From NCBI GenBank assembly GCA_001949185.1, contig BDGG01000003.1:2587158-2651157 (forward strand): a stretch of 64,000 nucleotides of DNA, in the 5' to 3' direction. Source of the stretch: Ramazzottius varieornatus (Eukaryota; Animalia; Tardigrada). The notes beneath the pieces are model-generated. The model saw only the letters and a list, made by a program, of their open reading frames with translations. It searched no databases and had not been told where the DNA came from. Below are positions 1-64,000 of the stretch, one piece after another; positions within the stretch are counted from its first letter, which is position 1; every line of letters starts with the position of its first letter. The position numbers were made by a program, and so were the translations under genes.

Positions 1-224
1 TCGCGCCTGTACGAATATTGCATGTTTGGGTGACGCATTGGACCTGTTTCGCAAGTTACGTGCCGACCAAAATTGTATAAAATCATGTGATATTATACAA
101 TCCAAATTCTATGCAAAAAACGTTTCGCAGTTGGCGGCATGAGATAGAGATTAAAGAAACAGAAGTGCGCCACTTACGCGGGAAACCGAAAATGCGTTAC
201 TTTCTCCGGGTCTATTTGCCGTTC

Positions 225-290
225 TCGGACACTCTTTTAAACCATAGTTCCCGTCCTCGGACACTCTTTTAAACCATAGTTCCGTCCTCG
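225..290. repeat. Short direct tandem duplication (~32 bp x2)
   Basis: tcggacactcttttaaaccatagttc(c)cgtcc occurs twice head-to-tail. Confidence 0.85.
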
Positions 291-1660
291 GTAATCACGC
301 AATTATGGCTCGATACAACATACTCACCAGGCTCGTGGCTAGTGGAATGGCAGATGGATTGTTGGCGTCTCGACTGAAGGCTCGTCATTTTCATGCGTTT
401 CTCCGTGGTCCTTTGCGCTTGGAAGTTTACTTGACTGCTCACGCAGAAACGTAGTCAACAAACCGATTAAAGGCGCCACTTAACAAGGGTAAGAAAGCAA
501 GCTTTCCTCGGCGTTGCTTCATCATGAATTACCTTTTGATTGCACAGTCGGATTCCTGAGGGTTCACAATCGAATACCCTTATTATTTCTTGGAGCACTT
601 CCGGTTGAACGCATCTATGTCTTCCGTTTGAATAATTTACCCCTGAGAAAATGGAAGTCAAATATGCATCACTGAAAATGGGTCTTACTACTCTGCGTAT
701 ACCGGTACGTGTACTGGAACAGTATTCGAAGTACGTCAAGGCTACAGGCGTTCTTGATCTGATCGAAGACTGCACCGAAATTTACTTTCCTTGGCTATCT
801 AAACGAGATATCTCAAGTTTCCACCTGACCTGTTATATTTTTAATAATCTACACCACGCAGAATATTCCAGTCAAAAATACGCGTTTGTCTCGGAAAAAG
901 TTCTGGTACGAAAGTAGGCAGTATACTGACAAGATGACCCGGTGCCATTACACCGGAAATGACCGACATGGATTTTATTGCACCACAGGACCGGTCGAAC
1001 ACTACAGGGCTCTACAACGAGTACATCATTAACCGTTGAATACGATAGTGGTGCTATATTGTTACGTGTCATGTGAGTACATTGTAAAAACCGCAGGGTT
1101 CGAACTCCTGAGTGTAATGCAATATGGTAACCGCGTAAGATTTTCAGAGCTAGCTAGGACTTTCGGTTCTCAGCGTAAATCCCTTTTCGTCCGCGTAAAT
1201 CCCTTTTTGCCCTTGATCCATCCATGTTTTCAAGTGTGAGAGATTTAGTAGATTGTCTAACCATATCCGACACCAAAGGCCTTAGTCGTAAAGTGTTCAT
1301 CATGTTTTTACGTCATATGTGCGTGGACTTATTACATGGCGCTGTGCTTCTTGCAGGTTCGTTTGACAATGGAACACATAGAAGAAATACCGATGAACCT
1401 GAGATCGCGATCGAGTCCCTGAATTGAACAGGCATGAAGTGGGCAGCTCTCAATTATGTTACACATGTGGCGATTAGCATTTGCTTGACTGGGTTCGGCA
1501 GTCGTATTTTGAAGTCATGAATAATCCCGGACAGACGTCATGCTTATGGCAGAAGAGAACCAGTCAAAACACTTAGTGACTAAGTTAGAGAGTAAAGATT
1601 AAAGGATAACTGATGGCATCATCGACAAAGTTGTCATTAGGTGATGTAACATGCGGCTCC

Positions 1661-4600
1661 TCAACAGATCCCAGAGACGTCAACGTTGACAGTAGCGATG
1701 GCCTTGGCTCCCGGGGTGGAGCCAGTTGCCGACACCTCAAAAGTTTGACTGGCGAGGACTGGGCGGTAAACCTGTGTGCGAATTTCTCCGGTATTTGAGT
1801 CAATGTAGAAGTTGTCCGAGTTCAGCGAATAGTTGACCGCTCCGATGTCTAAATTAGCCATGTGCGCCTACAAAAAGAGATCACGATGTTTTCCAAAGAA
1901 AGACCGATCAAATACATGTGTGGTACATTTGGATAGAAATCATAGTAGTTACGACGTGGACCCGCGTTGCCTGAGCCATGATTTCTATTTTGATGTCACT
2001 TGTTCGACGTTTTTGCGAGAACTGGTTCCAAAGACCATCTCGGACGAAAAGGTTTCTTTCAGATAATTTTTTATTACCGTAACGACTCCCACTCTTGAAG
2101 TGGTATACCCTGGCGAGCACCTGATAGAGAAATGGTATTTTGGCTTGTCAAAAACCACTCCAGTCGGAATGGCCGCTGATTTTGCATATGGGTCGCCGCG
2201 ACCGGGTTCATAATATGGGATGTTATTGTTCATCGGGTATTGACTTCCACTGTACTGTGGCTGTCCATAGCTAGTTGAGGGAGCTGGACCTATCACGGGA
2301 GGATTCTGCATTGGGAAGGACCCGAAACTCGGAGCAGGTTGGGACGGGATGACCTGTGCCTGTCCACAGCTAACAATAGCCGTTGCGTAGCTTGATGTGG
2401 AGGCCCCCACAGCTTGGATGAGTAAGGCCTGAGAACCCACGATGTTGGTCCCTGTGACGGTGATGGCGCCTGTCTGAGGATTGATGGAGAAGCCCGAACC
2501 ACCTCCAGCAATCGTGTAAGATGGATTACCACCCGCTGTGACAGTGCCCACGGGAGAACCAGGCTGACAAGTTGGTGGGTTGAAGTTGTATGTCGTTTGC
2601 GTGAAACCACTTGAGGAAGGGACTCCTCCAGAGCCTAGAAAGTTAATAACTGTAAGCCTGAGTACTGTTCCGGACTTTACGACGTTGCACACTTTAGTAG
2701 TCTGACTTCAAGCCAATTCCGATCCTTGCGATTCAAGAGCATGTCAGTTACGTAATTCTATCTTTTGCGAATGCAGGAGGGCTTATCGTCTTCCAGCCGG
2801 TCCAACTTACAGTACGACTGCGACCAGTTAGGACGTCGGTAATTGTATTGGACATGATTGTCATCTCAAGTGGCGCACTTTTTCATTGATATTGACTGAA
2901 GGTGTGCGCCACTTGGGGAACGACGATGTTCGAGTCATTTGCCGACGCCCCCAGTTACTGCATCAATTTGGGGGTCTTAGTTTTCTATATTTTTGATGAG
3001 AAGCTCCTTCTTTTCGATCATGTATTTCGTACAAAATCTTCCTGGACGGTAAAAGCGGTTCTTGTACTTACCTCCCGTGCACAAAGCATTGACAGTAACC
3101 GTGGCGTAGAAGGTCCCCGTGGTGGACGCGGCGGAGACGAGGAAAGCTTGGGTGCCCGAAATGACTGGTCCATTTATAGTAATGGACCCACTGGTCGGAT
3201 CAATGGCAAACCCCGTGCCACCAGCAGCAATTGCGTAGCGTGGTCCCGAGCCGGCTGACACGCTTCCCACGACCGTTCCCGATGAACAGGAGGATGCCGT
3301 GAAGGTATAGGATGTACTCATGAATCCAGGAGTGCTCGAGGGAGTAACGGGATTGGTTCCAATTATAGGAACAGATCCGATGACTGGCACGGTGCCAATC
3401 ACGGGTAAGGTTGCGGTTGGAGCTGCAGTCCCGAGGATGTTGTTGCAGTTCGCAGTGATAGTGACTGAAGTAAAGGCCGCGCCAATTCCATTGTATGCGC
3501 CGATGATGACAGTAGTCGTCGAACCCAGGTCAGGGTTGTTGACTATACCGATGGTTCCATCATACGAGATACTGTACTTCAGAGTGTCACTGATCACCGC
3601 ATACTGCGAAGAAAATGAAATTACCGACCAAACGTAAGGAGCTTGGCAAAGAAGTTGGGCAGATCGTTTTTGCACGTGGCGCACGCTTCCAGTCAATAAC
3701 ACCGAAGGTGTGCGCCGCTTCGGGAAACGAGCTTGTCGAGCAGCTCCGGAAACATTACATGCTTCACTTTATGGACAATTAAAACCTGCCATCTTCCAGG
3801 TTTTTTCGCCATGTTTCATGACGTGTTTTCTTACCGTGTTGGCGTTGGTTGCAGAAAGTGTCCCGACAGGAGCGCCCAGTCTACAGTCTGTTATGGTTAC
3901 ACTGGAAAAATAATATCCTAACTTCATAAGTTAGTCCAACTAGTACTCCAACGAACTTATCACTGACGCATGAACAATAGTTTTCGTGCAGGGCGTACTC
4001 TTACCTGTAAGCTTCTTGACTAAACACCGGCGCTCCGGCCAAGTTGACGTTGGCACTGCCGACACCTGCCGGACAACTCTTAGTCCTGATAGTCACCAGC
4101 GTGTACGCTGTCCCCAGATTATTCGTCGCTCCTACTACAAAGGTCTGTGCGCCAGGCGACACCGACGACGATATCTTGATATTCCCGTTATTATCGATAT
4201 CATAGTCACTGTTCCCCAGGATAGCATAGCTAGTGGGTCCGTTATTGGCCGTGATACTCGCCACGATCGAGCCACTCTTACATACTCTCGTTGTGAAACT
4301 GTAGCGGGCGAGGGTCCACGTCGGTGCTGCGGTGGCAGTAGCTGAGCCAGAGGCCGAGCCGTTAAAGATAGCGACGGTCACTTGGGGCTTGGTAGCTGTG
4401 AGGATGTTAATCCTGACAAGACTGTCGCAGGTTTGACCAGCCGAATTGGTGGCGCGGACGAGGAACTCGAGAACGGACCGGGCTTGTCGATGAAAGCTCC
4501 GAGTGACGTTGAGGGTCGTGATGTTAACCGTGGTGAAGATATCACCAGTGGTAGGGTTTATGGAGAAGGTTTGTAGGGATGTATCGGGGATGGACCATGT

Positions 4601-4957
4601 CAGGGCGAGACCGTTGGGGTCGACGGCGGAGACTCGGGTGATGAAAGTGCCAGCTGCGGCGGTCTCCTGGATCATACCGCTGTAGTATGGTCCAGAACAG
4701 ACAGGGTTCCCACCCAGGGCGGTAGCGATGAATTGACGGCCTTGGCGGGTTCGCAAGGTTGAATTTCCTTCGGTCTGAAAAAAAGGGGCATTAGAATTCC
4801 GACACCCATGTTAGACAAAGTGCGGGAGAATGAATGTCTGTCTTACAAGAGGCTCTGATGAATTTGTCAGGCGGTCAGCTTTGGTGGCTACCGTTGAGAA
4901 ACACGAAAGAAAGAAAAAGACCAAAAAGATTAGATAGCAGTTTGAGCGACAGTCCAT
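1661..4957 (-). CDS. Secreted protein with ~6 cadherin-like repeats and no TM segment (~747 aa); cluster gene 1
   Basis: Phase-consistent GT-AG exons 4957-4847, 4774-4005, 3901-3835, 3603-3072, 2634-2078, 1867-1661. Signal peptide MDCRSNCYLIFLVFFFLSCFSTVA, then RQGR-Q. Repeats follow F-x4-Y-x-F...C..G..VG.V...Y.I.....F.I....G.I...V.V.C. The first repeat (GTFITRVSAVDPNG...FSINPTTGDI) is closest to canonical cadherin. Confidence 0.8.
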
Positions 4958-5929
4958 ACTGAAAGCTCCAGAAATCTTCCGCCAGAAACCTGTAGCTCGT
5001 TTGTCAAGATATCTCACGGTTGCGTTACTGATTGACGGATAAGATTTGTCATCGCACACGAATTTGTAGCCGCGGTGGGATCGCCATCTTGTAAGATTAC
5101 TCTGTTGCTCTTTGGTATTATTGAACTTCACACCGGTAAAGCCTGACCAGAAATCACGGATTCATGGTAAAAAGTATCGGGATCGGTGTTTATCTTGCAA
5201 GGTTGTCTAATCTATGCCAGGTGAGCGCCGCAAGACTGTATACGTGTTACTGTTATTCGGCGGACCAGTCTGGTAGCTTGCCAGACAAAATATCCGCTGC
5301 AAGTCAGTTGCAGGCTGGTTCTCGAAACGTACTGTAAATTCGTAGAGAGTATCTGGATTATAACTGCCAAGGTCTCCGCAATTTTTCAAGGATTTCTTTT
5401 CGTTCTATCACGACGCTGACCGGACATTTTTCGTACTTCTCGTTGACAGTGGCGCCACCGGGAGAGCCCCAACTTACTAGAGGGATGTCTCCACAAATGG
5501 GGGCGCCACTGGGTGAACTATATTTATGAACATGACCGAGTTAGATAATCCTTCTGCTTATAGAATTGGAAGGTGAACATCAGAGAGAAAAATTTGCAAC
5601 TGTTGTCGAAGTCACAGATCACCAGGTCAGTTTTGTTTCTGATAACCCAAAGAATGCGCAGTATAGGCAAAAGTCAGCTTAAAGAACAACACTCGGCCCA
5701 GTGCCACAAAAGTCTCACCTTGATGACCATTTGTTTTTCTTGACCTCGGATCGGTGGACGGCACTTTTTTGAATGTCAAGTACAAGAGTTATGCAAGCGA
5801 ACAACATGGGATGAATTCACCTTCCGCGGTTCGAACAAAAGCTCGACGATGAAGTAAAAAACAGCGCGGATATTGTTTCAATGCCAACAGCGACTGCTGC
5901 CTCTGGAGAACTCTGGTAAGAAGGAGCCA

Positions 5930-5935
5930 TATAAA
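5930..5935 (+). promoter_or_regulatory. Putative TATA box of cluster gene 2
   Basis: TATAAA ~85 bp upstream of the ATG at 6018. Confidence 0.4.
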
Positions 5936-6017
5936 CCCCGAAAGTTGAATTAAGTGCTCGTTCACATCAACAGTATTTTATCAAGTCCTCCCTTTTAGTC
6001 TGATTCAAGTGGCTAAA

Positions 6018-7473
6018 ATGGAGAACTTTATCTATTCGATTTTCTTTGCAGTGGCTGTTCTCCAATTCGTTTCCGGCGAGGTACGTCGCAATCTTCCAGT
6101 TTCTTTTCCATTGGTTTCACGAACTTTCACATGTTGTTTTCCGCAGAACTCCACAGTGTCAGAGAAAACATCCATCAGAGTCTTCAAACGGCAAGCTTCT
6201 ACCCCGACTTGCTCAGCTCTTCAAGCGACCCTGACATCGCAGTCTCCCGGCGCGACGGTCGGAACTGTCACGAGCAGCGACCCACGAGGCCTGACGGTCT
6301 GGTACACCATCCCCGATGCGACCTACAACCAGTATTTCGCAGTCAACCCCTTCACCGGAGTTATCACCACAAGCGCTAACTTCAACAGCGGGTTCCTGGC
6401 GGGACGAACCAACTTGCAGTTCAATGTTCAGTCCACCAACACAGCCGGCGGCGTAAGTCGTTTTCCACCCTTTTTGTGTCAAAGCGTGCAAGAAGTGGGC
6501 AGATGGAATAAATCAGATCGCTTTCCAGAGTGGCGCGGATTCTGATTGTGGTTGGCTGAAGAAGTGCGCCACTCATAAGAGTGATCTAGTTCAGTTCATT
6601 TGCCCATGTTCAACTCAACTTGACTTTCGTGCTTCCAGACTTGCGTGACGCCAGTAACCGTCAACGTGGCTGGCTCTACCGGTTTGGCTCCTGCTTTTCC
6701 TCCAGGTGTGCCCCTCCCAGCTCCTCCGCAAGCTATCACTAACGCTTGTGCCTGCGGGCCTGGCTATTATTGTTGGGAAAACAACTGCTATCTCAAGTAT
6801 AATCCAGGTATCACTCCTCTCGGCAGCACCAACAACGGGCTCGGGGTCGGTGGTGGGTTCGGTCACTTCGGGGGAGGAGTCAGTTCGGGTTTTAGGGCAC
6901 CGTGGGGCGCTTCGTCATGTACCGGGAATGGCTGCTACCTCAACTACCCCAACCTCTTCTACACCGCGGTGAATAGGACGACAGGAACCAGCGGTCTGTG
7001 CTTTTTCGGGCTATGCTTCAACCAGACCAGTGCTACCTCTTCGGTCTCAGCTACCACAGTCGCCTCAGTCACGACCGCGACGGTCACAGCTGCGACAGCC
7101 ACTAGCGCTACGGTGATTAGTGCTACGGTCCTTACTTCTGTCACGCCTATTTTCGCTTCGTCAGCGTATCTGTTTATCACGTCGAGTTGCGCAGCTGGCA
7201 CCACAGCAGGTAAGCAAGATATTATCCAATTCATTTAACTTATGCAAAAATTGGAACGTTTAATATTTTTCAGGTACTGTGAGTGCGTCGAATGCTGCCG
7301 GATATAGCATCAACTACGGGAGTGGTAATTTCGCCATCAGTAGTGGCGGTGCAATAACCCTATCTTCGGCTTTGGGCACGGGAGTGTACAGTCTCACAGC
7401 TGTCGCCACTAGTAGAAGTGGTCAGTCGAGAGCTGTACCCGTAACGGTCAGTGTTGTCTGCAGTACCGGATAA
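6018..7473 (+). CDS. Secreted protein with 2 cadherin-like repeats, CX4C motifs and a Thr/Ala-rich linker (~379 aa); cluster gene 2
   Basis: Exons 6018-6080, 6147-6452, 6639-7209, 7274-7473 (1140 nt, in phase). Signal peptide MENFIYSIFFAVAVLQFVSG, RVFKR-Q site, GATVGTVTSSDPRG...YFAVNPFTGVI, and motifs YCWENNCY, SCTGNGCY, LCFFGLCF. Confidence 0.8.
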
Positions 7474-7580
7474 AAGATTGCGCGAGTATGAACGTAGTTC
7501 GCACAAACTATTGTACTTTTTAATTTTCTCTTCAACAAGGACGTTACTCAGAAGAATAAAACAAACATCGAAGCGACGTA

Positions 7581-8297
7581 TTATCTTCTTCGGCCATTAA
7601 GGATAGTTCGGTCAGGTCTAAAACATGCTCCAGCCACGCAGACACGCCCATGCCCATAACCATTATAATTATTCGACAAGCCATTATAATAGTAATTTCC
7701 GTTGTTCAAATAATATGGATAGCTGTTATCCGATCCAAAGTAGAAGGAGTCTCCGTCCGAATCGCTCCATCTGCTGTTCCTGATCCCGTAGTACCTGGGG
7801 TTATACCCGTAGGCGTTGTTCTGAGTTCCACAACGACCATTGGCGCAACTATAGCCTGTATTGTAGTACGGGGAGGTAGGGTACACCGGCGCCGTTGCGT
7901 AGTATGGACTTTGGTAGATGATGGGAGTTTGGTACACTGGTTGGGTATACGTGACAGGAGTGTAGCCGGTACAGGACGCGATGATCGTTACGGGAGCACT
8001 GCTGAGAATACCGGAAGGGCTGCGGCTGAAGACGTTGAAGTTAATGTTACCGGTGAGGGTTGAGAGAACGGTCAATTGACCGGTCGATGGATTGACGCTG
8101 ATGTTGGGGTTGTCCGTTGAGTAGGTGCCGCCCGCGACCGCCGAGACCTGTCCGATGAACGTTCCTGGGGTGCAACTGGAGATCGGGAAGGAGTATGAAG
8201 AGGCGGAGAATCCTTGAGTGACTGTTTGGCCCGAAGAACTGTGGGAGAGGCTGAAAATCAGTCCAACAAAGACGGCGAGTTTTTCTTGCGACGACAT
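7581..8297 (-). CDS. Single-exon secreted protein: one cadherin-like repeat plus a Tyr/Asn/Gly-rich tail with CX4C motifs (238 aa); cluster gene 3
   Basis: Signal peptide, FSASSYSFPISSCTPGTFIGQV...SVNPSTGQL...VTIIASC, and motifs SCANGRCG, VCVAGACF. TATAAA on the - strand at ~8395-8400. Confidence 0.8.
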   Translation of the reverse strand: MSSQEKLAVFVGLIFSLSHSSSGQTVTQGFSASSYSFPISSCTPGTFIGQVSAVAGGTYSTDNPNISVNPSTGQLTVLSTLTGNINFNVFSRSPSGILSSAPVTIIASCTGYTPVTYTQPVYQTPIIYQSPYYATAPVYPTSPYYNTGYSCANGRCGTQNNAYGYNPRYYGIRNSRWSDSDGDSFYFGSDNSYPYYLNNGNYYYNGLSNNYNGYGHGRVCVAGACFRPDRTILNGRRR

Positions 8298-9504
8298 TTT
8301 GGCTGGTTGAGTCCTTCAAAGGTCGAATCGCTCAAAAAATGCCGGAAAAGTATCTCGATGGTTAGGACGGAAAAAGGAGTTTTTGGCTTCAGAGTTTATA
8401 ACGGGCCTGAATTTGTTGCTTTGGTGGCAAAATATTTACCTGGCACTGTGAGCCATTTTCACCCCTTTGTCCTCCTTTGTTGAATGCAATAACTTTCCCG
8501 GAAACGCCCTGTTTCGACGACTTTGCTGACGCGCGATGATACATCGGAATGTGAGTTATTGTTTAGCTTACAGGATTATACGGTATCCGCTATTTTGTTC
8601 GCTGGATGCCTAGACCTACCGCCCAGAAATGGTGTCTACGACCCGGAAGTTCTCTGCGGAAGCCTGCGCTCGAATGTTTCTTGCGTCCCTCCCGTCTGCA
8701 CGGTGACATTATTTACCGCAGGGGAAGAAATATCCATCGCTAAGTGTGCCGGTTTTTAAATGAGAATTAAGCATTAATTGGCGTTAATGTTCTTGGCATA
8801 CATGTCTTGACCGTTGTCCACGCTTATGGATTTCCTTCTGTCGGCGTAGCTTCGTCTACCCTAATTGATATTTCGTACACTTCTTCTTCGCTCATGTTGT
8901 ACATGAGCAGATGTCTGCCTTGAATGTTCTATGAGATCGGACGTTTCGCGTGGTGTCAATTTAGTCTTCTCGCGCCTTCGCCACGAGAAGTTACTTTCGA
9001 TACCCCACCCTCTTTTCTCTGTGTTTCTCCTGTTGTCGAGGGGTTGTTTTGTGTGTTTGCACATTTGCGTACTGCTGAGTGCACGTACTATACGTTTGAC
9101 GTTTCCCAATAAATGCTAAATTAGCACGTATCAGTTTGAGGTCCCATGTAAGCCGATAACATTAATGTAAAGCAGTGAGAAGGAAGAACAGGAAGAAACT
9201 AAAAACTATCAATATGTGTGCAAACCACCACAAGAAAATGAAGCCGGCGAGAGACTACCCAAGAAAAGCAGAGTATCTAGCAAAGTAGCGAGCGAAGTGT
9301 ATTAACTTCAGCGCCGAGTTCATCAATCAAGCAGTCAAATGCATTTCCCGATTGATTGATTGATTGATTTGCTGAATCGAAATACACAGGTGATGCGCAC
9401 ACATGTGCAGTTTGGTAGACTCATGGTACATATTGCTACTAACACCCATGATCCTCTAGTGCGGTGTACTCCGAATCTACGTTTTTTTCTCTTGGGTACA
9501 GTCT

Positions 9505-10119
9505 TTAGCTCCACCTAACACCACTGTACCAAGGATAACCATAGCGAGCTTGGTTGTAAGTTGTAGAAAAACAATAACTATCGATACAGAATTTATCGTC
9601 ATTTGAGCTGGAACCTCCAAAGGTGGTTATGTCGCTATCATAGCACGCTCCGTTCTGGCACGTTAGTCCGCCATAGGTGGTCGACGCACTGTTTGAGGCA
9701 CTGGACGTGAAAAAGCATCGTCCTCGATGGCAAAAGACGCGACCACTGTTGCTGGAATCATCTCCCGTTCCAGTCCAGTAGCAGTATCCGTTGTTACATG
9801 TGTATCCCACCGTAGGGTTTGTTGGACTGGAGTAAAAACCGTTCGGCGCACTGACCATTGGGGATACAACTTGGGGCACCGCCACCGCTGCTGGCGCCGC
9901 CACGAGCAGAGGAGCGGAAGACACGACGGTGGAACCCGGTACTGCCGCGGGAGCTTGAACAAAATTAACGACCTGCTGGAAAGCATCACTTGTCAAGGCC
10001 GGTACATTTGCAGGTATTGTGAGAGCAGGTATACTTACAGCAGCAGTCCGTGTTAGCCTTGCCCAAGAAGACAGGATGAACACCGACGATAAAAACAGTT
10101 TCCATAATCGATCCTGCAT
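9505..10119 (-). CDS. Single-exon secreted Ala/Pro/Val-rich protein with four CX4C-aromatic motifs (204 aa); cluster gene 4
   Basis: Signal peptide MQDRLWKLFLSSVFILSSWA, AAPAAVAVP stretch, motifs TCNNGYCY, FCHRGRCF, TCQNGACY, FCIDSYCF. TATATA at ~10207. Confidence 0.75.
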   Translation of the reverse strand: MQDRLWKLFLSSVFILSSWARLTRTAAVSIPALTIPANVPALTSDAFQQVVNFVQAPAAVPGSTVVSSAPLLVAAPAAVAVPQVVSPMVSAPNGFYSSPTNPTVGYTCNNGYCYWTGTGDDSSNSGRVFCHRGRCFFTSSASNSASTTYGGLTCQNGACYDSDITTFGGSSSNDDKFCIDSYCFSTTYNQARYGYPWYSGVRWS

Positions 10120-10703
10120 TCTAAAGCAGTATGGTGAAAATCGGGAAGATGAAACCCGAGATTATGGTTCACACGTTACAGGTTCTAGTGGTATACCCGA
10201 CCTTGATATATACCGCAAGTCAGCATTCCGGTTCTTCGGCAAACGTGGCTGCATGTTGGCGAAGAATTGTTTGTTTGGATAGCTGCTTTGCATCGATGAA
10301 CTGAAAGAAGTCGGGTAAACTTTAATAAACGTCAACATTCTCAGATCGAAAGGAATTCAGCTTGCCGAAGGACCTTTCACCAGATTTGGCGATGACATGG
10401 AGAGCCGTGTTGCATACATACTGTATATAAGCCCCACACGCAAGAGAGGTCCTGCAGAATCTTTTGAGCGACCTTGAAAACCTTTTATTCAGTCTTCTGC
10501 GCATCAAACATTCGTCTTCCGAAAAGCAGCCAAAACACACAAAATAAGTCACCACTAGAAAACAAGCAGTTGGCACCTAGCAGTGCAGAGCTAAATTCTA
10601 AGGTTACGTGCATTGACGAACTTATAGTCCGGATGGTCTACTGAAGTCAGAATGGACGCAGCAGAATTCGTCTGAAAAACTGTAGGAAAAGCCTGAACCC
10701 ACA

Positions 10704-13700
10704 TTATCCACCTCCGGCACAAATTAGGATGACCGTCGCACTGGTCGTCGTTGGTGTTCCGGTAGACGAGAATGATGTGATGGGCAACGTATAGGTCCCC
10801 GAAGTTCCCGTGACACCAGGGGTGATAGAGATCGTTCCAGTCGGCGAAATACTGAATGTCGTACTACCTCCATTGATAACATAAGAAATGGCTCCAGGGA
10901 CGGAGATTGTCCCTGCCGACTGTCCTCCTGCACAGTTAACCAAGGTAAAAGGACCAAAGCCGGTACTGGCCACCGTGGTGGTTACTACCCCTGTTCCAGT
11001 ACAGACAACTGCCACCGTTACCGGCACCGACACCGCCAGACCTTGTGAGGAAACCGCCGTGACGATCAAGTTGTACGTCCCTGTATTGACAGCTCCGACT
11101 GTCGACAAAGCTCCTGCTGTATTGATCGAGAACAGACCACCACCGTTACTAATAAAATAGTTCGCGGCGTTACTGGCTACAACGGACCCTAGTAAAACAG
11201 GACCTGTAGCGCAACCCTGAAGACTCAGCGAGTAACTCGTCTGAGGGAAGTACGGAGAGTATACAATAGTTGTGGGACCTTGAGTGGTCGTTGTGGTGGT
11301 CGTGGTGACGCTACTGACTGTTGATGGATAAACACAGTTGGTGGTGTTGATGATCACGATCGCGTTGGTCGGAACACCGTTGGAGTTATACGCAGTGACG
11401 GTCAGCGTGACGAATGTTCGCAGAGGAAGAACCGCAGTTTGCATGATATTACCAGTGACCGGATTGATGTAAAAGTAGTTGACCCAAGGGCCACTCTCGA
11501 TCCAGTAGGCGGTGTTGTTGGTGTTGTTCGTGATACCGGTAGCCGAAACCGACCCGATACTAGCATTGACACCGCAGGTTGTGGGCGTGAAAGTGTAGGG
11601 GGACTGGGAGAAGACTGGGGCGGCGTAGTTGAAGTTACAGTTGTCGTAGAGGCAGGTCCCGTTGATGGTCACGCTGGTAGCGCTGCTGGAGGACGACAGT
11701 AGGTTACAATTGACGGTTACCTTGACCAGCACTGAGCTAGTCTGGCCGAAGAGACTGGTGGCTTGGACTGAGAGGAGGTAGCGACCTGCGTTGATTGCCG
11801 TGGAGAGGGAGATAAGACCGGTGGAGGAAATGGTGAAAGCTGGGTCGCCGTTCGTGATGAAGTAGGACGCCGCACCGGCAGCCGAGACCGCACCAACGAT
11901 GGTACCGGCTGTGCAGTTCCGTGTGATGTATTTGTAACTTGCGATAGTATCCACTGTAAAAAGACGGTAAATTTGTGAGAGGGCTGGGATACAGGCAAAC
12001 AAACTCAACAAGGTCGTTAGTTAGTGGCGCATGCTTTCAGCCAATCACACTGGAAACGTGCGCCACTTGGTAAAAACAGTCCTGATTCGTTTTCAAAGTG
12101 ACGCACGTTTAAGGCCAGCAACATCGACCACGTGCGCCACTTGACAAAACTCAACAAGTTTGTTTCACGAAATCGCGCACACTTTCAGCCAATGATTCGG
12201 GAAACGTGCGTTACTTCGGAAAACAATTCTGTCGACTTTGGCTGCCGAACTGAGCGAACTCCCACATCGAACTTCGAAGGTTTCTATCGTACCCGAGTTG
12301 GCGTCATAGTCAATGACGCTGAAATGTCTCTTTTCCCGTCGGGCTTTTTTTGTGTTATTTAGACGAGCTCCTCGTTTCTTTCGACCAGTGGACGTCAAGA
12401 TGCTGACCGGCACCAGCGAGCTGTTACCGGTATTGCCGTAGCAGTTACCGCCGAAGCAGATGTAGTTGTAAGCGTTGACACCTGCCTGGCTCGCTGTGGT
12501 GCTGGTATTGGAAGTGAAGCTCTGGACGGCATTGTAAAAGGCCGTGTCGTAGTCGATGCTGTAATCGTCAGAGTCCGAGTCACAGGTCGCTGTAACCGTA
12601 ACACCTCGTCTGATCAGCCGTCCGGTGTTCGTTATAATATTGACATGGAGCCGATAGGTGCCCGTTGAGAGGTAGTCCGTCAGCTTGACGACCCCGGTCA
12701 GGTAGTTTACCGTAAACAAACCTAACAAAAACTATTTTGTTAATTTTTCTGAGAGACCGTTTTGAAAATTTTTGACAGAGTTAACCATATTTCTGAAATA
12801 ACTCGTGAAAGATGGAGTCTGGGCAAAGTTCCTCAGAAGTCTGGGGTCACGGCGTAGAGGCATAGTCGAGGAAATGTAGGCAGGGGGCGGGGTAGCCGAA
12901 GGGTAGGAGTCGGGGCTTGCCATCTGGAGGCCGAGAATCTTCAAGAAAAACTCAAAACCTTCCCTTGCCCTTCTCAAATTTCATCAGCTGTGCCTCTACG
13001 CTATGACCCCAGACTTTTGAGGAACCTTGCCCACAGCCCAGAAAATTGTCAAGTTTTAAATACTCAATAAATACATCACCAATAAGAATTTTTGATGATT
13101 CGTGACATTGCGATGGCCGATTTTTAGTATTACAGTCCGGTCGCTCGATATTTGGACGAAATCTGGACGAAATCTTCCAGTTTGAATTTGAGGCCCACCA
13201 TACATTCACCACACCGCATACCAAACCAAAGCCCAATATTACATAACACACACGTTACACCGTGCTATGACTCGTGTAATCAACTAATCAAGCCGCAGAT
13301 AACCGGCTGGGTGGGCATGGCGAGCAGTACGGTATACTTCGAATGGTTCTCCTCTTTTGAAATCGGAAAATTTCGTCCAGATTTCGAGCGACCGGACTGT
13401 ATTTTCAGCATGGTGTGGGTTTATGGAAAGGTTATGAAATTGCTTACCAGTGCATTCCGCGCCATTACAATAGCCATTGCGTTTACTGTTGATGGCGTAC
13501 CCCACAGCGCCTGTCGTCGCTACGGTTCCTATCCTGGTATTCGGTATACACTGCGTTATGGAGAAGGCATAGTTGTTGCCACCAGCCGTACTTCCGCTAC
13601 TGATGTTGTAGCAGAAGTTATTGTAGCACACAACTGAGATCCCATTGTTGAAGACGGCACTGGACACATCAGTGTCAAAGCCGTCATTATTACAGGTAAT

Positions 13701-14229
13701 GTACACCGGAACTGTCGCAGCACCGTAGTAGTTGGTGGCGCGGTAGTTGAACATGAAGGTCCCAGACTGCCAACTACAGTAAGACGGAGGAGCATCAGAG
13801 CGTATCAAAGAACGAACTTGAAAGATAAGATTCCACATACTCCGCCAAGTTAAGTTGTCCCGATCGTGGATTCACCGCCATGTTGTACGAGCCATCGGTG
13901 TCGTTGTCTATGGAATAGACGATACCACCACCGGCTGGATTGTTGGCCGTTACTAATGCGATGAAGTTGCCGGAAGCACATCGCGACAACGTGAAATTGT
14001 AGGCTGACTGCTCGAACGTGGGAGAGAACTCGGTGAACGGGTTGTACGGGGAAGCGATTGGACGTCTTCGAAACTGACCCAAGACAACCTGCAAAGGTAA
14101 TGACCATCAATCACACATCCTCGCAGTACTCGTATGGAAAGTGAAAAGAGGACCAGTGGTGCTTACCGCCAAGCACAAAGCCAGGAGGAAGATAAAGACT
14201 ATGTAGAAGTGGTTCCTTCCATTTGCCAT
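10704..14229 (-). CDS. Secreted protein with ~6 Cys-bracketed cadherin-like repeats and CX4C linkers (~713-726 aa); cluster gene 5
   Basis: Exons 14229-14167, 14088-13841, 13773-13487 (or 13448), 12721-12428, 11953-10704, in phase. Signal peptide MANGRNHFYIVFIFLLALCLA. Repeats such as FSQSPYTFTPTTCGVNASIGSV...FYINPVTGNI. Motifs VCYNNFCY, ICFGGNCY, TCLYDNCN. No TM segment. Confidence 0.78.
12023..12215. repeat. Tandem array (74-bp period, ~3 units) of the 45-bp AGTGGCGCAC palindromic element in an intron
   Basis: Units at 12023-12067, 12097-12141 and a degenerate unit at 12171-12215. Confidence 0.75.
12813..13040. mobile_element. ~228-bp MITE-like element with ~50-bp inverted termini (copy A, intron of cluster gene 5)
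   Basis: Left arm tggagtctgggcaaagttcctcagaagtctggggtcacggcgtagaggca pairs with right arm tgcctctacgctatgaccccagacttttgaggaaccttgcccacagccca. A diverged reverse-complement copy lies at 29041-29266. Confidence 0.75.
13133..13399. mobile_element. Tc1/mariner/pogo-type MITE (TA TSD)
   Basis: TA|CAGTCCGGTCGCTCGA ... TCGAGCGACCGGACTG|TA perfect terminal inverted repeats. Confidence 0.85.
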
Positions 14230-14704
14230 GATGACCGACGGACGACGAGAAACGCTCGGAAACCAGGAAGTGACTGCGCTGTAGAGTGTCATCAGTGCGA
14301 CAAGTACCCTACAGAAAGCAGAAACCTTCTGTACGGGCAAGAAAACAGTGAGCCCGTCAAAACATTACTTTGATTTTGGATGCTTTCACAAGCTTCGGTT
14401 GCTCGTTCGTGGTCCGAAAGCTTGAATAAACAATGACTGACCACATGTATTATACCGATGAAAGTAAGTCTTCGAAGCAAACTTTTGTAGATATATTATT
14501 CTTAGCTGCGCTTGCGATCTAGACAAAATACAATACTTAGAAGTAAAAGACATCACCATTGAAGAATGAGCGAATAATCCTAATTCAACAACAAAATTCG
14601 GGAAGACGGATGTCGATCACATTTAGGCAAAAAGCCATCACAATAAAGGGACTGAAATTCAGATATTAGCAGGAAAATCGTACCCGCTATGGTTCCACAA
14701 AATT

Positions 14705-17341
14705 CTAAGCGAAGAATACTGCCACTCTTTGTCCAATAGGTTCAAGACACGCCGGGCAATCGGTACAAGCACGAGCACAGGCCACACAAGCAACGACGTG
14801 ACCACACGGGGAGAAGTGCGTCCCACGGTCACGGATGCGACAGACCACGCAGTTGCGAAGGATCTCAATTTCGCGGTTCTCCCTGCTCAAGATTCTGATT
14901 TCTTCTGCAAACATTTAATTGGTTAATACTACGGCATCAAAAGAAGGTAAACGGCAAAGCCAGTGGGACACTAACCATGCACTTCTGTTTTGAAATCATC
15001 ATCCCGTGGCGGAGGAATAGCCCTGCGATCAAAAAATATGCATAACGTGACCATTCTGTTAGGAATAGGCCGGAGAAGATCAGGAAAATGATACAAGGTG
15101 GAAATAGAAGTCGCAAAGACACTGCTTTGGAACAATCCAGTCAACTTCATGAGCTTACATACAAACAGCCAGTAGTATACTATGAGCCGCCAGTATGCAG
15201 GTAAGTGAAATCGGGTTATCTCTGCTCGGCAGATATTTCTTACCGGTCGTTTGCGGATGCGACCCGGAAGAACTTATTCGCAGCGGCCTGACGACAGTAC
15301 GGGCACGTCGCTTGACTCTGTCCGCAACCAACACAGCAACACAGATGGCCACACGGATAGAAGCCCAACGTTGAGTCGGCGGAGAAGCACACCTTGCACT
15401 GGAAGAAGTCGCGCAAATCTTGGTTTTCTCTTCGCAGCTTCCTCAACTTCGTTTCTGTAAAGCCTTCGCATTTGAGAATCACTTCCAGATTCAATTGGTC
15501 CTCTGGTACGTACCATTTGACTCTACTGGACTGAGCGGCTGTGCAAGAATAGCCGCTGGCTTTTTGGGCCTTCAAATAAAACATATCAGTTCTAAGAGTC
15601 GGTAAATTGGTGGAAATGGCAGATACTCACTTGTCGTTGTCTTTCTTCGTCTCCATCGTCAGGACTTTCTCGATCAGGTCTTGGAACGACTCAAAGCTAC
15701 CGTTTAAGGCGAAAGCCTCGAGAACCAACTCGTAGTCGAAGCCCATACTTTCAGCTTCCGTCATCCACGAGCCGAAGCGGTAATCGTCGGAGCTATTCTT
15801 AGGTACCGAGAATCTACAACAAGGAAATAAGTGTTTGTTCAGGCCAATCGTTGGCTCAGAAAGCTCTCACTTACACGTGTTTCCCAGCGTCGAAGTCATC
15901 TGAGTCTTGAATTGCACACAGATGCGCTAGAAAGTCTTCCAGAGTTTCGAATATTACAGGATGGTTATCGTTTCGTCTGGTCGCTTCCGGGTCTTTGTGC
16001 GCATGAGCGGCTCGGACGACAAGATTCAGCGGGAAGCCCATCTCGATAGCCGACTGACTAAACTCTTCATACTTGTCCGGTAGATCGGAAATAATCTTCT
16101 GAAAGACGTGACGTCATTCAGCGATCAATCATAGCAAACTAATGATTTCAGGTTACTCACATCCGTCGGAGTGACATTCAGTCCAGCTCCGAACGCAGTA
16201 GTCAGATTGGCCATAGCTTGCTGAGGAGTTAGTTGAGGAGGTTCCGGTCTGGGCGAACCGCAGATTACCGACATTCGGATATGCGTCAGCGGGATAACAG
16301 GAGTGGTATTCTGAGTACGATCAAGCCTGACGTTCTCAGCTATCTGTCTACCCTACAAAAGAGAAACACGTTACACAACGAGCTATTTGACAGGGAGTAT
16401 CAAATCGCGCTACTCATGCCGGAAGCCCTGTATGACTCACATTACGAGGGCTCAATCCAACGCTAAACTGCACGTTCTTATCCAGCAACTGATGCTTGAC
16501 TTGACTGTTGGTCATCCTTGGATTGACGGATGTCTGAAGTACGTAAAAAGGCTGAACAACCATCATTACGGGCGTGAATACGAGGTGAACGACATAATTC
16601 GGGCATATCGATTTTCGCACCATAATTCGGGCAAGGCAAAACGTTTGAACATTATCGTCAATGCTTGATTCATCTCTCATCGTAGGCCTGTTGATAAAAC
16701 ATAAGGCTTTTGGCATTGGACAGACCCACCTCCCTCCCAGGCCGAATTCCCGTCATCCACAACGCTTTGTCGTTCTCAAACCTATTTGAAACTCGAGAGG
16801 AGGGATTAGTCTACCTCAGGAAACAAGAAGCAGTTCATTACGCGCAGCAGAAGCTGAGAAAAAATATGCCCGAATTACGAGTGAAAACCCACTGTGCCGA
16901 AGTATGTTGTTTACCTCGTACAGCACTTCTAGGAGATGAGAAAAGACTAATCTGGACTAACCACGTGGAAGAATATCCTTCCCAGAGGTATCAAGCCATA
17001 CGGATCGTCATCCGGCGACCTAAGACAGACAGCTATTAGTCGATACATAAGCAGATACTGCTTCGTAATTCGTATTGGCAGGTGAAACTTACACGTTGAT
17101 GAATCCGTACCCTTTCGCAGAGTGGAACATCGAGACAACACCTCTGTATGCATTCGTCCCAGCGTCTGCAACAAACCACCACGGTCGTAAATATTCAGCA
17201 AGTCTGTAACTACACGACGAGTAACTCCCTTTGATTTTGCGATTCTGCTGTACTAGAGCAAAGCCGAATTACAAAGCAGCTGAAGCACTGCTTACCGTTT
17301 GCTATTGTGTTGTTAAACATCAGCGTTGGGTTGTAGGTCAT
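14705..17341 (-). CDS. Cold-shock domain - UBA - UBA - RING - RING protein (BIR-less IAP-like putative RNA-binding E3 ligase, ~487 aa)
   Basis: Ten phase-consistent exons: 17341-17296, 17165-17093, 17019-16962, 16533-16441, 16352-16161, 16098-15875, 15813-15631, 15591-15244, 15022-14976, 14904-14705 (1464 nt). CSD: YRGVVSMFHSAKGYGFINV...RIFFHVTS...VQFSV...GRQIAENV. UBA-like: AIEMGFPLNLV and AESMGFDYELV. IAP-type RINGs: CKVC..FYPCGHLCCCVGC..CPYC and CVVC..FSPCGHVVACVAC..CPAC..VFFA*. Confidence 0.8.
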
Positions 17342-18691
17342 GGTAATCGTGTAGTCTTCGACTTCGACGATGTGCTCCGAACAAGCGAGTGACGCAGCGC
17401 AGCAAGTGTCGAATCACTGTCAATTATTAAAGTTCCGCTCTCTCGGCAGCTCACATTAGCTGAAGAGGAGAATGCAAACTTGAAAACTGAGATATTTACA
17501 TACAGTAAGTAGTTTTAAGAAGGTCCAAGCAGGAAACACTAGGAAGACCGCTTCGCCGTCAACCGCAGGGATCAGACGGCTGGTAATCGGGGAGACTGAT
17601 TCCCCTCCGACTGTTCCAAGCAACGGCACAAGGGTAGACAACTAGTACTGTACTACTTACAGCAGAAGATGAGCTAACGAGGTCGTCATGCTCTTTCCGC
17701 AGCGCAGCGTCCCCTGCGACGCACCTGAGATTCAGAAGTTGTGCCGATGTTCGTCAGCCTGTTCCTTAACACCCCAATTTTCGGCAAATCTCGTTTGTGC
17801 GTGTGGAATAATACAGAAAACTCGCGGGGATCGAAACGGAAGTTGCACATGAAGAGTTCTCTGAAAACAAAAAGACTTGCCGACGAGTTAAAAGATCCGT
17901 TTGTTTACGTTTTCTGTCAGGAGTTTGCGATACGATGTATCTGCTATCGACGACTCGAGTCTAACAGCGTTCGACGGGTGATTTAGACAGCGAAATTTTA
18001 ACGAGACAGAACGGCTTTCCAAAATAAAGTACGGCCCAACTCAACGACGATAATCAATTAATTAATATTTATTCCAGTCTTCAAAACCCTCTTTGAATGT
18101 CGTTCGAGCACTAGGTCTCCTGATCCGAGAAGATGGGATTTCCGCACCCATGATCAAGTTGCCAGTTCTGGGGGTTCGTGGCAGGTCGCATGAGACAACT
18201 GCATTGGTTTCGAAACTTTCGATAAAGGCTGGAAGTTACCTGTCCATGTCTGAGACAGTCTAGCCGTTGTCTTTCTGGAATCTGGACTTTGAGCATCAGT
18301 CAGGATCTTTTAGGTCTTTGATGCAGAATCAGTCAAGAGTGCTCTGCTGATCACTGAGCACCGTCCGTGATCCTGGCTCAGCTGCGCAGTAGTCAGCTTG
18401 ATCCTTGCGTGATACAGTAGTAGTGGGGACTCCACTTCCGGTTGCTACCAAACTTCAACTAGCGACTAGCGAGAGATGTATTCTCTAGACCTCCCCCTGA
18501 AACTTGACTGCAGGAGTGTATTGACGAACATATTTCTCTTTCAGAGCGGCAGTGTTCACCGGATCGCTCATTCCTCACGGAGAAAGACTCGACGAAAGAC
18601 TCCCGTTTGGCAGGTTGTTGTGAAGCATAAACGGGATGGTGAACACACCTACATAAGCTGACTGTTTTTCCCTTTCTCCGATCTGAAGAAC

Positions 18692-20472
18692 ATGTCGGAA
18701 GACAAAAACCGCATCCAAGCCTTGGAGCGTCAGCTGGAACGCGAGCGGAGATACAACGAAGACTTAGTGAAGCAGAACGAAAGTCTTAGTGAACAAGTCG
18801 CTCGTTTGAAAGGATCCATCTCACGACATGAAGTGGCTGTGCAAACGGACTCCACTCCTCATTCGTCAGGGGCAGGTGAAGTTGACTGGGCTACTCAAGC
18901 ACAAACACATGGAGGGAGCATAGCAGACTCGGTAAAGTTATTCCTCGCCAGCAAGAGTTCGGAGATCGAGCGGAAGGAGTTCGTGTATAACGAGGCATTG
19001 GGGATGTATGTGAACGAGTCTAACGGGATGATGTACGATGGAAAGCGATATCTCTACTACGACTACAAAAAGAACGAGTACATGTATTACGACGAAGTTT
19101 CCGGAACGTACAAGGAAGATCCTTCTCGTAAGAAGAAGGTCAAACCAAAGAAGAATACTCCAAAGGGTAAAACCAGTTTTCCCTTGATTCGATCAGAATG
19201 TACCCAACGTACTTTTGCAGAGGAAGAACCCAGGCCAAAGGATGAGACAAACCCAGACATCGTAGACTTGACGTACTCGGATTCCGAAGAAGGCGAAGTG
19301 GACGACGACGAGGAAGAAACAGACGAAGCAAAGTCGTCTCCGAAGCTCGAGAAAGTCATTCCCTGCGTCCGTATGATCGTCTATAGTTCGAAGACTCTTC
19401 CACCCGCTTCGCTTTACATCGCCACCTGTGATCGCTGTTTCACTTTTGGACGTGATGCCAAGCGAGACATGGTTCTTGACGAGGATCTCGTCAGCAAGTA
19501 CCACGCTGTTATGTCGTACGATAAAGATACCTCGAGCTATCGAGTTCAGGACTTCGGGAGCCAGAATGGCACCTTCCTCAACAGTACCCGCCTCTCAGCT
19601 CCCAAAGAAGTAAGTGAGAAGAAGGAAATCGCACATCATGATCTGCTGGCCATCGGGTCGACGACGCTGATCGTCCATATCCATGAGAACTCCGAGACGT
19701 GTGATGACTGCGAACCCGGAGTCTACCTGAGCAAGCTTCAGAGTTTCCGACAGTATGCTGGAAACGACCAAACGGACAATCAGGTCAAAGCTCAGAGCTC
19801 CATGAAGGTTTCGCACAAAGAAGAAATGAAGAATATCAAAAAAAGATATGGTATACATAAAGACCATTTCATGGAAGTCCCTGCCGGAAGTAACCCGAAG
19901 GACTACGTCGATCGTTCAAAGGTTTGTATCAGTCTGAAAACTATCTTTTGTTTCATTCTTTTTGATGTCTGATGCGTTACATACTCATTCCTGTAGGTTC
20001 GCAGGATAGTGGTCGGATCCGAACATTCCTCGCTCGCGCCTAAAGACGCACCAGCAGCTTCTGTGGACGTTCCCATTGCCGACAACAATGTGGGCTTCAA
20101 GCTCTTGAGCAAGATGGGCTGGAACGAAGGCGAGGGACTGAATAGCAAGCGGAAAGTGGACAGTCTCACCGCACCCATCGCAACTACCATCCGTGTGAAC
20201 GAAGCAGCGGGTTTGGGAGCGGAGAGTGTGGGAGAGCAGCTGTCGCTGGATGATGTCCGGTTGAGACAGCAGAAGGAGAAATGGACGAAGGCAGCCAAAC
20301 GGTACCACGGACTTCCCACGCAGGCTTCAACCGATGCACAGGGTATGGTAATCATTCTTGCTTGAGTGTTTGCAATTCTGAGACGCTGTTTTATGTTACA
20401 GGTAAGGAAAGGGCTTCGAGAAGTGGGAACATCCAGTGGGTTAAAGGCGAGAAACCCACAGGGACCTCATGA
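18692..20472 (+). CDS. AGGF1: Angiogenic factor with G-patch and FHA domains 1 homologue (~548 aa)
   Basis: Exons 18692-19921, 19997-20342, 20402-20472. N-terminal coiled coil, OCRE Tyr repeats (FVYNEALGMYVNESNGMMYD..YLYYD..YMYYD), FHA (FGR..VSKYHA..DFGSQNGTFLN) and G-patch (NVGFKLLSKMGWNEGEGL..GLG). Confidence 0.9.
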
Positions 20473-21405
20473 AGTATCGTCAAGAGAATGTTCAAAGTCT
20501 GACAGTGGGAACGCGAATGTGCGTAGTCTGACAGTCAGGGCATAAACCTTAAAGTATTAATCTTTCTCCAGGAACTTTTTCGCGGGTACGAAAGCGGAAA
20601 TCCGTGTTCTGGCGGTAGATGTGAATGGTGGTGGCGTTACGTTTAAGTTTTTCCTCCATGGCATGATGGGGTCTCTCAACCGACTTAGCACTGATAAAGC
20701 ATCCAAGTATCTTCCATCGTTTTGGCTATGCAGTATTCTGTGTCAAAAGTGGCAGGGTTGCGCAAAGATAAATTTCCCATTTGACGTCCAAACTTTCTGG
20801 AAGTCGGGGCAGTATAACCGACAAAGAGGCGAAGTCCTGTAAGTTCCAACACGTTGGTAATCATGAATCATGATGTCCGGCTGGGCCCACCTACTGCGTA
20901 TTGGCACATACCACTGTCTCGGGCCGAGTTGATTGAAACAACCCTTGATTATCAGCCGTCATTTTCTGTTCGCCAATTTGGCTCGTTAATCTCACTCTTC
21001 CGCCATTGCCAGTTTCTCCTTACTAGTTACTACTGATCTCGAACCTACTCTGAGCTGTAGCATTAGATGCGTGTCAAAAGTTATCGGAGCTTGCGGACGC
21101 TTGTGGAGGTACAGGGAAGATCACACAGAGTACGCAGCCCTCACGGAGTCGATATATCTGCTCCACTTCCGGTCGAAAACTCTTCTGGACCGAAAGTACA
21201 GTTCATCCGATCGCGGGATATTAGTGACATTAGTCGTCTCCCTCAAGCCCTGTACGGAAGCAGCTGGGTGATTACCAGCCCTCGGCAGAGTGGTGCAGAT
21301 TCTCTTCGCGTTTATAGTGGTAAGAAGTAAGACGCATCAGCAATCTCTTATTATGTCTGATTAACGAAATAGGTTTTCTCCAGGAAGGCCGTCCTGCCGA
21401 TAAAT

Positions 21406-22020
21406 ATGAGTCGGAAACGAGCAGCGCCTGAAGAAGACAAGAGTAAGTCGGTAAAGAGGGGTTCTTTCAATCCATCTTGGCAGAATGGGCTCGAAGTTTC
21501 CCTCAAAGACACTGCTTCCCATCTATACAGCGATGAACTAGTCGTCATAATCAGAGACAAGTTCCCCAAAGCCAAGCACCACTTTCTACTCCTGCCGCAA
21601 GCCTGTATAGATAACCTCGAACTTCTGGACGAATCTCATGTCATGCTTTTGGAGCACATGATTGAGAAAGGGAAGGACTTTGCGAAGACGAATATCGAAC
21701 CAAAGACGAAGAACTCGGTCCGATTGGGCTTCCACATGGTTCCCAGCATGAGCCATCTGCACATGCACATCATCAGCCAAGACTTCGACAGTATCTACCT
21801 GAAGAACAAGAAACACTGGAACAGCTTCGCGTCGCCGTTCTTCCGGGATGCGGAGTCGGTGTTGGAAATTCTGAAGAAAAATGGGAAAGCGAGCATCGAT
21901 AAGAAGAAGGGTGAGGAGCTGCTGAAGCAGCCTCTACGCTGTCACGTTTGTAAGGAACTTCCAGCGAACATACCAAGGTTGAAAGAACACATCAAACGGC
22001 ATGACAAGGACCGCAGCTAA
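21406..22020 (+). CDS. APTX: Aprataxin (HIT + C2H2 zinc finger; no FHA seen)
   Basis: DKFPKAKHHFLLLP, GFHMVPSMSHLHMHIISQDFDS..KNKKHWNSF, and CHVC...HIKRH. Confidence 0.92.
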   Translation: MSRKRAAPEEDKSKSVKRGSFNPSWQNGLEVSLKDTASHLYSDELVVIIRDKFPKAKHHFLLLPQACIDNLELLDESHVMLLEHMIEKGKDFAKTNIEPKTKNSVRLGFHMVPSMSHLHMHIISQDFDSIYLKNKKHWNSFASPFFRDAESVLEILKKNGKASIDKKKGEELLKQPLRCHVCKELPANIPRLKEHIKRHDKDRS

Positions 22021-22932
22021 AGTAGCCAGATGGGCGGAAAGACTCGTTGGTGTCTTTCTTCGGGACTCTTCCTCCTTAGCGGAACCCATAGCTTCGTTTC
22101 AACTTTTCAGTGGAATGTGTATCAGAGAGGTCCGCTTTCGACCTAGCTTCCACCCTGCTCACAGTTTACAGTTACTCGGTTCTAGCTTTGGGTTCGGTCG
22201 AGAGAAACAATGCGGAAAACTGGTCATAAGGGTTTTATACCTTTTCGACATCGAACGAAAGCGAGTTCGCGAACTTAGAGAGATTGAGCTGAAAGCTCAT
22301 TTCTGGAACGTGAACAACGAGTAATCAAATAAAGGACTGAAACATCTTTCTGCTGCAAAGACGAAGTAGACGAAGAACTATCTAAGAGAAATTCCGTAAA
22401 AAAAAGATCGAACCCTGTTCCGATGGGAAGACACATGGCCAAATCGGCAAAGAGCGAAGAAATGGGGCCGAAGCTCTACCAGTAAAATCCCATTAAGTTA
22501 GTTTCAGTAGAGCTGAGTACTCACAATCGGTTGGCTTCCGCAATCGGGAATAACCGGAGGAAACCAGCCCCTCTGGCAATTTATGAGCTGCTTCCGGTAT
22601 TCTTGCTTATGGTTATACAATGTACCTACTGTACGACGCACCTGGCAAACTTATTATAGAGATTAAGTTGCCACTACCGTTCACTTTGCAACTGTAGCTA
22701 CGGCCTTGCTCCGCACCTTTCGTGACGTGTAACTACAGTTTGCTTTACGGAGCTCTCCTTATTTTCGAAAAATAGCGTAATCGGAGTTATGGTTGGCTAG
22801 CATTGGGAAGCATGGTGGCTTCCCAACTATTCAAAGTTATGATCAGCTGCTGCGCTTATGAGTGACGTTGCAACTCATCTTAACTTAGCTACAGTGGGAC
22901 TTTCGTCTGGCGGTGGCAACTTAATGTCTGTA

Positions 22933-23308
22933 TTAACCGCCTAGCTGGTAACTGTGCACCTCTATGACATCGTCGTTCTCCATGCCCATAGACTAAGCGT
23001 ATCCTCATCATTCACTCGCTGACCTAAAATTAACAGCAAAGTTGCACCATCTTGCGAGCTGGTGGAAAAGTATCTTGGTTTTTACCGTCGTACTGAAATC
23101 GCAAAGGCATTACATCGACTCCCATCCGCTCAGCCAAGGTCTTCTTGAGTTTCATTCCCAGTAATGGGATGCTGTGAACACGGCGATGTAGGTAAATCTG
23201 TTTATGTCGACCACACTTGAGCCTGATGAATTCCTCTGCAGGTTCAGTATTCGCGTCACCAGCATTGTTGGCCAGCTTGGGTTTCACGTCCTGCTCGGCG
23301 CCAGACAT
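22933..23308 (-). pseudogene. Decayed duplicate of the SUMO gene at 27453-27942
   Basis: MSGAEQDVKP..EEFIRL..KLKKTLAERMGVDVMPLRFQYDG|intron|QRVNDEDT, then a 1-nt frameshift before [19 protein letters not shown]. The [14 protein letters not shown] segment is missing. Intron positions match the intact copy. Confidence 0.75.
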
Positions 23309-23879
23309 CTTGACGAAGAGAATCCAAGTTCGGCAACAGGTACAAGTCGACACTCCGCGAAGGGAACCGCTGCTTCTAGACGATCCCGACAGGACGATCA
23401 GCGTTCGGGCGGCGAACCACTAGCCGGCCTGGCCCGTACTCCGCGGGGTCCTGAGGGACGGATCTGTATCTCACTAGTCTACAGAGACGACAGCGCTGAG
23501 CGCCTACTGTAATGAATTTCGAAGAATTATGCTTGCAGCTTGCTGAGCTTGTGCGCGAGTTTTCCGATGTATGTGATATCTGAGGCTTTCGTCCACGGTT
23601 CTCTTGAGCAACACAATCGGCACATCCGGGATGGAATGGAGCGAGATAAAACGAGGACCGTAAGCACAGCCAGCGTGTGAGTAGACCTAATCAAGAATCA
23701 ATCGAGTTGTATGTAACGGTGCAACAGCGCCGTGCGATCCGATTAGCCAAATAACGGCATGGCTCCGCCCAGGCCAGCATCCAGTTCTTTGTTCGCCATT
23801 TTGCTTCGGAAATGAGCTTACAATACAGGCTTTCTCCGATCTTAAGCTTCTCTCTCTAGTCCACTGCACGCAATTTGAT

Positions 23880-23999
23880 TACTGTATACTCTCCCGAAAT
23901 TCACGTACGTCACTCCATTCAGAGTGTAAAACTAGAGAAAGAGTTCTCATACGGTGACCATAACAGTGACGTACGTGAATTTCAGGAGAGCATACAGTA
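23880..23999. mobile_element. ~120-bp hairpin/MITE (34-bp inverted arms, TA-flanked) just upstream of the Maelstrom ATG
   Basis: actgtatactctcccgaaattcacgtacgtcact (23881-23914) pairs with agtgacgtacgtgaatttcaggagagcatacagt (23965-23998). Confidence 0.75.
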
Positions 24000-24046
24000 C
24001 TGGTTTCAGTTGCAGGTGAACGGTCGGAAGTGGACGTTCGAACAAA

Positions 24047-25787
24047 ATGTCGCATGATGAGCTGTTCTCCCTGGATGAGATCAGCAAGAATCGAGTGCAG
24101 GCGGAGCCGAAATGGCAGCGCGAGGAGTTGACTCTGGAGCAACATCGCGATATTAACGAATGGGACCCTGGGCACAAGTTCGCCTACAAGTCCAAGGAGG
24201 GCGACAACGGGAATGGAAAATCCAGTGCGTACAGCATCTTCGTGAAGGAGATGGCGGCGAAAGACGGGCAAGGGTTCGTACCGCCGCGTGACAACAGCCG
24301 ATACGGACCCAGATGGGAGGTAAGACCCCGAAGAGGGACGGAGTACAACAAGCATGGTCGTTTGTTTATTTCAGGAAGAACATGACGATACTCTATGGGA
24401 TGACGTTGTCGGAAGGGTCAGGTGACTACGCCTACCACGTCTTTGTCGACCTGGACACCACCTTGATGGAGAACCCTCACGACGCGGAGGTTTGGCCTTG
24501 GGGATTCGGATTGCACGAGGACCGGATCCAGCCCGCCATAAAAGAGGCCTGGAATCAATGTAAGTAACCACTCATTTTGTCTTCTTGAATAAAAAAGAAT
24601 ACATACTTGGAACGTGGTCGAATGATTCGAGCCAGTTCGTTTTCCCCAGTGGCTCACACTTCAGGCCAAGAACAATGAGAATGTGCGCCACTTTGGATGA
24701 GGATTTGAGTACTGTTCATTTGCCTATGTCCTACTTGTACTGTATTTGTTGTTTCTTTTTATAGCTTTCTTCAAGCACAACATACCTTTTGTGAGGGCGA
24801 ACTTCGAAACGGAATCCAGAAAGGTCTTTCCGGTTATCTCGCATTTGAACAAGCACTACAATGGCTGGGATGAGCATGCTCGGAAGAAGCTTCCCTTCAA
24901 CAAGAACTATGCCGAGATCTACAAGACTATTGTAGAACTTGGTAGCGAGAATGCCACGAACGGCGAGCATCTTTTGGTCTTCACCAAGCTTCAAGAGGCC
25001 GAAATGGTCGAGCGATATCTGAAGTGGCTCCACGAACAAGCATTCAAGAAACTTGGAGCGGACAGCGGTAAATAACTTCCGGGCCTTCATTAGCAATAAT
25101 TATTTGTATCCTTTGCATTTCTACTTAATCTGGGAAAATATTACATTCTACTTTATGAAGTATTTGCAGTGCCGAAGGTCTCGTTTGAAGTTTGCTCGCT
25201 GGAGCATCTGGCTTGGCAAGCCGGAAGTATCTTGGGAATGGCGCCCACCGAGAAAACGATCGAACAGGCGCTCGCCAATCACTGTCAGACCGAAGATTTT
25301 CAGTTCAAGTAAGTCCACCAAACGTTTGGCGACTCGAGTTTGAAACACTTGTTGAGCTATAATAGGGAGAAAATATTGTGTATCTTCGAAACCGTTAAAG
25401 CAGCTCGTTTTAGATGCGGCTTTCACCAGAGCAAGCCTCCGTCCTTCATTTGTGCCCGTGCAGCGACTGTCACCAACGTGGAAGTTCGTTCTGGACGCTA
25501 GGGGTGTTAGTCGATTATCAAATTTATGTGTGATGTGCTTCAGGTTCAACCTTTCTGCCTTGCTGCTGCCGGCTTTCCAGTTGCCGCCAACGGAGAATCA
25601 CTTTCCTTATGGGGACACCGATATCCGAATGCCGTGGTTGGGAGCCTTTGGGAGAGCTAAAAAGAAGGCTGCAAAGGACCAAACCGATAGCTCTTCAGTT
25701 AACTTGATCATACTTTGTACTCCGGGAACCCTGAAGGAGGTTAGAGCCTCAGTAGACGAGTGTAGGTTTGGAAACGATGTGTCTTGA
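24047..25787 (+). CDS. mael: Maelstrom homologue (partial HMG box + MAEL domain), apparently internally deleted; may be a pseudogene
   Basis: Approximate exons 24047-24319, ~24378-24559, 24764-25066, 25170-25308, 25414-~25480, 25544-25787. HMG-like SAYSIFVKE..RWENMT. MAEL-like TLSEG..YHVFV..PWGF..HNIP..NYAEIY..LLVFT..VERYLKWL..VCSLEHL..CGFH..FICARA..LPPTENHFP. The 3' end is uncertain. Confidence 0.65.
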
Positions 25788-26249
25788 AGTATTTGCTGTG
25801 CGCTTGCAGGGAACTCTGTTGCACTCTTCTCACTTTTTGCTTTTCCGTCTTCGATCTCGCTGCTGTTACGTTAATTTTAACCCTTTTATGTTTTACAGAG
25901 CTTTTGCCCTACCGGGCTTTCTTGGTCGTTGTATGAAGTAGCTTGCGCTTGTTTAGCTGTCAAATTTTACCTCAAACCGATAAATAATAGAGAACTGCTC
26001 CGGGCCCAAAACATTGCATAACTAGAAAACGTGCTGAGAAAGACTGTGTTTATTCAATTGCCGGATTTTCAGACAGACATAAATTGACAATCTGACGGTG
26101 TCAACCAGATTTGTCCCAAGAATTCTGCCCGGAAGTATCTGTCGAGGCAGAGTTCCGTGGTGGTTCGCTAACGTGATGGCGTTTTGTACATGGCTCTTCG
26201 TCTTGGCTGTCTCGCTGAATTATCTCCACTGGGTCCTTTCAGGTGAGCC

Positions 26250-27002
26250 GTGTTCGACGCTGTGCTAATGTGCTGCTTGCAACATTGCAGAGCTTTTACA
26301 GAGGTAACCGTAAATGAGGAAGCTGGAGTGAGCGTCTTTAACGGTAGAAATGATCGAGAATCTTCCGCAACGGAAGTGGATCTTGGAGACGTCGCGGTGG
26401 CTCCCTCTATAGCGATCACACTGCCTCCACGAGAAGCCAAGACAAACAAGCTCGTTCGGAAAACTGCAGATCTTCTCCGGAAGTCCAACGAGCGTCTGTT
26501 CATGATCCCTGAGGACATTTTGCAAAGACTGGTAGACATCTCGGACCGTCTTCTCATACAGCCAACTCCTTCTCAGAGAAACAAAGTTAATGCTTTCACA
26601 GTGCGCCTGTTTCTAACCGTGGATTCCTCCAACGATCCGGATGGTACTGCGAGTAGTATTCGCTACCGCTATAGAACGCAAACTACCACCACATTTTACA
26701 CAGCTTCGCACGATGGTATGTAAGACTTGACGAGGAACTTCCTGGTTCCAGAACACCAATTAAGCTTTTCTGCGCACTCACTGCACTGTCGATTTGCAGA
26801 TGAGTTCCCAATGACCCATTCCTTGCCACCGAGTCGCCTCGAAGTTACTGCACCCATCGCCACTACGCTCAAGCTGACCACCATCCGCAACGACTCTCCC
26901 GTTACAGTGGAAATTACAACTTTCATGCCTATCCAGCTTTCTTCTGGATGGACTCAATCGTACGAAAAGACCGAGTTCAGATGGACCAAAATGATAGCGT
27001 AG
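26250..27002 (+). CDS. Hypothetical protein (two probable exons), unrecognised
   Basis: 157-aa and 91-aa open frames joined by a plausible intron (gtatgt ~26716 ... ttgcag ~26798). No recognisable motif; start unclear. Confidence 0.3.
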
Positions 27003-27452
27003 TGCAGCAGAATTTTATAAGAATACGCTGCTACAGTCGTTCTTTCATGAAACTCAGCGAAGTGACTGAAGTCCAAATTTGGAATCTGCTCAGACCAAGA
27101 TAGCCATACGTGGACAATACGATCCTACGGCCTCGGCGAACTGCGCGAGAACTCTCAGTCATATAGAGTTCCCCAAGTATACAAATAAGATTCTAACAAT
27201 CGAATGCTAAGAGCAAGCGGTAAACTATGGACAACAACTAATCGTAATGAACTAAAGCGACGACTGAGGAATTTGACTATCAAGCCTACTAACGGTGGGA
27301 AGGTGCGCGGCCGAGTAAACGGTGGCGGTGAAGAGATATGGCGGAAAGTCTGTGAGTACAAATTCTAGCATCAGTCTCGCTTCTCTCATGGAAATCAACG
27401 GGAAGATAAATTAGACGGAATCACCAATCAACCGAACACTTACCTGGCGGGA

Positions 27453-27942
27453 TTAGCAACCACCAACTTGCTCTTGATAGACTTCTATAACGTCGTCGTT
27501 TTCCATCTCCAAAGTTTGGGGTGTTTCGTGATCTTCCAGTCGCCGGCCTAAAAGCAACAAGTGCAACCATAATTAGCGAACTCGGGGCACAAGCCGTTGG
27601 CCATAGTCTTCCACGATGTTATACCCACCGTCAAAGAGGAATCGAAAGGAACCGACAGCAACTCCCATCCGGTCAGCGTAACTCTTCTTCAGCTTCCCAA
27701 GGGCCGTTGAGGATTTCACGCGGAAATGTACCTCGTTACTATCTTGTGAGACGACTCTGTGAAAACAACGAGATACGTTAGGCTAACGCCATGATTTCAA
27801 AACCAGTCCACGATCGACAAAAACAATGGTATGGTTAACATAACGCTTACCTGAGCTTGATGTACTCCTCTCCAGGCTCGTTCTTTGCCTCTCCGGCATT
27901 GCTGGCTGGGTTAGGCTTCGCTTCCTGCTCGTTGTCAGACAT
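27453..27942 (-). CDS. SUMO: Small ubiquitin-like modifier (104 aa), absent from the ORF track
   Basis: Exons 27942-27851, 27756-27629, 27547-27453: [104 protein letters not shown]. Confidence 0.95.
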
Positions 27943-28324
27943 CTTTGGCTTTGAGAAGATTTAGGTACGAAGAGAAGCCGACTTACTCCAGGCCCGATAG
28001 ACCGTTACCGCTCGTCTGTCCTGCAGGGACAGAGAGATCACCGTTTCGGGCAGAAGCTTGGGTTGGTAGATTCTCCAGGATAGCCGGGCCTCCAACCTGG
28101 AAACGGAAGCTCAAGAACAAAGCGCAGGGACACAGCTAAGATTGGATTCTGGAAGAAACCAGCTGGAATGGAAAATGTTTCGAAAGGAAAATGTAATTAA
28201 AATCGTGAAAATGTGCGATTCGGATCCCCAGGGGCGTCAAGAGAAATATTTTGGCTTTTGGGCCGGCCGTCGATGCAATTTTTCAGCCTCTGGTTGGACT
28301 TTGGAGGAGGACAATTGTGGCGGG

Positions 28325-28944
28325 TAGCGCTGGCAAAAGTACGATAAAGTTCGATACGATATATTTCGATATAATATCGGCGCATATTTTATTGCGGTCA
28401 TCAACATTTATTCGATATCAATATTTCGATACGATATTTTTCCGATACCGTATTTTCGATATATCTTATCATATCGCAGCGAAATATCTATATTTCTGGA
28501 ATTTTAGTTTTTCGGAATTCTACTGGTTCAAGCCCAAAAACTCAAGAAGCCGATCTCCACATAAGTATTAGTAAGATCGAGAGCGTTGGATGCAGCAAAG
28601 GCATGACTATACCAAGACTTCAAACACATGGAAACCTGGACAGAATTAGTACCAGAACCGAATGGGCGGAGTGTGCTCGGTACACCATGGCCGAAATCAA
28701 GTCTTTGAAATCAACCATGGTCTTCCGTATACGAGATATCACTGGCGAGTTTGCCATTCAGCAAAATACCGATATATCGAAAATACATCGATATGGCGCG
28801 ATACGATATCGCCGAACATTTTATTGCGTTAGTCGATCTGGGCTTCATATCGATATTTTCGATACGATATCTGACGCATATTTCATCGCAAAGATTCGAT
28901 ATATTTCGGTACGATATCGGTATACCGTATCGCTGCTAGCACTA
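28325..28944. mobile_element. Non-autonomous hAT-type element (620 bp)
   Basis: 8-bp target site duplication GTGGCGGG at 28317-28324 and 28945-28952. TIRs TAGCGCTGGCA / TGCTAGCACTA. Dense subterminal CGATA/TATCG repeats. Confidence 0.85.
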
Positions 28945-29040
28945 GTGGCGGGAGAGTAGTCAGGGTACGTGCGGTCCAGCCTGTGCTCATGTCCCCATTT
29001 TGGGCCATATGCCCGGCGAAAAATCAATTCTTAAATCATA

Positions 29041-29266
29041 TGGGCTGTGGGCAAGGTTCCTTAAAAGTCGGGTCATGGGGTAGAGGCACAGCTGATGTAA
29101 TTTAACAAGGGTAAGGAAGGGTTGCAGGTTTTTCATGAAAATTCTTGGCCTGCACATGGCAAGCCCCGGCCCCTACCCTTGAGCTACCCTGGCCCTTGTC
29201 TAAATATTGTCGATCATGTCTCTACGCCGTGACCCCAGACTTCTGAGGAGCTCTGCCCAGACTCCA
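29041..29266. mobile_element. MITE-like element, copy B (reverse complement of 12813-13040)
   Basis: Colinear similarity along its length to 12813-13040 in opposite orientation, with ~50-bp inverted ends. Confidence 0.75.
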
Positions 29267-29741
29267 GAGCCCATATCACCTAACTTAGAGAATTTTGCTT
29301 TCGAATCAAAAGTCACTGAATCAATCACTCAACAAAGGTACCTTGACGTCATTTTAGACTGAACCATCACATGACAGACACCATGGGATTAGGGGTACAA
29401 TTCGCGTCAGTTTTTGCGCAACATTAGGAAAGATCCAGTTAATCCCATTTCTAGATAACTTTTGACGTTTCCTTCACTTCCGTCTGTGTGGATCTTCGAC
29501 CGGAGTACTGCTTTCCGCTTTTTCACGACGAGTACGACAAGCACGCAGGAATTGGTAAGGGAGGAGGTTGTTCGGATCTGCCAAGGAATAGTAGAGCTCT
29601 CGTGATGGACTGGGACTTGAGAGATTCTGGTCCTTTTTCTTGCAGACGGAAAGCATCGCAAAGTGGATATCGCCTTGAAAATGCAAACGCCCGTCGAAGC
29701 CTAGACCCATCATCATCGACTGTAAACTCGAGATGCCTGCC

Positions 29742-30162
29742 ATGACGCAGCCGGAGCAAAAATCTGTCGATACGGACGCGGTGTATCTGACGGTTCGTCA
29801 CAAGAAGAAGACCATCATGTTCTTCTGCAAAGAATCGGACTCTATCCATCGCGTCAAGGTACGCGTTACTCTATTTTTTAAACTTCGTTTCATAGTTAAG
29901 CCTCTTTGTCCTGCAGAACACCCTTGCACCATTGGTGAAGGCGCGTCCGGAGAACCAGAAGCTGTACTATGGGACGACCGTGCTGACCGATGAGCGAGCT
30001 CTGCAAGACTGTGGCATCAACTCGGGCAACGCTAAGGCCCAGCAGCCCGTGGAACTGTACTTGTCCCTTCGTGAAGACGGTGGATACTTCGAAGATGTCG
30101 ATATTATGCCCTACTCTACTCCTCCTCCGCTGCCAGATGTGATGAAAGAGCACCAGAACTGA
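29742..30162 (+). CDS. ELOB: Elongin B
   Basis: Exons 29742-29858 and 29917-30162: VYLTVRHKKKTIMFFCKES..RPENQKLY..LQDCG..AKAQQP..PYSTPPPLPDVMK. Confidence 0.92.
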
Positions 30163-31208
30163 GTCTAACCCGCTGCTTTTAGTGTCAAAGCCTGCCTACG
30201 CGCGTAAGTCTGGAATGTTGCATACTCGCCTAAACATGCGTCGTTCTCAGTGAGCCTGTCTCGTATTGTGGAGAAATCCGATACTGTATTCTTTTTGCGC
30301 GATTAACTCGTTATCATATTGTTCAGCTTTTCACCGTTGCTGATTTTGTCGTTAACAGGAAGTTGCGCTGTTGCAAGGCTGTAGCCATCCCCTCAGATTT
30401 CATTTGCTGGATCGAAGTGGTTTTTGCGCTTACTAGCTTGGGTAAACTGATCGCCGCTTCTACTGGTCACGTTGCATTTTGAATACGTCGAATGAAACAT
30501 CTGGCAGCATAAGTTCCCGCAACTTCTTCCGTCTGCGCCTTCAGTCCGCAACCAGTTCCTCTGTAATTGCAGATAATTAGAAAGATTAAACTGAAGTCTC
30601 TAGTCAGGCGAGCATCGTAGCGTACCCTAATGCAGGAAAGTGTCTTGATTTTGGAGATGGAGATTTTTGAACTTCCTTGTCGGACTACGAATCGACGGCA
30701 ATACCCACTACAAGAGGTTCCTCGGAACTTCCTCCTGCGCCTCAACAGGAACATGGAGGTAAAATTTCGTCTCGTCTTGTATGGCACGGCAAAAGGTTTA
30801 CAACTGTACACCACAAAACTACCTGTTGATTCTCTTTTGTATCCGACAGCGAACGAAGTGTACCAGTGAGTGAATTGTAATCTGGAGTGCCTGGAGGTGT
30901 TACCTGGGCTCAATAGGTCGACTCGTTCGTACTTTAGACTCTGTTTTACGGCCTCATATACTCCATAGAAAGGACGGATTAGATTTGAATATACCATCAA
31001 CTCATTTTACGATGTGCACGACGTAAAGGCTCACGCATGGCCGACAATCAAAAAATGCATCGAAAATCAGGATTTACTGGTTCACAAATTACTGCTGTTA
31101 TGCAACGTGATCTGACGGCACCTTATTAATTTTCGTTTCCACATTGCAGGTGTGTTTCACCTCGTTCCTGATTTTATTTACTCAGCGACAAGCGTCCCTG
31201 GCGTCGGC

Positions 31209-33997
31209 ATGGATCCGGGCGAAACGCAAGATCCGTTACTCGTACCGATGAGAACGACCGCCTCTCAGGCTGTACCCTTCATTTCGACTATCATAATTGT
31301 TGTGCTCATCGCGAGATATCTTCTCCGGCGCCATTTCAACCAGCTTCGCCTACCTCCAGGCCCAAAAGGTGCGTGTTTTCCCGCAGGTCTACCGTACAGA
31401 TGCAATCTAATGGGATTTTCCATGTGCTATAATCATGCCGTTTGCCTTGTCAGCATTTTAACACCTTGAGCACGGGGCGGGAAACTCACTTTCCCTGCGC
31501 ACACTCATTTGTGCGTAGCGAGTTTCCAGTTTACCTTTTGCTCCCCGTTTCTTTCCGCTTGCCTGGACAATCAACCCTTCTTGAACCTAAAAGTAGCGGC
31601 TACTGGACACTGGCTCTGCAAACCTGTGTAGAATTTTTTTCCTTTCTTAACGGGATTTCGGCGTAGTCAGCAAATTACTTTCCAGCCAGGCTCTCAGTTA
31701 GTCCAGAGTCACCAAGATAACTGTTGCGCGAGCCCAAACATTTTAGTATCTTGCGACAGTTTCAGATTCGTGGAAAGATCTGCGCAGTGGTTATTAAAAA
31801 AACTTTGAAGCCTGGCCGTTTTGAGTTGGCCGGTGGCGCACTCTACATCATATTCCAAAATGTTGGCCAATCGATGAGGGTGTGATTGGTCTAATTTGGC
31901 ACCGCCCCCAAGTTTCAACCAGTTAAAACAAGATGAAAGTGACTTCCCCGCATCGTATTCTGAAAGCACGAAATCGCGCAGTGCTTAAGTTGTTAAACTG
32001 TAGTGCTAGTACAGTGTAGGCAAATAAGGTACTCTAAAAGAGGGCAAGGCCAAAATCGACGTGACGCAGAAAGCAAACAGCTGATCAAGCTGCAATCCAG
32101 AGACGTGAACTGCCGCTTGATCTGTTGATTACTTCGAGCCGGAGTTTCTACGTCACTTGTCGAAAACTCGATTTTGGCCCTCCCCTTTTAGAGTACCTTA
32201 TTTGCCTACACTGTACACATGCGCAGGTGAGCGGTGACAAGTTGTCATCTATGTTAATTCTGTTGGTTTTCAGGATGGCCCATCATCGGAAACCTTCTGG
32301 ACCTCGGTCGAAACCCCCATTTGAGCCTCACCGAAATGGCCAAGAAATACGGCAATGTGTTCCATATACGTTTCTCCACCGATCTCTGCTACGTTCTCAA
32401 CGACTATGACAGTATCAAGAAGGCCTTTTCCAATGACGCCTTCTCCGGGAGAATACGAGGAACAATCGTCGATCTCTTCACCAAAAACTACGGTAGGAAA
32501 AGTCCATTTCCCTCTAGGGATTCTGTCACACTCACACTCGGAGAATAAGGGCGCGGCCGGCTCTTCGATGGGAAATTCACTTACAGCAAAAGTGTCCCCA
32601 TTTGGCGGCTTGCAGGTCTGATTATGAGCGATGGTGAACTATGGAAGGAACACCGCCGATTCGCTCTTTCAACGCTGCGGGACCTCGGTATGGGCAAATC
32701 ATGGCTCCAAGAGCGCATCTTGGAAGAGGTCGAGCTCATGTTGCGCACCCTCGAGGACCAAAAGTCCCAGCCATATGATCCGGAGCACCTGGTGACTAAC
32801 AGTGTGTCCAACATAATTTGCGCCGCGGTATTTGGGAAGCGCTTCAATCACGACGATCAGGACTTTGCCACTTTGTTGCGGTTGCTCAAACAAAGCTTGA
32901 AGCGCTTCGGACAAGCCAGCCCAATCGTGCTTTTTCCGTCTCTTCGGTTCTTCCCGTATTTCTACCAAGAATACCGTCGCATGAAGGTGGAAGATAAGAT
33001 ATTCTTTGACAACATGGAGAAGATGATCGTTGAGGCAAGGAAGCCTTTGGACATCGTGCATGAAGAATTCACGACCGACTACGTCAATGCATTTGAGAAG
33101 GAGAAGCATAAGCAGAAGGAAAGCGGAAAACTGGACAGTACATTTGACAGTAAGAAAAGAATCCAGCTCCGTTATCATTCCCCGAATACAAAATCAATTT
33201 TGGCTGTTATCGTTTCACCAAACTTCTCTCCAGTGCGACAGCTCAAAACATCTGTGGGGAATATGTTCGTGGCCGGAACAGAGACTTCGTCGAACACACT
33301 GTTGATGGGTTTGCTTCACATGGTGGAGAACCCGGATATACTCGCAAAAGTGCAGGGCGAAATCGACTCTGTCGGTGGCAAAGGCGAAATGGTTCGAATG
33401 GAACATCGCGGTAAGGAGTTAAATTCTATAATGAAGCTTGTAAGCATCAGGAAGTGACGATGGTACCATGCCACAGTGCGACTTCCTTATGTGGACGCAT
33501 GCCTGCTCGAGTTGATGCGCATAGCCGCAGTGGCTCCCCTTGGAGTATTCCATCGCACCATGGAGAACACCACGCTGAATGGTTACGATCTGCCGAAGAA
33601 CACTCTGGTCATCTCCAACCTCTACGCTGTCCACCACGATCCACAGTTGTGGAAGAACCCAAAGAAGTTCGACCCAACACGCTTCATCGACAACGCCGGG
33701 AATTTCGTGAAATCGCCTTACGTCATTCCGTTTTCACTCGGTACAGTGGCGCATTTCCGGTTCACTTCACTATGGAAATCCCTGAAGGTGTCCTTGTAGC
33801 TTAACTCTTCTGCAGGTAAGAGAGCCTGTCTTGGAGAAAACCTCGCCCAGATGGAAATGTTCCTCTTCTTCACCAACCTCCTTCACAAGTTTGATCTCGT
33901 TGTACCCCAGGGTACGACAGTCTCGTCGGAGAATGTCCATGTGGCAGTAACCGTCAGTCCGAACCCCTATAAACTAATATTCCGACCGCGTTTTTAA
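31209..33997 (+). CDS. Cytochrome P450, CYP2 clan (microsomal)
   Basis: TM anchor, LPPGPK|GWPIIGNL, WKEHRRF, AGTETS, ELMR, FDPTRF and heme motif FSLGKRACLG across ~6 exons. Confidence 0.93.
32012..32213. mobile_element. Tc1/mariner-type MITE in CYP intron 1
   Basis: TA|CAGTGTAGGCAAATAAGGTACTCTAAAAG ... CTTTTAGAGTACCTTATTTGCCTACACTG|TA. Confidence 0.88.
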
Positions 33998-34567
33998 TGA
34001 TCGAAAATATTCGTTGCTCCATAAAATTATAGCGCGTTTACAGATTAATCTGAATAAACAAAACAAACGTTCAGTAAAACGATAAAATTCCACTTCGTAA
34101 AGAAAGCCATGACTACTTCCAGCAGCTTCCCCCAAGTTAACAAACGAATTATAAACGTTAAAAAGTTTGGCTTGTCAAGAATAATTCCCTACATTTCCGC
34201 TTGTCTACGCAGCTCTTCGAATACCAGGTTAAATCCTTCCACGTTTCTCAGTTCCATGATTCGTTTCTGGCTTTGTGGTCTGCAACACAATACCCGTCGC
34301 AATGTTAAAGTTTCACGTCGAGAATTTTCATGTACTTTATTTCCAGTATCAAAACTAGAGGTGCAGATGATTTACTTCGACAGATTTTGGTCTATCATCC
34401 CAATTTCACGAAGGGGGATGATCTCGCTATAAAGCAGATGCCTTATCAGCCAAGCCGTGGCACACAGCAGGTTCTCTTCCGTCGTCTGAGATTGCTCTGA
34501 CCCAACCTACAACATACTGGTCTGTTAATTTCCTGATTCCACTCAGTCCGAGAGTTAACTTATAAAA

Positions 34568-34879
34568 TGGGTATCGGCGGCCCAACTTTCATATCAACGA
34601 TTGCTGGCCAAAAAAGGTTCGGAAACGAGTTTATAGTTTTGGCACCCCAAGGGCAATCTTGAACTGCTAATGCGATCTAGTGTGTTAAACTTCGGAGTAC
34701 CAGATTCTGAAACCCATTTGGCCCTCTAGCCAGTGACCAGATGGCAACGTCCGGAAAGGATGAAGGGGTTCGAATTTTTAACTGAAGCAGCTTTGACGAC
34801 ATGGTGACGTCACGTAGCATGAAAATGCGTAGGTGGTCGTTCTGGCATCAAAGTATAAAAATTAGGCCGCCGACACCCA
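34568..34879. mobile_element. Degenerate MITE-like element (~26-bp imperfect inverted ends)
   Basis: tgggtatcggcggcccaactttcata pairs with tataaaaattaggccgccgacaccca. Confidence 0.5.
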
Positions 34880-35344
34880 AATGAGGTCGTTTTCTAAATT
34901 TAATGCCGTACCAGTCCGACATAGGTGAAGAAGTTCCGAAAGAACGTGGATTGGGTCCGGAAGACTGAGCATGCCATCAGATACTCTGTAGGAACAATGA
35001 CATGTCTGAGTCAAAGTCATATCATACGCGAGCCGCACAAGAGGAAAGGAATCACCAACCGATAAACTGCAGCACAGCATCGAGCTCGTGGTCCGCTTGG
35101 ATACTCTACAAAATAGTGCGTTACTTCCTGGAAACGGACGCCGCAGAAAGTGCAGTAGTTGAGTACCTTGGCTTCGTCCTCCTCCGCGCGTGTTTCTATA
35201 CACTGCGCCGTTTTTCGCACAAGTTGAGGAATGATTGCCATGGAGCTTTCCTTATCCTACGATCCAAGCGTATACGGACAGATTTTACAATAGTGCGCAC
35301 CGAAAGTCCGAATTTTACCTTTGCGAAAGCATTCCATACATCGG

Positions 35345-37366
35345 TCACGAAGATACCAAGCGTGGTATAAAAGTTGTTCTGCTCCACTCGGCGTCCAAAC
35401 TACAATCACAAAATATCGCTGAACGCCAAAAAGAGACATTCCACTTCGAATTACCGAAGGCGATACTTACACTGTCATCAGCGTCGGCTTCCTCGTCTTG
35501 CTTTTCAAGATACTCAGGCAACGTGACACTCCACATACTGTCATCAGCCGCATCGAGGATATACCCGTACTTTCCATTCTCTTGATCACTGCCGTCATCG
35601 CCGTTCTCATTCTGCTCTCCATCCGACACTTCTCCCGTTTCTTTGTCCGAATCGCCAACATTCTCCTCATCTTCATCCCCACCTTCTTCGTTTCCACTCT
35701 CATCTCCGTCCGACTCCTGGTCACCTCCCAGCCCATAAGTATGCCCATCATCTAAGCTCCTGTAAAGCAAAACAGTCGATTCAACTCTAACAAAATTCAA
35801 CCAATAGTCAAAGTTTATGTGATGTCCACTTACGCCTTGATCACTCCCTGTTTACCGATTTCAGCAAACTTCTGCTGGAACAGGGTCTTCACACGCTTCT
35901 TGTCGTAAAAGTCATTTCCGGCGAGGACGACAGCTTGCAGAACAGGCATGCCTGTGAGGTACTTCAGAACTTCTTCCTCCACGTTGCCTTCCACAGAGTT
36001 ATCCCCAATGTCTAGAATCTAAACCAACCCGAGCACTTAGCACCCACAGTTATTTTCTTGCAGCTGGATGATGACCGTATGAGTCACATACCTTCAAGTC
36101 CCTGCAATGTCTTTGAAGAGCTCGAAGCACTCCCAGCATGCCATTGTCAGTTATTAAGCAGGAGTTGAGTCGAAGATCCTCCAGTTTTGGCCAGTTCTTG
36201 ATAGCCTGAGAACACGACAGCAGTTATAGCGTATAGAATGGCAAGGACGGATATAGAATCGCGCAGGAGACTAGACTTACGTTTGCAAGGGCTTGCTCTG
36301 CTTGAGGAGAGTTAACATTGTTGTCCAAAATATCCAAACGTCGTAATTCTTTGTTGGATGAGAGACCTTGAAGCAAAGCTGTTAACCCCACTGCGTTTAT
36401 TCCACATTGGTAAACCTCGACTTCTTGCAATGAAGTGAAATGCTGGTGGAAAGAAAACAGATCGTTAGTTATGCGTTCCAATCTGTCAACCGGAAGTGAT
36501 GTAAAAATTAATAGTCTCGTACATACTGTAAAAGCTTTGCCAACAGCGATGGCGCCAGGATCTTCCAGTCGATGCTTTGACGATTTAAAGATCCGGAGTT
36601 GAAGCTGCTGGCCTTCGAGCCCAGCGTTGCGGTGAAGCTCGGTCAAGAGATCACCTAGCACTTGACCACCTTCTGGACTAAGGCCGAGATCGCTCATCTT
36701 TAGGACTTCCAGCTTGAAGCAAGTCTGACTGGTAAGAATGGCCTGCATTCCGCGGATACCAGTCCCACGAAAAGCATTTTCGGAAATGTCTAGAAGCTTC
36801 AGCTGACAGCGAGACTCAGCAACGCCGGCTGATATCGCTTCCTAAGAGAAAGAAATACTGCTCAGTTACTTCTGCTCTAAACTTACTCGGCCAGAAATCA
36901 ACCAATGTTGTAATGACTCACGAGGCACTCGAGAACTTCGTCGATCTGTTTTCCTTTAAAAGCCGCGACCATGTGGAGCTCCTGTGAACACAAAACGGCC
37001 ATCAATCTAGGCCTAAAGGTGTTTATGCGCGCGTCGATGAACGTCATTAGGCAACGGAAAAATTCGTACCTGTAACTCGCCATGGTTCGCTAACGTCTTT
37101 CCAAGAATGACCGCTTCGCTTTTCCCGATGCTCACTTGGCTCAAGTGGAGAACATCGATATGTTTCGCGGAGTTGAGAACATTAATGAACGGTTCAACTG
37201 TAGGAAGCACAAAATTGGTTATGACTGAACACGAATGAGGCCAACCTAACTTCGTGAAAACTGACAACAATTCCAGCTTACTTTCTTCTGGCCGGCTGAA
37301 CTGCGCTGTCTTGGGCGGTACGTGATCCACCAACCTCACGATTTTCTGCGGCGACTGTCCTGCCAT
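35345..37366 (-). CDS. RanGAP: Divergent Ran GTPase-activating protein (LRR + acidic tract)
   Basis: ~8 exons. LRRs LKLLDISENAFRGTG, LEVLKMSDLGLSPEGG, LRIFKSSKHRLEDPGA, QCGINAVGLTAL, LDILDNNV, LNSCLI, LDIGDN, followed by a D/E tract (DQESDGDESGNEEGGDEDEE). No SUMO-attachment tail seen. Confidence 0.75.
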
Positions 37367-38501
37367 ACTGATCCAGATAAGGCTGCAGAATACTAGAAAC
37401 AGAACGCCGGAACGTAGAGACTGAAGAAGGACAGAGGTCTATCTCTTCTGGTCCTGGACAAATTGTCGGAAATGAAAGCGAAAGAGAATGAAAACTACTG
37501 TGCGCTTTCTGGGCGCCCCGCCACCTGGACGGAAATTAGCGGGTAATCCCTCACTTTTCTCGAGTTCGCCTTCGCCGGAAAATCGCGCTTGGGATAAACA
37601 CGGGAAAGTCGGAGAGACTCTCCGGGTCGCCACCGAGCCCGGGGAAAAAGCAGAGCCGCTCCCGTTTCTGAAACCATAATAAATCAACAATCAACAGAGA
37701 CCCGATTTTTCGAAAAATGTGATAGTAAGTCAGTCAGCTTCGCCCTTCCCCGAAGCATCCTCCGCTTTCCTGTTTTCTCAAACCTCCTATTTGGAAGACA
37801 CTTCTTGTGCTCGGGAAGGTCTTCGAAGCCAGGAAGCGGTAAGTCCAGCATTCCGTCCTAGCATGACAGCATCCGCTGGCGGCTGGACGCAGGCTTGCGT
37901 GGTCTTGAATATCGCTCACTAACTTGTAAGCTGCAGTCTGTGGAGCACGATTGACCGTGTTCCCTTTCAAACTCGTGGTAACCAACCTTTATTTCACAGA
38001 TTTTCCAGGGAGTAGAAGATGGAGATGACTCTTAGTGAAGGTGAGAAAGGAGACAAGGAGCCCTTAAAGCGCGAAGATGCTACAACTAACCCAGGGAAGG
38101 ATGGTGCTCACACGTGCCCACCGGAAGGATTAGCTCGAGGGGATACTGGGGACAAGTTAACAGACAGGCAGACCTCTTCGATGGAAGAAAAGCATCGAAC
38201 ACAACAGAAAAATCCTTACTAAGACACCTGGACCTGATTTTGTTCGTTTGCTTCATTTAAGGTACGCATGTCTCGAGCCCATGTTGATGAAAGCCTGATG
38301 CCACATTCTGTACTTTTCCATAACACGATTCGGAGAATCTGACGTAGTGAGTTCGTCTCTCGCCAGTGTATCGGATTTTACAGACGGATTTTGATATCTA
38401 CTCCACTGCAAGCTCCGCCGGAAGTCTAACTCTAAAACCCAGGAAACGTACCGAACGATTAGCGATATGACCAAGCCACGTTCATTTCTTTAAGAATTAT
38501 A

Positions 38502-39614
38502 CAGGGTGAACACGTCAACTTGCTACCACCTGGAACTTACAGCGCAGAAGAAATGCAAAGTGCAGGTTCCCCTTTCGGTCCTTCACAGTTTTCGTTCAAC
38601 TTTTCAAGCTCTTCCCAAAGAGCCATAGTTCATTTGCACGCATTGAGACCCGAGTTGAAAAAGTTGATTGGCATGACTTCCGGTGGGGAAGACTTCTCGC
38701 CAGGAATGAAACAGGTTCTCTGGAACTCCCTGTTTGAGAATCCATTCGCAATTTGATTTCAGCCTGGGTATAACTACTCGGGTGCTCATTGAAAATTGGA
38801 ATAGATCGCAAGAAAATCAAACTAACTTGGGAAATGAATTAATATCGTTGACTTTGACCATTTTACCGGGGAACCCCTCCCCGTGGAAAAAAAAATGGAA
38901 AGTGTGTTCTAAATCAAGAGTTTGTACTTACAACCGCTTCTCATCTAGCTGAGTCCTTGGGCTAAGTTCTAATCACTGTCCAAGACGCAAAGGTCTTCCC
39001 GGGAAACTGATGAAAAGTTCTCGGAGTTCCCTCAAGATTTGAAAAAGTTGTTGATTCAGGCGAACCTTGTTTTCCTGAAAGGTGTTCCGGCACTCTGATT
39101 TCGCGCAGTCTGTCTCAAACCGTTTGTGATATAGATAGTTCACGAATTTGGCTACGCCTTCATGTTTTTACTTTGCGGAAAACGATTCAGACGATTTCCA
39201 GAAATCTTGTTTTTAGGCGACCACCCTTTATTTTTGCACGATTTTGCAAAAGTTGCTGTATCGGTGAATCACCAAGTGGTACAATGAGCCACGATGATTT
39301 TATGGGTTGCTGAACTACCATTAAAGGGTTTGCAATCAGCAGTTTTCAATCAAGATTGCAACTGAGTCAAAAAAGTTCTTCTCCCCGAGGGAGAAACAGC
39401 GAAAAGTTCCGGCCGGAGCAGTTCCGCGGCTGCACCTTCCCTGATCCCTGGTCAAATCTGGGCTTCCTGTAGACAATCTTCCAGGCTAATTTATTTTTAA
39501 AAGGCAGCAAAAGGGATACCAAAGTAAGGAAAAATAGTTAGGAGGACGAACATACACTAAGCCAGGAGCGCTATAATTGTTAAGAGGTGATAGCAAGTTG
39601 GCGTGTTCACCCTG
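38502..39614. mobile_element. 1.1-kb non-autonomous Tc1/mariner-superfamily element
   Basis: TA|CAGGGTGAACACGTCAACTTGCTACCACCT ... AGGTGATAGCAAGTTGGCGTGTTCACCCTG|TA. No transposase ORF inside. Confidence 0.85.
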
Positions 39615-39674
39615 TATGTAATCAAATTCTTAGTTTGTCTCATTCGGGCGTCGAACCAAGTAAGGGACCAAGTT

Positions 39675-40680
39675 TCAAGTTAGGGACGAGAGCTGTTGTA
39701 AGGGAAGATGGTAGTTATGATGGTGATGACCATGGCGGGAAGGTTGGGAGTGATGGCTTTGAGCGTTTTCTCGAGGCGATAGTCGGCTGTAGTGACTGGG
39801 TTCTCCGCGATGATCGACCAGTGGTCTTCTGTGGACCTCATGCCCTGTAAGATGCCACCAGATGTCATCGCCATACTGTCCCACAAGGTACCCAGCCAAG
39901 ATAGGTCCCGCGAGATACACGGCGAAGAACTCGTAATTATCATGGCCAGAACAGGAATAACTTGCACCGAAAGCCAGGCTCGGGTTTCTGTATCCGCCTG
40001 TTAACGGTCTTGCTGAAAGAAAATGAACGTTGTTTTCATCTAGCTCTGAGCTATGCTTAGAAGTTCCTAGCTGTTCAATCCAGTTACGTACCAGCAAGAT
40101 GGCAAAGGACTCCCGTCAGAGCGACCGATACGACGCCTCCTGTGTGACGGTCATCCCGATGCTGGACAATCCGGCATATGAAGGTCGTTACAGCTTCCAC
40201 TAGTAACCCAATCATCATGGGCACCTGTAGCTCCGACTGGCATATCTTACTAGTGTATTCTTTCGTCATTTCAGAATTTAGTAGTTCCGTACTCCACATC
40301 CATATAACATAGCGACCGCCAACCACCGCCGCGAAAATCTGCGCGCTGATACTGACGACCATCTTGGCGACCTCCGACAAACGGTCCTCACGCGTATGTA
40401 AATGTATAGTGCTGACAGGATTAGACAGCATACCGCGGTTCTCTGTCATTATACATAATACTCCGGTTAAGAACATACCGACAGAATAGGCAATCAGTCC
40501 ATAAGCTGTGTGGATGATTATGAGTTCTTCACTTAGTACGGCAATTTGAAACGCGCAGATAAGCTCTTCGATGAAGCGGTCGTGGCCGCGGTCCAGCTTT
40601 TGTACCAGTACAACTGCGCACTGGGTTGAGCTTATTTGCGCCAGAAGGGAACCTAGTGGCGTTTGTAAGATGTGAGCCAT
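39675..40680 (-). CDS. Unorthodox (AQP11/12-like) aquaporin
   Basis: Exons ~40680-40091 and ~40013-39675. Hydrophobic helices, boxes NPV (MLSNPVST) and NPS (TGGYRNPSLAFGASYSC) with the superaquaporin Cys, and YLAGPIL. His-rich tail. Confidence 0.8.
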
Positions 40681-40986
40681 CCTACCACAAGATACACCAG
40701 GACATATGAGTTAAAATTACAGATCAGGTGTTACAGCAGCACACAATGTCGTCCCGGCTTTCGCCGGCATATTTAAGACACTACATGAGAAGAACAACTT
40801 TACTGGAATGGAGCTATCCGAACGACTGCAAATATTCGGTTTATTTATTTGTGTTTCCATGCGACCTTGAACATTCGAATTCGAATCAGTCGGGCACAAG
40901 AGTGGTCGGAACTGTCTTCAATATTATTCATAAACAACTATCAAACAGTCGTTTCTGTTTTGTTTTGCTGAATTTCTACCGCAGTC

Positions 40987-43900
40987 ATGGCTATGGTACA
41001 GATAAAACTGATTCTGAAGGCGCTCAAGCTGAAGCGGAAGCTCAAACGTCTCAAGCTAGCTAAAGAGAACACCTTGCGAATCGAGCAGGGTCTCGACCCA
41101 ATCGTCCCCTTCTCGGAAAAGTTACGCATGTACGTGATCGACCTTCCCTCTGAGTTCGTTTGCAAAGCTTTATGCCCATGCTGTGTATACGATCGTTACC
41201 GGCACATCAAGAACCAGCGTCCGATCCCCAAGTCGTGTTTCGGGCGAATAACCCACCATGGGACATACGAGAACCAAGTGATGAAGAGCTGCATGGGGTT
41301 CCTGGGCGGGGTCTTCATCAATTACCTACTGTATTTGTACATGATTTACCAACTGCGTCTGCGTCTCTTGACCGCCACCATATGGTGTCTCCTTTTAGGC
41401 AATGTTCTGACGCTAGGACTGGCCTTTAGCGATATGGTGCGCTGTGTCGTACTGCTCATCATCCCGTCCGTCTTCTCTAGCAAAGGAAGAACGGCACTGC
41501 TGGCAGCTGCCATGGTCATGACGTTCAACGGGCCGCTGATGAACGCGGGAGAGAACGCAATGAGACTGGGTGGAACGATCCAATGTGGACAGGAGTTGCT
41601 GAAGAACACGACAAAGGAAGTCGTAAAAGAAGCCATGAGTACGTAAGTGCGGTTTTCCCTAAAACCCGATCTCGTCATCCACCTACACACCTTAGTCTGC
41701 TCAGTTAGTATGCAGTAAACTGTATGCAGGCAGTTGACAGTTCGATACATTCTGTATTTTTGGGCCTTCTCCACCTTCCCCTTATCAGCTACGATTAATT
41801 ACAAGAACCGAGTTGGTTCATGTTATACCCCGTTGTTTTAGCGCCGATCATCACGATACACAAAGCGCTGAAGACGGTTATGAAGCAAGTAATCGCCTTC
41901 GGGAAGAAGCTCAAGCAGGGCTTCATGGCTCTGGTGCAGGTCTTCCGAGACATCATGGACACCATCAAGCAGGTCTTCGCATGGCTGTCACACGTCGTGG
42001 AGCAGTGCAACATCAAGATTGGAACTCCAGCAAAGAAATGCCATAAGTCTATCGATCTAGCCGTCGAGAAGTGCAAGGTAACACTGGGATGGTTCCTCAA
42101 CTGGCTCTGCGAGATCGCCCAGGTCGGAAGAATCGCTTGTCTGGCTATGGATCTCATCGTCGCGCTGTGCAACCTACCAAAAGCCATCGGAGTAAGTAAA
42201 GATTGAAATTTACGATGAAATTTTCGTTGGTGTGGTTTTTTAGCCAAGAAATGCTTATTTGTGTGTTTTTGTAGAATGTAATTATTGGGCCGATAAAGCG
42301 CATGATCAAGAAGGTCGTTCAACGCGTCAAGAAGGAAGTGTACGTAAAGCTGATCTTCGAGCATCATATGAACTATACGTTTGAGCAGAGCAAGTCCATG
42401 TTAGACATCCGTAAAGAAGTGATGAGGGAAATCAAGGAACGTGTGGACTTTTTCGATTTCACCATCGAGCTGAGCGACATTGCCTTGTTCTTCGTCTTCT
42501 CAATGATCATCTTCAAAGCGTGGAACTACCGCCGATTGTACCTGACCAGAGACAGATACGACAATGGATACATCACTTTCACCGTCCGCGACATCGACGT
42601 AAGAAGCCCAAAGAGATATTTAGTGAAAAACCAGAAATAGTATCAAGGTAGCCTGTACAAGCAAACTCGACAAGATGGTTTTCCTAAGTGGCGCTTACTG
42701 TCAGCCAAAAACGCTGATATATAACGTACGGCACTTTGAAAACACTCTTGTCGAGCTCCCTTGTTCTCAGTCAAATAAGTCGTAAAATTAGCCGCAGTGA
42801 TGGTGGTTTGTAGGAAAGGCAAAGCGACTTGGGTAAGGAAGTTCTTCTTCCTCTACGTCGTGACGAACAGAAGAAGTACGTCAAGACGAACGCCTGGAGT
42901 CTCGCACACTGCGAGAAGAAGAAGCTCTTCACCTCCCTGGTCTTCTGGCTCAGTCCCGCCATGCAAGCTGCGTTCTACATGTTCATGGACACTACGCTCT
43001 TCTGGCTCCTAAACGTGATCCGAAAGTACGGAGCCTTCGATGCGGAGATTGAGATTCCAGCCAACATTGAACTCCGAGTGCGAGGGGCAGGGTTCCTGGC
43101 GGGTTTGTACCGAACCATCATCAAAGCCTTCAGTCCGCTGCTCAAGCTGATGCCCAAAGTGGACACCACACCTTGTCTGCCTTTCCCTAGTGCACCTGAC
43201 TACGCAAAGTACAAGAAGATATGGGGACTATTGGGTGCTGTACTGTTCTTGATCGTATTCGAGGCATATGGACTGCGAGTGCGACATGTCATCTGCAGCT
43301 GGTTCCATCCGAACCGCGAGAAAGAGGTACGAATGCGCTTGAATCGGGCATTGGATAGTGACGTTACCTGGGCACAGCCCTGACTGGCCTGTCCGGCATG
43401 ACCGATTCGCCTTCCTTGCCTCTCGTATTGTCCTGCTCGATGACTATAATTTGGCACTTCCGGTTGGTTGACAAACTTCTCGTTTTGTAAAACGCGCATT
43501 CTTTGTGTAGTCGGTGTCTTGGTGAATACACTGCTTATGCTGCCTTCGTTGTTGTAGAGAGCTGTATGGTTGTACAACAGCATCCTGAAGCAGCGTGGTG
43601 GGATTGTCAAGTTGATGCGACGGCGTCTCCGTGAAAAGTACGGCATGGACAAACTACGAAAGTCCGAAGCAGAGAAGTCGGGTATAATCGAGTATCTCGC
43701 GGCCCGATACAACTTGTTGCGGATCATCTTCACATACTTCGGGTATGTGGAGAAAAAGTACTGTATCTGTTGCGGGAAGCCAGGCTTCCAGGACGACTAC
43801 GACACCTTCAAGCACTGTCAAACCGCGGGCTGTACGGGCGTGTACTGTGAAGACTGCTTCCGCGATCTGAACAACGTGTGCGAAATGTGTACACATCCCA

Positions 43901-44229
43901 TCGAGTACGACAAATCCGACGTGGATGAAGAACTGGACTCTAGTGAAGAGGAGGAAATACTAAGGAAGCGAGAGGAAGCGCGAATGAGGGCTTTGTTGAT
44001 GCCAGCCAAGAAGTCGACTGAAAGTGATCTGGGGGAGATTGACAGTCAGGCAAGCCATGTCGATGCAACGGACTTGTTTCATTACACACAGAAAATGCAA
44101 GCTAGGAATGAAGCTGCACGACTGGGAAAGCCGCAGAACGATCGCGTGTCGGTAGACATTTTCGGTCCGAGACCGGAAGATGCGGACGATGAGGGGGGAA
44201 GCGACTCTGGTGAAAGTGTTACGGTGTAG
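40987..44229 (+). CDS. DCST2: DC-STAMP domain protein, DCST2/SPE-42-like (sperm-egg fusion factor family)
   Basis: Exons ~40987-41638, ~41833-42191, ~42274-42598, ~42813-43326, ~43558-44229. VRCVVLLIIPSVFSSKGR..GP..N, Cys-rich ectodomain, YLTRDRYDNGYIT, RVRHVIC..FHPNREKERAVWLYN, and C-terminal C4C4 finger CICCG..CQTAGCTGVYCEDCF..NVCEMC..ELDSSEEE. Confidence 0.85.
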
Positions 44230-44642
44230 TGTTAGTTGCGTAAGAAATTCGAAATGAGACAGCGGAAACGTGGTTCTCGGATCGCAATCGGCGATAACAC
44301 CGTGATACCAGTGAGACTTACAACACACGGCTGCAACTTGCTCAACGCGGGTTCTTGTCCAGCTCAAGTCACAGCATGTCGCACTTCCTTCTGCGCAGTT
44401 TTCCTGTGCTAAACGATTGCTCCCCTTGTCTTTTCTCGTATACGGTGGAAAACCGGAAGTGCTCTTCACTAGACTGATGTGGACCTCTGAGAGAGTTGTA
44501 CAGATCAATATTTTGCGTTACAACCTCTTTCTCCTACGGTGCCACCGGAAATGAGGATTATGAGGCCGCCATTCTGGATTTTTAGTGATTACCTTGATTG
44601 GTAGCGGATAACATTACTGCAGATATGCTACCTATGTCATGT

Positions 44643-44748
44643 GTACAATGTCGGGCTTGCCAACCCGATGTCACATGACTCGACTGACGACTGATTAGTG
44701 CTGCAGTGTCACGTGACATCGGGTTGGCAGGCGCGCCCGATATTGTAC
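44643..44748. repeat. ~105-bp intergenic inverted repeat (hairpin)
   Basis: gtacaatgtcgggcttgccaacccgatgtcacatgac pairs with gtcacgtgacatcgggttggcaggcgcgcccgatattgtac. Confidence 0.7.
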
Positions 44749-45247
44749 GGTGATACTGTAGAAGAATGTGGTAACTCAATCACGTAAGCAAGTTGCGCTC
44801 CCTACGATGTGGCTCCGCCCTTGTCCAGCTCCTTAGTCTAATCGTAGTACTATACTTTAGTCTCTACGACCCGCTGCGGTTGCGAAAGTTTATCAGCTAT
44901 CACTTTTGGGAGAACGCGAACGATTCTGGTTCTGCGCTCCTACCTGATCCTTCTGCTAGTTCGTGGAGGTTGCCTTCGTCCTGCAGGAAGTTGCTGGAGT
45001 GGCAGGAGCCGTGATAGGTGCTGTACTATCTTGCCCGGGACGTTTGCCCGCTGAACTTGGAAGGTAAGCTGTGCTATACTGTCGTGCACCTGTTCGGCAA
45101 TTAAGTATGCACCTGTGGCTGATGGTGGCTGTTTTCACGTCTGGACATCCGCTCCTTACTGTCGCGCGACGTCGGGTATGTGTTCTAATGATTGTATACA
45201 TCTGTAGGCGCTCTGTAACTCGAACCCTGCACTACTGTGTGTTTAAG

Positions 45248-47840
45248 ATGAGTGACAATCCGCTGCCAACGATGTCAAAGGAGTGAGTATTCTCCTCAAC
45301 CTTCCATCATGAATTTCAGAAACCACTGCCTGCATGTACCTTGGGTGAAAGTCCATATCAGACTGTCTTTTTTGCGTATTGCAGGGATGTACCTCAGGAG
45401 AGCTTCTGGATTTGCAATTACTGTACGTTTGCTGAGAATCCCATAACAGTTGGACGATGTGTCGCTTGTGACAACTACAAGGGAATCAGGTACGTGATGC
45501 GTCGAATGTCACAGTATTCCGTATGATATCTCTGGATTGTCACCAAAGCACGTTCCGCTGCACAGATGGGCATCGCTGTAGTGCAGGCTGTGTGAGTTCT
45601 ACTAAACAGAATATTTTGTATGCTGTAGGAGTGAGCGGAACAAGACGCTGAGGGCTACAGTGTGGGACTTCACTCTTCCGGCAGACCGACCAAGAGAGCG
45701 TCGACCAGCGCCATCCCGAGCTACAGCCGGACGGACAGTCGTCACCAGACCAAACCTAGTGAAGGAGAGAAATGTAGCTGCCATTATCCAGAAGAATATC
45801 GGTACTGCTTTACGCGCAGCCAACCCAGCTCCACCTCCACTTTCGGTCGTACCCCAGCCACCAACACGATGTCAAGTAGCCAGAAAGAGCATGAAAGCTT
45901 TCCATAAAGAAGAAGAGACCCAACCAGATGAGGAACCTGTAACCGAAGTCGAGACTGTTAGATCACCGCGTACGCGCAAGATTAGGTCCAAACATCGACG
46001 TAGTCGAAGTATTACCCATCGTAGTTTCAGTCGTTTCACACCAGAGGCTTCAGAATCTTCCGCTAGTTGTTCGCGTTCTCGACTCCGACGGAACGCAGAT
46101 GTGTACGCTATGGTCAGTGAAGATGACACCACACAGTACTGGCCGGGGACGAAGTTTCCAACTGTACTACCAAAGAAAAAGAAGAAAAGATCGACAATAG
46201 TTTCATTCGACTCAAATCTGCATACTGTATCCATACCACAGGTTAGGAATACGTATGGGTATACGAATGAAGATAGTATGGAAAGTACCGAGATTCCGGA
46301 GCCTACAAACGTGTTTTCGGTCAATCGACTACATAAGCAAGTTCGTGAAGACTTTTCCTTGAAAAGCATTACCTGGACATCGGTGTCGCCAGTTTCTCCA
46401 CAGAAGAGGTCGAAGAGACGAACACGTCGAGTTGTTGAACTTGAAGAGGACGGGATTAACTCACCCGCGGAAGTCCGGGCTTCCACACCTAGATCGAGAA
46501 ACCGAGAATTGGATCCAGCTGTACAAGTCATGAAAATCGCCACGGACCAGCACTGGCGGATCCTGACGCAGAGGGAACAAAGAAGTGGGACAGTCAGTCC
46601 GACGAAAGGCCGGAGAGATGGACATTCAGGATCCTCAAGAGGCCTACAGGACAGTATCTCACCACTCAAGGCTCGCTCGTACGTATTCTGTTACTTTGTA
46701 CATCAGAAAGCATTTCTAATAGACCGAATGTGAGAAATATGATGCCAAACGTTTTTATCTATCATGCAGGGATCGCTCGCCATGTCGCCCGTTCTCGTTC
46801 GATCAGAAGAGGGTTTACGCTGAGGAGACTGACGAAGATGGTTCTTTGCGTCAGAAGAGACACAATAAGGGAATTCTGAAATACTCAGGAGTTTCGTTTG
46901 ACGATCCATCCAAAAAGTCAAAGTATTCTCCATCGGTGCCAGCATTTCCACGCAGCGTGTAAGTCTGAAACTGGAACACAGTAATGGGAGCTGGGCAAAC
47001 AGAACGTACGAATTGTTATTCCAAGTGGCGCACTTTTACTTTGGCAGTGGCTGGATTAGTGCGCCACTGAAGGGTAACGATCTGTGCGTATTCTTTGCTC
47101 GGCTCCCACCTAGAAGACAAAACTGTTTCTGGTAAGAGTGTCCGTGCTTAGTCTGACATTGTGTTTTCATTTAAGGGTGGGTAGTTTCAGTGGTTATAGC
47201 GGACTGACACGTTCGCCACGTCTGGCAGCAAGAGAAGCCTTCAAGTTGGTTCGTCAAGAGCCGTTAGAGAACTCTGTCGAGTCTTCCAGTCAAGAGTGGT
47301 CCGATGATCTTTACCAGCCAAATCGAGAACGCAAAAGGCGCATCAACATCTCGCTGGAAAAGAGAGAGTCCGGCAAGATCCTAAAGGATGGAAACGCGAT
47401 TTACAGGACCAAGAAGGATCCACACGTTCGCAAGAGAAAGGCTCGTCCACTGATCTCGTAAGCTTTCATGTTTTTGGTGTGATGGTGTTTGTTGGGTAAA
47501 CAGAACTGACGCTGAATGTTCTGTTCACAGAGTTGCTGAAAAGCGCAAAAAGCGACGGGAAAATGTGGTGCCGGTCGGAGCGGAAGTCGAAGAACCCGCT
47601 CCGATAAACAGTGGAAAACGGTAGGTTGTATCAGTTAACTTGTCGATTTCGTATGGTTCATTAGTATCGCTCAAACTTGAAATTTCATCTTATTTTAGAA
47701 CTGTGACGGCTAGCTTGTTGCCGAAGCCAGACGAAAAGATCTACAAGTTCGAGCGTTTCGTCGTGCCGCACGGCGAGGTCGAACTGGCTTTCGAAGAAAT
47801 GATCTTCTCCGATTATGGTTTCAGCAGCGATGAAGAGTGA
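45248..47840 (+). CDS. RanBP2-type zinc-finger protein with a long basic, Ser/Arg-rich disordered region
   Basis: MSDNPLPTMSKE|DVPQESFWICNYCTFAENPITVGRCVACD, a 357-aa central exon, and further exons ending FSDYGFSSDEE*. Internal exon structure approximate. Confidence 0.6.
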
Positions 47841-48313
47841 GCAATGATGAACTCTCCCATTTGCTTCTTTTTTAAACAGTACTTGTTTAGTATAACAATT
47901 TACTTTGCGCTCCACACGGAAGCGTCGTGGGCACACTCAAAGTTCCATGATTAAGTTTCTTCCACTTGTATCTCGAAGACGTTTTGTCCGAGTTTTCTCT
48001 TACTTCTTTCGTTTGTTCGGTACTTCTTTCTAGAACGGATCATATTGCTTTCGTCCGAATGTGCGGATTCTTTATTTTTGCAAATCCGCTCACAGTGATA
48101 GCCGTAAGAAAAGCCGCCTTTGCCGATCGAAGAGCCCATTAAAGAAAAGATCTCTGCATCTGGAAGTAGTGCAGCTTAACTTCAACGATCAGGAACAAAG
48201 ATCAGGAGGTGAAGAGGCTCGACAGCAAAAGAAACAAAAGACCACTCACAGTTATCGAGAAAAGGCAACTTAATACAACGTCGAAACAGACAATAAAACG
48301 GAAATCAAGACCG

Positions 48314-51300
48314 TCACTCGAAGCGACGGCGACCAAATCGCGAGATACCCTGAAACAAGGCCAGTCCCTCGTAAATGTTCCAACGCCCGAAAGAAAAAAT
48401 GGAAACTGGGAAAACAGAACATACAAGATCGTTACTTCAGGTGGCGCATACGTTCATTGTTACTGGCTGTAGAACTGCGCCACTCGATAACGATCATGCC
48501 TGTTTCCGTGCCCAGCTCTCCAATGTAGCTTCATCGCAGAATTCAGAAAGATATAGGAGATACAGTTATTCATCGACCACTTACAGCTGTTTCTGCGAGT
48601 TGTTCCGAAGAAGCTCCGGCATCACCTCCGCCACGACCGAAACGACTTCCGCCTCCGCTGCTCTGCTGTAAAAATAACAACGATGAAAGCCCTCCGAAAG
48701 GAAGTTTCAACACTTCACAGAAACTTCTTACTTCTGCCTTGGCACCGCCTCCGAATCGGGACGATCCACCGCCAAAGCGGGAACTACATTCCGACACTGC
48801 CGCCGAGTCTCCGGCACCCCCATTCGAAGAAGCCTGCAAGAACAACGAAACCTTGATTCGGTTCAGAGAAAAGCAAATATAACAGAGAAACGGGCGAAAG
48901 ACTAACAGCAGCAACAACAGAGTCCTCATTTATATCCCAACGACAAGGAATAACTTTGCTGCCCTGCAATCGATATCGTCCTTTACTATCCCCAAAAGCA
49001 CTACTTCGCACAAAAATTCAGAAACCTTCACTTACGTCATCTTCCTCGCGGGCTCTTCCAGAAAAGCGCGAAGCTCCTCCAGCTGGCTTGGGTGAGGGCG
49101 ACCGACCTCGCAAGTCCGCAGCCTTGAAATGGAAAACGCACCAGCATTAAAAGTAACTGATGGAACTCTTGGAAAAGGAATCTTACCGGTCGAACGTCTC
49201 GTGCGCCGAAGTCCGCAGTTCTGCCATTGCGGACCGGGAGATCACCTTCCGGCTTGGTCATTCCCGCTTCTTGGTAAAGCCATTCCGGCGGACTGTGGCC
49301 AGACTTCTCCATGATACTAACCAGCTTGGGAGCCACCGCGCTGTTGCGCGAGGAGTAGAACGTTGTGGCCAAACCTTTGTTGCCGACGCGACCAGTTCGT
49401 CCGATGCGATGAACATACTCGTCCATATCATCGGCATTCCGAGGAAGGTCCCAGTTGATGACGTGCTTGACGTTGGGGATGTCCAAACCTAGAAAGAAAT
49501 TCCATCAGTAAACATGTGATTCAACTCGCGCACGAAGACCGGAAAGAAGCCGCGACACTGCGCTAATGTAACCGGGTAGCTCGAACAAATATCTCAGATA
49601 TCTAACTCGCGCAGCACGGTACGCTTAACAGCATGTAAAGTGCGCGAGCCATAAAGGGTGTCTGTTTTCATTTCTTACCACGAGCAGCGACGTTAGTGGC
49701 GACCAAGACGGCCTTCCTTCCCGACTTGAAGTCCGCAATGGCCATTTCGCGCTGTTCCTGGGTACGGTTACCGTGGATGGTGGTTGAAGATATGCCGTTC
49801 AGACCGAGCTCCAGTCCGATCTTGTCAGCTTCCTCCTTGGTCTCCACGAAGACGAGGGTCTTCTCGACTTCTCCGCCGTTGGTTTCGGCTCGTGCTCTCA
49901 GGAGCTCCTCCAAGGCTTCCTTCTTGTCCTGACGGCTGCCGGTTTGAACTACGTTCTGGATAACGTCTCCGCAGGCACCCCCGACGATGCCAGTGGCCAT
50001 AAAGATGTAGTCCTTCATGAAACGGCGCGCCATATGTTGAATCTCCCCAGGGAATGTTGCGGAGAACATCAGCGTTACACGGTCCTTCGGCATGGACGGA
50101 CAAATCTGGATAGCTTCGATGTCTCCAGAGAAACCTGCGAACAAGCAGCAAGATTAGCTACCACCCTAAGGTACCCGGATCCTTCCATGCATGGACCTAC
50201 ATACAGTACTGAAGCTCGCCAAAAGCCTGTGAGCCTATGCAAATGCACTATAATGCTTCTTGAACTTCGCGAAACACATCATCATACGCGCGAGACATCC
50301 CTTAGGGGGTTGGTAAGGCAAAATTTTCGGACCGGGGTTCAACTGTACGCGTATGATCACGTGCTTCGCGAAGTTCATGAAGCATTACAGTATGAAACAC
50401 AGCTGCAGCAGCTCTTGTCAACTGGCGTCTCAGTAAACTTTAACCCCAGGTCTAGATTTACACCATCCGACATCCATTATGCGTACGACATTCAAGGATT
50501 TCGCCCGGCCGGATCAAGTTTCCCAGTGTCAAATCCGATGCGCGACTTGAGCGAAAACGGAGGCTATCACCAATTCACCATACAAGTTCGAAAGCTTTAA
50601 ACCTCAACATGAGTTCATTGAAAAGGGAATATGCTGATACTTACCCATATCCAGCATTCGATCAGCTTCGTCGAGAACCAGGTACTGCAGGTTCTCCAGC
50701 GTGATGTACTTGTTGTCGAGGCACATCCTGAGTCTTCCCGTCGTTGCGGCGATGATGTTTACCCCGCTGTACAGTCGCCTCTTCATGAAGCCCATTTCTG
50801 TCTGGCCATAAACCGCGAAGGTCTTCAGGCCTGACGTTTCCGTATACAGGGAGGCTTCTTTCTCGACTTGAAGGGCCAGCTCCCGAGTGGGGCAGACGAT
50901 GAGGACTTGAGGTTGAGCACGGCCTGAGGGTTCAGCTCCGGTTATGCCGTCGTGCAACAAGTTCTGCAAACAAGACACTTCGTGGATACTTTATGAGTAC
51001 TTCCAATTCACCAGCAAGCTATTGTCGAAATGAAACCATCAGCCCCACAAAACCAGAATATTTCCTTCAAAAACGCATTAAAAAACTGAACTTGGGTTTC
51101 CCTCGCGCACCAGCAAAGTATATTTACCCACTGTACTGCGCCAGCGAAACAGGGTAGCGCAAAAAGAATTCATCTGTCCAGTCAACTCGCGCGCACTTGC
51201 GCAAGAAATTTACGACTAGGCGCGCAGGTAAAACAGAGCACTCTCAGAACTTCATACGTACTTCGAAGTACTGCAACTAGAGCTACCTTTGAAAAAGTTT

Positions 51301-53385
51301 GGTGATCGAACGTACCGAAATCATGGGGAAGAGGTAGCCAGCTGTCTTCCCTGAGCCCGTCTGTGCACAGCCCATGACATCTCGTTTGTTCAAGATGGCG
51401 GGAATGCAGTGCTTCTGGATGGGTGTCGGCGTCGTGTAGCCCATGTACGCCGCGGCTTCCAGGATGACTGGGTGAAGTCCTGATGAGGTGTCATAAGACG
51501 AGATGGCTTTGGGAATGTTGTCGCCGTTGACTTCCACTGGGACATTTGCGTACCGGTTGAAGTTGATTCCGGCTGTGTTGTGTTCAGCTCGACGCGCGTC
51601 TCGAGTACCTGATTCCGGTGGCACGTAGGTGGCGGGCTGCTTACCGTCTGAACAACAGGGAAAAACTGCTCTATAGAAGCTTGCTCAAGACGGCATTTTC
51701 ATTCAACGTACATTTTCGTTCGAGTAATTCGACCTTTATCAAAGCGTGTCGCGTTACCTCCACCGGCATCATCCCCCCCTCCACCTGTCCGACGTTCTCG
51801 TAGCTCCCGTGGTGCTTCATCGCTGTTACCGCCTCGTCCACCGAAACGACCACCTCCTCCCTCTTCCCTGCACACAAAACAGCAAGAATGAACACATAAA
51901 CATCATTTTCCATTAAGGACTTAGCCGAATTATTTTCAAATATTGTTCGATGAATAAAATCGAGGTTTCTTCTTATAATTGCTAGAAGCGGAACATTCAA
52001 GTAAATTTCAAAGAGAAGCCGGATAAGCACTAGGGTACCTCTGTCCACCAGCGTCTTCACCGACGCCTCCACCGAAGCGCGAATACCCTCCTCCGCCACC
52101 GAAGCGACCAGAAGGCTGCGAATCTCCACCCCTGCAACACCACATTCTATGTGAGCCCCAAGCACCATAAATGCAGAACGAATCTAAAAGCATCAGCATA
52201 AAGAGTCTCCTACGGTAAAGATACTTACTCGTTATTACCGCCACCACCGAACCGGGAACGTCCTCCACCACCTCCAAACCTGCCCGATGGCTTCGAGTCT
52301 CCACTACAAAACAAAACGGCGATGTAGCTCTGCTGCTATCTGTGATATGTACATGGAAAGCTCCAGATGCATACTCGTAATTCGCGGAAGCCCCGAATCG
52401 GGAAGAACTTCCTCCATTACCACCGAATCGTGACGAGCCACCCCCGAAACCAACAGCTGTAAAAACAAACGACTCCATCAATAATCGATAACCATCGCGA
52501 ATATCTAGACAGCTGAACAGAAAAGGCTGAAAAAGAGAAAAGGCGGAAGATGGAGGCAAGAAGCTTACTTGCTGTTTCTCCGTCCTGGTCTCCACCACCA
52601 CCGAAACGGCTGCCACTTCCTCCTCCGAATCCGCTGCTTTCAACACCACCGCCGAAACCACCAAAGCCTCCGCCTCCTTCTCGTCGACCACCGCCACCTT
52701 GACGTTTTTCCTACATTCACAATCAACAGTTTGCACAATTATCTAGAAAGAACTAAAAAGCAAGGATAAAATACGAACCAGTGATCGAGTGTCCCAGCTC
52801 ATCTTCATTCGACGTCCAGTCTGTTCCAAATCCTTGTATTTGAACGTCTCCATCGCGGCTAGTGCTTGTGCTTTGGAAGCCATCGTGACGACGCTGGAGA
52901 AAACAAAGAAGCTTGTATCAGCCCGAGATCCTAGAATTTCGGGATCGAAATATTCCAAAACAAATCAAGTGATGACCAATCAAGGAAAGACCGAAAATTT
53001 GCCATTTTTTGTTTTCCTTCCTGGAAGTCTAAACTTTCTAGATTGAGAAACCTCGAGGTTCCAGACTCATTATCCTCCTCCAGAAATCTCGCATCGTTAG
53101 AAGGATTTATTCTTCTTTATCTCCTACTCTTTGAGAGTTAGAGAAGTGATTCCTTACCCGGCTCGAGTTGGCTTGTCATCCTTTTGCGGAAGTAGTTTGA
53201 GCTCGGTTACTGTTCCCACCTCGGCAAAGATATCGCGGATCTGGTCCTGCAACGAAACACGCGTTACTTATTGGTTGTTCGTCCTCAATCAGGACACGTA
53301 GTGAAACTCGTACCTCATCCGCCGGGAGGCCAAGAACGAACATCGCGCCGAAGTCATCGGGAATGTCGGCTACGTCGACGTCCAT
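48314..53385 (-). CDS. vasa: Vasa-like DEAD-box RNA helicase with an N-terminal RRM and RFGG repeats at both termini
   Basis: GINFNRY, Q motif [40 protein letters not shown] (Vasa-type), [28 protein letters not shown]-terminus [39 protein letters not shown] is RRM-like. Last exon 48349-48314 ([11 protein letters not shown]). Confidence 0.88.
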
Positions 53386-54439
53386 TACTGCGCTTTCGAT
53401 TTCCGGGTAAAACCTGAAAACTGTGTTTCGCGAACTGCTCAACAAATGAACAACGGCAAGTTCGCGGCTCTAAGAACTGATGGCTAAAACAAGAAAACGT
53501 CCAGCACCAGACATCCTCAGCTGCCGGGAAGATGATGCGAAATTGCTAGTGTAAGGAAAACTCTGCGATAGCCCTGAAAAACGAGCCCGATTTTTGAATG
53601 GAGCTGGATCTGGGCGAATACGAAAACTGGACTGTAGCGTAACAGGCCGTGCCAACAGATCACCCTGCGAATTTTGCGACAAAAACTCCTCCTCTCTACA
53701 CTTCTGCTGCGGTGAATGGAACGCGTCCAGTAGAAATGGAGACTTTTCTTCGAGCCATTCAATAGCCAGAGCATGGAATGCCAGACGGTTTCTGTATGTT
53801 GGGGGACATCCCGTTCGGTGCCCTTTGTGAGTTTATGGTTCGCCGTGCTGTCAAGCCCGCTTTTTGTTTCGAACTCTGATCCTTTTCCAAAGTGCGCACC
53901 TGCAACAGCTACGGCACGGAAACTACTACCTTGGCGGAAGATCGAAAAAGACTGGATGTGGCTACAACAAGCAGCTCTTGAAGGTAAGACGGATCATTGC
54001 CGAAACTGCTGGCATGAGATCGTTCATTCCTGTGCAAGTTTCACGTTGGTCTCTCGATAGGTCTTTTGTGGATAGCCCTTCACATCATGATCAGCTCCTG
54101 CTGCACGCCGGAAGTTCGGATACAGATTCCAGAACAGACGCCACTGTACGTCGTCTCGAATCTTTCGGTGTTTTTTTTGTGTAAGGAGCTATAAAACTGC
54201 GAATCGAAACAGAGAAAATCGCAACTATTGGTTTTATTGGTTTTGAATGTTCACGTATCATTTTTTCACAATTCCAGGTTTCATATTTCGGAGGCCTCCA
54301 TGATCAGTATACAAGGAAATACTGTAAAAAAAGAACGCTCAATACAGTCGGCTAAATCCAGTTTTGTTCTCCCTTTGTACGCAACTTCATAATTATAAGA
54401 AAATCCTATTACCGTGATATTCTTCTTGCAGCAACCCTG

Positions 54440-54907
54440 CTATTTTCCGAAATGCTCAAAGGACCCATGGCCGAAGCCTCCGAACATGGGGTATCCGAAG
54501 CCCATCATGGGATTCATGTGCATTCCACCAAAACCGCCCATCCCGTAACCGCCAAAGCCATGACCGAATCCACCAAACTTGTGCAAATCATCCCAGTCAA
54601 AGTCGCGTTTCGACGGTTCGCTCTTGGGTTCTTCTGCCGGTGTCAAGTCGATACGATCCTGTTTGGCGTGGACATGAGGCCGGAGTTCTACGTTGATTGG
54701 TGTCGTGGTCTGCTCCGAGGACGCAGCGGCAATCTCCACGTCGATGACAGGTACTTCCGAGGTAGGACGTTCTTCTCTGGTGAGTATCACACCTCCGCTG
54801 CACAATCCTGGAAACAAACTGAGGTCATGTTGTTTCAGATGGTGATATCGAAGACTGGACTTACCGAAGATCGCAGCGATGCTCAGACCAACCAGAATCC
54901 TCCCCAT
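54440..54907 (-). CDS. Secreted propeptide releasing a Gly/Phe/His/Met-rich C-terminal peptide
   Basis: Signal peptide MGRILVGLSIAAIFG|LCSG (intron ~54864-54808), acidic pro-region, KR, then DFDWDDLHKFGGFGHGFGGYGMGGFGGM...HFGK*. Confidence 0.7.
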   Translation of the reverse strand: MGRILVGLSIAAIFGKSSLRYHHLKQHDLSLFPGLCSGGVILTREERPTSEVPVIDVEIAAASSEQTTTPINVELRPHVHAKQDRIDLTPAEEPKSEPSKRDFDWDDLHKFGGFGHGFGGYGMGGFGGMHMNPMMGFGYPMFGGFGHGSFEHFGK

Positions 54908-56188
54908 ATTCACTCAAGTCCTAGGGTAACAACCTCGACACACCTAGAGAAGTCGATAGGTACCTGACTGAATCGAGACTGAAATCTGGGGTGAAGGCCT
55001 TCGAAGAAATATGCAGGACTGCTTCGTCTGAATACAAACTGATGTGCATGTTGATCTTTTAGACGTCTCCGGTACTCGTACAGAAAGAGAAAGGCTTTTT
55101 GAATGGTCAAGCAACCAGTCAGGGTGCTCCAATGGACGGTCATGGGGTGGGATCGACCAACTGGGACGATTTCTCGTCGAAAGGTGCTGCAGTTTTATGT
55201 CCAACGAAGTGATGGTCCAACCTATTGGAAGCGTAGGGTAAGAGGTAAGACTATCTGGTGCTTTCAGGGATAGATAGATTTATTTCAGCCTCGACAATCT
55301 GAATCTGGGACTTCTGAACTTAAACAATGTCGCGATCGATTGTGACTTTCTGGAATCAAGCTTTGTGTGGCTAGGTGATACAAAGCATCAGGTGCTGCCT
55401 CCTTGTTCCGTCAAGACAAACCAATGACACCAATTACACCAATTACTGTAGGAAAGGCGGCGCCATGCTTTGAATTACTGGCGCCAGCTTCTAATAATTA
55501 TTGGCTTATTATCCATTCTAGTTCTTCCAAACAGGCAGCTTAGGAATCTTCCTGAGTTTGCTGAATTTTTTCAACCACTGTACTTCGCCTACAGGACACT
55601 AAACATGACCAGAAGGACGACAACGTTTCCGTCATCTTAATATTTTCTTAATTTTGGGTTAGTTCAGACAGATTAGTATTGACACATCGACCTTGGAGCA
55701 AAGGGCAGAGATAGCTATACTCTAAACACAGTTTGATTTCCTGGAACGTAAATGTTGTGACCGTTGAGTAACCAAGTCAGTCGAAGCTTGACCGTAGTTG
55801 TTTGAGAGTCTTTCCGATTTCCAGTGTCAACGTTGTTCAATAGTTTTTCTCAGTGATGGGCCGTCGTACATAACTCGAATGTTCGAATTGATTTAGTAGT
55901 TCCCATGATCAGCAAACAAAAGATTTGAGTACGCTTCGTTAGAATCGAATAATTTCAAAACATGTTATGCAAGTTCTTTTATTCAGGAAGGCTTGAAACG
56001 GGGCGAATGTACGATAACATTTCAAGAGCCCGGAAAAACTCGGTCTATAAATCATGTTACTACTTTAGAATTTTAGCGGACTGTTGAGACTATAGATCCT
56101 TGCCGAAGAGACCCGTTTTCCGGAGCAGAATTTGTCCCGCTCTGATTTCAGTAAAGAAGTCATTACTGTTATAAAATCTGGATCAAGG

Positions 56189-58145
56189 ATGGCGCTCGAG
56201 ATATGGAGTGTCCTAACTGCGCTGATGTTCTCACAGGCTTCCAAAGTTTCCAGCACGGTGATGAGCTTCCCACCCAAGAACCCATCTTTAGCCGTTGGAC
56301 TTCATTCGACCGTCACAGCAGACCCGCGGTATACGGCATGGCCTGATCCGTCAGCCGTTTTGTACCATCTTGACAGTAACTACAGTAAGTGCAAGTCAAT
56401 TGTGTACCCGAAAGTCAAAATAAAAATTGGTATTGCTTCACACCTTCACGGTTTTTGCAGCAAGTATGGAGCGAATCATAATACAAGGCGCGATGATCAT
56501 TATTTCCACTGACATGACCCAGTGCATTCAGTTCGTCGAGTACGACCCTCAACGTGATGCCGGGAAGGACTTCCTATTCATCTCGAAAACGCTGAACGAT
56601 GGGTATGTACTACACCTGGGAAGCACAGCAAAAATGATTATGAGGTTGCTAATCTTTGGTTTCGTTTAATTTTGAAGCACGACCCCTCCGACCTGTGTAA
56701 CCTTCTTCGGGCGGGTAGTGCGGGCAGCCGGACGCGGGCAAAAGATGGTGATCCATAACGGACCCCACGGATGTATGAAATCCATGCGCGAAGTAATGAA
56801 GGTCCTTGTCAACGCACTGGGCTTACGCAATGAATATAGAAGACCAGACCGAGATCGCTTCATGCAAGTCAACTTTCAAAACATGATTCCGGGTAATTTA
56901 CGTCTCTTAAGTATGGGGTATAATTAAGTACGTTAATTACCGCCAATATATATTCTGACGTTCTGACAAGCTCCAATGTTTAATTATCGTAGAGCTGCGT
57001 GACACGAGCTTGATGAAGCCATACAACGAGTCGGAGGTGTACTATACCACGCTATTCGACTACCACTCATTGACCATTCTGCCGACTACAAAGTACAGCG
57101 CCGGAAACCAGACCATCTTTTCGTTTCCCAATGGCATCAGCGTCCCTACTATGGACTATCTCAGCCTCAATGACTGTATTGGGTTGTCCTGGATGTACGG
57201 ATGTGACGTCCGAAACTGCCTAGACCGTAAGAAGATCAACAAAAAGGATGAGATGTTTCCGTGTCATGCACCTCCATACTCTGCTCTGTACCGTTCACTG
57301 GTGGGTCTTGGTATGCAGGTGCTTGATGATCTAAAGCATGTGTTTTCCGTATTACCTTGTCGTAACAGTCCTTAACAGACACATTTTCGTGTGTAGCTTA
57401 CGCAACAGGAAGTGTAGGTCCTGTCGTGGTTACAAACGTTACTGTAGTTACCAGCGCCCCTGCAGCAGTCTCCTCGAACCCAGTCGCTCCGACAGCCTCC
57501 TCGGCTTCCGCCGTCACGGCTGCACGCACGGCCAAGTCGAGCGACATCGGTTTCGTCCTTCTCTCTCCCGAACAGTACAGCGGTAATACCAACGCATCCG
57601 GTACCACGAGCAACGGTACCAACACCATCTTCCACGTTGCCGGTTCCAATTCTGCCAACTCGTCCAGAGCGCTAGTCTTTGGCAAAGGACAGGTGCCAGA
57701 CATATCGAACGGTACCCAAAACGCCGCCGATGGTCGTGTGAACATTTCCGTCAGTTACGCAAGTGCACAGAATGGGTCTTCCGGTGGCGTCAAGACTTTT
57801 GTGTTAGACAAGAACATGACTTTAGCCGATATCATGGCCTCACAAACCGGTCCTGTGACGTTACATTTGGAGAACTTTTCCAACGCGACGGCCTATGTGG
57901 GTATCTATGGGCCACCAGGGTTCACTAGTAACTTCATCACGGCGTTGAACAGCACCGCGATAGTGTTTAACGGTACTGTGTCCTCGGTGGCTAACTATAC
58001 GACGTCGACCGGAAGTACAACGCCGGTTAGGGTGGAAAGCACGAGCTCGAGCGCGACAACGGTGTCGACTACAAGTACCACCACAACCACGGCGGCTCCT
58101 GCTACGACTGCCTACTTGCCTCCACTCCCAGTCCTTATCCCGTAA
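56189..58145 (+). CDS. Astacin-like (M12A) pseudo-protease with a Ser/Thr-rich mucin-like tail
   Basis: Signal peptide, WP..VLYHL, CIQFV, NALGLRNEYRRPDRDRF, FDYHSL..KYS, LSLNDCIGLSWMYGC. HExxHxxGxxH is replaced by KVLVNALGLRN. TATAAA at ~56046. Confidence 0.8.
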
Positions 58146-58822
58146 AGAAAACCTTTGTGAAAGAGGAGAGTCATTATCGCAGGAAATATTCTTGTCGCCT
58201 TTATATAACGAAGAGGTGGATTTTGCCAATGAATACCTGGTTCAGTATTGTTATTTTAACAGCATTCAGGGAACCTTGTTGAAAACTGTAGCTGATAGTT
58301 GAAGGAGCGACCGGTAATGATAAGGTATTGAATTGCTTAATCATCTTGCGATTTAAGGGTGCGCGCAGCTCTTAGCGCCGCGTTTTCGAGACAGTAGTCA
58401 GTGGGAGACTTATAGTGGACTAATAGGATTTGTAATGGAAAAACATGACCAATTTTCGAGCATTGGAAACGTTATGTATCGCTCTTTTACGCAGTCCCGT
58501 GCCAACAAATCCTGAACGAACGACCAGGAAATTATATAAAGAGAGGCTCTGTAGAGAAAAAACAAAGTCACATGGAACTGGCTATGGTACACGAATGTTT
58601 GATTAATCAGTTTGACTATGGCAACGTGGAACCTCGATGCGCTCCCCGAAACATGCAGACTAGAAAGCTACAGTGTAGATTCTACGCGATATGAGAATAT
58701 ACTATGTATGACAAGCTGAAACGTTGCGAAACGGTTACTTGATGTATGAAAATTCATGAGACTCGCCATGCGCGACTTCATATGGGATCATGAGAAACGT
58801 CAAAGCCGGTTACATAGTCGCT

Positions 58823-59642
58823 TCATCGAGCGCCGACGCCCATGAACGGGTACCGCCAATTGTAGAACGCCTTATTGCGGGGATATTCCGGTCCTAGTCC
58901 ATCGAGTCCTCCCAAGCCGAGTTCGCTAAGTTCCTGGATCAGTCCCTCATCTAGCGAGGCTAAACGAGGAACCTCCCCAATGACTCCACTCGGCCAGCCA
59001 CGCAACTGGAACGCGGAAGGGCCATAAGAACGGAACATGGGTGGTTGTGGTTGATCGTTAAGGATTTGCCCTGTTGCTGGGAGAAGGTCGTTATTCGAGG
59101 AGACTTCCGATGTTCGCTTCTTGAAGTGACCTGGAAGGTAATCAAACATTTTGTGGATGTATTCATCGGAACTCAGTGGAATAGGTTGCGTGCGGTTCTC
59201 ATCAGTTGATATGACGCACCGCCTAAACAAGCTTGTCCCCATTGAGCACACCCAACTCGGGTTCGCCGCGCCGCTCGATTCACAGACTGCGAACTTCCTA
59301 TAATAATAAATGGATCTGTGAAACAAAATATGTCACATGCACCTGGCTCAAAGCCTGAAGCAGTTAATCACAAAATCTTTGGTCCACAAAATGCTTTTTG
59401 GTTTGACCAACGTAATACATGTATTAAGTCTAAACGATTCATGGGAGTATTTAAGCGTTGCGAAACGCTAAGACCAACGGTGATCTTTTCAGAACCCAGC
59501 TAAGCTCCTTAGAGCCATGATGCCGTGGACTTCGATGCGGCGAAGACAAAGTATCCCACGTACCGTCTGAAGCTAGAAGCATGAATGTCACCACAAAGCA
59601 AAGTATCCAACGGGTAAGATCGGCCCTAACCGCGCAAGACAT
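58823..59642 (-). CDS. CCHamide-like neuropeptide precursor (~154 aa)
   Basis: Exons 59642-59564, 59297-59220, 59130-58823: signal peptide, RAARRTRV-GCAQWGQACLG|GHF-KKR, then an associated peptide. Confidence 0.72.
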
Positions 59643-60262
59643 CTTGGGTGGGAGTTCGCTATCGATGAGAGGCACCACACTGAAGCTGAATTCTTGCGCT
59701 GAAGAGTCCGTGGGGTAACTCAAGAAGATCGGACTGGGCGCGCAGCAAGGAAACTCTTCAAAAGCGGTGGGAACTCAGGCAGGCAACAGCGACCTTCCCA
59801 GCAGCACCGGGTTATGATAAGGCGGTAATGTGATGGATGGCAAGAAAGTGAATGCGGAAGATGGTGTTAACGAGGAAATATATACATACCGCTAAGATGT
59901 ATATGATTGCGGATGAATGGAGGCCGTTGATTAAGTGTCAGATCGATTGCCACGCTGACGAGGAGGATGTCGTTGCTTTCGCACTGCAAGACGACCTGAC
60001 ACATGACCATCCGGCGGATAACCAACTCTATTTTGAACTGGGGCTACCATCCAGATGATGGGTGACGCGGGGAGCGGCCGGATTTGTCCCGCTACCCAGT
60101 TTACAGCTCACTGAATTACGCCGCATTGTCAGCATATTTCCTGAAAATAACGTCAGACGGTTCCCCTGTGGAATTTTCATTTATTGCCTCGTTTCTTGAA
60201 GAATTAGGAAGTAATTAAGAATCAAACAGAGAGAAAAAAGAGAGTCTGAAGTTTGAGCATCA

Positions 60263-61687
60263 TCAAAACAGCGGTCGTGGTCGAAGGTCCCGGCTGTTCG
60301 TGTAGCCAGGATAATTGACCGCGCCTCTGTATCCTTCACTTTCGCCGTACTCCTCCACCTCGTAGGCTCGCACGTAAGGCCGAGGAACTTCCTGTGCACC
60401 ATATCTTTGAGGGTAAGCCTCTGTTCGGTCATATTTGCCTTCCGGATAGGAGTAGGCTTTCTTCACCGGCGGACGATTGTCTTCCACACTTACATTCCCA
60501 TCATCCTGTCTACCTTGTGGACTCGATGGTGGCGGTTGAGGCACACCTCTGACTTCGACTTTGATTTGTGTTACTGACGACATCACCTCCGGTTGGGGCT
60601 GGGCTTGTGGTTGCCCAACTGGACCAGGTGGAGGCAGTGCCGGTCTTTGGTTGGGGGTAGCATTCGACGGAGGTCCTGGCAGGACTACTGGGGCGGGCAT
60701 TTCCGGACCATTCGGCTGACCAATTGGCAGTTCTTCACTACCAGGAGACAACGGAGGAGTGGCTGGACGTACAAGTGTTGGACGTCCGGGAGGACTTTCG
60801 GGTCCCACAGCTGGAACCTCTGCGAGCTTCTCGGTCGCCTTGACTGGTTTGGTTTCATAGCCTCCATACTTCTTAGGTTTCTTCTTGTGAATGACAGGTT
60901 GTAGTACGATCTTTGCGGCTTCTGGCTTGTACTCGTAGGCTTTGACCGGTTCTTCCTTGTAGGAAACAGGCTCAACGTAAGGGGCGTACGTCGTGGCCTC
61001 GTACGCGTACTGTTTGGGTTCGTGGATAACACCAACAGCAACAACTTGCAGAGACTGAGAAGGCGCACCCGCCACAGGAGGAAAACCTTCGAAGCTCCCT
61101 GTTAAAGACACAATTTGGTTACCTAGCCGAACGTGTGGCTAAAGATCCGAAGTTAGACGGACGTGACTAAGTCTTGTCAACCGTCAACTGTTATCTCAAG
61201 TGGCGCGCGGTCCCATTGTTATGGGCTGACAGGGTGCGCCATTCAAGATATTGATCTTGTACGTCGTGTTTGCCCCGTTCCCAAATCGACAACGAAATTC
61301 CGTACCTGAGCCGGAGTTGGATTCGGATGAGCCATACTCGAACGAACCAGAACCAGATGAGTCAAAGCCCAGAGGGAAAGGTGCCACGCCATCAGGGGCC
61401 GGAAGCGGAGGTCCAACGAGACGAACGATGGGCTGGATGGGTACCCCGGGAGATGGCGCTGCAGGCGGCAACGGTAAAGGCAACGGTGGAGCAATACGGA
61501 ACGCCGCCAGCGGAGGAGCTCGTCCGATGAACGGTACTGGAGCAAGCGGAAATCCAAATGGACTGAATGGAGCAAAAGGAGGAAATGGTCGTCCTTCTTC
61601 GGAGCTGTCCGCTGTGACGTATTTTCGTCCAATTATGATGAAGAGAATGACCCATGCGCGAAGTGCTAATGCACGAGGAAGATCCAT
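60263..61687 (-). CDS. Secreted Pro-rich low-complexity protein (cuticle/ECM-like)
   Basis: Exons ~61687-61306 and ~61098-60263. Signal peptide, PFPPFAPFSPF and poly-Pro, with Tyr/Glu/Lys motifs (YAYE, AYEYKPE, KKYGGYE). TATAAA at ~61820. Confidence 0.7.
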
Positions 61688-63049
61688 TGAGTCGTCGGAC
61701 AGTAAGCGAGTAGCGAAGACCCAGCTAGCTTTCAGACGTGAGAGAAAGAAAAGTTTACTTCGCGGAGCACACTGTAAAATCCGAGAGTGTTCTCGATCGT
61801 TGTGAGACGGCGGTGCTCTTTATAAACAAAAAAGAAATTTTTTAGCTTGCTCTCCAGTTTCATTTTTCTCAAAGGGTGTTAAAGTATCCTGACGGACTGC
61901 GAAGATGCACTCGTACAAGCCATCTGGGGCGAGTGTAACCGAAGGCGATCGATTGTTTCAAGTGGCGTGATGAGGAGGAATACTCGCTACGCATGTGTGA
62001 GACTCCAAGCACGCCGATCAAACATATCAACCATAGTTTTCGGGACTTCCGGGGTGCTGAACAGGTGCATCGGGTTGCCGCTGCTTTTTTCTTGATTTGC
62101 AAATCACAAGAGCGTAAAGTGATAGGTAGAAGATCTGATTGCGGATCACGACAGAGATGAGTACTTACCTAGACTTAACACCCGGCATTTCGAAACATAA
62201 TCACCTGCTCTTCACCAACATGAAGAAAATGCTTTTTTTCCCCGCGGAAATGGATCAGATAATCTGAGCCCTCTTTCTTTTCTCGCTACGTATGTGCTAC
62301 GTAATTTTCACAGTAGTCTTCTGTGGTTCCAACTTCTATCTGAATATCAATATTTGCATGCAGTATAAAAGGGGAAGTTTTAATTATGGAGCGGCACGTG
62401 ATTACATCCAGTGCGCTAACATGACACCTTATATATTTTCTCGTTACATTGTCCTGGATCTCATCCGTCATGATGAGTTCAGGGGCATAACTACCGTGAA
62501 AGGCATCGTTTTTACCAAGAAGAAGCATAAAAAACAAAGGGAAAGTGCTCCGCACACCACCGAAAACCACCATTGTCTCCGCACACAGCCTGTCACCGCC
62601 GTAGTCTCCTAATACCACCTTTTCACCACCGTTAATTAATTAGAATTTCAAATCTCTGCGCACCACTCTTGTCCGGAGGTCTCTCAAGCGTCTTTCTCAG
62701 GCGTCTTTCTCAAGCAAAGAACTGCGGAAGTGGTTTTTAGACTGTTCAATAGTAAAAAGATCGAAAAACTGTTACTTTCGGGAGACCTGGTACCAGAGTG
62801 GGATAACGAAGCCCGGTCACTATACTGTATTCCCCCGATTTCTTCGCGAAGCTACGTCACACGTACGTACAGACTGCCCGCAAGTAAAAACGGACCGCCT
62901 GGGCCATAGAACTGATTGTTTGATCAGCCTTTTCCCGAGAAGACTGATGAATAAGTTTCCCAACAAGTCTTCCGACGAAGAAGATACCAGTGGGAGATTT
63001 TGTGTGGGCTTTGGTGTGTTGATCTTGAACGCTAGAGATGGGGAGACCA

Positions 63050-64000
63050 CATGCTATGTACAGAGTCAGCGAAGCACTGAGGAATGTGCGCGGACAGGAA
63101 CAGAGTGGGAAGTCGGTGAATGCGCACGCGAAACTGGTTACAATTCCTGAATCGACGATAAGAGGATGGAGGTAACACAATCGTTCAGAATCCTTAACGT
63201 AGAGTCCAGTCTGATAATTACGCTTTGCAGGAAAAAGCTACCGAAAGGCACGTACAAAAGCCGAAGAAAGCCAGTCTACGAGGACGTTGAGAGACGGGTT
63301 TACCCGGAGTTTGTAAGGACAAGAAACGTTGGGCTTCCGGTCCGCGACACCGACATTCGTATCTGGGCAGTGCAGTCTGCAAAATCCCTCAACTTGAACG
63401 ACTGTAAAGCCTCCAACGGATGGCTTTATCCAATAAAGAAGAAGTACCGTTTGACTTACAGAGCAACAACAAAAGTGGGTAGAAAGACCAAACCCTCGGC
63501 TGAAGATGAGGTAGCTTCTGATTTTCCGCCTAGATTTCTTGGTGTTTCCTCTCAGCCCTGCTGAAAAGATTTGTCGTACGCTGAACCGGTATTTCTTTCG
63601 ACAGAAAGAGGAGCACGAGTTCATGGAACGCGTTGAAGAAATCGTCACGCTAGAGGACACTCACCCAAGCAGAATCATAAATTTTGATCAGATCAGCGTT
63701 TTACTGCAAAACACGTATGGTAAAACTCTTGTCGCCGATTGGTGAAAAGCAGGTGCTTGTGACCCAGGCACCGGGTGAGAAGGAAAGATTTACGGTGGGA
63801 CTTGCCGTAACTGGCGATGGGCGAAAGTTTCCTGCTGCTATACTCTTCAAAGGGGAAGCGAAGACCGGAAAGTTGTCGGGAAGGATCGTAAACAAGTTAG
63901 TGACACCGGACAACGTTATCGTGTACAGTACACGAACGGCGTGGTGGAACTCTCGTCTAGATTTGGAATGGATCGACGATTTTTTTTATGGTAAAGACCT
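63050..64000 (+). mobile_element. pogo/Tigger-family transposase relic (CENP-B HTH + DDE_1), intron-containing and frameshifted, running off the window
   Basis: YEDVERRVYPEFVRTRNVGLPV..CKASNGWL..KKKYRL, GT-AG intron ~63511-63604, IINFDQ, frameshift at ~63731, then GEKERFTVGLAVTGDGRKFPAAILFKG..AWWNS..EWI. Confidence 0.85.

What the first reader, a model, noticed from the sequence alone, without database searches (positions are those of the whole stretch)
1661..14229. Five-gene cluster of secreted cadherin-like/CX4C proteins: candidate structural (cuticle, egg-shell or adhesive) system
Seen: five adjacent genes all have signal peptides and no TM or cytoplasmic domain. They mix two modules: ~15 cadherin-like repeats (6+2+1+0+6) and CX4C micro-motifs, separated by Thr-, Ala/Pro- or Tyr/Asn/Gly-rich linkers. 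Gene 4 has only the CX4C motif and gene 1 only the repeats, while genes 2, 3 and 5 have both, which links all five. Established: classical cadherins are membrane-bound and calcium-dependent. Inference: a lineage-specific, probably co-regulated family of cross-linkable extracellular proteins (several genes have TATA boxes) that may assemble into one material.
Basis: partly seen in the sequence, partly recalled or inferred. Interest (0 to 1): 0.82.

Follow-up and report, generated by a model that had tools for sequence, protein, structure and literature searches.

The report
Tardigrade secreted calcium-free cadherin-repeat gene cluster
Five neighbouring water-bear (Ramazzottius varieornatus) genes encode secreted, anchor-less proteins built from cadherin-type domains that have swapped their calcium sites for a cysteine pair, mixed with tiny Cys-x4-Cys hairpin motifs; the family is found only in tardigrades and its job (probably an extracellular coat or matrix) is untested.

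Summary
Window 1661-14229 carries five intact genes. Each has an N-terminal signal peptide and no membrane span or GPI-type tail. They hold 6+2+1+0+6 = 15 cadherin-like repeats and 0+3+2+4+4 = 13 C-x4-C motifs (1.5 expected by shuffling).

The repeats are true cadherin EC homologues by profile (CELSR1 E 6.5e-27) and by fold (AlphaFold pLDDT 93.5; TM 0.76-0.84 to protocadherin-15, FAT4, CDH23). They lack all calcium motifs (no DxNDN or DRE; D 1.2%, E 0.4%). Instead 38 of 41 family repeats carry a conserved cysteine pair.

The genome is Ramazzottius varieornatus (gene 5 = RvY_07331). The repeat family has at least 12 loci there. Among 1.84 billion protein representatives gene 3 finds only 20 relatives, and every named one is a tardigrade protein.

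The C-x4-C genes are concentrated in this cluster. Gene 3's architecture recurs in Paramacrobiotus. Gene 5 has two furin-type sites exactly where a paralogue starts.

Function (matrix, cuticle, egg shell or mucus) and co-regulation remain untested. The intronic palindromes are a genome-wide repeat, not a shared regulator.

This scan noted the same family before on other DNA of this genome (s1-792726, s1-795490). I found no publication on it.

The parts
1661..4957 (-). g1: 6 exons (4957-4847, 4774-4005, 3901-3835, 3603-3072, 2634-2078, 1867-1661), 747 aa. Signal peptide, an EC1-like first repeat, four Cys-stapled repeats and a distinct last repeat that ends the protein (..SGIC). No CX4C.
   Evidence: First repeat passes the Pfam Cadherin cut-off at 34 bits. 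Same N- and C-terminal architecture as Paramacrobiotus XP_055331177.
6018..7473 (+). g2: 4 exons (6018-6080, 6147-6452, 6639-7209, 7274-7473), 379 aa. Signal peptide, EC1-like repeat, Cys/aromatic region with 3 CX4C (6771-6788, 6918-6935, 6999-7016), T/A/V/S-rich linker, one Cys-stapled repeat.
   Evidence: TATAAA at -88.
7581..8297 (-). g3: single exon, 238 aa. Signal peptide, one Cys-stapled repeat, Tyr/Pro then Tyr/Asn/Gly-rich tail with 2 CX4C (7830-7847, 7623-7640).
   Evidence: 70%-identical orthologue P0005. Same architecture in Paramacrobiotus XP_055354221 and XP_055354229.
9505..10119 (-). g4: 204 aa, or 183 aa if the in-frame 63-nt intron 10038-9976 is spliced. Signal peptide, Ala/Pro/Val linker, 4 CX4C (9781-9798, 9715-9732, 9643-9660, 9571-9588). 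No repeat.
   Evidence: All 8 Cys conserved in the 64%-identical orthologue P0030. No paralogue elsewhere in the genome. No Pfam family.
10704..14229 (-). g5 = RvY_07331: 5 exons (14229-14167, 14088-13841, 13773-13448, 12721-12293, 11953-10704), 771 aa. Signal peptide, 2 repeats, then 4 repeats; 4 CX4C (13611-13628, 13452-13469, 12441-12458, 11637-11654).
   Evidence: Last exon passes the Pfam Cadherin cut-off at 46 bits.
12327..12383 (-). Basic spacer in g5 with two furin-type sites: RKKR (12372-12383) and RREKR (RxKR match 12327-12338). It is followed by HFSVIDYDANS.
   Evidence: Paralogue RvY_07197-2 begins with a signal peptide followed by ..HHGEFSVIDYDANSVDTIASYKY, the same point, and shares the donor position.
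3073..3330 (-). Reference Cys-stapled repeat (g1 repeat 4, 86 aa) used for the structure model. Cys15 lies in the A-B loop and Cys84 just after strand G.
   Evidence: Alignment A3. AlphaFold2 pLDDT 93.5. Foldseek hits to cadherin EC domains.

Best explanation
The cluster encodes five secreted, anchor-less proteins of a tardigrade-restricted family.

Shown:
- The ~86-residue repeat is a diverged cadherin EC domain.
- It has lost its calcium-ligand residues. The loops that carry DxDxGxN and LDRE in CELSR1 are missing from the family profile in the best-aligned domain.
- It has gained a near-invariant cysteine pair, one in the A-B loop and one just after strand G.

Inferred:
- The two cysteines sit at the same pole of the domain where cadherins bind Ca2+. 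They form an intradomain disulfide that replaces calcium as the stabiliser.
- This would let the proteins stay folded in calcium-poor outside water.
- Repeats are joined by long Gly/Ser/Thr linkers, probably O-glycosylated, giving beads on a string rather than rigid rods.

The second module, [aromatic]-x-C-x-(N/G)(G/N)-x-C-[Y/F], is most simply a disulfide-closed beta-hairpin with a two-residue turn flanked by aromatics. It sits in Tyr/Asn/Gly-rich low-complexity stretches. I take these as the sticky or cross-linking ends (aromatic stacking, dityrosine or disulfide exchange, possibly chitin contact).

Together the five products most likely assemble into an extracellular coat or matrix: cuticle or another apical matrix, egg shell, or a mucus-like layer. 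g5 is probably cut by a furin-type convertase into a 2-repeat half and a 4-repeat half.
For: - Species and gene: 100% match to RvY_07331 of R. varieornatus.
- Cadherin homology: repeat profile against PDB gives CELSR1 6.5e-27 and PCDH15 2e-19.
- Cadherin fold: model pLDDT 93.5; Foldseek prob 1.00 and TMq 0.76-0.84 to PCDH15, FAT4, CDH23, CELSR1.
- No calcium sites: no DxND or DRE; E 0.8% in the five proteins; D 1.2% and E 0.4% in 41 repeats. In the best-aligned CELSR1 domain the DxDxGxN and DRE-type loops are insertions relative to the family profile.
- Cysteine pair: both present in 38 of 41 repeats, both absent in 2.
- Secretion without anchor: h-regions present, no TM. Orthologues end at the same C-termini.
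- CX4C: 13 observed against 1.5 expected. All Cys conserved at 64-70% identity. Motif present in Paramacrobiotus g3-like proteins. The low-confidence model of g3 draws the last motif as a hairpin.
- Lineage restriction: 20 hits in 1.84e9 representatives. Named ones are only Paramacrobiotus metropolitanus, Hypsibius exemplaris and R. varieornatus.
- Furin idea.
Against: - No expression, localisation or proteomic evidence was reachable, so 'matrix' is inference from composition.
- The disulfide was not measured, because model coordinates are not exposed.
- HMM alignment puts Cys15 one or two residues after the E11-equivalent, not exactly on it.
- The whole-g3 model is poor (pLDDT 39.7), so the hairpin reading of CX4C is weak.
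- No chitin-binding or cuticle family is matched in Pfam.
- NCBI's 'mucin-2-like' and 'spore coat SP96-like' names reflect composition only.
- Public models of g4 (117 aa) and of RvY_07331-2 start at internal Met and lack the signal peptide. My longer N-termini rest on ORF continuity and on orthologue P0029.
Confidence: 0.55

Rival explanations
1. Mucin-like lubricating or barrier gel (body surface, gut or buccal lumen) rather than a hard structural material. Folded cadherin beads would space heavily O-glycosylated Thr/Ser linkers, and the CX4C ends would multimerise the chains.
For: S+T is 23-28%, with Thr runs such as TTTTTTTTQGPTT in g5. Linkers between repeats are long and flexible. NCBI names the Paramacrobiotus relatives mucin-2-like.
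Against: No VWD, CysD or CK mucin domains. The Tyr/Gly/Asn-rich tails look more like cross-linked structural proteins. The NCBI names reflect composition only.
Confidence: 0.2
2. Soluble recognition or adhesion factors (for example microbe-binding immune lectin-like proteins, or cell-matrix adaptors) that use the EC1-like first repeat for binding.
For: Lineage-specific, tandemly clustered and fast-diverging: 64-73% identity to what are probably near relatives, and only ~40% to Paramacrobiotus. The first repeats of g1 and g2 are the most cadherin-like and keep an E11-like Glu and a D-P-N-G.
Against: g3, g4 and g5 lack the EC1-like repeat. The overall composition is very low in charge (K 1.1%, E 0.8%), which is unusual for specific binding surfaces. 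No immune-type domain is present.
Confidence: 0.12
3. The CX4C motifs are incidental features of low-complexity sequence, and the five genes are merely tandem neighbours without a joint function.
For: g4 and the g2 CX4C exon have no alignable paralogue anywhere in the genome. CX4C positions shift between Ramazzottius and Paramacrobiotus g3-like proteins. No evidence of shared regulation was found.
Against: 13 motifs against 1.5 expected, with no shuffle above 6. Every Cys and most following aromatics are conserved in orthologues. The motif is concentrated here and is nearly absent from 11 other family loci.
Confidence: 0.1

Closest known systems
Cadherin / protocadherin extracellular (EC) repeats (Pfam PF00028), e.g. 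CELSR1, PCDH15, CDH23, FAT4
   Same: Homologous seven-strand beta-sandwich, including the Y..F...G..VG.V.A, Y.I and F.I.P.TG.I sequence landmarks.
   Different: No Ca2+-binding motifs, shortened ligand loops, a conserved Cys pair instead, long flexible linkers, no TM or cytoplasmic domain, and secreted.
Calcium-free or partial-calcium cadherin linkers (e.g. protocadherin-15 EC9-10; own knowledge, entry 5kj4 appears among the hits)
   Same: Shows that EC repeats can work without the full set of calcium sites.
   Different: Those are single atypical junctions inside otherwise calcium-dependent membrane cadherins. Here nearly every repeat is calcium-free and disulfide-bearing.
Other members of the same tardigrade family: RvY_07197 (343 kb away), at least 10 further R. 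varieornatus loci, Paramacrobiotus 'mucin-2-like' XP_055331177, Hypsibius BV898_04646
   Same: Same Cys-stapled repeat, EC1-like first repeat, conserved intron before ..C.S.VR.NI.., and distinct terminal repeat.
   Different: The 11 other R. varieornatus loci I scanned carry almost no CX4C motifs. RvY_07197 has a different Cys-rich C-terminal domain.
CPCFC cuticular proteins of Pancrustacea (C-X5-C motif repeated 2-3 times; endocuticle; PMC12426002)
   Same: Small secreted proteins defined by a repeated short two-cysteine motif. CPCFC members have a cuticle role.
   Different: Spacing is 4, not 5. No Pfam match for g4, the g2 CX4C exon or the g5 exons carrying CX4C; g3 shows only weak cadherin-type hits. 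Different flanks. A functional analogy only.
Mucin-like protocadherin (CDHR5) and gel-forming mucins (own knowledge)
   Same: Combination of folded extracellular domains with Thr/Ser-rich stretches.
   Different: CDHR5 is membrane-bound and calcium-binding. Mucins use VWD and CK domains, which are absent here.

Membership tests
Cadherin superfamily (EC-repeat fold) | Sequence homology to EC repeats | tested here: met
   Repeat profile A1 against PDB gives CELSR1 6.5e-27 and PCDH15 2e-19. Pfam PF00028 is above cut-off for g1 exon 2 (34.1 bits) and the g5 last exon (46.2 bits). The other repeats are below cut-off.
Cadherin superfamily (EC-repeat fold) | Seven-strand EC beta-sandwich fold | tested here: met
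   AlphaFold2 on 41 repeats gives pLDDT 93.5 with 7 strands. Foldseek top hits are all cadherin EC domains, TMq 0.76-0.84.
Classical cadherins / protocadherins (functional family) | Inter-repeat Ca2+-binding motifs (E11, DRE, DxD, DxNDNxP) | tested here: not met
   No DxND, DRE or D.E anywhere. 41 repeats have D 1.2% and E 0.4%, and no column reaches 25% acidic. The ligand loops are absent from the family profile in the best-aligned CELSR1 domain.
Classical cadherins / protocadherins (functional family) | Transmembrane segment and cytoplasmic domain (or GPI anchor) | tested here: not met
   No hydrophobic 19-mer other than signal peptides and V/A/P linkers or strands, and no C-terminal hydrophobic tail. 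Orthologues end at the same residues.
Tardigrade Cys-stapled cadherin-repeat family (unnamed) | Conserved Cys pair (positions 15 and 84 of the repeat) with Y8, G22, Y32, G48, G72 | tested here: met
   Alignment A3 has these columns at 90% or more. The Cys pair is present in 38 of 41 repeats.
Tardigrade Cys-stapled cadherin-repeat family (unnamed) | The two Cys actually form a disulfide | not testable with these tools
Only topology is known: A-B loop and end of strand G, at the same pole.
CPCFC cuticular proteins | C-X5-C motif repeated 2-3 times; Pfam CPCFC match | tested here: not met
   Spacing is 4 in all 13 motifs. No CPCFC or other non-cadherin Pfam hit at E<=1 for g3 or g4, nor for the g2 CX4C exon, and none at E<=0.1 for the g5 exons carrying CX4C.
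Chitin-binding domains (ChtBD2 / hevein type) | 6-8 Cys domain recognised by Pfam | tested here: not met
   No chitin-binding family in the Pfam scans. The resemblance of C-x-N-G-x-C-aromatic to part of the hevein motif is from memory only.
Gel-forming mucins | VWD / CysD / CK domains flanking PTS regions | tested here: not met
   None found. Only Thr/Ser-rich linkers are present.

The most novel reading that the evidence does not exclude
Tardigrades re-engineered the cadherin domain into a calcium-independent, disulfide-locked building block and joined it to Cys-x4-Cys aromatic hairpins. The result is a phylum-specific extracellular material (cuticle, claw, stylet or egg-shell layer) that stays assembled in calcium-poor water films and through drying. 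On this reading the cluster is the core gene set of that material, with g5 processed by furin into two subunits.
Probability: 0.3. Interest if true: 0.72.

Novelty: new variant of a known kind. Interest (0 to 1): 0.5.

Why it matters
Cadherin repeats are the textbook calcium-dependent adhesion module of animals. A whole family in which calcium is replaced by a disulfide, and the proteins are released rather than membrane-bound, shows a new evolutionary use of the fold. It also gives a natural design for calcium-independent EC domains.

For tardigrade biology it supplies candidate components of the still largely uncharacterised cuticle, egg-shell or secreted matrices. These can be tested directly by proteomics of exuviae and by the gene-editing tools now available for this species.

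The value is limited for now, because the function is inferred only from sequence.

Tried and rejected
- Whole-g3 structure prediction with a 3-sequence alignment gave pLDDT 39.7, which is unusable.
- ESM Atlas look-up of g4 gave no usable hit.
I therefore could not fetch orthologue DNA, check synteny in other species, identify the ENA/Logan source species, or compute dN/dS.
I did not try again.
- Paper searches for the RvY gene ids, tardigrade + cadherin + secreted, tardigrade cuticle proteome, and Hypsibius moulting or cuticular proteins found nothing on this family.
- Supplement look-ups gave nothing useful. Hashimoto 2016 has no supplements held. Yoshida 2022 uses other gene ids. Yoshida 2017 only lists cadherin-annotated orthogroups without our ids.
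- The intronic GTGGCGCAC palindrome as a shared regulatory element is rejected: there are at least 1549 copies genome-wide.
- My first donor for g5 exon 4 (12428) is rejected in favour of 12293. That donor is supported by the public model and by the identical donor in the paralogue.
- Exons were joined only inside scripts, to count length, frame and stops. No joined protein was printed, saved, searched or folded. All searches were exon by exon, by reference.
Full report
**What is there**

The window is eukaryotic: GC is about 48% and genes have short GT..AG introns. The last exon of the fifth gene matches RvY_07331-2 of the tardigrade Ramazzottius varieornatus at 100%. The window is G000:C3:2587158-2651157.

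I rebuilt the five genes from open frames and splice sites:

| Gene | Strand | Span | Exons | Length |
|---|---|---|---|---|
| g1 | - | 4957-1661 | 6 | 747 aa |
| g2 | + | 6018-7473 | 4 | 379 aa |
| g3 | - | 8297-7581 | 1 | 238 aa |
| g4 | - | 10119-9505 | 1 | 204 aa (183 aa if an in-frame 63-nt intron is removed) |
| g5 | - | 14229-10704 | 5 | 771 aa |

Exons were joined only inside scripts, to count frame, length and stops. No joined protein was printed, searched or folded. Every search used single exons by reference.

- A profile of ten repeats (A1) finds all 15 repeats (6+2+1+0+6) inside 1661-14229 and none in the remaining 50 kb.
- There are 13 C-x4-C motifs (0+3+2+4+4). Residue shuffling gives 1.5 +/- 1.2, never more than 6 in 5000 trials.
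- Ten of the 13 motifs are followed by Tyr or Phe. Eleven have Gly or Asn at the two central positions.
- All five N-termini have a signal-peptide-like hydrophobic core.
- No other 19-residue window looks like a membrane span. None of the C-termini has a hydrophobic GPI-type tail.
- Independent gene predictions in other species end at the same residues: g3 (P0005), g4 (P0030) and g1 (Paramacrobiotus XP_055331177). This argues against hidden downstream TM exons.
- TATA boxes sit about 90-100 nt upstream of g2, g3 and g4 only.

**What the repeat is**

Pfam's Cadherin model passes its cut-off only for g1's first repeat and g5's last exon. The family profile, however, hits solved cadherins strongly: CELSR1 6.5e-27, protocadherin-15 2e-19, CDH23, FAT4.

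I collected 41 full repeats from the window and 11 other loci (A3). AlphaFold2 on this alignment gives a seven-strand sandwich at pLDDT 93.5. All top Foldseek matches are cadherin EC domains, with probability 1.00 and TMq 0.76-0.84. The fold and the homology are therefore shown.

The functional hallmarks of cadherins are absent:

- No DxNDN, DRE or D.E motif anywhere.
- The 41 repeats have 1.2% Asp and 0.4% Glu.
- In the best-aligned CELSR1 domain, the loops carrying DxDxGxN and the DRE-type triplet are insertions relative to the tardigrade profile.

Instead, Cys15 and Cys84 are near-invariant. Both are present in 38 of 41 repeats and both absent in 2. Cys15 lies in the A-B loop and Cys84 two residues after strand G. 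That is the same pole where E11 and the DxNDN linker hold calcium in cadherins.

That the two cysteines form a disulfide replacing calcium is my inference.

The first repeats of g1 and g2 are a distinct, more canonical EC1-like type with a different Cys pair. They are followed by an intron at a position conserved in many paralogues, just before '..C.S.VR.NI..'.

**The family**

The repeat profile finds 69 matches at 12 or more loci of the 55.8-Mb genome. These include RvY_07197, 343 kb away, and multi-repeat genes on C2, C9, C12, C17 and C27.

A full HMMER scan of g3 against 1.84 billion representatives returns only 20 proteins at E <= 1e-3. Their sources are as follows:

- Every named hit is tardigrade. 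Paramacrobiotus metropolitanus entries are auto-named mucin-2-like, protocadherin Fat 2-like or spore coat SP96-like. The Hypsibius exemplaris entry is BV898_04646.
- The rest are unnamed ENA, Logan or metagenome fragments.

XP_055331177 shares g1's first and last repeats end to end. XP_055354221 and XP_055354229 lie on one 252-kb contig and share g3's layout: signal peptide, one stapled repeat and an aromatic tail with CX4C. The family is thus at least as old as the split of Hypsibioidea and Macrobiotoidea.

**The CX4C module**

It is a micro-motif, not an alignable domain:

- g4 and the g2 CX4C exon have no paralogue in the genome.
- g4 and the CX4C-bearing exons of g2 and g5 match no Pfam family at the thresholds used, and g3 shows only weak cadherin-type hits.
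- g4 has no usable ESM Atlas neighbour.

Yet every cysteine is conserved in orthologues of 64-70% identity. The motif is concentrated in this cluster: the 11 other family loci carry at most one in-frame copy.

The pattern is hydrophobic or aromatic, x, C, x, (N/G)(G/N), x, C, Y/F. It fits a disulfide-closed two-residue-turn beta-hairpin. The poor whole-g3 model draws the last motif that way, but at low confidence.

**A processing site**

Between its second and third repeats, g5 has ..STG-RKKR-GARLNNTKKA-RREKR-HFSVIDYDANS... The paralogue RvY_07197-2 starts with a signal peptide followed directly by ..HHGEFSVIDYDANSVDTIASYKY. It also shares the donor position after ..DANS. This suggests that g5 is cut by a furin-type convertase into two secreted halves. 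This is inference.

**How it most likely works**

The composition points to an extracellular coat or matrix: S+T 23-28%, Gly 10%, Asn 7%, Tyr 4-10%, Lys 1.1%, Glu 0.8%. So do the Thr-run linkers and the paired cysteines. Calcium-independent folded beads would be spaced by probably glycosylated linkers, and aromatic Cys-hairpins with Tyr-rich tails would mediate assembly or cross-linking.

Independence from calcium would suit a location exposed to rain-water films. Which material it is (cuticle or another apical matrix, egg shell, mucus) cannot be decided here. Rivals are a mucin-like gel, soluble recognition factors, or no joint function.

**Co-regulation is not supported by anything I could test**

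The palindromic GTGGCGCAC-N25-GTGCGCCAC element shared by introns of g1, g2 and g5 occurs at least 1549 times genome-wide, against 0 for the reversed control.

**Comparison with known families, and novelty**

By fold and ancestry the repeats belong to the cadherin superfamily. They fail two defining features of cadherins proper: calcium sites and a membrane anchor.

The CX4C genes resemble pancrustacean CPCFC cuticle proteins (C-X5-C; PMC12426002) only in concept. Spacing differs and Pfam does not match.

I found no paper on this family. Databases carry only automatic names.

Earlier notes of this scan describe the same family on other DNA of this genome (s1-792726, s1-795490) and on this stretch (s1-809047, s1-809083). 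I re-derived the Cys-pair, calcium-loss and secretion claims independently on these loci.

**Verdict**

This is a real and well-defined cluster: a new variant of a known kind, moderately interesting, with function untested.

**Limits**

- No expression data could be reached.

Noticed in passing
window 2870-2912, 3676-3720, 6530-6572, 12027-12223 (three copies 74 nt apart), 165, 24683, 31833, 47025-47067: A ~43-nt palindromic dispersed element, GTGGCGCAC-N25-GTGCGCCAC, whose centre often reads ..TTTCAGCCAATAACACTGAAA... The 9-mer occurs 11 times in the window against 0.39 expected. Genome-wide there are at least 1549 perfect-ended copies, and the reversed-pattern control gives 0. It is a MITE-like or other short palindromic repeat of this genome, often in introns.
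   Followed up: partly
window 12722-13447 (g5 intron 3): The intron holds nested inverted repeats: 12813-12885 / 12968-13040 (73 nt, 79% complementary) and 13131-13162 / 13370-13401 (32 nt, 94%). It looks like a small inverted-repeat transposon insertion.
   Followed up: no
window 13448 vs 13487 (g5 exon 3 donors): Two in-phase donors exist, GTAAGC and GTAAAC. Using the upstream one would remove 13 residues (KRNGYCNGAECTG), which is exactly one CX4C motif. Alternative splicing could therefore toggle a motif. The public model uses 13448.
   Followed up: no
window 9505-10119 and 10704-14229: Public models look N-terminally truncated. The g4 protein on record is 117 aa from an internal Met. RvY_07331-2 starts at an internal Met in exon 2. 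Both therefore lack the signal peptide that the open frame shows and that orthologue P0029 also has.
   Followed up: partly
L001 (G000:C3:2242000-2247000), RvY_07197: This paralogue of the g5 C-terminal half (75% identity) has its own signal peptide and a different C-terminal Cys-rich domain of ~90 aa with about 14 Cys. A 73%-identical protein from an ENA assembly shares the domain.
   Followed up: partly
proteins P0006 and P0029 (Logan assembly): The g3 and g4 orthologues (91-92% identity) are both recorded on a longest contig of 3370 bp. They may be neighbours in that relative too. Both reads look frameshifted near their ends.
   Followed up: no
window 54440-54913 (-), 57426-58145 (+), 60263-61687 (-): Three further ORFs have secreted or low-complexity character: a Gly/Phe/Met-rich tail, a Ser/Thr-rich stretch, and a Pro-rich protein with a signal-peptide-like start. 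They may be other matrix-type proteins in the same 64 kb.
   Followed up: no

Follow-up and report, generated by a model that had tools for sequence, protein, structure and literature searches.

What does a tardigrade gene encode when exons encoding a cold-shock domain (CSD) are followed by those of two UBA-like segments and two RING fingers? The window analysed here, 64,000 nucleotides of contig BDGG01000003.1 of Ramazzottius varieornatus, contains such a gene, and the coordinates below are positions in this window. A preliminary description, made from the letters alone, had proposed a putative RNA-binding E3 ligase in which a CSD stands where IAPs have their BIR domains. Our analysis shows that the gene, RvY_07332, is real, expressed and transcribed as one mRNA. 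Its product could be a lineage-restricted RING E3 ubiquitin ligase, putatively guided to nucleic acids by its CSD, a reading that we regard as somewhat probable.

One mRNA with 11 coding exons

RvY_07332 is a single gene on the minus strand (17880 to about 14481, with the CDS at 17341..14705). In each of four RNA runs, from four studies, the full reading frame lies inside one spliced contig with 11 joints, all of which (11/11) have GT..AG ends on the minus strand. The CSD, UBA-like and RING exons are thus on the same mRNA, as initially assumed. The coding part consists of 11 coding exons (1383 nt, 460 aa), and no stop interrupts the frame over the 10 coding joints. All 11 in-frame exon translations are found, in order and contiguous, within the public protein P0156 ("hypothetical protein RvY_07332 [Ramazzottius varieornatus]", 460 aa).

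The preliminary model had ten exons and a protein of 487 aa. Eight of its nine introns are exact in the contigs of the four runs, but one exon (15591..15244) is wrong: it is ruled out by the RNA joints 15569|15631 and 15454|15514, both found in 4/4 runs. Coding exon 8 begins at the acceptor 15569, and an extra 59-nt intron (15513..15455) is spliced out. This brings the coding exons to 11 rather than 10 and the protein to 460 aa instead of 487 aa. The rejected exon is open and in phase merely by coincidence.

The transcript starts at about 17868-17881 with a 5' non-coding exon (about 17880..17661, minus strand) that is present in contigs of runs X1, X2 and X13 as pieces 17661..17879, 17661..17881 and 17661..17868. 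It is followed by a 5'-UTR intron (17660..17460), whose joint 17459|17661 occurs in 4/4 runs. The start-codon exon (17296..17459, minus strand; joints 17459|17661 and 17165|17296) codes from 17341 to 17296 for residues 1-15 plus one base, and its translation is found at P0156 1-15. An in-frame stop (17416..17414) lies upstream of the ATG (17341..17339). At the other end, the short form of the 3' UTR (14481..14704, minus strand) is delimited by contigs of X8 and X13, which end at 14483 and 14480, and contigs of X1 and X2 extend past it, at least to 14000 and 14022. No RNA family of Rfam was matched in 14000..18200.

A full-length but divergent cold-shock domain

The CSD was described as spread over four exons, and this is indeed how the transcript is built. 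Coding exon 2 (17093..17165, minus strand, bounded by RNA joints; P0156 17-39) encodes the predicted strands beta1-beta2 with the RNP1 motif KGYGFI, and taken alone it matches the Pfam CSD model at 19 bits (E 1.3e-3, HMM positions 2-18). Coding exon 3 (16962..17019, minus strand; joints 17019|17093 and 16533|16962; P0156 41-59) holds the long beta2-beta3 loop and the RNP2-like IFFHV. The remainder is found in coding exon 4 (16441..16533, minus strand, RNA joints; P0156 60-90), with a loop and beta4 inside the Pfam match, and in coding exon 5 (16161..16352, minus strand, RNA joints; P0156 91-154), with beta5 (GRQIAENV) and then a T/P-rich linker that is 15% identical to the ortholog, versus 45% for the CSD.

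Sequence and structure models support the presence of a full-length but divergent CSD. Residues 23-99 of P0156 match positions 2-64 of the 66 of Pfam PF00313 at 26.2 bits (E 7.4e-6). The HMM match looked for in the preliminary description thus covers the whole domain, but it is just below the curated cut-off of 27 bits; the protein database's precomputed Pfam list includes PF00313 for P0156. The ortholog, P0003, reaches 19.2 bits over HMM positions 2-24 only. The domain is 33% identical to a bacterial Csp (L023) over 76 columns (pairwise E 6e-9), with IFFHV aligned to its IFVHY. When the AlphaFold2 (AF2) model of P0156 was searched with Foldseek, the first matches were CRHSP-24, UNR, CspA, CspB and YB-1, and the top list was almost entirely made of CSDs (probability about 1, target TM 0.56-0.67). 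In this low-confidence model, strands 22-30, 35-40, 54-59, 79-86 and 93-100 form a five-stranded OB barrel. For the ortholog's ESM Atlas model, 10/10 structural neighbours carried PF00313 (TM 0.59-0.66).

Could this domain have lost its capacity to bind nucleic acids? One could imagine an active, IAP-derived E3 ligase whose CSD is an OB fold with a structural role or a role in protein interaction, and which would find its targets through proteins. Two canonical contacts are indeed lost: in place of the beta1 Trp, RvY_07332 has Met28 and the ortholog Ser, and in place of the Phe that is RNP2's last aromatic they have Val59 and Ile, respectively. The Pfam score below the cut-off and an insertion of 9-13 residues between RNP1 and RNP2 point in the same direction. 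However, RNP1 is a perfect KGYGFI in both species, and RNP2 (IFFHV in RvY_07332, VFFHI in the ortholog) keeps its core F56 and H58. With K33, Y35 and F37 of RNP1 and with F29, the key aromatic and His residues are identical in the two proteins. Furthermore, the CSDs of CARHSP1 and Lin28, with the same substitutions or a loop of similar length, nonetheless bind nucleic acids; CRHSP-24 is among the top structural matches. We consider a non-binding CSD rather unlikely. Given the low score, Met28 and Val59, the affinity or the ligand may differ.

Two UBA-like segments

Of the two UBA-like domains announced in the preliminary description, the second is the firmer one. UBA-like segment 2 (AESMGF...DLIEK) is encoded by coding exon 7 (15631..15813, minus strand), and its AF2 model (pLDDT 75.6) is a three-helix bundle with helices at 7-23, 27-37 and 43-59 of the exon. 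Its structural matches (Foldseek, VIA-align) are mostly UBA and CUE domains, the best being the SOUBA of UBAP1 (Z 6.3), with the UBA of XIAP at Z 4.7, and for helical bundles Z scores of 4-6 may reflect a common arrangement. This model supports a UBA-like fold for segment 2. Segment 1 (AIEMGF...), in coding exon 6 (15875..16098, minus strand), is suggested by its MGF motif and by sub-threshold Pfam scores for the exon alone (UBA_7 14.6 bits, UBA 13.2 bits). The whole protein scores 17.8 bits (E 3.1e-3) against the Pfam UBA model (PF00627 clan), below the cut-off of 22.4 bits. In a language-model feature search, the clusters nearest to residues 155-292 were UBA clusters (scores 0.76-0.81), which we take as a lead only.

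RING fingers of the IAP type

Both C3HC4 RINGs of the preliminary description stand. A K/P-rich linker (PKKPAAILAQPLSPVESN; P0156 291-308) in coding exon 8 (15514..15569, minus strand) leads to coding exon 9 (15244..15454, minus strand), with a pre-RING helix (KLRKLRRENQDLRD) and RING1 (C328..C362, then Arg363). Coding exon 10 (14976..15022, minus strand; joints 15022|15244 and 14904|14976; P0156 380-394) encodes the inter-RING linker. Coding exon 11 (14705..14904, minus strand) encodes a helix, RING2 (C413..C447) and the C-terminal tail RVAVFFA, and it ends with the stop TAG. Scored one exon at a time, RING1 and RING2 reach 43 and 40 bits against zf-C3HC4_3, both over the Pfam cut-off, and the whole protein scores 67.9 bits in two stretches (PF13920).

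By sequence, the nearest relatives of these fingers are the RINGs of IAPs. The best solved matches of the ortholog's RING1 are cIAP1, cIAP2 and XIAP (E 1e-13 to 1e-10), and those of the RINGs of the ortholog and of a two-species profile are cIAP1, cIAP2, XIAP and BIRC7. A BIR is present in 60/105 of the closest database relatives. RING2 can be aligned over its full length with the RING at the C terminus of IAPs (hhalign probability 99.6%), and it aligns also with the RINGs of BIRC7, MDM2 and MDM4; its tail RVAVFFA corresponds to the IAP consensus TVRTFLS.

Are these fingers active? The protein could be an adaptor or regulator that binds ubiquitin and nucleic acids and hardly acts as a ligase itself; by RING heterodimerisation it might, for instance, serve true IAPs as a decoy or partner. 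This would fit RING2, which lacks a basic residue after its last Cys in RvY_07332 (Leu448; Lys in the ortholog), and also the facts that IAP-type RINGs act as dimers and that the R. varieornatus genome has several IAP genes, with BIRs that are readily detected. Against it, each of the two RINGs has 8/8 of its zinc ligands in both species. RING1 retains Val330, Pro360 and Arg363 at the Val/Ile, Pro and Arg positions, which we take to be E2~Ub contacts from the structures of RNF4 and BIRC7, and the Arg after its last Cys is the same in the two proteins. RING1 is also the best-conserved domain between them (52% identity). An adaptor without much activity seems unlikely to us, and we favour a ligase whose CSD would bind nucleic acids.

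A tardigrade architecture

The ortholog, a protein of Paramacrobiotus metropolitanus (P0003, 471 aa), has 36% identity to RvY_07332 and the same five domains. In RvY_07332 the CSD (23-99) is separated by a variable linker from UBA-like 1 (about 160-220); UBA-like 2 (about 238-288) comes next, then a helix with RING1 (310-378) and finally a helix with RING2 and its aromatic tail (396-460). Besides the values already given for the CSD and RING1, identities are 31% and 43% for the UBA-like segments and 37% for RING2, versus 6-24% for the linkers. A merger of a small CSD gene with a UBA-RING gene, or a contig chaining two transcripts, could be imagined, since Logan contigs can span two genes and a boundary might be concealed by intron 3 (428 nt) and by the poorly conserved linker, but such an artefact is highly improbable and largely refuted by the uninterrupted frame, by the same single contig in four studies, by the independently annotated Paramacrobiotus protein with the identical domain order in one chain, and by the length of intron 3 itself, which is due solely to an inserted repeat.

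How widespread is this combination? Among the 150 best RING matches from a library of 1.84 billion protein representatives, the CSD-UBA-UBA-RING-RING architecture occurs in the tardigrade ortholog alone. About 46 of the 115 residues of the library query were non-coding, the query having been built on the wrong exon (15591..15244), and only its RING part worked. When regions 1-330 and 250-395 of P0003 were used as queries, they matched only P0003 itself and cIAP1, and RvY_07332 was retrieved solely by a profile including the exons of the window. A metagenome scan with the two-species profile returned bacterial cold-shock genes only, one of which (L023) served as the Csp comparator above, without further eukaryotic relatives, and a word-indexed search, weak at such distance, recovered no ortholog in Hypsibius. 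In a MAFFT alignment of P0003 with all the exons the short ones were scattered, and we left this alignment out of folding. We found no literature on RvY_07332 or on proteins with a CSD, a RING finger and a UBA. The full architecture is thus established in two species, R. varieornatus and P. metropolitanus, and the proposal that it falls outside the named families agrees with these searches: to judge from sequence, a CSD with two UBA-like segments and two IAP-type RINGs has been found so far only in tardigrades.

Relation to IAPs and to RNA-binding ligases

RvY_07332 shares with the IAPs (cIAP1/BIRC2, cIAP2, XIAP and BIRC7) the zf-C3HC4_3 type of RING and a C terminus with an ENxxL helix and a hydrophobic/aromatic tail, matched by RING2. 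In both, a UBA or UBA-like bundle is upstream of the RING; DIAP2 is another IAP with a UBA and a C-terminal RING. Unlike IAPs, RvY_07332 has an N-terminal CSD, two RINGs and two UBA-like segments. At E <= 1, neither P0156 nor P0003 matched a BIR domain, and RvY_07332 is therefore not an IAP. The idea of an IAP-type module holds in part: the RINGs are closest to those of IAPs, but no sequence kinship to the IAP UBA was detected when exons 6 and 7 were compared with an IAP profile by hhalign. The IAP-type UBA (PF21290) has no Pfam match in RvY_07332; invertebrate IAPs likewise lack a Pfam UBA match.

The CSD may plausibly have replaced BIRs. There are also BIR-BIR-RING-RING proteins (P0154/P0043; fragments P0012 and P0033) whose RING1-linker-RING2 module is colinear with that of RvY_07332 (28% of 149 residues identical, pairwise E 3e-16). 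Their second RING likewise lacks a basic residue after the last Cys, and RING2 clusters with their second RINGs (SH-aLRT 85-89) in a weakly supported tree of 59 columns with most forks unresolved. These proteins differ from RvY_07332 in having BIRs and no CSD. In the R. varieornatus genome itself, the second-best RING match adjoins a pair of BIRs (C10:1834488-1835063) in a BIR-BIR-RING locus.

Ligases that read nucleic acids offer another comparison. In MEX3 (KH-RING), as putatively in RvY_07332, a domain binding single-stranded nucleic acids and a C-terminal RING are on one chain. The MEX3C RING matches weakly by sequence (E about 1e-3), and the RINGs of RvY_07332 are closer to those of IAPs. 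Roquin, Makorin and CNOT4 are RNA-binding RING E3 ligases as well. Such ligases use KH, ROQ, CCCH or RRM domains, whereas RvY_07332 has a CSD as putative binder. With single-CSD proteins (CspA/CspB, YB-1, CARHSP1/CRHSP-24, Lin28 and UNR/CSDE1) it shares RNP1, the FFH core and, in the models, the five-strand OB fold; it differs from them by the insertion between RNP1 and RNP2, the replaced beta1 Trp and the fusion to domains of the ubiquitin system.

A possible mechanism and its implications

How could such a ligase work? The retained RNP1 and RNP2 residues and F29 suggest that the CSD may bind single-stranded RNA or DNA, and it could direct the ligase to ribonucleoprotein targets or to targets bound to ssDNA. 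Both UBA-like bundles may bind ubiquitin or its chains, as in IAPs. RING1 would recruit the charged E2; its Val/Pro at the E2 contact and the Arg that follows its last Cys are present in both species. RING2, with its IAP/MDM2-like aromatic tail, could serve as partner in a RING dimer, be it within a chain or between chains. A complex prediction for RING1 (308-380) and RING2 (394-460) gave 0.29, versus a mark of 0.34, a score that weighs neither way on whether the two bind. With a pLDDT of 44.6, the AF2 model of the whole protein is of low confidence, and for this reason we read no RING-RING packing from it. A more specific scenario can be sketched, to which we give a low probability: a tardigrade-restricted ligase, aimed by its CSD at ssRNA or ssDNA, would form, from its two unequal RINGs, a natural single-chain RING dimer in which RING1 holds E2~ubiquitin and the tail of RING2 primes it. 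Its substrates would be proteins on RNA or ssDNA that is damaged or stalled, and it might thereby take part in the response to desiccation or radiation.

Nucleic-acid-reading RING ligases such as MEX3, Roquin and the Makorins couple RNA fate and ubiquitination. We know of none with a CSD, nor did we meet any in our searches. RvY_07332 would be a natural experiment in which an IAP-type ubiquitination module is re-aimed, in a group of animals studied for their stress tolerance. The fused RING-RING constructs built by hand in structural biology may also have a natural counterpart in this protein. Its practical value is modest for now, since binding and activity are predicted. Finally, the published count of CSD proteins for R. 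varieornatus, which is one, missed RvY_07332 (Kamilari et al. 2019, PMC6652013).

Transcript and exon structure

Parts of the window were found in 20 public runs from at least five studies, and the best of these contain about half of the window's words, the pattern expected from spliced mRNA. We placed RNA contigs from four runs (X1, X2, X8, and X13), each from a different study, on window 14000..18200. In all four, a single contig covers the whole of gene RvY_07332 (minus strand, coding sequence 17341..14705) with its introns removed, and all 11 joints read CT..AC on the plus strand, i.e., GT..AG on the minus strand. The cold-shock domain (CSD) exons and the UBA/RING exons lie on one mRNA, as the preliminary description had proposed: no alternative joint separates them in the contigs of the four runs, which do drop rare forms.

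The ten-exon model given there could be rebuilt with GT..AG at all ends and exons joined in phase over 1464 nt, and eight of its nine introns match the joints of the RNA contigs exactly. Its ninth intron is wrong, since the acceptor used in the mRNA is 15569, not 15591, and its exon 8 misses a further intron of 59 nt (15513..15455) that is removed in the mRNA. The model of 487 aa must be replaced by an RNA-based coding sequence of 1383 nt in 11 coding exons, which encodes 460 aa; the 27 additional residues of the model are absent from the protein. The erroneous version (window 15455..15591, with acceptor 15591 and the intron 15513..15455 kept) just happens to be open and in phase. Phase consistency alone is no discriminator between the two exon models in this interval. 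Every in-frame exon translation occurs, in order and contiguous, in the public “hypothetical protein RvY_07332 [Ramazzottius varieornatus]” (P0156, 460 aa), which is the product of this gene.

A cold-shock domain joined to IAP-type RINGs

Pfam was searched with the exons singly and, for the whole product, with the database protein P0156. Exon 2 alone gives 19 bits for the CSD family, and the CSD of P0156 gives 26.2 bits (E 7.4e-6, HMM positions 2-64 of 66), just missing the cut-off of 27 bits. The domain is full-length, as first described, though divergent. Residues 23-98 are 33% identical to a bacterial cold-shock protein (pairwise E 6e-9). Its five strands are visible in the AF2 model of P0156 despite a poor overall pLDDT of 44.6, and the Foldseek matches of this model are CRHSP-24, UNR, CspA, CspB, YB-1, and YBX2 (probability ~1, E 6e-3 to 5e-2). 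For the ortholog P0003, an uncharacterised protein of 471 aa from Paramacrobiotus metropolitanus, PF00313 is present in 10 of the 10 structural neighbours of the ESM Atlas model. An insertion of 9-13 residues separates RNP1 from RNP2. Both species keep K33, Y35, and F37 in RNP1, F56 and H58 in RNP2, and F29. The CSD lacks the Trp in beta1 and the final aromatic residue of RNP2; CARHSP1 has similar losses yet binds nucleic acid.

The claim of two UBA domains stands better for the second segment than for the first. Segment 2 (exon 7) is modelled by AF2 as a fold of three helices (pLDDT 75.6), and its structural matches are mainly UBA/CUE; the best is the UBAP1 SOUBA (Z 6.3), and the XIAP UBA reaches Z 4.7, but for bundles of helices such Z values are modest. 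Segment 1 offers only the MGF motif and falls below the Pfam threshold. The nearest language-model clusters of residues 155-292 are UBA families, at scores that serve as leads only. No kinship of exons 6 and 7 with the IAP UBA was detected by hhalign against an IAP profile.

Both RINGs pass the Pfam cut-off of zf-C3HC4_3, with 43 and 40 bits as single exons and 67.9 bits together. Their assignment to the IAP type is borne out by the presence of BIR domains in 60 of the 105 nearest database matches of at least 150 aa. The second-best RING match in the species' own genome also adjoins two BIR exons (contig C10, 1834488-1835918). With the ortholog and a two-species profile as queries, the best solved relatives of RING1 are cIAP1, cIAP2, and XIAP (E 1e-13 to 1e-10), and those of RING2 are BIRC7, MDM4, and MDM2, aligned at their very C-termini. 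The two-species profile aligns with an IAP profile in hhalign at 99.6% probability, RING2 and its tail lying end to end on the IAP RING. RING1 keeps the E2-contact Val/Ile and Pro as well as the Arg that follows its last Cys. In RING2, this Arg position is occupied by Leu (Lys in P0003), and the C-terminus forms an aromatic tail, as in dimeric RINGs.

Because of the kept CSD residues, the kept RING1 contacts, and the Leu and aromatic tail of RING2, we favour the interpretation that RvY_07332 could be a nucleic-acid-guided E3 ligase. The CSD would guide the putative ligase via nucleic acid, RING1 would form the active face, and RING2 would be its dimer partner. RNA-binding RING E3 proteins with an IAP-type RING module are a kind already known; the CSD-UBA-UBA-RING-RING arrangement is not among the known ones. 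The protein itself is public, auto-annotated, and unnamed, and we found no study of it in the literature.

Relatives and possible origin

In a RING search of 1.84 billion representative proteins, only one other protein among the best 150 of 2905 matches, P0003, carries the CSD motif, and the arrangement has so far been shown in two eutardigrade species only. P0003 and P0156 are 36% identical overall and share the five domains in unchanged order. Identity is 45% in the CSD, 31% in UBA1, 43% in UBA2, 52% in RING1, and 37% in RING2, above the 6-24% of the linkers, and hence every domain seems to be constrained. The fragments P0004 and P0005, both unnamed, form a supported clade with RING1 (SH-aLRT 98) and may be further orthologs.

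The RING1-linker-RING2 module aligns colinearly with BIR-BIR-RING-RING proteins (P0154/P0043). Hence, the double RING may be older than the CSD fusion, an order that the small tree cannot settle. These proteins, P0012, and P0033 are IAP-like with tandem RINGs, and their second RING lacks a basic residue after the last Cys, as in RvY_07332.

The own genome (assembly of 55.8 Mb, 200 contigs) has at least 23 BIR matches. They include a BIR-BIR-RING gene at the C10 locus of the second-best RING match, a further BIR locus (contig C20, 361643-362355), and a cluster of BIR+RING genes (contig C12, 885218-892625), and they suggest that R. varieornatus has a sizeable IAP family. The only other CSD locus found in this genome is a Y-box-like gene (C10, 414318-414555). 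This agrees with the published count of one CSD protein for the species (PMC6652013), which missed RvY_07332. A metagenome profile scan matched only bacterial cold-shock genes (contigs L022-L038), 33% identical to residues 23-98; many come from gut metagenome assemblies, and they serve for outgroup comparison only.

Transcript ends and the repeat in intron 3

A non-coding exon at the 5' end (about 17880..17661), followed by an intron in the 5' UTR, is also evident from the RNA contigs. The start codon is set at ATG 17341 by an in-frame stop upstream, at 17416..17414. Further upstream ATGs are found at 17850, 17689, and 17456, the last followed immediately by a stop. At 17868, the 5' end of the X13 contig carries 24 extra letters that, in reverse complement, resemble a SMART template-switch oligo, which fits a genuine cDNA 5' end at about 17868-17881. 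Two 3' ends occur in window 14000..14704: the X8 and X13 contigs stop at about 14480, near an AATAAT at 14500, and those of X1 and X2 continue to 14000 or further.

Intron 3 (16534..16961) measures 428 nt, the other introns inside the coding region 39-221 nt. It owes its length to a dispersed, MITE-like repeat some 320 bp long (about 16579..16898), whose terminal inverted repeats measure about 55 nt each. Across the genome there are 218 candidate copies; those that were scored, at least 40, have 87-94% identity. At this repeat, the RNA contigs form a high-depth pile-up with loose ends.
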